A stretch of 32,000 bases of DNA, taken from assembly GCF_016127575.1 (NCBI RefSeq), contig NZ_CP066019.1, positions 330,001 through 362,000 of the forward strand, in the 5' to 3' direction. The DNA is from Cupriavidus necator (GTDB lineage: Bacteria; Pseudomonadota; Gammaproteobacteria; Burkholderiales; Burkholderiaceae). Position numbers and translations under genes: made by a program. A model generated the notes under the pieces. The model was not told the origin of the DNA and did no database searches. It worked only from the letters and a program-made list of their open reading frames with translations. Each line of letters starts with the position of its first letter. Position 1 is the first letter of the stretch. Shown piece after piece: positions 1 to 32,000 of the stretch.

Positions 1-1581
1 GCGGAAGGCCTGCGCCGCTTCGTCGGCCGAGGTGGCAACCACGCCGCCCGGTACGGTCACGCCGGCGCTTGCGAGCAGCGCCTTGCCGGCGGCTTCCGAC
101 AGGGCCGCACAGGCGCCTGCAGCCTTGCGCGGTGCGGTCTCGCCGAGCGCACGCCAGCTGTGGTCGAACTGCGCCTGCCATTTGCCGTACTCGATGAACC
201 GCTTCACGGCCAGCACCGCGTTGCCGACCGCGCGCATGGGCATCAGGCCGCCCTCGATCATCTTGCGCTGGCCTTCGCCGGTGCGGTCGCTCATCCAGAC
301 GGGGACGATCGGCGTGGCTTCCTCTGACTGCACGCGCACCATGCTGTCGGCCAGCATGGCGCTGGTCTTGCCGTACTCGACGGGAATCGGGACCAGCACG
401 AGGTCGGTATTCGGGTCGCCCGCCGTGGCCTTGAGCGCGGCGTAGCCGACCTCGGCATTGACCAGCACCTCGGCGGTCACGTCCACCGGGTTGTCGAACG
501 CGGCGTAGCCGGGCAGGGCGCGGGCCAGCGCTTCGAGCGTCTGCGGCGCGAACTTCGACAGCGTCAGTCCGGCGATGCCGACCATGTCGGTGCACAGCGC
601 CGCCGTGCCGCCGGAGAAGCTGTAGACGGCGAGCTGTTCCTTGCCCGTCGGCGTGGCGCGCGACAGCAGCGAGGCCACGTCGATCAGTTCATCGATGTCG
701 TCCACTTCGATGATGCCGAGCTGGCGGAATACCGCACTGTTGATCTCGGCCACGCCGGCGATGGCGGCGGTGTGCGAGGCGGCGGCCTTGGCGCCGATTT
801 CCGACTTGCCGACCTTCAGCGCGACGATGGGCTTGCCCCGTCGCGCGGAGTGCAGCGCGGCGGCCATGAAGCGCGGGCCGTTGCGCACGCCTTCCAGCGT
901 GGTGACGATGACCTTGATGTCGGGCGCATCGGCCATGTAGTGGATGTAGTCGCTGACCTCGAGGTCGGCCTCGTTGCCGCCCGAGCACCACAGGCCGATG
1001 CCGACGCCGCGGTCCATCGACTGGATGAACGAGCGGCCCAGCCCGCCGCCCTGCGTGGCCACGCCGATGGGGCCCGGCCTGGCATTGTCGATGCGCCAGG
1101 CCGGCGAGAACGTCATGCCGAGGCGCGCGTTCATATTGTTCAGGCCGGGGCAGTTCGGGCCATAGATGCGCATGCCGGTCTTCGCGACGATGGCGCGCAT
1201 CTCGGCCTCGGCGGCGCGGCCTTCCTCGCCGGTCTCGCCGAAGCCGGAAGTGAAGACGATGGCGAACTTCACGCCGCACTCGCCGCATTCGCGCAGCGCG
1301 TCGAGCACCATGTCAGCGCGCACGGCCACGATGGCCAGGTCGGGCACGGCGTCAAGGTCGCGCACCGAGGGGTAGCACGGGCGGCCAGAGATTTCCTTGC
1401 GGCCCGGATTGACGAGGTACAGTTCGCCCTGGAATTGCGAGTAGACCGTCAGGTTCTCGAAGGTGCGGGCGCCGATGCTGTCGGGCTTCTCGGAAGCGCC
1501 CACCAGCACGATCGAGCGCGGCTCGACCAGGCGGGTGAGGTCGCTGAACCAGAGGCCGTTGGCTTCCGGTGTTGTCGTCAT
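1..1581 (-). CDS. NDP(ADP)-forming acyl-CoA synthetase (acetate--CoA ligase family), N-terminal 527 codons; C-terminus lies beyond the window start
   Basis: Absent from the ORF track because no stop is reached inside the window. My reverse-strand translation from ATG 1581..1579 is open to base 1. It reads MTTTPEANGLWFSDLTRLVEPRSIVLVGASEKPDSIGARTFENL..., with FTSGFGETGEEG, IYGPNCPGL and the phospho-His motif AAASHTAAIAGV. It is a paralog of 12619..14775. Its ATG overlaps the TGA of the upstream MaoC gene (ATGA). Confidence 0.85.
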   Translation of the reverse strand, partial: MTTTPEANGLWFSDLTRLVEPRSIVLVGASEKPDSIGARTFENLTVYSQFQGELYLVNPGRKEISGRPCYPSVRDLDAVPDLAIVAVRADMVLDALRECGECGVKFAIVFTSGFGETGEEGRAAEAEMRAIVAKTGMRIYGPNCPGLNNMNARLGMTFSPAWRIDNARPGPIGVATQGGGLGRSFIQSMDRGVGIGLWCSGGNEADLEVSDYIHYMADAPDIKVIVTTLEGVRNGPRFMAAALHSARRGKPIVALKVGKSEIGAKAAASHTAAIAGVAEINSAVFRQLGIIEVDDIDELIDVASLLSRATPTGKEQLAVYSFSGGTAALCTDMVGIAGLTLSKFAPQTLEALARALPGYAAFDNPVDVTAEVLVNAEVGYAALKATAGDPNTDLVLVPIPVEYGKTSAMLADSMVRVQSEEATPIVPVWMSDRTGEGQRKMIEGGLMPMRAVGNAVLAVKRFIEYGKWQAQFDHSWRALGETAPRKAAGACAALSEAAGKALLASAGVTVPGGVVATSADEAAQAFR

Positions 1582-2078
1582 TGCGCTTCTCCGGGCGTGC
1601 GGCGCTTGAACAGGCAGGTGGCGGCCATCTCGGCCACGACTTCGCCGCGCTGGTTCACGGCCTTGCGCAGGAAACTGATGACACCGCGCTCCGGACGGCT
1701 GGTCGGCTTCTGTTCGGTGACTTCGATGTCCACGCGGATGGTGTCGCCGATGAAGGTCGGCTTGGGGAACTTCAGGCGGTTTTCCAGCACGCTGAACAGC
1801 GAGCCCTCGAAGAACTGGTTCGGGATCGAGCGCGAGGTCAGGCCGGCCATGAACGCGGCGACCAGCATGCCGTGGGCGATGCGCTGGCCGAAGATGGTGC
1901 CCTTGGCGTACTCGGCATCGACGTGGACTTTGTTGAAGTCGCCGGTCAGGGCGGCGAAGGCTGCCACGTCGGCCTCGGTGATGGTACGCGACGAGGTGCT
2001 GTAGGTCATGCCCGGGGTCAGGTCTTCCCAGTAGAGCGTGGTGTTGGCGACCTGGTCGAGGATGGCGGGTTGGGTCAT
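1578..2078 (-). CDS. MaoC-like (R)-specific enoyl-CoA hydratase / hot-dog fold dehydratase
   Basis: 166 aa ORF with ITEADVAAFAALTGDFNKVHVDAEYAK...GQRIAHGML, typical of the MaoC dehydratase hot-dog fold. SD GGAGA lies upstream of ATG 2078. Confidence 0.88.
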   Translation of the reverse strand: MTQPAILDQVANTTLYWEDLTPGMTYSTSSRTITEADVAAFAALTGDFNKVHVDAEYAKGTIFGQRIAHGMLVAAFMAGLTSRSIPNQFFEGSLFSVLENRLKFPKPTFIGDTIRVDIEVTEQKPTSRPERGVISFLRKAVNQRGEVVAEMAATCLFKRRTPGEAQ

Positions 2079-2105
2079 GGTGGATGTCTCCGGGTATCTT
2101 GTGGT

Positions 2106-3272
2106 TCAGGTCAGGGCGCTCACGCCCAGGATCTCGCGGCCGATGATCAGCGTCTGGATCTCGGTCGTGCCTTCGGGAATCATTCCGCCGCGCGTGTCGC
2201 GGAAGATGCGCTCGATCGGGTAGTCGGTCGCGTAGCCGATGCCGCCATGCACCTGCAGGCCGAGGTTGGCCACCTCGAATGCCGCCTCGGTCGCGTACAG
2301 CTTGGCGATCGAGCATTCCGTGCGCGCGGTGCCGTTCTGCATCGCACGCGCGGCGCGGTAGCCGAGCGAGCGCGCGGCCTGCACGCGCATCGTCATGTCG
2401 ACGATATGCTTCTGCACGAGCTGGAACGAGCCGATCTGGCGGCCGAACTGCTTGCGCTGCAGCGCGTAGTCGATGCTGAGGTCAAGCGCGCACTGCGCCG
2501 CGCCCACCGCGCCCATCGCCACATTGAGGCGGCCGAAGTTCAGGCCGATCAGGATCTGGCGCAGGCCCTGGCCTTCCGTGCCGATCAGGTTGGCCGCGGG
2601 GACCTCGGCGTTCTCGAACGTGAAAGCGGCGGTGCCAGTACTGCGCGTGAACACCACGTCGACCGGTGTGGCGTCGTACTTCGTCACATCGCGCTCGACC
2701 AGGAACAGCGACAGCTCGCCGTTGCAGGTCTCGCTGTAGGTGCGGGCCACCACGATGCCGAAGTCGGCGAACATGCCGTTGGTGATCCACAGCTTGCTGC
2801 CGTTGAGCACGTAGGTGTCGCCGCGCTTGTCGGCGCGGGTCTTGACCTCGGCCACGTTGGAGCCCACGTCCGGTTCGGAGATCGACACGAAGGGCTTGCG
2901 CTCGTTGCGCAGCAGCGGGCGCACGAAGCGCGCCTTCTGGTCCTCGGTGCCGTAGGCGTTGATGATGCCGGAGACGATGTTCAGGCCGTTGAGCAGGATG
3001 CGCAGCGACAGCCAGCAGTAGCCGGCTTCTTCCATCATCACCGCCCAGGTCGGGTAGTCCAGGCCCATGCCGCCGTCGGCTTCGGGCAGGATGCCGCCGA
3101 AATAGCCGAAGTCGATCAGGCCGGTCATGGCCTCGTGCGGGAACTGCTTGTCGCGCTCGGCCTGCGGGATGCGCGGCGCGATATGTTCCTTCAGGTAGCG
3201 GCGGATATTGTCGCGCAGCAGTTGCTGGCTGGCATCCAGGCCATCGACGTCGACACTCGCTTGATCAGCCAT
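2106..3272 (-). CDS. acyl-CoA dehydrogenase (canonical homomeric type)
   Basis: 388 aa with ISEPDVGSN, LWITNG and the C-terminal IPEGTTEIQTLIIGREILG motif, where a Glu occupies the usual catalytic-base position. SD GGAGG precedes ATG 3272. It overlaps the upstream SDR stop by 8 nt. Confidence 0.92.
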   Translation of the reverse strand: MADQASVDVDGLDASQQLLRDNIRRYLKEHIAPRIPQAERDKQFPHEAMTGLIDFGYFGGILPEADGGMGLDYPTWAVMMEEAGYCWLSLRILLNGLNIVSGIINAYGTEDQKARFVRPLLRNERKPFVSISEPDVGSNVAEVKTRADKRGDTYVLNGSKLWITNGMFADFGIVVARTYSETCNGELSLFLVERDVTKYDATPVDVVFTRSTGTAAFTFENAEVPAANLIGTEGQGLRQILIGLNFGRLNVAMGAVGAAQCALDLSIDYALQRKQFGRQIGSFQLVQKHIVDMTMRVQAARSLGYRAARAMQNGTARTECSIAKLYATEAAFEVANLGLQVHGGIGYATDYPIERIFRDTRGGMIPEGTTEIQTLIIGREILGVSALT

Positions 3273-4014
3273 AGCGGCCTCCGGTCACGAAAAGGGTGGT
3301 ACCCGTGATGTAGCGCGCGTGTTCGGACGCCATGAAGCACACCGCGCCGGCTATGTCGCCGGTCTGCCCCGGGAAGGAGACCGCGTTCTTCGCCATTACG
3401 TTGGCGAGGATGGTTTCGTAGTTGGGCAGGCTCTTGATGTACTCGGTCTCGATATAGCCCGGGGCGATCGCATTGACCGTCACGCCCTTGCGCGCCTGCT
3501 CCAGCGACAGCGCGCGCGTCAGGCCGATGATCCCGGCCTTGGCGGTCGAGTAGTTGGCCTGGCCGGGGTTGCCGAACAGGGCGCGCGAGCTGATGTTGAT
3601 GATGCGGCCCCAGCCGCGCTCGTGCATCGCGGGCAGCACGGCGCGGCAGCAGTGGAACGCGCCCTTCAGCGTGACGTCGAGCACGAGGTCCCAGTCAGAC
3701 TCGTCCATCTTCAGGATGGTGCGGTCCTTGACCAGGCCGGCGTTGTTCACCAGCACGTCGATGCGGCCGTAGGCCTCCAGCGCGGCGCCGGCGAGCTGCT
3801 TGACCTGTTCTACCTTGCGCACGTCGCAGGCCACGGCGATGGCCTTGCCGCCGGCGGACTCGATGGCGCGGGCGTTTTCGGCGGCTGCGTCAAGGTCGAG
3901 ATCGGTCACGACGACCGATGCGCCTTCCTTTGCCAGCATGCGTGCGGTCTCGGCGCCGATGCCGCGCGCCGAGCCGGTGATGATCGCCACACGATCGTTC
4001 AATCCAAGATCCAT
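3265..4014 (-). CDS. short-chain dehydrogenase/reductase (FabG-like 3-oxoacyl/3-hydroxyacyl reductase)
   Basis: The track ORF 3265..4206 is trimmed to the internal ATG at 4014, which is preceded by GGAGGAGA. Motifs: MDLGLNDRVAIITGSARGIGAE (TGxxxGIG), NNAG and YSTAKAG (YxxxK). Confidence 0.9.
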   Translation of the reverse strand: MDLGLNDRVAIITGSARGIGAETARMLAKEGASVVVTDLDLDAAAENARAIESAGGKAIAVACDVRKVEQVKQLAGAALEAYGRIDVLVNNAGLVKDRTILKMDESDWDLVLDVTLKGAFHCCRAVLPAMHERGWGRIINISSRALFGNPGQANYSTAKAGIIGLTRALSLEQARKGVTVNAIAPGYIETEYIKSLPNYETILANVMAKNAVSFPGQTGDIAGAVCFMASEHARYITGTTLFVTGGRYG

Positions 4015-4039
4015 GTCTCCTCCAGTTGCCAGGGGTTGC

Positions 4040-4780
4040 TCAGTGGTCGGCCTGCAGCGCCTGGCTGACTTCGCGCAGGGCCGACAGATAGGTTTCGCGA
4101 TGCTTTTCGATGCGGTCGACGGGGCCGGCCAGCGACAGGCCGACCGGCTGGCCGCCGAGCCGCAGCGATACGGCCAGCGCGGTGACGCCGGGGGTGCCTT
4201 CGTCATGGGCTTCGTACCAGCCCAGTTCGCGGCCGCGGCGCAGCTGCTCCAGCAGCCGGTCCACGTCCACCACGGTGTGCGGGGTGACGGCGGGACGGCG
4301 AATCGCGTTCAGACGCAAGCGGGCCTCGTCCTCGGGCAGCATGCCCAGCATCGCCTTGCCCAGCCCCGAGGCGTGCAGCGCCACGCGCTGACCCACGTCG
4401 AGGATGTAGCGCAGCGGCAGCCGGCTTGCGGCGGCGGCGGCCACCTTGACGGCAGTCGGCTCCAGCACGCCGAAGAAGGCGCTTTCATTGGTGCGCTCGG
4501 CGAGCTGCTCGACGGCTTCCTGCGCCACGCGGGTCAGCGGATCGCTTTCGGCAATGCGGCGCGCGGTCTCCAGCAGGCGGCCGGTCGGGTAGAAGCGCCG
4601 CGTGCGCGAGGTGCGCATCAGGTAGCCGAGGGAATGCAGCGTGTGCAGCAGGTCGGAACAGCTGCTGTCCGCCACGGAAAGCAGGCGCGCCACGTCGGAG
4701 TTCGACAGGTCGCGCTGTTCGCGGGCGAAGACTTCGAATACGGCCATGGTGCGGCTCGCGGCAGGAATCAAGGTGGGCAA
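4040..4780 (-). CDS. IclR-family transcriptional regulator
   Basis: 246 aa with an N-terminal wHTH (AVFEVFAREQRDLSNSDVARLLSVADSSCSDLLHTLHSLGYL) and an IclR effector domain (GLGKAMLG...GVTALAVSL). TTG start at 4780 with GGAG 6 nt upstream; ATG at 4747 is an alternative. Confidence 0.88.
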   Translation of the reverse strand: MPTLIPAASRTMAVFEVFAREQRDLSNSDVARLLSVADSSCSDLLHTLHSLGYLMRTSRTRRFYPTGRLLETARRIAESDPLTRVAQEAVEQLAERTNESAFFGVLEPTAVKVAAAAASRLPLRYILDVGQRVALHASGLGKAMLGMLPEDEARLRLNAIRRPAVTPHTVVDVDRLLEQLRRGRELGWYEAHDEGTPGVTALAVSLRLGGQPVGLSLAGPVDRIEKHRETYLSALREVSQALQADH

Positions 4781-4826
4781 TTTAGGCTCCGCCGATCTGA
4801 GTTGTGTACGGAGTGTGGGATTAATG

Positions 4827-4840
4827 TACGACAGATCGTA
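4827..4840. promoter_or_regulatory. candidate operator palindrome 1, TACGA-CAGA-TCGTA
   Basis: Perfect 5+5 inverted repeat read directly from the sequence. It sits in the AT-rich iclR/bug divergent spacer. On the minus strand it lies between a perfect TTGACA (4853..4848) and TACATT (4828..4823), separated by a 19-nt spacer. Confidence 0.45.
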
Positions 4841-4878
4841 TATGGGATGTCAAGATAATTCGAGGATTCGGTATTTCG

Positions 4879-4892
4879 TACGAAATGTCGTA
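4879..4892. promoter_or_regulatory. candidate operator palindrome 2, TACGA-AATG-TCGTA
   Basis: Same half-sites as palindrome 1, located 52 bp away. It overlaps a second perfect palindrome, TTCGTACGAA (4875..4884). Confidence 0.45.
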
Positions 4893-5093
4893 TTTATCCG
4901 GAATCCCGCGTCCCGGCTGCGTCTCCGGCTATCTCTCGGTTCATCTAGGGGTTTTCCTATATATGGAAGATATATCCGGTATGCCGTAGAATAAATTTCG
5001 ATGAACGGGAGCAATCTACGAGATGTCGAAAATGCTGGTGCCGGGAAACTGCGGTTGCGGTCCCCGCCCACGCTGCCGCAAGGAGACGAGGGA

Positions 5094-6116
5094 ATGACCA
5101 GAAGGGCTATCAGGAACCGGTTTGCCGGGATGGCAAGAACGATGGGCGCCGCGATCGTGGCCGGGGCGCTGATTGCCCTGATGCCGTTGGCGCCGGCACG
5201 GGCAGCGACTGGTGAGGGCTATCCCGCCAAGCCGGTGACCCTGGTCGTGCCGGGGCCGCCCGGTGGCATTACGGACCAGCTCGCGCGCCTCGTCGCGGCC
5301 CGCATGGGGCGCGATTTCGGCGTGCAGGTCGTGGTGGACAACCGGCCCGGGGCCGGCGGCAATATTGCGGCGGAGCTTGGCGCGCGCGCGCAGCCGGACG
5401 GCTACACCGTGCTGATGGGCACGCAGGGCATGATGGTGAGCAACCAGTTCCTCTACAAGTCGCTGCGCTTCGATCCGTCGAAGGACTTCGTTCCCGCCCA
5501 GGGACTTGCGTCCATCCCCAACGTGCTGGTGGTGAGCAGCCGGCTGCCGTTCCGTTCCGTCAGGGAGCTGGTGGACTACGCCCGGGCGAATCCCGGCAAG
5601 CTGACGGTCGCGTCCGCCGGCAACGGGACCGGCACCCATCTGGTGGCCGAACTGTTCCAGACCGAGGCCGGCATCCGGCTCGTCCACATCCCCTACAAGG
5701 GCAGCGCGCCGGTCATCACCGACCTGCTGGCGGGACAGGTCGACCTGGCCTTCGACTACCCCGTCTCGACGCTTGCGCAGATCGAAGCCGGCAAGCTGCG
5801 TGCGCTGGCGGTGACCGGCGCGGCGCGCCTGCCCGCGCTGCCGCAGGTGCCGACCACCGCGGAGTCGGGTTTCCCGGGCGTCGAATCGACGTCGTGGATC
5901 GGCCTGTTCTTTCCGGCCCGGACCAGCCCGGCCATCGTGGCGAAGTGGCAGGCCGACATCGGCCGCCTGCTGGCCGATCCCGCGGTCATTGCCGAGATCC
6001 GCAAGATGGGCGGCGTCCCGCTCGCGCTCGGCGGCGCGCGGCTCGGCAGCTTCGTGGAGTCGGAGCGCGGCAAGTGGAAGGCGGTCATCCAGCGTTCCGG
6101 CGCGAGCATCGACTGA
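5094..6116 (+). CDS. Bug-family (TctC-like) tripartite tricarboxylate transporter periplasmic substrate-binding protein
   Basis: The track ORF 5001..6116 is trimmed to ATG 5094, which has AGGAGA upstream. It has a signal peptide (...ALIALMPLAPARA) followed by YPAKPVTLVVPGPPGG...DNRPGAGG...IPYKG, the hallmark Bug layout. Confidence 0.9.
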   Translation: MTRRAIRNRFAGMARTMGAAIVAGALIALMPLAPARAATGEGYPAKPVTLVVPGPPGGITDQLARLVAARMGRDFGVQVVVDNRPGAGGNIAAELGARAQPDGYTVLMGTQGMMVSNQFLYKSLRFDPSKDFVPAQGLASIPNVLVVSSRLPFRSVRELVDYARANPGKLTVASAGNGTGTHLVAELFQTEAGIRLVHIPYKGSAPVITDLLAGQVDLAFDYPVSTLAQIEAGKLRALAVTGAARLPALPQVPTTAESGFPGVESTSWIGLFFPARTSPAIVAKWQADIGRLLADPAVIAEIRKMGGVPLALGGARLGSFVESERGKWKAVIQRSGASID

Positions 6117-6208
6117 ATACCGCCCCATGCCGGCTCGCCGAGCGCGGATCGCGGCGGCGGCAGGCGCGGGGCATTTCAACACCTACCCAACATCGACCAA
6201 GAGCAGAC

Positions 6209-7183
6209 ATGAAGACACGTCTTACTGAATTACTGGGCATCCGATACCCGATCGTGAAGGGCGGCATGCAATGGATCGGCCGCGCCCCGCTGGCCGCGGC
6301 CGTGTCGAACGCCGGCGCACTCGGCATGGTCACGGCGCGCACGCAGCCCGATCCGGACGAGCTGAGGCGCGAGATCGACCGCACGCGCGCACTCACCGAC
6401 CAGCCGTTCGGCGTGAACCTCACGCTGTCGTTCGCGGCACAGGGCGTGGTCTACGACGACTGGGTCGCCGCGATCGTCGCCAGCGGCGTGAAGATCGTCG
6501 AGACCGCGGGCAACAACCCGCGCCCCGTGATCGAGGCCTTCAAGTCGGCGGGCATCACCGTCATCCACAAGTGCACCTCGGTGCGCCACGCGCGGGCGGC
6601 CGAGCGCCTGGGCGTGGACGTGATCTCCATCGACAGCTTCGAGGCGGCCGGACATATCGGCGACGGCGACGTGGGCAGCATGGTGATGATTCCGGCCACG
6701 GTGCAGGCCGTGAACATCCCGGTGATCGCCTCCGGCGGCATCTGGGGGGGCCGCGCCATGGCCGCCGCGCTCGCGCTGGGTGCCGAAGGCGTGAACGTCG
6801 GCACGCGGTTCACGCTGACCCAGGAATGCGAGATCCACGAGAACGTCAAGCAGATGCTGCTCCAGGGCACCGAACTCGACACGAGCCTGATCAAGCGGAC
6901 GCTCGGCCATACCGCGCGCTACTTCCGCAACCCGGTGGCCGATGAAGTCCGCTCGATGGAGTATCGGCCCGGCGGCGCTACCTACGAGGATCTTGCCCAT
7001 CTGCTGGCCGGTCCGCGCGGCCGCAAGGCACTGGAGTCCGGCGATGTGCATGCGGGCCTGGTCTGCGCCAGCCAGGCCGTTGCGCTGATCGACGACATTC
7101 CGACCTGCGACGAACTGGTGTCGCGCATGGTGGCCGAGTGCCGCAGCGCGTTGCAGGCATCGCTCAACCGCTTTGACGCCTGA
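6209..7183 (+). CDS. NMO-family FMN-dependent oxidoreductase (nitronate monooxygenase / FabK-like enoyl reductase family)
   Basis: The track ORF 5894..7183 is trimmed to ATG 6209 because the upstream part overlaps the bug gene. Motifs: MKTRLTELLGIRYPIVKGGMQW, FEAAGH, VIASGGI and GTRF. Confidence 0.85.
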   Translation: MKTRLTELLGIRYPIVKGGMQWIGRAPLAAAVSNAGALGMVTARTQPDPDELRREIDRTRALTDQPFGVNLTLSFAAQGVVYDDWVAAIVASGVKIVETAGNNPRPVIEAFKSAGITVIHKCTSVRHARAAERLGVDVISIDSFEAAGHIGDGDVGSMVMIPATVQAVNIPVIASGGIWGGRAMAAALALGAEGVNVGTRFTLTQECEIHENVKQMLLQGTELDTSLIKRTLGHTARYFRNPVADEVRSMEYRPGGATYEDLAHLLAGPRGRKALESGDVHAGLVCASQAVALIDDIPTCDELVSRMVAECRSALQASLNRFDA

Positions 7184-7196
7184 GGAGGATCACGAG

Positions 7197-8027
7197 ATGC
7201 AGGAAGACATCATCACGCTGCGCGAAGCGCGCCTGGAAATCCGCGACGGCATCGCCGAGTTCACGCATACCCAGGCCAAACGGCGCAATCCGCTCTCGCT
7301 CGAACTGCGCGAGGACTACACCGACATGCTGGATCGCGTGGAGGGCAACCCCGACGTGCGCGCGCTGATCATCACCGGCGAGGGCGGGGTATTCAGCGCC
7401 GGCGGCGACCTGCGGGGCATGAAGGCGCGTATCGACAACCCGGATGCTGCGCAGCACACGCCCGACGCCACGCGCCGCCGCGTGCTCGTGCTGCACGACT
7501 GGGTCAGCCGGCTGCGCAGCCTGGAGATACCCGTCATCGCCGCCGTGGACGGTCCCGCGGTGGGCGCGGGCATGGGGCTGGCCCTGATTGCCGACTTTGT
7601 GCTGGCGTCGTCGCGCGCATTCTTCGGCATGTCGTTCGCCAAGGTAGGCATGATCCCCGATATGGCCGCCGCCTATTTCCTGCCGCGCGTGGTCGGCATG
7701 GCCGCCGCCAAGGACCTGATGATGACGGCGCGCCGCGTCAGCGCCGAGGAAGCCAAAGACCTCGGCATCGTGTATTCCATCTTCCCGCACGAGACGCTTG
7801 CGGAGCAGGCACGCCGGTTTGCCCGGCGCTTCGTCGACGGCCCGCCCGAGGCGCTCGGCATGACCAAGCGCATGCTCAACAGCGCTTTCGAGACGACCTA
7901 CGCCACGTTCGTCGAGCTCGAAGCCGCCGCGCAGGCCGTGGTCACCACCACGCCGTTCCACCGGGAGGCCGTGCAACGCTTCGTCGATGGCCAGCCCGGG
8001 CGTTATGACTGGGATCGCCAGGCGTGA
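7197..8027 (+). CDS. enoyl-CoA hydratase/isomerase (crotonase) family protein
   Basis: ATG 7197 follows GAGGAGGA; the track used an upstream TTG at 7173. Motifs: RNPLS, ITGEGGVFSAGGDL and VIAAVDGPAVGAG. Confidence 0.9.
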   Translation: MQEDIITLREARLEIRDGIAEFTHTQAKRRNPLSLELREDYTDMLDRVEGNPDVRALIITGEGGVFSAGGDLRGMKARIDNPDAAQHTPDATRRRVLVLHDWVSRLRSLEIPVIAAVDGPAVGAGMGLALIADFVLASSRAFFGMSFAKVGMIPDMAAAYFLPRVVGMAAAKDLMMTARRVSAEEAKDLGIVYSIFPHETLAEQARRFARRFVDGPPEALGMTKRMLNSAFETTYATFVELEAAAQAVVTTTPFHREAVQRFVDGQPGRYDWDRQA

Positions 8028-8078
8028 GCCACCGGCATAGGTCCGTTTAGAGACGAGCCGTCAAGAAGGGGGGAAAGC

Positions 8079-8108
8079 AAAGCCGCAGCCGAAAACGGCT
8101 GCGGCTTT
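8079..8108. terminator. bidirectional intrinsic terminator between convergent genes
   Basis: AAAGCCGCAGCCG-AAAA-CGGCTGCGGCTTT forms a perfect 13-bp stem with a 4-nt loop, and T-runs follow on both strands. It lies between the crotonase stop (8027) and the nitroreductase stop (8113). Confidence 0.8.
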
Positions 8109-8112
8109 CGCA

Positions 8113-8814
8113 TTACACCAGCTGCATGATTTCGTCAGCGGGCGCGCGGATCGTGCGGAAGCTGTTGGCGGGGTGATCGTGGTCGGCAAAGCCGAACGCG
8201 ATTGCGCAGACCATCTTCCGGTCCTCGCCGATGCCGAAGTGGGAACGCACGAACCTGGCGTGCCGGGCGACCGCTCCCTGGGCGGTCGTCGCCACGCCAT
8301 GCGCATGGGCGGCAAGCAGGAACGACGCAATGAAACCGCCGCAGTCCATCGCCGCGTAGTGCCCGAGGTCTGCGGGCATCGTGACGATCGCAACGTGCGG
8401 TGCCCCGAACAGCCTGAAGTTCTCGAACATCTGGCTGTCGCGGCGCTCGTGGTCGTGGCGCTCGATGCCGAGCGCCTGGTAGAGCCGATGACCCGTCTCC
8501 CGCCTGCGTTCCGCGTGGACGCCGAGATAGGCCTCGGGAAACGGCAGGTCGGCGTCGCCCTGCGGAACTTTCCTGGCCTGCGCCATCAGCGCGCTGCGGA
8601 ACTTCTCGGTCGTATCGGACGTGCCGATGACCACGTGCCAGGGCTGCGTGTTGCACCACGATGCGCTCTTCCTGGCGAGCCCGACGATACTGCGGATCTC
8701 GTCGTCCGGCACCGGTGTCCTCCGGTACGCCCGGCAGGTGAAGCGGTCGGACATCAACCTGCGCAGGACATCGATGTCGCCGGCGCATTGTTCGCGGGGC
8801 GGGTGCTGTGGCAT
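8113..8814 (-). CDS. nitroreductase-family FMN oxidoreductase
   Basis: 233 aa with RFTCRAYRRTPVPDDEIRSIVGLARKSASWCNTQPWHVVI and the rest of a nitroreductase fold. AGGAGA precedes ATG 8814. Confidence 0.85.
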   Translation of the reverse strand: MPQHPPREQCAGDIDVLRRLMSDRFTCRAYRRTPVPDDEIRSIVGLARKSASWCNTQPWHVVIGTSDTTEKFRSALMAQARKVPQGDADLPFPEAYLGVHAERRRETGHRLYQALGIERHDHERRDSQMFENFRLFGAPHVAIVTMPADLGHYAAMDCGGFIASFLLAAHAHGVATTAQGAVARHARFVRSHFGIGEDRKMVCAIAFGFADHDHPANSFRTIRAPADEIMQLV

Positions 8815-8857
8815 TGCCTGTCTCCTTTGATCTGATGATGCGACACGCCGCCCGGGA

Positions 8858-10090
8858 TCAAATCACTGCGGCCTGGCGAAGTTCCTGCTGCGCGGCATCG
8901 CTCAGGCCCAGCCATTCTCCGAAGATCTCGGCATTGTGCTCGGCCAGTTGCGGCGCGGACTGGATCGGCTGCGCGGGAGTGGCCGACAGCCTTGGCCCCA
9001 CACCGGGCATCTTCAGGCTCCCGATGCGCGGGTTCTCCACGCTCTGAATGCTTGCGCGCGCGGCATAGTGTGGGTCCGCGAAGATGTCCTCGATGGTGTA
9101 GGTCAGCGTGTACGCAAGTCCCGCCTCCTGCAACGCGGCCTCGATGCCCGCCACTTCCATGCTCCTGACCCACCTGGCGACAGTGGCGTTCAGTTCGCCG
9201 ATGTGCTCCCAGCGCTGACTGTGGGTGGCGTAGCGGGGCTCGCGGGCCAGGCCCGGCTGCCCCATCGCGCTGCACAGCCGTGCGAACATGGCGTCAGTGG
9301 CCAGCGTGAGCACGAGGTATCGGCCATCGGAGGTCTCGAAGATATCGCCCGGCGCCCCGGCGGCGGAAAGATTGCCTTGCCGTTGCCGGATGGCACCGAG
9401 CCGGTCATACGCGGGAACCAGAGTGTCGGTGAAACGGAATACGGATTCATACAGGCCAAGGTCGATATGCTGCCCGATGCCCCCTTTCGCGTCGCGATGA
9501 TATAGCGCCATCATCACGGCGTAGGCACCGAACAGTGCGGCCTGATAATCCGCCATCGTGATTCCCGGTCTCACGGGCGGCCGATCCGGATAGCCAGTCA
9601 GGTGCAGGATGCCGCTGAACGCCAGTGCAATGCGATCGAAGGCGGCGCGCTGCGCGTATGGACCGGTCTGCCCGAAGCCCGACACGCTCAGCATGACCAG
9701 CCCTGGATTGACGGTGGCCAGCGTGTCGTAGGCAAGTCCCCATGCAGTCAGCGTGCCGGGACGGAAGTTCTCCACGACGACGTCGACCTTCGCAGCCAGC
9801 CTGCGCGCCAGCGCCTGCCCCTGCGGCTTGCGCAGGTCCAGCGTAATCGACTTCTTGTTGCGCCCCTCGACGTTCCAGTACAGGCTCTCGTCCTCGATGA
9901 ACGGGCCGATCTGCCGGAGCGGATCGCCGCCGCCTGGCTGCTCGACCTTGATCACTTCCGCGCCAAAGTCGGCCAGCAGCGTGCACGCCACCGGCCCGGC
10001 GATCATGGTTCCCAGATCCAGTACCTTGAGGTTCGCGAGCGGTCCGCGTCCCTGGCTGGCGCTTGTCTTGCTGGCTCCCGGCTCATTCAT
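8858..10090 (-). CDS. family III CoA-transferase (CaiB/BaiF family)
   Basis: 410 aa with GPLANLKVLDLGTMIAGPVACTLLADFGAEVIKVEQPGGGDP, the typical N-terminus of this family. GAGGAAAA precedes ATG 10090. Confidence 0.9.
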   Translation of the reverse strand: MNEPGASKTSASQGRGPLANLKVLDLGTMIAGPVACTLLADFGAEVIKVEQPGGGDPLRQIGPFIEDESLYWNVEGRNKKSITLDLRKPQGQALARRLAAKVDVVVENFRPGTLTAWGLAYDTLATVNPGLVMLSVSGFGQTGPYAQRAAFDRIALAFSGILHLTGYPDRPPVRPGITMADYQAALFGAYAVMMALYHRDAKGGIGQHIDLGLYESVFRFTDTLVPAYDRLGAIRQRQGNLSAAGAPGDIFETSDGRYLVLTLATDAMFARLCSAMGQPGLAREPRYATHSQRWEHIGELNATVARWVRSMEVAGIEAALQEAGLAYTLTYTIEDIFADPHYAARASIQSVENPRIGSLKMPGVGPRLSATPAQPIQSAPQLAEHNAEIFGEWLGLSDAAQQELRQAAVI

Positions 10091-10159
10091 TTGGTGTTTT
10101 CCTCACGATCGACCATGGGACAGATGGTGTGCTTGCGACCGGACTTCACGGTCAGGCGG

Positions 10160-11137
10160 TCACTCTTCACGGGCGCCGGATAGCTTGATCAGGCGCCCGA
10201 TCACGGGCAGTGCGGCCTCGAAGTTCTGGCGGAACTCGGCCGAGCTGTTACCCATCGGCTCGAAGCCGTAGGCCTGGAAGCGTGCCTTCAACGGGGTCGA
10301 GCGGATGATCTCGCGCGAGGTTTTCTCCAGGAACGCCTGCACGTTCGGCGGTATGCCCGCCGGCGCCATCAGCACGATCCAGGCATGCGAGCGGAACTCC
10401 GGGTCGCTGAACCCCGCTTCCGCCATGGTCGGCACGTCCGGCATCGCCGGCAGCCGCGTATCGCCGACCACGGCAAGCGGGCGGATCTTGCCGCTGGCCA
10501 CATACGGCGCCAGCGCACCGGCCGAGGCGATGGTGAGTTGCACCGAGCCACCTGCCAGTCCCTGCAGATCCTGCATCTCGCTGGGATAGGGAATGTGCGA
10601 CATCTCCAGGCCGCGGGAACTGTTGAGATGGCCGATGACGAGATGCGCATTGCTGCCCACGCCGTACGAGCCATAGTTCACCTTGTCCCGGTTGTTCTTC
10701 GCCCAGGCCACGAATTCCTGCAGGTTGCGCGCCGGCACGGCGGCATTGACGGCAAGCACCAGCGTCCCGGCGCTGACCTGCGTAATGAAGGCGAAGTCGC
10801 GGCGCACCTCATAGGGCACCTTTTTCATGGTCAGCGGGACATTGAAGATCGCCGTGGATTGCGCCATCAGCAGCGTATAGCCGTCGGGCGCGGCCCGCGC
10901 CGCCGCCAGCGTGCCGAGCGCGCCCGAGGCACCCGGCTTGTTGACCACGACGACGGGCTGGCCCGTGCGCCGGGTGAACTCATCGCCATAGGCCCGTCCG
11001 ATGGTGTCGACCAGTCCCCCTGGTGCGCTCGGCAGGATGAGCGTAACCGGCTTGCCGGGGTAGGCCTGCGCCATCACGGCGGCACTCCAGGCGAGTGCCA
11101 GGATCGGCAGCAGCGCCTTCTTCTGCTTCATCAACAT
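10160..11137 (-). CDS. Bug-family (TctC-like) periplasmic substrate-binding protein, paralog 1 of a divergent pair
   Basis: The track ORF 10160..11233 is trimmed to ATG 11137, preceded by GAGGAGAAG. It reads MLMKQKKALLPILALAWSAAVMAQAYPGKPVTLILPSAPGG and is 325 aa long. Confidence 0.9.
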   Translation of the reverse strand: MLMKQKKALLPILALAWSAAVMAQAYPGKPVTLILPSAPGGLVDTIGRAYGDEFTRRTGQPVVVVNKPGASGALGTLAAARAAPDGYTLLMAQSTAIFNVPLTMKKVPYEVRRDFAFITQVSAGTLVLAVNAAVPARNLQEFVAWAKNNRDKVNYGSYGVGSNAHLVIGHLNSSRGLEMSHIPYPSEMQDLQGLAGGSVQLTIASAGALAPYVASGKIRPLAVVGDTRLPAMPDVPTMAEAGFSDPEFRSHAWIVLMAPAGIPPNVQAFLEKTSREIIRSTPLKARFQAYGFEPMGNSSAEFRQNFEAALPVIGRLIKLSGAREE

Positions 11138-11367
11138 ATTTGTCTTCTCCTCACACGTACTGCGGGGAGCCAGATCCGGCCCGAAAGCTTGTCGAGATGT
11201 CGCTACGCCATGGTTGCCGCCATCCGGCGCCATCGATACTCCCTGACGCAGGGGGGATCGGAGCGGGGCTTAAGTCCATAAGCCTGCCTTTACGCCAGCA
11301 CTGCCTGCAGGCCAGAGGCGTCTGACCGCGATGGCAGTCGGCGCCGTTAGCGTCCGCCGTGGCCGAT

Positions 11368-11385
11368 GGATTTCACATGAAACGG
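11368..11385. repeat. GGATTTCACATGAAACGG, copy 1 of an inverted near-identical 18/19-mer
   Basis: Read directly. It has an internal dyad TTTCA-CA-TGAAA and lies near the centre of the 447-bp bug/bug divergent spacer. Its partner is at 12584..12602. Confidence 0.6.
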
Positions 11386-11584
11386 CGCTTTTGGCGATGC
11401 GCGGAACCGTTGCGGCGGCACGGCGACAGCCGATGCACGCCCCCGACGGCATAAGCGCTGCTCTTGCCCCCTGCGGCGGGTAGTAGGAATGATCGGCAGC
11501 GGGGGTGACCATGGACGCATCGGGCAATCCCGAAGCGGACGGCTGCATGGCCCGGGCCGCAATATCCCGAAGAGGAGGAGACAC

Positions 11585-12562
11585 ATGCTCATCAGGTGCA
11601 AAAGGGCGCTGCTACCCGTGATGGCAATCATCTGGGGTACCGGCAGCCTTGCGCAAACCTACCCCGACAAGCCTGTCACGCTGATCGTGCCGGCCAGCGC
11701 AGGCGGGGTGGTCGACGCTCTGGCCCGTGCCTATGGCGACGAGTTCAGGAAGCTCACGGGGCAGCCCATGGTGGTCGTCAACAAGCCGGGTGCCTCGGCC
11801 ATGGTGGGGACGCAGATGGCCGCGCGCTCGGCCCCCGATGGCTACACACTGTTGATGACGCAAGCCACGTCCATCCTGAACGGGCCGCTGATGACCAAAA
11901 AGATGCCGTACGACGCGCGGCGCGACCTGGCATTCATCACGCAGGTGGGTACCGGGAACCTCGTCGTGGCCGTAGGCAAGGACGTCCCCGCCCGCAACAT
12001 GCAGGAGTTCATCGCCTGGGCCAAGGCCAACCGTGGCCAGGTCAACTATGGTTCGTACGGCGTCGGCGGCACCGCGCATCTGGTCTCCGCCTACCTGAGC
12101 AGTTCCCGCAACCTGGAGATGTCGCACGTCCCCTATCCGGGCGAAGCGCCGGAGATCCAGGGGCTTGCCGGCGGCGCAGTGCAATGCGCCATTGCTTCGG
12201 CCGGCGCGCTGGCGCCCCATCTGGCAAGCGGCAGGGTGCGCGCGCTGGCCGTGATTGCGGACAAGCGCCTGGCAGCCCTGCCGGACGTGCCGACCATGGC
12301 CGAAGCGGGTCTGCGCGATCCGGAGTTCCGTCCGCAGTCATGGATCGTGCTGATGGCACCGGCGGGCACGCCGCAGAACGTGCTGGCGTTCGTCGAAAAG
12401 ACCTCGCGCGACATCATCCATTCGACGCCGATGAAGGCGCGCTTCCAGGCCTACGGCATCGAGCCGGTCGGCAACAGTTCGGCCGAGTTCCGCCATAACT
12501 TCGAAGCACTCATGCCTGTCATGGAGCGCCTGATCAAGGTATCCGGCGCCGCGGGGGAATGA
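11585..12562 (+). CDS. Bug-family (TctC-like) periplasmic substrate-binding protein, paralog 2 of a divergent pair
   Basis: The track ORF 11489..12562 is trimmed to ATG 11585, preceded by GAGGAGGAGA. It reads MLIRCKRALLPVMAIIWGTGSLAQTYPDKPVTLIVPASAGG, is 325 aa long, and is collinear with 10160..11137. Confidence 0.9.
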   Translation: MLIRCKRALLPVMAIIWGTGSLAQTYPDKPVTLIVPASAGGVVDALARAYGDEFRKLTGQPMVVVNKPGASAMVGTQMAARSAPDGYTLLMTQATSILNGPLMTKKMPYDARRDLAFITQVGTGNLVVAVGKDVPARNMQEFIAWAKANRGQVNYGSYGVGGTAHLVSAYLSSSRNLEMSHVPYPGEAPEIQGLAGGAVQCAIASAGALAPHLASGRVRALAVIADKRLAALPDVPTMAEAGLRDPEFRPQSWIVLMAPAGTPQNVLAFVEKTSRDIIHSTPMKARFQAYGIEPVGNSSAEFRHNFEALMPVMERLIKVSGAAGE

Positions 12563-12583
12563 GCGCGGCCTGGCGGTCTGGTC

Positions 12584-12602
12584 CCGTTTTCATGTGAAGT
12601 CC
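12584..12602. repeat. CCGTTTTCATGTGAAGTCC, copy 2 (reverse complement GGACTTCACATGAAAACGG)
   Basis: Read directly. It sits in the 56-bp bug-synthetase spacer and ends 17 nt before ATG 12619. Confidence 0.6.
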
Positions 12603-12618
12603 GTTTGTCGAGGAGAGT

Positions 12619-14775
12619 ATGTCGCAACGAGAATTTCCATCAGGCATCCGGTCCCTGGATGCCGTGTTCCGCCCGAGATCCATCGCCGTGGTTGGCGCGT
12701 CGGATGATCCGACGCGCATCAATGGACGCCCGATCGCCTTCGCCAGGCGCTTCGGCTACGAAGGCGCCATCTATCCCATCAATCCGTCGCGTCAGACCGT
12801 GCAGGGCCTGCGGGCGTATCCGAGCCTGCGCGACGCGCCCGACGGTATCGACTGCGCGATCATCGCGCTGCCGGCCGCGCTCGTGATCGACGCCCTGCAC
12901 CAGTGCGCTGGCAAGGGCATCCGTGCCGTGGTGCTCTTCACCAGCGGCTTCGCCGAACTCGGGGAAGCGGGCCAGCGCAAGCAGGAGGAGATCACGCGGA
13001 TCGCCAGGGCCCACGGCATCCGGCTGCTCGGCCCCAATGTGATCGGCTGCTTCTGCCTCAGCCGCAAGACCTACGTGACCTTTCTCAGCGATGTGGACGG
13101 CGCACTGCCGGCCGGCAAGCCGCGTATCGGACTGGTCAGCCAGAGCGGCGGCTATGGCGCGCATATCTACAAGCTGGCGCTGCAGCGCGGCCTCGCCGTC
13201 GACCAGGTGGTGACCACCGGCAACGAGGCCGACATCGAACTGGGCGAGGTGATGGAGTGGATGGCGGAGTCGCCCGATGTCGACATCATCGTCGGCTATA
13301 TCGAGGGCATCCGCTCGAAGGCGTCGTTCATTCGCGGCCTGGAGGCTGCGCATCGCAAGCGCAAGCCCGTGGTGCTGATGAAGGTGGGCGCCACGCAGGC
13401 GGGCGCAGCGGCGGCCGCATCGCACACGGCCGCGCTTGCCGGCGCCGATGCCGTGTACGACGCCTTGCTGCGCGAGTATGGCGCCTACCGCGCCAGGTCG
13501 AACGAGGAAGTGCTGGACGTCGTGTACGCGCTGAGCGCCGGCAAGCCCCTGCGCAAGCGCAAGCTGGGCGTGGTCACCATCTCCGGTGGCGCCGGCGTGC
13601 AGATTGCCGATTTCGCATCGGAAGCGGGGCTGGACCTGCCGATGCCATCGGAAGCCACGCAACGCGCACTGCGCGAGATCGCACCGTTCGGCTCGCCCGC
13701 CAATCCGGTCGATGTGACGGCACAGATCTCCAACGACCCCGAGATCTTCACGGCGACGCTGGACCGGCTGCTCGACGCCGGCTATGACTCGCTCCTGATG
13801 TGGCTCGGCCCGGCCGTGACCAATGCGCGCGCCGGTGCTCCGATTCGGGCAACCATCGAACGCATTGCCGCCACGCGCCCGGATGTGCTGCAGACCATCA
13901 ACCTGATCGGCGGGGCCGAGGTGACAAGCGTCTACGAAGCCGCCGGCTGCCTGCTGTTCGAGGAACCGCGCCGCGCGGTCCAGGCGCTGGCCGCACTGCG
14001 GTATTTCGAGCGCGTGTTCTCGCGGCCGCTGCCGGTCCGGCCCGACGTGTCGCAGATGACGCTGCTGGCGCCGGATACCACGTACAACGAGGTGGATGCC
14101 AAGCGGGTGCTGGCGGGCGCCGGGGTGGCCCTGCTCGACGAGCGGCTGGTGCATACCCCGGCGCAAGCCGCCGAGGCTGCGCGCGAGATCGGCCGGCCGG
14201 TAGCGGTCAAGGTCGTGTCGGCCGACATCCAGCACAAGTCCGACGTCGGCGGCGTGGCGCTGTCGCTTGCCTCGCCGGAAGAGGCTGCGCAAGCGGTGCG
14301 GCGCATGGCGGGCGAGATCCCGCGCAAGGCGCCAACGGCGCGCATCGATGGCTACCTGGTGTCGCCCATGCTGAACGACGGCGTGGAGTGCATCGTCGGC
14401 GTGCATGCAGATCCCCTGTTCGGCCCGGTAGTGATGTTCGGCCTCGGCGGCGTGATGGTGGAAGTCATGCAGGACGTCGCGTTCGCGCTGGCGCCGCTGG
14501 ACGAAGCCGGCGCGCTCGAGCTGGTCCGCAGGGTGAAAGGCCATCGCCTGCTGACCGGCTTCCGGGGCAGGCCGCCGGCGGATCTGCCAGCCCTCGCGCG
14601 CGCCATCGCGAGCATTTCCCGGCTTGCCGCACGCAATGCCGACCGCCTTCAGGCACTCGAAGTCAACCCGCTGTGCGTCCTGCCCGAAGGGCAGGGCGTC
14701 GTGGCCCTCGACGCCGTCGTGCAGACCGGCGCACCGGGCCTGCCCATTGCACACCCGCCTGCCAAACAGGATTGA
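12619..14775 (+). CDS. NDP(ADP)-forming acyl-CoA synthetase (acetate--CoA ligase family; CoA-binding + ligase-CoA + ATP-grasp domains)
   Basis: 718 aa with RSIAVVGASDDPTRINGRP, FTSGFAELGEAG, LLGPNVIG and the phospho-His motif AAASHTAALAGA. The C-terminal ATP-grasp part reads VAVKVVSADIQHKSDVGGV. GAGGAGAG precedes the ATG. Confidence 0.9.
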   Translation: MSQREFPSGIRSLDAVFRPRSIAVVGASDDPTRINGRPIAFARRFGYEGAIYPINPSRQTVQGLRAYPSLRDAPDGIDCAIIALPAALVIDALHQCAGKGIRAVVLFTSGFAELGEAGQRKQEEITRIARAHGIRLLGPNVIGCFCLSRKTYVTFLSDVDGALPAGKPRIGLVSQSGGYGAHIYKLALQRGLAVDQVVTTGNEADIELGEVMEWMAESPDVDIIVGYIEGIRSKASFIRGLEAAHRKRKPVVLMKVGATQAGAAAAASHTAALAGADAVYDALLREYGAYRARSNEEVLDVVYALSAGKPLRKRKLGVVTISGGAGVQIADFASEAGLDLPMPSEATQRALREIAPFGSPANPVDVTAQISNDPEIFTATLDRLLDAGYDSLLMWLGPAVTNARAGAPIRATIERIAATRPDVLQTINLIGGAEVTSVYEAAGCLLFEEPRRAVQALAALRYFERVFSRPLPVRPDVSQMTLLAPDTTYNEVDAKRVLAGAGVALLDERLVHTPAQAAEAAREIGRPVAVKVVSADIQHKSDVGGVALSLASPEEAAQAVRRMAGEIPRKAPTARIDGYLVSPMLNDGVECIVGVHADPLFGPVVMFGLGGVMVEVMQDVAFALAPLDEAGALELVRRVKGHRLLTGFRGRPPADLPALARAIASISRLAARNADRLQALEVNPLCVLPEGQGVVALDAVVQTGAPGLPIAHPPAKQD

Positions 14776-14780
14776 TCGAC

Positions 14781-15950
14781 ATGGATCTTTGTCTGACTCC
14801 CTCCCAACTCGCATTCCGCGACGACGTGCGCGCCTTCATCGCGGCGCGCCTGCCTGCCGGCATCCGCGAACGCCTGCGGCGCGGCATGCGTCCGCGCATG
14901 GAAGACAACGCCGTCTGGCATCAGACGCTCAACGAGCGCGGCTGGGTGGCTCCGCACTGGCCGAAGAAATACGGCGGTGCCGGCCTCGGCGCCATCGAGC
15001 GCATCATCCTCACCGACGAGCTGTATCGCGCCTGCGCCCCGCAGCCGCTGGTCATGAACATCAACATGCTCGGCACCTTGCTGCTGCGCTACGGCACCGA
15101 GGCGCAGAAACAGTACTTCCTGCCGAAGCTGCTGGACATGAACGTGATCTTCTGCCAGGGCTTTTCGGAACCGAACTCGGGTTCCGACCTGGCATCGCTG
15201 TCGACGCGTGCCCGCCGCGAGGGCGACCACTATGTGGTGGATGGACAGAAGATCTGGACGTCGCATGCGCACCACGCCAACTGGATGTTCGCGCTGGTAC
15301 GCACGGCGCAGTGCGAACGCAAGCAGGACGGCATCTCGTTCATCCTGATCGACATGAAGAGCCCGGGCGTGTCGGTGCGCCCCATCATGACGATCGACGG
15401 CTACCACAACGTCAACGAGGTGTTCTTCGACAGCGTCCGCGTGCCCGTCGAAAACCTGGTCGGCGAAGAGGGGCGGGGCTGGGCGTGCGCGAAGTACCTG
15501 CTCGGCAACGAGCGCATCCACGTCGCCAACGTCGGCTTCTGCTGGGAGCGCCTGGACTACGCGCGCGAACTCGCCGCAGCCACCCGCCAGGGGGACGGCT
15601 ATCTGATCGACGACCCCCGGGTGCGCGCCGACCTGGCCCGCCTGGGAGCGGAAATCCGGGCACTGGAACTGACGAACTGGCGCTTCCTGCTCGACCCCGA
15701 CATCGAGCGCGCCAATCCCGGCTTCGCGTCCGTGCTCAAGCTCAAGGGCTCGGAGATGGCGCAGGAGCTGACCACCCTGATCGCCGGCATTGCCGGGCCC
15801 GCGGGCGTGGAGCGCCATGCGCTCGATACCGCCGTGCCCGATCCGATGGGCGCCGCCGTGTGGGGATACTTCTTCCATCGGGCCTCGACGATCTTCGGCG
15901 GTTCCAGCGAAGTCCAGAAGGACATTCTTGCCAAGGCAACCCGGGGTTAA
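14781..15950 (+). CDS. acyl-CoA dehydrogenase, large/alpha-type member of a tandem pair (PimC/FadE-like)
   Basis: The track ORF 13800..15950 is trimmed to ATG 14781. Motifs: MDLCLTPSQLAFRDDVRAFIAARLP, WPKKYGGAG, FCQGFSEPNSGSDLASL, GQKIWTS and IFGGSSEVQKDILA. It is a paralog of 30107..31252. Confidence 0.9.
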   Translation: MDLCLTPSQLAFRDDVRAFIAARLPAGIRERLRRGMRPRMEDNAVWHQTLNERGWVAPHWPKKYGGAGLGAIERIILTDELYRACAPQPLVMNINMLGTLLLRYGTEAQKQYFLPKLLDMNVIFCQGFSEPNSGSDLASLSTRARREGDHYVVDGQKIWTSHAHHANWMFALVRTAQCERKQDGISFILIDMKSPGVSVRPIMTIDGYHNVNEVFFDSVRVPVENLVGEEGRGWACAKYLLGNERIHVANVGFCWERLDYARELAAATRQGDGYLIDDPRVRADLARLGAEIRALELTNWRFLLDPDIERANPGFASVLKLKGSEMAQELTTLIAGIAGPAGVERHALDTAVPDPMGAAVWGYFFHRASTIFGGSSEVQKDILAKATRG

Positions 15951-15953
15951 ATC

Positions 15954-17090
15954 ATGAACTTCAATCTGAACGACGAGCAGCGCCAGCTTGCCGACAGCCT
16001 GTCACGCCTGCTGGCCGATCACTACAGCTTCGAGAAGCGCCGTGCGTTGACAAGGCCGGAAGCCACCTGCGAGCCCGCAATCTGGACGCACCTTGCCGCG
16101 CTTGGCGTGACGGCGCTAGGCATCCCCGAGGCATTCGGCGGCCTGGGCGGCGGCACACAGGACCGCCTGCCGGTCATGCAGGCCTTCGGGCGGGCGCTGG
16201 CCATCGAGCCCTACCTCGCCTCGGCCGTGCTCGGCACGACGGCTGTGCGCGAGGGCGGCAGCAGCGCGCAGCAGGCGGAACTCCTGCCTTCGCTGGCAAG
16301 CGGGGAAATGCGTATCGCGTGGGCCCATGACGAGGCGGCCGGCCGGCACGCGCCGCTGTGGGTCGAGACGACCGCCAGGTCCGGTCCCGATGGCTGGCGC
16401 CTGGACGGCGCCAAGGCCCTGGTGCTGCACGGTGGCGCCGTCTCGCGCATCGTCGTGACCGCGCGCACGCGCGGCAAGGCGCAGGACGAGGATGGCCTTG
16501 CGCTATTCCTTGTCGATCCGCAGGCGGACGGCGTGACGCGGCGCGCCTACCGGCTGGTTGACGACACGCCAGCCGTCGAACTGACGCTGCGCAACGCGCA
16601 GGCCTGCCCGCTGGGCGATGTCTCCGACAGCGTCCGCGCGACCGCGGTGATCCGCGCCACGCAGGCCGCCGGCATCGCAGCGGCCTGCGCCGACATGGTC
16701 GGCACCATGGAGACGGCGCTTCAGCTCACCACCGACTACGTTCGCACGCGCAAGCAGTTCGGCCGGCCGATCGGCGACTACCAGTCGATGCGCCACCGCA
16801 TCGCGGACATGTGCGTGAGCCTCGAACTCGCGCGCAGCATGGCGGTGGCCGCCGCCGTTGCGGGCGATGATCCGTCCGGGGACGATGGGCTGGCCGAACT
16901 GTCGCGTGCCAAGCTCGTCATTGGCCGCCATGCCCGCACGCTCTGCCACGCGGCGATCCAGTCGCACGGCGGCATCGGCCTGACCGAAGAGTACGCCGTG
17001 GGGCATTGCCTGCGCCGCGTGCACGTGCTGGACCAGTTGTTCGGGGACTGCGATGCGCATACCCGGTGGCTGGCCGGACAACTGGGCTGA
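15954..17090 (+). CDS. acyl-CoA dehydrogenase family, small/beta-type partner of the tandem pair (PimD-like)
   Basis: 378 aa, starting 3 nt after the upstream stop. Motifs: MNFNLNDEQRQLADSLSRLL, TRKQFGRPIGDYQSMRHRIADM and HGGIGLTEEY. It is a paralog of 31249..>32000. Confidence 0.88.
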   Translation: MNFNLNDEQRQLADSLSRLLADHYSFEKRRALTRPEATCEPAIWTHLAALGVTALGIPEAFGGLGGGTQDRLPVMQAFGRALAIEPYLASAVLGTTAVREGGSSAQQAELLPSLASGEMRIAWAHDEAAGRHAPLWVETTARSGPDGWRLDGAKALVLHGGAVSRIVVTARTRGKAQDEDGLALFLVDPQADGVTRRAYRLVDDTPAVELTLRNAQACPLGDVSDSVRATAVIRATQAAGIAAACADMVGTMETALQLTTDYVRTRKQFGRPIGDYQSMRHRIADMCVSLELARSMAVAAAVAGDDPSGDDGLAELSRAKLVIGRHARTLCHAAIQSHGGIGLTEEYAVGHCLRRVHVLDQLFGDCDAHTRWLAGQLG

Positions 17091-17121
17091 GCGCTGCGCG
17101 ATCGCGTGATTTCCGGTCAGG

Positions 17122-17146
17122 GCCCCGGCGCAGTCACGGCCGGGGC
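17122..17146 (+). terminator. candidate terminator hairpin after the ACAD pair
   Basis: GCCCCGGC (17122..17129) pairs with GCCGGGGC (17139..17146) across a 9-nt loop, followed by tgtccctttgc. The T-tract is weak. Confidence 0.4.
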
Positions 17147-17172
17147 TGTCCCTTTGCTCGCCCAGGCTCGAC

Positions 17173-18171
17173 ATGCGTAGCGCTCCCCCGATCGTTCTGA
17201 CCGAGCAGGATCGTACCCGGCTCGAAGCGCTCGCTGCGGCGGCGGATGCACCGGCCAGGGTGGCGCAGCGCGCGCGCATCATCCTGCTGGCCGCGGCGGG
17301 AGTACAGAACCAGGCGATTGCCCCGCGCCTCGGCATCGGGCGGGCCCAGGTGGCACGCTGGCGCGAGCGCTATGTGCAAGCCGGGCTGGCCGGCATCCTC
17401 AACGACCTGCCGCGCGGCGCGCCGCCGGTCAAGGTGGACGTGGCGCGCATGGCGGTGCTGACGGGCACGGATGGCAACGGGCAGCCCCGGGCCTGGGGCG
17501 TGCAAAGCCTGGCCACCGAGCTGGGGGTCAGTCCGGCAAGCGTCTCGCGCCACCGGCGTGCCGCGGGACTTGTCTCCGGCAATATGCGCAGGACTGGCTA
17601 TCTCCCCCCCGCGCCGTTCACCGGTGGCATGGCCGAGATCGTTGCCCTGTACGTGTCGGCGCCGGAGCATGCGCTGGTCCTGGCGTTCGATGGAGGCGAG
17701 GACCAGGACAGCAATGCCGGCGCCCTGCCTCGCATGTGCCCGGCGCCGGCACAGCAGCGCAGCCTGACCGCATCGCTGCTGACCGCATCGCTGCTGACCG
17801 CACTCAGGGTACTCGACGGCGAACTTGCGCAGGCGCCTTCCGGGTCCGGCCGGCACAGGCAGTGGCTTGCCTTCCTGCAGGAGGTCGATGCGGCCACCGT
17901 GCCCGGCCGCAGCCTTTGGGTTTTTGCGGACAACCATGCGTGCCACCAGCACGCCGAAGTGCAGCAATGGCTGGAGCGCCATCCGCGCATCACCGTCCAG
18001 CTGGCACCCAGTGCGGCAAGCTGGCTGCGCACGGTCCAGGGGTTCCTGCGGGAGTCCCGGGCCGGCCAGGCGGCCTGCCGGACGAGATTTCCGTCCGGCA
18101 TTCCGGAGGCGCTGGCGGCGATCGAGGCCGCCAGGCGCTCGCGCGGCGCCGTGCCCTACCGATGGATACGC
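17173..18171 (+). mobile_element. IS630-family (DDE_3-type) transposase-derived segment; not an intact IS (no stop of its own, no terminal repeats recognised)
   Basis: Residues 1 to about 333 of ORF 17173..18939 follow the IS630 transposase layout. HTH parts: QRARIILLAAAGVQNQAIAPRLGIGRAQVARWRERYVQAGLAGILNDLPRGAPP and LGVSPASVSRHRRAAGL. Core: HALVLAFDGGE, WVFADNHACHQHAEVQQWLERHPRITVQLAPSAASWLRTVQGF and VPYRWI. The end coordinate is approximate. Confidence 0.6.
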
Positions 18172-18939
18172 GAGCGCGCCGCGGCGCGGGTGACAGACGC
18201 CCGGACCCCTTCGGGGGCACGGCGGCCTGTGCTGCCGGTCGTCGGCACGAAGGTACTGCCGCCGCACGGCACCGGCCAGCTGATGCCGCGCGAAGCCCTG
18301 ATGGCCCGCCTCATGCAGTCGCGCCGGCACCGTTGCGTGGTCATCCAGGGTCAGGCGGGAAGCGGCAAGACCAGCGTGCTGGTGGCCTGGCGCAAGGCGA
18401 TGATCTCCTTCGGCTATGACGTCTGCTGGCTGTCGCTGTCCGTGGAGGACAACGATCCTGCGCGCTTCCTCGACTACCTGTTTGCCAGCATTGCCGAGTC
18501 CGCCCCCACCGTAGCGGGCAAGGTTCAGGAGGTGGGGGCCGGACACGACGGCGAGACGCTGGAACTGCGGATCATTGCGCTGGTACAGGAGCTTTCCCGG
18601 CGCACGCGCGACCTGGTGCTGATGATCGACGACCTGCACCACGTGTCCGATTCGCGCATCCTGCGCGCGCTGCAGTTGCTGCTTGACTACGCCCCGCCGC
18701 AACTGCACGTGGCGGTGGCTTCCCGCACCGCGCTGGAACTGTCCATGGAGCGACTGCGACTGCAGAACCTGCTGGCGGAATTCGACATGCGCGACCTGCG
18801 CTTTTCGCCCGAGGAGTCGGCCCGCTTCCTGCTTGACCGCCTGGGCAGCATCACGCCCGCCGACGCGGCAGCCATGCACGAACTGACCGACGGATGGGTG
18901 GCCGGCCTGCAACTGCTGGCAATCGGGCTGCGCAAGTAG
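17173..18939 (+). CDS. fusion ORF: transposase-like N-terminal module + STAND/MalT-type P-loop NTPase domain, ending at an in-frame TAG (5' part of a split LuxR/MalT-family regulator)
   Basis: 588 aa. Walker A GQAGSGKT is at 18349..18372 and Walker B LVLMIDDLH at 18613..18639, followed by the MalT-like LTDGWVAGLQLLAIGL. No SD precedes ATG 17173. It is in the same frame as 18958..20850. Confidence 0.75.
   Translation: MRSAPPIVLTEQDRTRLEALAAAADAPARVAQRARIILLAAAGVQNQAIAPRLGIGRAQVARWRERYVQAGLAGILNDLPRGAPPVKVDVARMAVLTGTDGNGQPRAWGVQSLATELGVSPASVSRHRRAAGLVSGNMRRTGYLPPAPFTGGMAEIVALYVSAPEHALVLAFDGGEDQDSNAGALPRMCPAPAQQRSLTASLLTASLLTALRVLDGELAQAPSGSGRHRQWLAFLQEVDAATVPGRSLWVFADNHACHQHAEVQQWLERHPRITVQLAPSAASWLRTVQGFLRESRAGQAACRTRFPSGIPEALAAIEAARRSRGAVPYRWIRERAAARVTDARTPSGARRPVLPVVGTKVLPPHGTGQLMPREALMARLMQSRRHRCVVIQGQAGSGKTSVLVAWRKAMISFGYDVCWLSLSVEDNDPARFLDYLFASIAESAPTVAGKVQEVGAGHDGETLELRIIALVQELSRRTRDLVLMIDDLHHVSDSRILRALQLLLDYAPPQLHVAVASRTALELSMERLRLQNLLAEFDMRDLRFSPEESARFLLDRLGSITPADAAAMHELTDGWVAGLQLLAIGLRK
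17764..17802 (+). repeat. 15-bp tandem repeat CTGACCGCATCGCTG, 2.6 copies, in frame (LTASL-LTASL-LTA)
   Basis: Read directly: unit 1 at 17764..17778, unit 2 at 17779..17793, and a partial unit at 17794..17802. Confidence 0.9.
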
Positions 18940-18957
18940 CGGCCCGGCAGCTACCCT

Positions 18958-20850
18958 GTGGCGCAACTCCGCGATCCCCGCGCGTTCGCGAGCTACTTCG
19001 AGCGTGAAGTGCTGGTCCGGCTGGCTCCGGACGATCTCGATGTCCTGACGCGCGTGGCCATCTGCCAGCGATTCTGTGCGTCGCTGTGCGCCGAGATACT
19101 GGGCCAGCCGCAAGCCGTGACGCGGCTCGGGAGCCGCATCTCGCAGATGGTGGCCGACAACCTGTTCATCTCGGTCGTGCCCGGCCATGATGATGAAACG
19201 TGGTACCGGATCCATCCGCTGTGGCGCGAGACGCTGCGCGGCCACATCGACGATGCCGTGCTGCATGCCGTGAGGGCCGGTGAACCCGCAGCGGCAGCGA
19301 ATCTGGTCGAAGGCTGCGCGCTGGCCTTGCTGGCGCGCGGTGAGCTGAGCCGGGTGGCCGGCCTGGTGCGCATGCTGCCGGACGAACAAGTCCGCCAGCG
19401 CTACCGCCTGCATGGCGTGATGGCGTACATGCAGCTCTACGCACGCGATTTCGAGGCCCTGCGGGTCTCCCTGGCGCTGCTGGAGGCGCAGCGCGACGCC
19501 CTCAGCGCGAGCGGGCGCTACAGCCTGAGCCTGCTGAAGGCAGGGCTGGCGCTGCAGTTCGACGAGAGCGACGAAGCCGCGGCGATGCTCGATGAGCTGC
19601 GCAATGCGCCGCCGGACACGATCGAATTCGTCTGGCATACGCGTGCCAATGTGCTGTCGCTGCTCCTCACGCAACGCGGCGAGCATGACCTCGCCCGCAG
19701 CGTTCTGGAAGAGGCCGACCAGCGCACCCGCTCACGGCGCAGCTGGCTGCTGGGCCGCTGCATCCATGCGCTTGGCCTTGCGCAGGAAGGCCAGATCCAG
19801 GAAGCCGGCAGGATCGTGAAGGAGGTGCTGGAAGAGGCCGAAGGCCTCGGGCAGGGCTATGTGCCGGTGGCGGGCATGGCAGCGGGCCTGCTGGCCGATA
19901 CGCTGTACGAACTGAACGAGACCGAGGCCGTCTGCCATCTGCTGGAACCGCGCATGGGCGCGCTGGAGCGTGCGTCGCTGCCGGAGGTGGTGCTGCGTGC
20001 GAGCCTGGTGCTTTCGAACTCGCACTGGCAGGCCGGCCGCAGCGCGCAGGCCCTGGCCTGCCTTGACCGCCTCGAAGCCTATGCCAGACGGTACGCGCTG
20101 GACCGCGTGCTGGCCGAAGCGATGGTGCTGCGTCTGCGCCGGCATTTGCACGGCGGCGAGATGGAGCAGGCCGCGCTCGTGCTGGATCGTGTCGAAGCGC
20201 TGGCGTCGCGCCACGCCGGGTCCGGCCCTGGAAAGTCTGCCCAGATCGCACGCGCGGCAAGCTGCGCCTGGATCGATATGGCGCTGTACACGCGCAATTT
20301 CGCCGGTGCGCTGGAGCGCATCCCCCCGCTGATCGCCGGCGGCGACCAGAGCGCCGGCACGGTCGGCCTGCGCATGCAGCTTGCCGCGGCGCGCCTGGGC
20401 CTCGGCGAGACGCAGGCTGGCCGGGACGACTTCATCGAGGCAATGCGCGTGGGACATCGGCTGGGCCTGTCGCGGACGCTGCTGGATGCCTTGCAGACCG
20501 TGCCGGATGCTCTCGATATGCTGGCGCGCGATCCGTTGCCTGATCCCGTCCTGGCGTTCCAGGTCCAGCGCCTGATGCATGCGCTGCGCTCGGCTGCGGG
20601 CCGGCATGGCCGCGCGACAGGCGGCCACGAAGCCGACGCCTTGCGCCTGCTCAGCGGGCGCGAGCGGGAGATCCTGCAACTGCTGGCCCAGGCCATGTCG
20701 AACAAGAAGATCGCGATGATCCTGAACGTCTCCGCCGAGACGGTCAAATGGCATCTCAGGAACATCTACGCCAAGCTGGGCGTCGGCAGTCGCGCGGGCG
20801 CTGCGGCATTGCTGCGCGACATGGCCGGGCCGGCGGCGGCGAACCACTGA
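18958..20850 (+). CDS. 3' part of the split MalT/LuxR-family regulator: helical-repeat sensor region + C-terminal LuxR/GerE HTH
   Basis: 630 aa from a GTG with no SD. It continues the MalT-like sequence directly (FEREVLVRLAPDDLDVLTRVAICQRFCASLCAEI, WYRIHPLWRETL). The C-terminus reads LSGREREILQLLAQAMSNKKIAMILNVSAETVKWHLRNIYAKLGV (about 20650..20820). It is probably not an independent gene. Confidence 0.7.
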   Translation: MAQLRDPRAFASYFEREVLVRLAPDDLDVLTRVAICQRFCASLCAEILGQPQAVTRLGSRISQMVADNLFISVVPGHDDETWYRIHPLWRETLRGHIDDAVLHAVRAGEPAAAANLVEGCALALLARGELSRVAGLVRMLPDEQVRQRYRLHGVMAYMQLYARDFEALRVSLALLEAQRDALSASGRYSLSLLKAGLALQFDESDEAAAMLDELRNAPPDTIEFVWHTRANVLSLLLTQRGEHDLARSVLEEADQRTRSRRSWLLGRCIHALGLAQEGQIQEAGRIVKEVLEEAEGLGQGYVPVAGMAAGLLADTLYELNETEAVCHLLEPRMGALERASLPEVVLRASLVLSNSHWQAGRSAQALACLDRLEAYARRYALDRVLAEAMVLRLRRHLHGGEMEQAALVLDRVEALASRHAGSGPGKSAQIARAASCAWIDMALYTRNFAGALERIPPLIAGGDQSAGTVGLRMQLAAARLGLGETQAGRDDFIEAMRVGHRLGLSRTLLDALQTVPDALDMLARDPLPDPVLAFQVQRLMHALRSAAGRHGRATGGHEADALRLLSGREREILQLLAQAMSNKKIAMILNVSAETVKWHLRNIYAKLGVGSRAGAAALLRDMAGPAAANH

Positions 20851-21066
20851 TCTCCCCGCAGGGCAGGACTGATCCGGAAACCCACGACATCGCAGTCATC
20901 CCTGCAGCCACGGAAGCTGCGCCCTCGGGGCGCTCGCGGCGCAGTCCATGCCGTGTACCGGCGGCGCACATCCGTTCTCATACCAACTGGCGCACACCCC
21001 GTCAAACTCCGGCTCCGGCCACATCTCCAACCCGTGCCGGGGAGGCGGCTACGTTCCGGGCGCGTG

Positions 21067-21411
21067 CCGCGCGTGGTGGGCCTGGCCGTGGCGAAGGACA
21101 TGATGATGACCGCGCGCCGCATCGGCGTGGAAGAGGCAAGGGAGCTTGGTATCGTCCATTCCGTCTACACGCCGGAGGCATTGCCGGAGGAGGCCCGCCG
21201 CCTCGCGCGCCGTTTCCTGGCGGGTCCCCCGCAGGCGCTCGGGCAGACCAAGCGGATGCTCAATGGCAGTTTCGAGACCTCCTACGCAGTATTCGTGGAG
21301 CTTGAAGCGAACGCGCAGGCCGTGGCGACCACCACGGCTTATCACGCACAGGCGCTGCAGCGCTTCGCGCGCGGCCAACCCTTGCGTTTCGACTGGGACC
21401 GTGCAGAGTGA
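21067..21411 (+). pseudogene. 5'-truncated enoyl-CoA hydratase (crotonase) remnant, C-terminal ~114 codons only
   Basis: PRVVGLAVAKDMMMTARRIGVEEARELGIVHSVYTPEALPEEARRLARRFLAGPPQALGQTKRMLNGSFETSYAVFVELEANAQAVATTTAYHAQALQRFARGQPLRFDWDRAE is collinear with the C-terminus of 7197..8027 (PRVVGMAAAKDLMMTARRVSAEEAKDLGIVYS...RYDWDRQA). The N-terminal catalytic part is missing. Confidence 0.8.
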
Positions 21412-21453
21412 TGCTCGCGCTTGCCGGCAAGGGCTTGCCGTGCGTTGCCGCGG

Positions 21454-22656
21454 TCATCGCGGTGTGTCGGTGGTCCTCCCAATCAGAAGCCACGTTTGCA
21501 GGTCACCGATGCCCTTTGCCGGAACCAGTCCGCGCGCTTCAAGCAGGAATGGTTCGCCAAGCTTCTGCCGGGTGGCTTCCGTTACCTGAACGCGGCCGAC
21601 CACGCCCTGGGACTCCATCCGGCTGGCGATATTCACGGTATCGCCCCATAAGTCGTAGATGAACTTCCTGCGCCCGATCACGCCAGCCACGACAGCGCCG
21701 CTGTGGATGCCAACCCGCAACTGCAGGTTGTAGCCGCTTCGCCGATTGAATTTGCCCAGCGACTCGATCATGTCCAGCGCCATATGAGCGGCCCGAACGG
21801 CATGATCGGCCGCTGGCACCGGCAGGCCGGCGGCTGCCATGTAGGCGTCGCCGATCGTCTTGATCTTTTCGAGCCCCCGGCTGTCCGCGATATTGTCAAA
21901 TTCGGCAAATATCTCGTTCAGTACTGCCACCAGCCGTTCCGGGTTCAGGCTGGGGGAAAAACGGGTGAACTGTACGAGGTCTGCAAATAGAACGGACACT
22001 TCCTGGAACTTGTCGGCAATGACCTCCGGAGGGGCGGCGGCAATGAGATCGGGGCGCAGCTTCAGACGCTCGGCAATGGGGGCGGGCAGCACGTTGAGCA
22101 GCAGCCGTTCGGTCACCTGTTGCTCGCAGACGAGCTTGTCGTAAAGGCGCCTGAGCTCGTCGCTCTGGCGAACGATGGTCTCCCGGCTCGTTTCCAGTTC
22201 GCGCACCTTCCGCTCGAGTTCCTTGCCGTATTTCAGCGATTCCCCGTGCAGCAGGCGCACTTCCAGCATATTGCGAACCCGCATCAGTACCTCGGCCAGG
22301 TCAAACGGCTTGCTGACGAAGTCTTTCGCACCGGCTTGCAGCGCGCGCACCTTGTGGTCTGGCTGGGCCGTGATGACGATCACCGGAAGATAACTGTCTG
22401 CCTGGATCTGCTTGAGGCCTTCCATGACCTCGAAACCATCCATGCCGGGCATCTGGAGATCCAGCAGGATCAGGTCATAGTGGTTACTGCTGTGAAGCTC
22501 GCAGACCCGGCGTGGATCCATGGTTGACGCAACGCGAGCATAGCCGGCCCCGCGCAGCATCTGCTCGAGCAGCAGGACATTGGCCTCCAGGTCGTCAACG
22601 ACCAGGATCCTTGCCGCCAGAATGTCCGATGCGCTGATCATGTCGTGTTGCTTCAC
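21454..22656 (-). CDS. response regulator (REC) - coiled coil - class III adenylate cyclase
   Basis: 400 aa. REC motifs: ILVVDDLEAN, LILLDLQMPGMDG and FVSKPF. Cyclase motifs: VLFADLVQFT, KIKTIGDAYM, YDLWGDTVNIASRMES. GTG start at 22656 with GGAG upstream, overlapping the kinase stop (GTGA); ATG at 22641 is an alternative. Confidence 0.88.
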   Translation of the reverse strand: MKQHDMISASDILAARILVVDDLEANVLLLEQMLRGAGYARVASTMDPRRVCELHSSNHYDLILLDLQMPGMDGFEVMEGLKQIQADSYLPVIVITAQPDHKVRALQAGAKDFVSKPFDLAEVLMRVRNMLEVRLLHGESLKYGKELERKVRELETSRETIVRQSDELRRLYDKLVCEQQVTERLLLNVLPAPIAERLKLRPDLIAAAPPEVIADKFQEVSVLFADLVQFTRFSPSLNPERLVAVLNEIFAEFDNIADSRGLEKIKTIGDAYMAAAGLPVPAADHAVRAAHMALDMIESLGKFNRRSGYNLQLRVGIHSGAVVAGVIGRRKFIYDLWGDTVNIASRMESQGVVGRVQVTEATRQKLGEPFLLEARGLVPAKGIGDLQTWLLIGRTTDTPR

Positions 22657-24260
22657 GGACTCCGGACAGGCCCTCCGTGGGCGAGCTCCAATGCCGCGTT
22701 CAGTGCGTCCATGAACTCGTTGAGCCTGATCGGCTTGGTCAGATACCGGAAGAAGCCCGCTTTCGTACCTTTCTCGATATCGCGCGGCATCGCATTGGCA
22801 CTGAGGGCGATCACCGGAATGTGCGCTGTCCTGGGGTCTTCGCGCAGAAGTCCCAGCGCTTCGATGCCGTTGATATCCGGCAGATGGATATCCATCACGA
22901 TCACTTCTGGCAGGGCGGTGCGCGCGAGTTCGAGGCCAAGCGTTCCGGTGATCGCGGTCAGCAGCCGCATACCCGCCCGGCGCGCGATGAGTTGCTCGAC
23001 CAGTTTCAGGTTGGCGGGGTTGTCTTCGACATACAGCAGGGTATGCGCTGAAGGGCCGTGCTCTGATTGCGCCTGCGCCGGTACCGCCGGCTCGACGCTC
23101 TCGCCCGCCAATTCCGGGGGGCGGGAAGCGGGCAGTTCAACCCAGAATACGCTGCCTGCCTCAACCGCACTTTCGGCGCCGATGCTGCCTCCCATCAGTT
23201 CCACCAGGCGCTTGGCCACCACGAGGCCGATGCCTGTGCCTTCTTCGGGGCCCGCTTCTTGCCCGAGGCGGTTGAACGGCCGAAAAAGTTGTGCGAGCTG
23301 CTCCCGTGCCAATCCTGCGCCCGTGTCGCGCACGCTGATGCGAATGCGGTCCCCTGCGGTAACGCTCACTTCAACTGTTCCTTGATCTCGGTTGTATTTG
23401 ATGGCGTTAGACAGGAGATTGAGCAGGATCTGCTTTAGCCGGGTGCGATCCGCGCGAACAAAACATGGGAAATTGAACGATGGGAAGCGCATGCGAACCC
23501 CTCGCTTCAGTGCCTGCTGTTCGACCATGGCGTGGCATTCGCGCAAGGCTTCGGCCAGGGATACCGGCTCTGGCGACAGCGACGCCTGCCCGGCCTCGAT
23601 CTTCGCGAGATCCAGGACCTCATTGATCAATTCCAGCAAATGCCAGCCGGCTTTCAGAATCTGGTCAATGCTGGCCTGCTGCGCGGGGGGCGGCGGCGGC
23701 GAATCCGAAGCCATCAACTGCGCGAAGCCAAGGATCGCATTCAAGGGGCTCCGCAATTCATGGCTCATGCTGGAAAGGAAATCGGATTTCGCACGGTTGG
23801 CGCCCTCGGCCGCTGCCTGCGCCCGCTTCTGGTCCTCGATGTCGGTGCAGGTCGCAAACCACTTTACGATATTTCCGTCGCGATCCTTGAATGGCGCTCC
23901 GCGGGCAAGGTGGCATCGATAGGCGCCATCGGAAGCTCTCCTCAGGCGAAATTCGAGTTCATATTCGCACCCGCTTGCATGGGCGCTTCTCCAGCGTTTG
24001 CTGGTGCCTTGCATATCATCCGGATGGACGACAGTCTGCCAAGCCCCGAGTTGGGTTTGCTCAAGCGTAAGTCCGGTATAGGTAGACCAGCGCTGGTTGC
24101 AGTAGTCGATCCAGCCATCGGGTTTCGCGGTAAACACGATATGGGGTATGCCGTCGGCCAGCAATCTGAAGTGCTGTTCCCCCTCCTGAATGCCGGAGGC
24201 TGAGGGAGATGGCTTTGCCGACCGGTGCGTGGATGGCTTGCGCATGATCTGCCACAACAA
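22653..24260 (-). CDS. soluble hybrid sensor histidine kinase (PAS - HisKA - HATPase_c - REC)
   Basis: 535 aa. PAS: FRLLADGIPHIVFTAKPDGWIDYCNQRW...FATCTDIEDQK. H-box SHELRSPLNAI, N-box LLSNAIKYN, G-boxes VRDTGAGL and GTGIGL. Receiver: LLYVEDNPANL...VIVMDIHLPDINGIE...YLTKP. No hydrophobic membrane segment is evident. The start is uncertain (TTG 24260 or ATG 24245). Confidence 0.88.
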   Translation of the reverse strand: MLWQIMRKPSTHRSAKPSPSASGIQEGEQHFRLLADGIPHIVFTAKPDGWIDYCNQRWSTYTGLTLEQTQLGAWQTVVHPDDMQGTSKRWRSAHASGCEYELEFRLRRASDGAYRCHLARGAPFKDRDGNIVKWFATCTDIEDQKRAQAAAEGANRAKSDFLSSMSHELRSPLNAILGFAQLMASDSPPPPPAQQASIDQILKAGWHLLELINEVLDLAKIEAGQASLSPEPVSLAEALRECHAMVEQQALKRGVRMRFPSFNFPCFVRADRTRLKQILLNLLSNAIKYNRDQGTVEVSVTAGDRIRISVRDTGAGLAREQLAQLFRPFNRLGQEAGPEEGTGIGLVVAKRLVELMGGSIGAESAVEAGSVFWVELPASRPPELAGESVEPAVPAQAQSEHGPSAHTLLYVEDNPANLKLVEQLIARRAGMRLLTAITGTLGLELARTALPEVIVMDIHLPDINGIEALGLLREDPRTAHIPVIALSANAMPRDIEKGTKAGFFRYLTKPIRLNEFMDALNAALELAHGGPVRSP

Positions 24261-24648
24261 AGGAGCAAAGGAGAGACTGCCCGCGCGGGGCGGATGTCAG
24301 TTTCAACGAGGGACTCCTGACGAGGATATGCGCTTCCGCCGCCGGCAGGGCAATTTTGCTGGCTGCTGAACATCGACGTATCCAAGCCGGCACATTTCCA
24401 CGACATCTTGGATTCCCCGGGTAGTGCGAGTTCGAGCAGCACTGCTAGGCCAGGCTCCGCGCTCCGCCCCCATTGCGCATTGCACGGCGGCCAAGCCGGG
24501 ATTGCCTGGTGCACCGGCAATCTCCGGTCACCGGTGTCATCGCCGCGATGCCAACCAATACATCCAATGTATCGGTTGACATACCGAAAGTATTTTTCCG
24601 CCGGACTTCCGATCCGTACCATCGCCTCATGGATTTCGAGGAGACGAC

Positions 24649-24690
24649 ATGATCCCGGCAGCACCACGCAAAAACGGGGGCGCGCAATGA
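24649..24690 (+). other. 13-codon upstream ORF (MIPAAPRKNGGAQ) coupled to the CoA-transferase start
   Basis: Strong SD GAGGAGA (24638..24644) lies 4 nt before ATG 24649. The uORF TGA (24688..24690) overlaps ATG 24687 of the next gene (ATGA). Whether it is translated is unproven. Confidence 0.3.
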
Positions 24691-25898
24691 CAGGCCCCCT
24701 CCAAGGCGTTCGCATCATCGACATGACCACGGTCCTGATGGGACCGTACGCCACACAGATCCTCGGCGACCTCGGTGCCGACGTGATCAAGGTCGAACCT
24801 CCGACGGGAGACACCGTCCGCGACGTGGGTTACCGCCGCAACGACGGCATGGCGGGCATCTTCCTGCACGTCAACCGCAGCAAGCGCAGCATCGTGCTGG
24901 ACCTGAAGAAGCCTTGCGGGCGCGATGCGCTGCTGCGCCTCGTGGCCGACGCCGACGTGCTGGTCTACAACGTGCGTCCGCAGGCGATGGCGCGGCTGAA
25001 CCTGGGTTACGAGGAAATCGCCAAGGTCAATCCAGGCATCCTGTACGTGGGCCTCTACGGCTATGGCCAGGCCGGCCCCTATGCGGCCAAGACGGCCTAC
25101 GACGACCTGATCCAGGGCGCCGTCGCCATTCCCACACTGTCGAAGATGGCCGGTGCCGACATCCCGCGCTACGCGCCCAGCGCCATTGCGGACCGCATCG
25201 TCGGCATCTCCGCCGTGAACGCCATCACCGCGGGCCTCTACCACCGCCTGCGTACCGGCGAAGGCCAGTCCATCGACGTGCCGATGTTCGAGACCATGGC
25301 GCAGTTCATCCTGGGCGACCACATGGGCGGCGCGACCTTCGAGCCGCCGCTCGGTCCGACGGGCTATGGGCGTGTGCTCGATCCTAACCGCCGCCCGTAC
25401 CGCACGAAGGACGGCTACCTCTGCGTGCTGGTCTACAACGACAAGCAGTGGCGCAAGTTCTTCGAGCTGATCGGCAAGCCGGGCCTGATGGACAGCGACC
25501 CGCGCTTCGCCACCATCGGCGAGCGCACGAAGCATATCGACGCTCTCTATGGCATGGTTGCCGAGGTGATGCCCACGCGCACCAGCGCGGAGTGGACCGC
25601 GCTGCTGGAGTCCACCGACATGCCGGTGATGCAGCTCCACACCGTCGATTCGCTGATGACCGACCCGCACCTCGACGCGGTGGGCTTCATCGACGTGGTC
25701 GAGCACCCGACCGAAGGGCAGATCCGCTCGATGGCGATCCCGTCGCACTGGTCGAAGACCACGCCGAAAGTGGAACGCCAGGCACCGCGCCTCGGCGAAC
25801 ACAGCGCGGAAGTGCTGGCCGAGGCCGGCTTCAGTGCCGACGAGATCCGCAAGCTCGCGGAAGAGGGCGTGACGCTGATCGCGCCCGCCACCGAGTGA
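24687..25898 (+). CDS. family III CoA-transferase (CaiB/BaiF family)
   Basis: The track ORF 24408..25898 is trimmed to ATG 24687. MTGPLQGVRIIDMTTVLMGPYATQILGDLGADVIKVEPPTGD is the typical N-terminus of this family. Confidence 0.9.
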   Translation: MTGPLQGVRIIDMTTVLMGPYATQILGDLGADVIKVEPPTGDTVRDVGYRRNDGMAGIFLHVNRSKRSIVLDLKKPCGRDALLRLVADADVLVYNVRPQAMARLNLGYEEIAKVNPGILYVGLYGYGQAGPYAAKTAYDDLIQGAVAIPTLSKMAGADIPRYAPSAIADRIVGISAVNAITAGLYHRLRTGEGQSIDVPMFETMAQFILGDHMGGATFEPPLGPTGYGRVLDPNRRPYRTKDGYLCVLVYNDKQWRKFFELIGKPGLMDSDPRFATIGERTKHIDALYGMVAEVMPTRTSAEWTALLESTDMPVMQLHTVDSLMTDPHLDAVGFIDVVEHPTEGQIRSMAIPSHWSKTTPKVERQAPRLGEHSAEVLAEAGFSADEIRKLAEEGVTLIAPATE

Positions 25899-25923
25899 TA
25901 CCCCCACATTCCGGAGTTTCATC

Positions 25924-27087
25924 GTGACTGCAAGTCTCGAATCGTTGCCGCTCGTCGCCATCCCGCCGGCGGACGAAGCGCTGCGCGGCCCGATCCGCGC
26001 ATTCCTCGAAGGAAAGCTGGCCAACGTGCCGACGCATATCCGCGCCCGCACCTGGATGGGCTATGACGCCGACTTCAGCCGCGCGCTCGCGAAACAGGGC
26101 TGGCTCGGCCTCGCCCTGCCAAAGGAGTATGGCGGCGCCGGCCGCAGCGCATTCGCCCGCTTCGTGCTGGTGGAGGAACTGATCGCCGCCGGTGCGCCGG
26201 TGTCGGCCCACTGGTTCGCCGATCGCCAGACCGCCCCGCTGATCCTGAAGTTCGGCACGCCGGCACAGCGCGAGTTTTTCGTCCCGCGCATGGTGCGCGG
26301 CGAGATCTTCATGTGCATCGGCATGAGCGAGCCCGACACCGGCTCCGATCTCTCCAGCGTGCGCACGCGCGCCGTACGCACCGGCACGGGCTGGCGCCTG
26401 AACGGCCGCAAGATCTGGACGACCAATGCCCACCGCACGCAGTACATGTGCGCGCTGGTGCGGACGTCGGGCCAGCACGGCGACCGCCACAAGGGCCTGT
26501 CGCAGGTACTGATCGACCTCAGCCTGCCCGGCATCAGCTACCGCCCGATCAAGGACCTCGCCGGCGACGCGCACTTCTGCGAAGTCGTCTTCGAGGACGT
26601 GGACCTGCCGGCCGACGCCATCGTCGGCGAAGAAGGCTCGGGCTGGAAGCAGGTGACTGCGGAACTTGCCTTCGAGCGCAGCGGACCGGAGCGCATCCTG
26701 ACCAGCCAGCTGCTGGCCGAGACGTGGCTGGCCGAAGTGCGTGCGTCGGGCCTTGCCGTGCCCGATTCGGTGAAGGTCATCGCCGGCCGCATCGCCGGCC
26801 GCCTGGCGGCGCTTCGCACGATGTCGCTCGCCGTCGCCGACCTGCTCGACAAGGGCCAGAACCCCGAGACCGACGCCGCCTACGTGAAGGACCTCGGCAC
26901 CGAGTTCGAGCAGACCGTGCCGGGCTGGATTGCCTCGGCCATCGAGCAGATGCCGGACTTCGCGCCGTCGGAGACGCTGCAACGCGCGCTCGCCTACATC
27001 ACGCAGCTTTGCCCGAGCTTCTCGCTGCGCGGCGGCACCCGCCAGATCCTGCGCGGCATCATCGCCCGCTCGCTGGGCCTGCGCTAA
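25924..27087 (+). CDS. acyl-CoA dehydrogenase, alpha-type member of a tandem pair
   Basis: 387 aa with a GTG start and GGAG 8 nt upstream. Motifs: PKEYGGAG, CIGMSEPDTGSDLSS, GRKIWTTNAH and a C-terminal LRGGTRQILRGIIAR. Confidence 0.88.
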   Translation: MTASLESLPLVAIPPADEALRGPIRAFLEGKLANVPTHIRARTWMGYDADFSRALAKQGWLGLALPKEYGGAGRSAFARFVLVEELIAAGAPVSAHWFADRQTAPLILKFGTPAQREFFVPRMVRGEIFMCIGMSEPDTGSDLSSVRTRAVRTGTGWRLNGRKIWTTNAHRTQYMCALVRTSGQHGDRHKGLSQVLIDLSLPGISYRPIKDLAGDAHFCEVVFEDVDLPADAIVGEEGSGWKQVTAELAFERSGPERILTSQLLAETWLAEVRASGLAVPDSVKVIAGRIAGRLAALRTMSLAVADLLDKGQNPETDAAYVKDLGTEFEQTVPGWIASAIEQMPDFAPSETLQRALAYITQLCPSFSLRGGTRQILRGIIARSLGLR

Positions 27088-27106
27088 GACATTACCGGAG
27101 ACGACC

Positions 27107-28120
27107 ATGACTGATTCCCTCCTGGAAGGCTTCGAGCGCGCCCTCGCCGACCTGTGTGCCGACGAAGCGGTACGCCGCAGCGAAGCGGCCGAAGGCGCCG
27201 CCGGGCAATGGGCCGCCATCGACGCGCTCGGCTACACCGATGCGCTCGTGCCCGCAGAGTGCGGCGGCGCCGGGCTGTCGCTTCCTGAAGCCTTCCCGCT
27301 GTTCCTCGCCGCCGGCCGGGCCGGCCTGAGCCACCCGTTCGCCGAGACCGCCATCGCCCGCGCCATGCTGGCGAAGGCGGGGCGCGAGAGCACGGGCGAG
27401 TGCATTGCCATCGCTCCCGCCGCCGCTGGCTGCCAGCACATCGCCTGCCGCAACGTGCCAGGCGGCGCGCTCGCCGATCTCGTGCTGACGCAGTGGCGCG
27501 GCGAATGGCTGCTCTTGCCGGTGAGCGCCGCGATGCACACCCCGGGCATCTACCGCCCGCTGGCATCGGCCTCGCTGCAATGGCAGTCGGCTGACGTGGC
27601 GGTCTTCCGCTTCCGCGATGACGACGCCGACCTCCTCGCGCTCTGCAACGCCGCCCACGCCGCCGGCATGGCGGGTGCGATGCAACGCGTGCTGGCCATG
27701 AGCGTGACGTACGTCAACGATCGCCAGCAGTTCGGGCGCGCGATCAGCCAGTTCCAGGCGATGCAGCAGGAACTGAGCGTGATGGCCGAGCAGGCCAGCT
27801 CGTCGGTGTTCGCCGCCCGCCTGGGCTGCGCGGCCGCCGGCTGGCTGCCCGATCCGCTGCGCGCCGCGTCGGCCAAGCTGCGCGCCTGCGAGGCGGGCGA
27901 ACGTGTCGCGGCCATCGCCCACGCCGTGCATGGCGCCATCGGCATCACCGAGGAGCTGGCACTGGGCCTGTTCACGCGGCGCCTGCATGAATGGCGCAGC
28001 GTGGGCGGCAGCGAGACCGGTTGCGCGAAGCTGATCGGTGACGCGCTGTTCGCGCAGAGCGGCGCGTCGAGCCAGGTGATTCTCGACTTCGCGCGCACCC
28101 AGCTCGCATTCCACGCCTGA
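27107..28120 (+). CDS. acyl-CoA dehydrogenase-like protein, short beta-type partner (337 aa)
   Basis: The track ORF 26930..28120 is trimmed to ATG 27107, after CCGGAGACGACC. Motifs: DRQQFGRAISQFQAMQQELSVM and HGAIGITEE. It is shorter than typical ACADs. Confidence 0.82.
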   Translation: MTDSLLEGFERALADLCADEAVRRSEAAEGAAGQWAAIDALGYTDALVPAECGGAGLSLPEAFPLFLAAGRAGLSHPFAETAIARAMLAKAGRESTGECIAIAPAAAGCQHIACRNVPGGALADLVLTQWRGEWLLLPVSAAMHTPGIYRPLASASLQWQSADVAVFRFRDDDADLLALCNAAHAAGMAGAMQRVLAMSVTYVNDRQQFGRAISQFQAMQQELSVMAEQASSSVFAARLGCAAAGWLPDPLRAASAKLRACEAGERVAAIAHAVHGAIGITEELALGLFTRRLHEWRSVGGSETGCAKLIGDALFAQSGASSQVILDFARTQLAFHA

Positions 28121-28127
28121 GGCCACC

Positions 28128-29306
28128 ATGCTGAACAACAAGGAATCCATCGTCATCGTCGGCGCGAAGCGCACGCCGATCGGCGCGTTCAATGGCTCGC
28201 TGTCGGCGTTCAAGGCGCCGGAGCTTGGTGCCGTGGCCATCCGTGCCGCCGTCGCGCAGGCGGGGGTCGATCCGGCTTCGGTCGACGAAGCCATCATGGG
28301 CCTGTGCCTGTTTGCCAACGTCGGCCAGGCACCGGCGCGGCAGGCGGTGCTCGGCGCCGGGCTGCCCACCTCTACGCCGGCCACCACTATCAGCAAGATG
28401 TGCGGCTCGGCCATGAAGTCCGTGATGCTCGCGCATGACCTGCTGCTTGCCGGCACCTGCAACGTGGCGGTGGCGGGCGGCATGGAGTCGATGACCAACG
28501 CGCCGTACATCGTCCCGCGCGGCCGCTACGGCTACCGCCTTGGGCACGGCCAGTTCCTCGACCACATGTACTGCGACGGGCTGGAGGACGCCTACGAAGG
28601 CCACCTGATGGGCTACTACGCAGACCTCGCCGCCGAGGCGCGCGGCATGGGCCGCGAGGCACAGGATGCGTACGCCCGCGAGAGCCTGCTGCGCGCGCAG
28701 GCGGCGGTCGCCGAAGGGCGCTTCCGCGACGAGATTGCGCCCGTCACGCTCAAGCGCGGCGGCGAGTTTGCCGAGGACGAGACGCCGGGCCAGTGCGACG
28801 CCGCCAGGCTGCCGAAACTGAAGGCCGTGTTCCGCGACGGCGGCTCGGTGACTGCCGGCAATGCCTCGTCGATCTCCGACGGTGCCGCCGCGCTGGTGCT
28901 GATGCGCGAGCGCGATGCCATCCGCGAGGGCCTTGCGCCGCTGGCCCGCATCGTCGCCCACGCCACCCACGCCAACCCGCCGCAGCAGTTCGCCGACGCG
29001 CCGGTGCTCGCCGCGCGCCGCGTGCTCGACAAGGCGGGCTGGACCGCGCGCGACGTCGATCTCTATGAAGTCAACGAGGCGTTTGCCGTGGTGACGATGA
29101 TCGCGCTGGACGAGCTTGGCATCGGCCACGACCGCCTCAACGTCAACGGCGGCGCCTGCGCGCTCGGTCATCCGGTCGGGGCGACCGGGGCCCGCCTGCT
29201 GGTGACGCTGGTCCACGCGCTGCAGCAGCGCGGCCTGAAGCGCGGGCTCGCCAGCCTGTGCCTGGGCGGTGGCGAAGCCACGGCCATCGGCCTCGAACTG
29301 TGCTGA
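28128..29306 (+). CDS. acetyl-CoA C-acyltransferase / thiolase
   Basis: 392 aa with [18 protein letters not shown], the active-site Cys context [32 protein letters not shown] and CLGGGEA. Confidence 0.93.
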
Positions 29307-29316
29307 GGAGCCGGCC

Positions 29317-30087
29317 ATGAGCGTTCTGCATCGCATCGAGAACGGCGTCGGCTGGCTGACCATGGACCGCCCGGCGGCCATGAACAGCCTGAACCGCGAG
29401 ATGGCCGCCGCCATGACCGCGCAACTCAGGGCATGGCGCGACGACCCCGCCGTGCGCGCGGTGGTGCTTACCGGCAACGGCCGTGCGTTCTGCGCCGGGG
29501 CCGACCTCAAGCAAGTGGCCGAGCCGCCTGTGACCGGCGAGCCGGATTTCCTCGACGTGGTGGTCGGCTTCGTCGACACGCTGCGCGCGTTTCCCAGGCC
29601 CGTCATCGCCGCCGTGAATGGCATGGCGCTCGCGGGCGGGCTGGAAACGGTGATGGCCTGCGACCTCGTCCTCGCCGCCGAGAGCGCGAAGCTGGGCGAC
29701 GCGCACTCGAACTTCGGCGTGTTCCCCGGGGCGGGCGGCGCGGCGGTGCTGCCGCGCAAGGTGCCTGTCAACGTGGCGCGCTGGCTGCTGTTCACCGGCG
29801 CAAGCTTCACCGCCGCGCAGATGGAACGCTTCGGCCTGGTCAACGAAGTTGTGCCGGACGCCGAACTCGCTGCCCGCGCACAGGCCGTGGGCGAATTGCT
29901 GGCGGCCAGGAGCCCGCTGGTACTCGCCCGCATGAAGCGCGTGGTGGCCGAGGCCGCCGACAAGCCGGTTGCCGACGCGCTCCGTCAGGAACTGCTCGAA
30001 CTGCGCAACCACCAGCGCTCCCATGACATGCGCGAGGGCTTGCTGGCCTTCGCCGAAAAGCGGCAGCCCGTCTTCAAGGGCTGCTGA
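29317..30087 (+). CDS. enoyl-CoA hydratase/isomerase (crotonase) family protein
   Basis: The track ORF 29269..30087 is trimmed to ATG 29317, after GAGGAG. Motifs: [29 protein letters not shown] and [16 protein letters not shown]. Confidence 0.9.
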
Positions 30088-30106
30088 ACCGACACAAGGA
30101 ACCACC

Positions 30107-31252
30107 ATGGACTTGCTCTACTCGGAGGAGCACAAGGCGTTCCGGCAGGAAGTGCGCGACTTTCTCGCCGCCAACCTGCCGGACGACATGCGCGAGCGCC
30201 TGCGCGCCGGCGGCTTCGCCACCAAGGACGACAACGCACTCTGGCAACGCAGGCTGAACCAGCGCGGCTGGGGCGCGCCCGCCTGGCCGAAGGCATTTGG
30301 CGGCGCCGGCTGGGACGCCGACCGCCAGCGCATCTTCGCCGACGAATGCGCTGCCGCGCCGGCACCGACGCCGCACCCGTTCAACATCACCATGCTGGGG
30401 CCGGTGCTGATCCACTTCGGCTCCGACGTGCAGCGTGAGTATTTCCTGCCCAAGCTTCTGAACGCCGACATCCAGGTCTGCCAGGGATTCTCGGAACCGG
30501 GCTCCGGCTCCGACCTTGCCTCGCTGAAGACCACGGCTGTTCGCGAAGGCAATGAGTACATCGTCAACGGCCAGAAGATCTGGACGAGCCAGGCGCATTA
30601 CGCGGACTGGGCCTTCTGCCTGGTGCGGACCGACGTCGACGCGGTGAAGAAGCAGGCCGGCATCTCGTTCCTGCTGATCGACATGAAGTCGCCGGGCATC
30701 ACCGTGCGCCCGATCATCAGCATCGACGGCCGCCACAGCCTGAACGAAGTCTTCTTCGAGAACGTGCGCGTGCCTGCCGACAACCTGGTGGGCGAGGAGA
30801 ACAAGGGCTGGAGCTACGCCAAGTTCCTGCTCGGCCACGAGCGCGCCCACATCGCCGGCATCGGCCGCAACAAGGAGCGCGTGGCCTGTGCCAGGGCGCT
30901 GCTGGCGAAGATGGAGGACGAGGGCTACCCGGAGGCGACGCTGGCAGCCTATCGCGGACGGATTGCCATGATCGAAGCCGACCTGCATGCGCTGGAAGTG
31001 ACGCAACTGCGCGTGCACGGCGGGCACGCCGACGCGAAGCTGTCGCCGATGCTGAAGGTTCGCGGCAGCGAGATCTTCCAGGCCGTCACCGACCTGCTTT
31101 GCCGGATGACCGGCACCGGTTCGCTGCCCGCCGACGGCGCCGACGTGACGCTGACCCGGTCCTACCTGTACTCGCGCGCCGTCTCGATCTTCGGCGGTAC
31201 CACCGAAGTGCAGAAGAATATCCTTTCCGCTTCCCTCCTGGATCTGTCATGA
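30107..31252 (+). CDS. acyl-CoA dehydrogenase, large/alpha-type member of a tandem pair (paralog of 14781..15950)
   Basis: The track ORF 29969..31252 is trimmed to ATG 30107. Motifs: MDLLYSEEHKAFRQEVRDFLAANLP, WPKAFGGAG, VCQGFSEPGSGSDLASL, GQKIWTS and IFGGTTEVQKNILS. Confidence 0.9.
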   Translation: MDLLYSEEHKAFRQEVRDFLAANLPDDMRERLRAGGFATKDDNALWQRRLNQRGWGAPAWPKAFGGAGWDADRQRIFADECAAAPAPTPHPFNITMLGPVLIHFGSDVQREYFLPKLLNADIQVCQGFSEPGSGSDLASLKTTAVREGNEYIVNGQKIWTSQAHYADWAFCLVRTDVDAVKKQAGISFLLIDMKSPGITVRPIISIDGRHSLNEVFFENVRVPADNLVGEENKGWSYAKFLLGHERAHIAGIGRNKERVACARALLAKMEDEGYPEATLAAYRGRIAMIEADLHALEVTQLRVHGGHADAKLSPMLKVRGSEIFQAVTDLLCRMTGTGSLPADGADVTLTRSYLYSRAVSIFGGTTEVQKNILSASLLDLS

Positions 31253-32000
31253 ACCTGCAACTGAACGACGTCCAGCAGCAACTGCAGGACAGCCTGGGGC
31301 GGCTGCTGGCCCGCGAGTACGACTTCGGCCGCCGCCAGCAATATGCGGCGTCCGCTGCCGGGCATTCGCCCGAGGCGTGGGCGCAACTGGCCGGTCTGGG
31401 CGTAACGGCCGCGGCCATCGGCGAGGCGCATGACGGCTTCGGCGGCGACGCCGTCGACCACATGATGATCTCCGAGGCACTCGGCAAGTGCCTGTCGCTG
31501 GAGCCGTATCACGGCACCGTGGTCATGGCGGCCACGGCCATCGAACAGCTGGGCTCGCCCACGCAGCAGTCCAGCCTGTTGCCGCGGATCGCGCGGGGCG
31601 AACTCCAGGTGGCGTGGGCACATGGCGAATCGGTGCCCGGGCGCATCGCCACGCGCGCTGCCCATGGCGTGGATGGCTGGCGGCTCTATGGCACCAAGCC
31701 CTGCGTGCTGCATGGCACCGGGGCGGATTACTTCCTCGTGACCGCGCAGGCGCCGAATGAGGGCGTCCAGCTGTTCCTGGTCAATGCCAGCACCACGGGC
31801 GTGCGCAACGCCGGCGGCCGCCTGATCGATGGCACCCCGGCGGCGGACCTGGCGCTGGATGACGCCGAGGGCGAGCGGCTTGGCACGCTGACGCCCGCGC
31901 TGCTGACCCGTCTGCTGGAAACCGGCATCAGTGCCGCCTGCGCCGAGATGGTCGGCGCGATGGATGGCGCCTGCGCGCTCACCGTCGCGTACCTGAAGAC
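31249..32000 (+). CDS. acyl-CoA dehydrogenase family, small/beta-type partner, 5' part (continues past window end)
   Basis: Not in the track because no stop occurs in the window. My translation from ATG 31249 (ATGA overlap with the upstream stop) reads MNLQLNDVQQQLQDSLGRLLAREYDFGRRQQYAAS...LGVTAAAIGEAHDGFGG...GELQVAWAHGE..., collinear with 15954..17090. Confidence 0.82.
   Translation, partial: MNLQLNDVQQQLQDSLGRLLAREYDFGRRQQYAASAAGHSPEAWAQLAGLGVTAAAIGEAHDGFGGDAVDHMMISEALGKCLSLEPYHGTVVMAATAIEQLGSPTQQSSLLPRIARGELQVAWAHGESVPGRIATRAAHGVDGWRLYGTKPCVLHGTGADYFLVTAQAPNEGVQLFLVNASTTGVRNAGGRLIDGTPAADLALDDAEGERLGTLTPALLTRLLETGISAACAEMVGAMDGACALTVAYLK

Follow-up and report, generated by a model that had tools for sequence, protein, structure and literature searches.

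In this study, we show that positions 17173-20850 of a 32,000-nucleotide stretch of Cupriavidus necator H16 chromosome 2 (the window) hold one reading frame, broken by a single TAG, in which an IS630-type transposase head runs into a regulator of the MalT/LuxR type. Past the TAG the frame stays open to the stop at 20848-20850. The features of the locus are as follows.

11585..17090, +, upstream catabolic genes in the same direction (TctC-type binding protein, acyl-CoA synthetase, ACAD pair)
12619-14775, +, NDP-forming acyl-CoA synthetase of this cluster
14781-15950 and 15954-17090, +, ACAD pair of this cluster
17173..18939, +, first ORF (588 aa, ATG start): IS630-derived head, linker and MalT-type NTPase, ending in TAG
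17173..17577, +, bipartite paired-like DNA-binding region (HTH1, aa 1-85; HTH2, aa 86-135)
17620..18177, +, RNase-H-like (DDE_3-type) core, catalytically dead as judged by alignments
17680-17697, +, D1 (LAFDGG), retained in the window copy
17764..17793, +, perfect 15-bp tandem duplication (CTGACCGCATCGCTG x2), adding LTASL within the dead core; absent in all homologs
17923-17937, +, D2 (FADNH), retained in the window copy
18022-18045, +, catalytic E replaced by Q (WLRTVQGF), from alignments
18178..18240, +, junction linker between head and MalT N-terminus, poorly conserved in relatives (about 20 to about 100 aa)
18241..18936, +, STAND NTPase (NOD) of MalT type (NF003420 on aa 357-584; AAA_16)
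18349-18372, +, Walker A
18613-18639, +, Walker B
18892-18912, +, GWVAGLQ motif
18937-18939, +, in-frame TAG nonsense codon at the NTPase/winged-helix boundary; R or K in 9/9 homologs
18958..20850, +, second ORF (630 aa, GTG start): winged helix and arm, helical-repeat sensor, GerE
19225..19245, +, scar of a 75-bp (25-codon) in-frame deletion (RETL|RGH), from homolog alignment
about 20650-20808, +, GerE HTH of the second ORF (Pfam, 67 bits)
20969..20979, +, degenerate remnant (CATCCGTTCTC) of a TIR-like box CATAAGTTCCA, from alignment with promoters of intact relatives
21030..21044, +, GC-rich palindromic box ACCCGTGCCGGGGAG, one mismatch from ACCCGnGTCGGGGAG
21064..21411, +, truncated gene for enoyl-CoA hydratase, of which the C-terminal fragment alone is present (ECH_1 positions 138-242 of 251), annotated as a 115-aa gene

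The head had been read in an earlier note, from the letters alone, as a double helix-turn-helix followed by an RNase-H-like core on the IS630 plan, and profile searches bear this out. The NCBIfam model transpos_IS630 scores 103.7 bits on aa 32-285 (cut-off 100), covering profile positions 1-262 of 299, and HTH_23, HTH_29 and HTH_28 exceed their Pfam cut-offs; Pfam DDE_3 alone falls short (24 bits, cut-off 28.6). Every fused member has Q in place of the catalytic E, and most have lost one or both D residues. Over the entire transposase length, the nearest active transposases share 42-44% identity with the head. HTH1 shows 59-76% identity among the fused proteins and 62-67% to active IS630 transposase. 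When four intact full-length proteins were compared by domain, identity was 59-75% in HTH1, 37-52% in the dead core and 5-29% in the linker, and over all pairs the linker gave 5-33% versus 37-60% for the dead core, which of all structured parts is the least conserved. The GC content of the head is 0.72, as opposed to 0.63 in the active IS gene, and both GC and GC3 are host-like. AF2 predicts the head with only moderate confidence (pLDDT 71, pTM 0.50). The model has a beta-alpha core with moderate pLDDT, and the best Foldseek match is the Mos1 mariner transposase, with the SETMAR DNA-binding domain also among the top matches; the third RNase-H strand is not modelled and TM-scores are low. As the earlier note had also stated, no stop codon lies between head and NTPase. 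No inverted repeat bounding the head is found in the window DNA, the TIR of the related active IS is absent across the entire window, and the upstream DNA has no similarity to an IS end.

The remainder of the frame is a MalT-like body, as had been proposed: the MalT model and AAA_16 (above its Pfam threshold) match the first ORF, WHD_MalT is precomputed for the 630-aa product of the second, the second-ORF region aligns over its full length with homologs, and the Walker and GWVAGLQ motifs stand at their expected places. The two ORFs score 134.6 and 69.6 bits with the MalT equivalog model (NCBIfam NF003420), whose cut-off is 537 bits. The TAG falls at about position 227 of the MalT profile, between the NTPase and winged-helix regions. 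The GTG start follows 19 nt past it, and inspection of the sequence before this GTG revealed no obvious Shine-Dalgarno. The 588-aa product matches a C. necator protein (P0001) at 100% identity. That protein turns up in many assemblies and sequencing runs that are independent of one another, which rules out a sequencing error as the source of the TAG; the codon also occurs in independent H16 data sets.

The same head-to-MalT fusion recurs elsewhere as intact ORFs of 1269-1290 aa in at least five diverged lineages, with the order of parts unchanged and a variable linker. P0121 (1269 aa), P0122 (1289 aa) and P0123 (1278 aa) came from an HMMER search run exhaustively over 1.84 billion representatives; other members are an intact 1276-aa ORF at locus L019 and a C. 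metallidurans homolog (P0266, WP_286881854.1). Full-head loci share conserved neighbourhoods among diverged lineages. In a sister group the head is cut back to HTH1 (plus HTH2 in one member); short-head members are P0004-7, P0010, P0011, P0124 and P0126. On a crude tree, the head-less P0009 nests among full-head members. H16 itself carries an intact 1290-aa paralog (P0274, CAJ95192.1) on the same chromosome, just outside the window and ~21 kb from the end of the window gene, whose closest solved relative is MalT 8bob_C; this paralog is the functional version in H16. The fusion is old and kept by selection, as the intact relatives in other Cupriavidus show. The family is small and conserved, and on a handful of named records it spans Cupriavidus and a few other Burkholderiales. 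The earlier note knew of no described regulator class with this architecture, which agrees with our literature search: no paper describing a transposase-head/MalT arrangement was found. The fused proteins are already deposited in public databases under generic or wrong labels, the NCBI name for the 588-aa product being "IS630 family transposase."

What the earlier reading missed is the state of the window copy. The transposon-derived head as the captured N-terminus of a regulator stands, with intact fusions in several lineages and the triad degraded in all of them; the copy at hand is almost certainly a pseudogene, a decaying paralog, because of its TAG, its 25-codon deletion, its 15-bp duplication, its faster evolution and the truncated gene downstream. 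The deleted codons correspond to LLxxLAxxxxxxxRALHxAAxxWFxA, conserved in 9/9 homologs, and in the paralog similar 9-mers (CTCGGCTAC and CGCGGCCAC) lie on either side of the stretch. In a relative-rate test against the paralog, the window copy had 142 versus 90 unique substitutions (p=6e-4), and the acceleration is notable in the NTPase (29 versus 6). Most likely, all that the copy in H16 could still produce is a truncated protein of 588 aa, made of head and NTPase and lacking the output domain.

Intact full-length members are always found in acyl-CoA/beta-oxidation-type clusters with TctC-family binding proteins. The ACAD pairs found upstream of the window gene and downstream of the intact paralog are homologous (44% and 41%), and the enoyl-CoA hydratase fragment occupies the site where relatives have an SDR-ACAD-ACAD-MaoC operon. 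The promoters that directly follow intact members have two boxes in common: a palindrome, ACCCGnGTCGGGGAG, present once per locus, and TGGAACTTATG, which matches the conserved inner portion of the TIRs of related active IS630 elements (T[GT][GA]A[AG]CTTA, conserved in three diverged active relatives). At each intact full-head locus, GGARCTTAT and the palindrome are both present in a single copy, within the intergenic stretch immediately 3' of the regulator, and the position of the TGGAACTTATG box is conserved across at least six diverged full-head loci. When metagenomes were scanned for the pair of boxes, seven matches resulted, five of them directly downstream of a family member; where enough upstream DNA was available, 3/3 carried the full head. 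At the single short-head locus inspected, a similar palindrome is present but no clear TIR-like box. Chance matches of 10-11 nt to some part of some TIR arise about once per 20-30 kb, and the TIR match was noticed post hoc; we estimate the probability of a conserved motif coinciding with a TIR 10-mer at roughly 1e-3. Because TGGAACTTATG matches the inner TIR box, it is a candidate operator of the head, and the pattern suggests, short of proof, that an operator resembling a transposon end may still be recognised by the head.

Taken together, we favor, with a probability of about 0.72, that the window gene is a decaying paralog of a MalT-like activator family in whose ancestor an IS630-family transposase became the permanent N-terminal domain. 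By analogy with MalT, intact members would bind inducer at the sensor and ATP at the NTPase, assemble into oligomers and, by way of GerE dimers, switch on the neighbouring catabolic operon; the conserved palindrome is the likely GerE site. More tentatively, the head may act as a second, paired-like DNA-binding module on TGGAACTTATG in the same promoter, and the dead core may serve as a scaffold or dimerisation surface.

The earlier note had allowed for a recent accidental IS-gene fusion, that is, a local insertion of an active IS630 before a MalT-like gene with no conserved counterpart. The NCBI label, an IS630 model score barely over its cut-off and the related active elements in Cupriavidus would fit such an event, but we reject it as exceedingly improbable: intact fusions persist in diverged lineages with conserved synteny, and the head has no TIRs or IS ends, a Q for its catalytic E, a host-like composition and limited identity to the nearest active transposases. 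It is also unlikely that the window copy still functions, either by read-through of the TAG to a 1225-aa protein or as two polypeptides that reassemble. The latter is conceivable because the stop lies at an interdomain boundary, and the closely following GTG, the frame-preserving nature of all three lesions (TAG, deletion and duplication), the intact Walker A, Walker B and GerE and the nearly perfect palindrome speak for residual function. Against this stand the loss of a segment kept by every homolog, the accelerated substitution in this lineage, the lack of an obvious Shine-Dalgarno, the degenerate TIR-like box with only a gene fragment past the promoter remnant, and the finding that among 5.8 billion clustered proteins there is no intact ortholog closer than 61% identity.

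For the intact family, a more serious but still less favored possibility is that the head is a protein-protein module, acting in autoinhibition, oligomerisation or partner docking on the NTPase N-terminus, with the promoter boxes bound by GerE or other factors and the TIR resemblance coincidental. N-terminal regulatory or effector modules are common in STAND proteins, and the N-terminal domain of MalT is where MalT inhibitors act, which offers precedents by analogy; chance TIR matches and the short-head locus would also be compatible with it. However, HTH1 is the best-conserved part of the head, the sole part kept in reduced lineages, and as close to active transposases as the fused proteins are to one another, which points to retained DNA-binding constraints, and the recurrence of TGGAACTTATG at one position, coinciding with the inner TIR box, argues in the same direction. 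We consider it very unlikely that the head is neutral baggage, an in-frame remnant being lost with no selected function. The trimmed sister group, the position of P0009 and the poor conservation of the dead core would be expected of such a remnant, but ~340 codons have stayed open and alignable at 37-75% identity across lineages, beside a linker at 5-29% whose length varies up to fivefold, and neutral sequence at such divergence would have gained stops and frameshifts.

The captured-transposase activator family can be set beside several known systems. It shares with E. coli MalT and the LAL (large ATP-binding LuxR) or MalT-like STAND regulators the P-loop NTPase with Walker A and B, winged helix and arm, helical-repeat sensor and C-terminal GerE; the locus matches the MalT model and the solved fragment 8bob, and lies next to catabolic genes that it presumably activates. 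It differs in its sub-cut-off equivalog scores, which exclude a MalT ortholog, in the extra 340-aa transposase-derived module, in standing beside acyl-CoA and beta-oxidation rather than maltodextrin genes, and, for the window copy, in being interrupted and partly deleted. The IS630 family (Tc1/mariner superfamily) has the same order of HTH1, HTH2 and RNase-H-like core, and HTH1 is 64% identical to that of P0059, encoded by an active 1170-bp Cupriavidus element, with an identical DLPRGAPPVKVD motif. In contrast to these elements, the head lacks TA-flanked ends and its own stop codon as well as TIRs, has lost 10-14 aa after D1 in addition to its triad changes, has had its GC raised to host level, and is found only as a regulator N-terminus. 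SETMAR (Metnase), CENP-B and the PAX paired domain are domesticated Tc1/mariner/pogo transposases of eukaryotes. SETMAR likewise joins a transposase of this superfamily in frame with a host gene, with a mutated triad and the HTH region best kept, and TIR-derived binding sites may exist for the head too; the present family is bacterial, its binding to TIR-like DNA is putative, and its STAND activator lies C-terminal to the transposase, whereas the SET methyltransferase lies N-terminal. TldR proteins are TnpB-like nuclease-dead repressors, RuvC-type and RNA-guided, that act as a repressor alone; they too re-use a transposon-encoded nuclease fold devoid of catalysis for bacterial gene regulation, whereas here a DDE-type transposase would be a protein-DNA module fused to an activator. 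The family thus offers a rare bacterial instance of a "tamed" transposase.

The fused gene at 17173-20850 is a single 1225-codon frame whose sole interruption is a TAG at codon 589 (18937-18939), and no stop codon separates the transposase-like head from the NTPase in this frame. The earlier note's description of one frame running from an IS630-type head into a MalT-type regulator is accurate, with IS630, MalT, AAA_16 and GerE models all matching. The whole window corresponds to about 404664-436663 of the C. necator H16 chromosome 2 (AM260480.1), where the gene and its intact relative are laid out as follows.

17173-18939: first ORF, 588 aa, equivalent to 421836-423602 of AM260480.1 and 100% identical to a C. 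necator protein
17764-17793: perfect 15-bp tandem duplication, CTGACCGCATCGCTG twice
18349-18372: Walker A, GQAGSGKT
18613-18639: Walker B, LVLMIDDLH
446502-450374 of H16 chromosome 2: intact paralog CAJ95192.1, about 21 kb past the point where the window gene ends and some 10 kb beyond the edge of the window

The head matches the NCBIfam IS630 transposase model NF033545 with 103.7 bits against a cut-off of 100 (aa 32-285, profile positions 1-262 of 299), and the Pfam models HTH_23, HTH_29 and HTH_28 score above threshold, with HTH_32 and DDE_3 below it (24 bits versus a cut-off of 28.6 for DDE_3), so that the family assignment first made by eye is upheld by profile searches. In the fold check, the AlphaFold head model, which is of moderate confidence (pLDDT 71), had as its best PDB matches the mariner transposase Mos1 (E 5.5e-4) and the DNA-binding domain of SETMAR; the TM-scores are low, and we take these matches as supporting evidence only. 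Alignment with active transposases demonstrated that all the fused proteins, the window copy included, have Q in place of the catalytic E, the NMVERFF of the active enzymes reading RTVQGF in the window. The second D (ADN) is retained in this alignment, and the window copy and the paralog nearest to it are alone in retaining the first D; D1 or D2 is additionally lost in P0121/P0266, P0122, P0123, P0003, P0008 and P0017, all three catalytic residues are gone from the C. metallidurans fused protein, and 10-14 aa are deleted after D1.

The nearest genuine IS630 transposases (361 aa, such as P0059 of C. necator) share only 42-44% identity with the head. The related active IS is 1170 bp long and has 32-nt terminal inverted repeats (TIRs) starting CTAGTG (L003 1417-2586); neither its full outer-TIR patterns nor their 11-nt core occurs in the window or in any fused locus, and no inverted repeat bounding the window head was found. 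An upstream gap of ~80 bp, similar in length to the 84-bp leader of the IS, was considered as a relic left end and rejected, as alignment of the gaps of five fused loci with the left end of the IS revealed no similarity. The head has a GC content of 0.72 and a GC3 of 0.83, like the neighbouring genes, versus 0.63 for the active IS gene. No stand-alone dead head with its own stop was found, its homologs occurring only fused to MalT-like bodies in conserved synteny. Among four features that define an IS630 element, the head lacks the catalytic triad, the TIRs and a stand-alone mobile ORF and keeps the family-model match; it is not an insertion sequence.

The remainder of the gene scores 134.6 bits (first ORF, aa 357-584) and 69.6 bits (second ORF) against the MalT equivalog model NF003420. 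Because these values are far under the 537-bit cut-off, the body is, judged by profile, a member of the MalT-like/LAL paralog family and not a MalT ortholog. AAA_16 (Pfam) is above its cut-off, the GerE HTH scores 67.3 bits (Pfam; aa 565-617 of the second ORF), and WHD_MalT is precomputed for the 630-aa product of the second ORF; no TPR model reaches its threshold in the window copy, and TPR_MalT does so in P0123, a full-head fusion, and in P0004, a short-head member. A role as an anti-phage STAND (Avs) or other defence NTPase was rejected, since PADLOC matched no such model to the window gene and returned only weak GerE-HTH matches to CARF-associated HTH models.

When 1.84 billion representative proteins were searched exhaustively with HMMER, the same fusion was recovered in intact form, the recurrence that the earlier note had proposed to look for. 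The proteins are P0121 (1269 aa, its cluster containing the C. metallidurans proteins WP_286881854.1 and WP_186426244.1), P0122 (1289 aa) and P0123 (1278 aa). Cluster look-up added the 1290-aa H16 paralog CAJ95192.1, of which P0002 (a 923-aa fragment) is the start, and another intact ORF of 1276 aa, of C. basilensis type, is on a metagenome contig. At least five lineages thus have an intact fused ORF, and the genes around it are conserved. Further complete proteins, of 981-1024 aa, one of them from Pseudorhodoferax, form a second group that carries HTH1 alone before the same MalT-like body (HTH1 and HTH2 in P0004). Scans of genome contigs for the dead core, using one protein and a three-sequence alignment, gave no confirmed relatives, and the taxonomic range therefore rests on the named cluster members. 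In the assembly GCA_001725945.1 the fused gene is called in three pieces (425, 556 and 134 aa) and the neighbouring AMP-binding, DUF2889 and thiolase genes are likewise split, which looks less like biology than like frameshift errors of a low-quality assembly.

A crude neighbour-joining tree was computed from the MalT part, without support values. In it the full-head proteins form one cluster and the short-head proteins the group next to it, and the window copy pairs with the H16 paralog as its sister. This topology would fit a single ancient fusion followed by trimming. Two head-less MalT-like proteins, P0009 (927 aa) and P0012 (904 aa), are nested one in each of the full- and short-head groups; they could reflect secondary loss of the head or truncated gene calls on short contigs.

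Close orthologs were unusable for dN/dS, as members of the C. metallidurans cluster differ by at most 8 residues and farther pairs are saturated; identity by domain and a relative-rate test were used in its place.

Pairwise identity by region among four intact full-length proteins
HTH1: 59-75%
HTH2: 54-70%
Dead core: 37-52%
Linker, about 20-100 aa long: 5-29%
NTPase: 52-74%
Sensor: 43-62%
GerE: 80-95%

From this domain-wise pattern, the head is under constraint, HTH1 most strongly. HTH1 of the fused proteins is 62-67% identical to that of an active transposase, as close as the fused proteins are among themselves. With a dead triad, no TIRs, syntenic intact fusions and a head conserved far above the linker, the family resembles a domesticated transposase in having lost its mobility features and in the long conservation of its intact ORF in orthologous positions; for a host function of the captured head, the conserved TIR-like box in the putative target promoters is indirect evidence.

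The capture of a transposon-derived head by a regulator, as put forward in the earlier note, therefore stands for the family, with its intact fusions; this particular copy, by its accumulated lesions, is almost certainly a pseudogene. The 588-aa product with the same stop is present on many independent assemblies and read sets of H16, so that the TAG truly belongs to this lineage; it interrupts what in MalT-like/LAL regulators is a single polypeptide, and the site is R or K in nine of nine homologs. The window copy also lacks a 25-residue block (LLxxLAxxxxxxxRALHxAAxxWFxA, between RETL and RGH) that falls at the start of the winged-helix/sensor region and is kept in all nine homologs, the loss appearing against the paralog DNA as a clean 75-bp deletion between similar 9-mers. 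The tandem duplication adds LTASL in the dead core and is absent from the paralog and all homologs. With C. metallidurans as outgroup, the relative-rate test counted 142 unique substitutions in the window lineage versus 90 in the intact paralog (p=6e-4), the excess being greatest in the NTPase (29 vs 6). Aside from identical sequence, no relative of the window copy above 61% identity, and no intact ortholog, was found in a collection of 5.8 billion proteins. Residual activity of this copy would be compatible with its lesions, all of which are in frame, and with its intact Walker A, Walker B and GerE; weighed against the stop, the missing block and the faster substitution, such activity seems improbable. 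The window copy probably yields at most the 588-aa head plus NTPase fragment, devoid of an output domain.

Moreover, the intergenic DNA just past the stop codon of the four intact full-head genes shares a block directly 5' of the ATG of the next gene. It consists of one or two copies of CATAAGTTCCA followed about 15-40 bp on by the near-palindrome ACCCGnGTCGGGGAG; both boxes occur exactly once per 12-24-kb locus, always at that place. The first box of the H16 paralog is the variant CATAAGCTCCG, and remnants of the block persist in the window.

L004 (locus of the H16 paralog) 14140-14236: promoter boxes CATAAGCTCCG and ACCCGAGTCGGGGAG, upstream of the SDR gene
Window 20969-20979: degraded first box, CATCCGTTCTC
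Window 21030-21044: palindrome with one mismatch
Window 21064-21411 (ORF 20953-21411): enoyl-CoA hydratase, present only as a C-terminal fragment that spans ECH_1 profile positions 138-242 of 251, right after the promoter remnant

The reverse complement of the first box, TGGAACTTATG, matches the left TIR at nt 24-33 in the active IS630 element of Cupriavidus, TGGAACTTAT, and an inner box T[GT][GA]A[AG]CTTA is exactly common to the TIRs of three diverged active relatives. This match was noticed post hoc, and chance matches of 10-11 nt to one or another part of a TIR occur about once per 20-30 kb; the chance that a conserved 10-11-nt promoter motif equals any 10-mer of these TIRs is roughly estimated at ~1e-3. 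A two-box scan of metagenome contigs gave seven matches, five of them directly 3' of a gene of the family; upstream sequence was long enough to judge the head in three, and each of these has the full head. Gene and boxes are thus conserved together in further lineages, although the scan is not independent proof because its pattern was derived from such loci. The sole short-head locus examined has a related palindrome, TACCCCAGCGGGGTA, at the same position and no clear TIR-like box; an 11-nt TIR match there (L018 2160-2170) was dismissed as chance, as it lies in the leader of an SDR gene and does not contain the GAACTTA core. At L004 13902-14069, just past the stop of the intact paralog and before its promoter boxes, there is a nested palindromic element of ~170 bp, REP- or MITE-like, with 37-nt arms that are 86% complementary, flanked by perfect 15-nt and 16-nt arms.

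Every family member examined is located in an acyl-CoA metabolism cluster with TctC-type binding proteins; among the genes of these clusters are AMP- or NDP-forming CoA ligases, SDR, paired acyl-CoA dehydrogenases (ACADs), MaoC/ECH hydratases, CoA-transferases and thiolase/ChsH2-like genes. For three full-head members the downstream DNA was readable, namely the H16 paralog, P0122 and the C. metallidurans type; in all three the regulator has SDR and acyl-CoA dehydrogenase genes on its 3' side, and the series SDR-ACAD-ACAD-MaoC-TctC is shared by the H16 paralog and the C. metallidurans type. The window has its homologous ACAD pair (44% and 41% identity to that of the paralog) upstream of the gene, after TctC and an NDP-forming ligase, and downstream there is only the hydratase fragment, which points to a deletion that took the 5' part of an operon once there. 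The oppositely oriented genes that follow (21454-24260, minus strand), a response regulator-adenylate/guanylate cyclase (400 aa) and then a PAS-containing hybrid histidine kinase (535 aa), are wedged between catabolic clusters and appear unrelated to the fused regulator. A LuxR-family factor encoded by a different gene, H16_B1342, is a positive regulator of a neighbouring beta-oxidation cluster in H16 (PMC12285253). The fused family itself probably has under its control modules for the beta-oxidation of organic acids on chromosome 2 that are as yet uncharacterised.

Several other arrangements were observed in these neighbourhoods. Upstream of the fused gene, window 8858-12562 and L004 6287-9920 both have the order CoA-transferase(-) TctC(-) / TctC(+); their proteins share only 31-35% identity, and they therefore represent a recurring module type and not a recent segmental duplication. 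At three loci (L006 14126-14722, L012 6471-7019 and L001 11906-12490) a short AMP-binding ORF of 182-198 aa, with the conserved boxes immediately 5' of its ATG, comes after the fused regulator, and a complete AMP-binding ligase of 631-635 aa precedes it; the short ORF may be a gene remnant or have a mis-called start. At window 25924-28120 (L008 18752-20948) are adjacent ACAD-like genes, the first with N and middle domains and the second mainly C-terminal; they may encode the alpha and beta partners of a heteromeric ACAD or result from the splitting of one gene.

The working scheme of MalT is established, and by analogy we infer that in the intact members the helical sensor would bind an inducer and the NTPase would bind ATP, and that these proteins would oligomerise and activate the adjacent catabolic operon via GerE dimers, for which the palindrome is the natural candidate site. 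The head would best be explained as a second, paired-type DNA-binding module with the TIR-like box as candidate target, because HTH1 is its most conserved portion and the only one kept in reduced lineages, and the dead RNase-H-like core may be kept as a scaffold or dimerisation surface. A more far-reaching reading, to which we assign a probability of about one in three, is a bacterial case resembling SETMAR in which both halves of the transposon were domesticated: the head would read the inner TIR box (TGGAACTTA), and copies of this box in the promoter of the adjacent operon would be the operator beside the palindromic GerE site. The coincidence of the first box with the TIR and the retention of HTH1 are consistent with such a reading. 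A serious alternative, though we find it rather unlikely, is that the head acts through protein-protein contact.

It is well documented that DDE transposases have been domesticated into host regulators in eukaryotes; to our knowledge, this has rarely been reported in bacteria. The closest conceptual parallels are SETMAR and other Tc1/mariner transposases domesticated in eukaryotes and, in bacteria, TldR. A transposase-headed MalT-like regulator is not described in the full-text literature searched, of which coverage was incomplete. ORFs derived from bacterial insertion sequences are routinely given the label of transposase or pseudogene and receive no further attention. In public records the 588-aa product is named 'IS630 family transposase' or 'Transposase or inactivated derivative', and the 1290-aa paralog 'Serine/threonine protein kinase', 'IS630 family transposase' or 'LuxR C-terminal-related transcriptional regulator'; for the 588-aa product, 'IS630 family transposase' is a mis-annotation.

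What makes the family interesting is chiefly its intact members, together with a TIR operator that may have been domesticated along with the head. It provides a clean and experimentally tractable bacterial example in C. necator H16, which is genetically amenable and industrially used, and a natural series of full head, HTH-only head, possibly a head-less relative and one decayed copy, together with a concrete candidate operator. The probable control of beta-oxidation modules matters for engineering substrate use in H16. If the SETMAR-like reading is true, two DNA signals would be read by two unrelated HTH modules, and there might be cross-talk between the regulator and any active IS630 copies that its genome contains.
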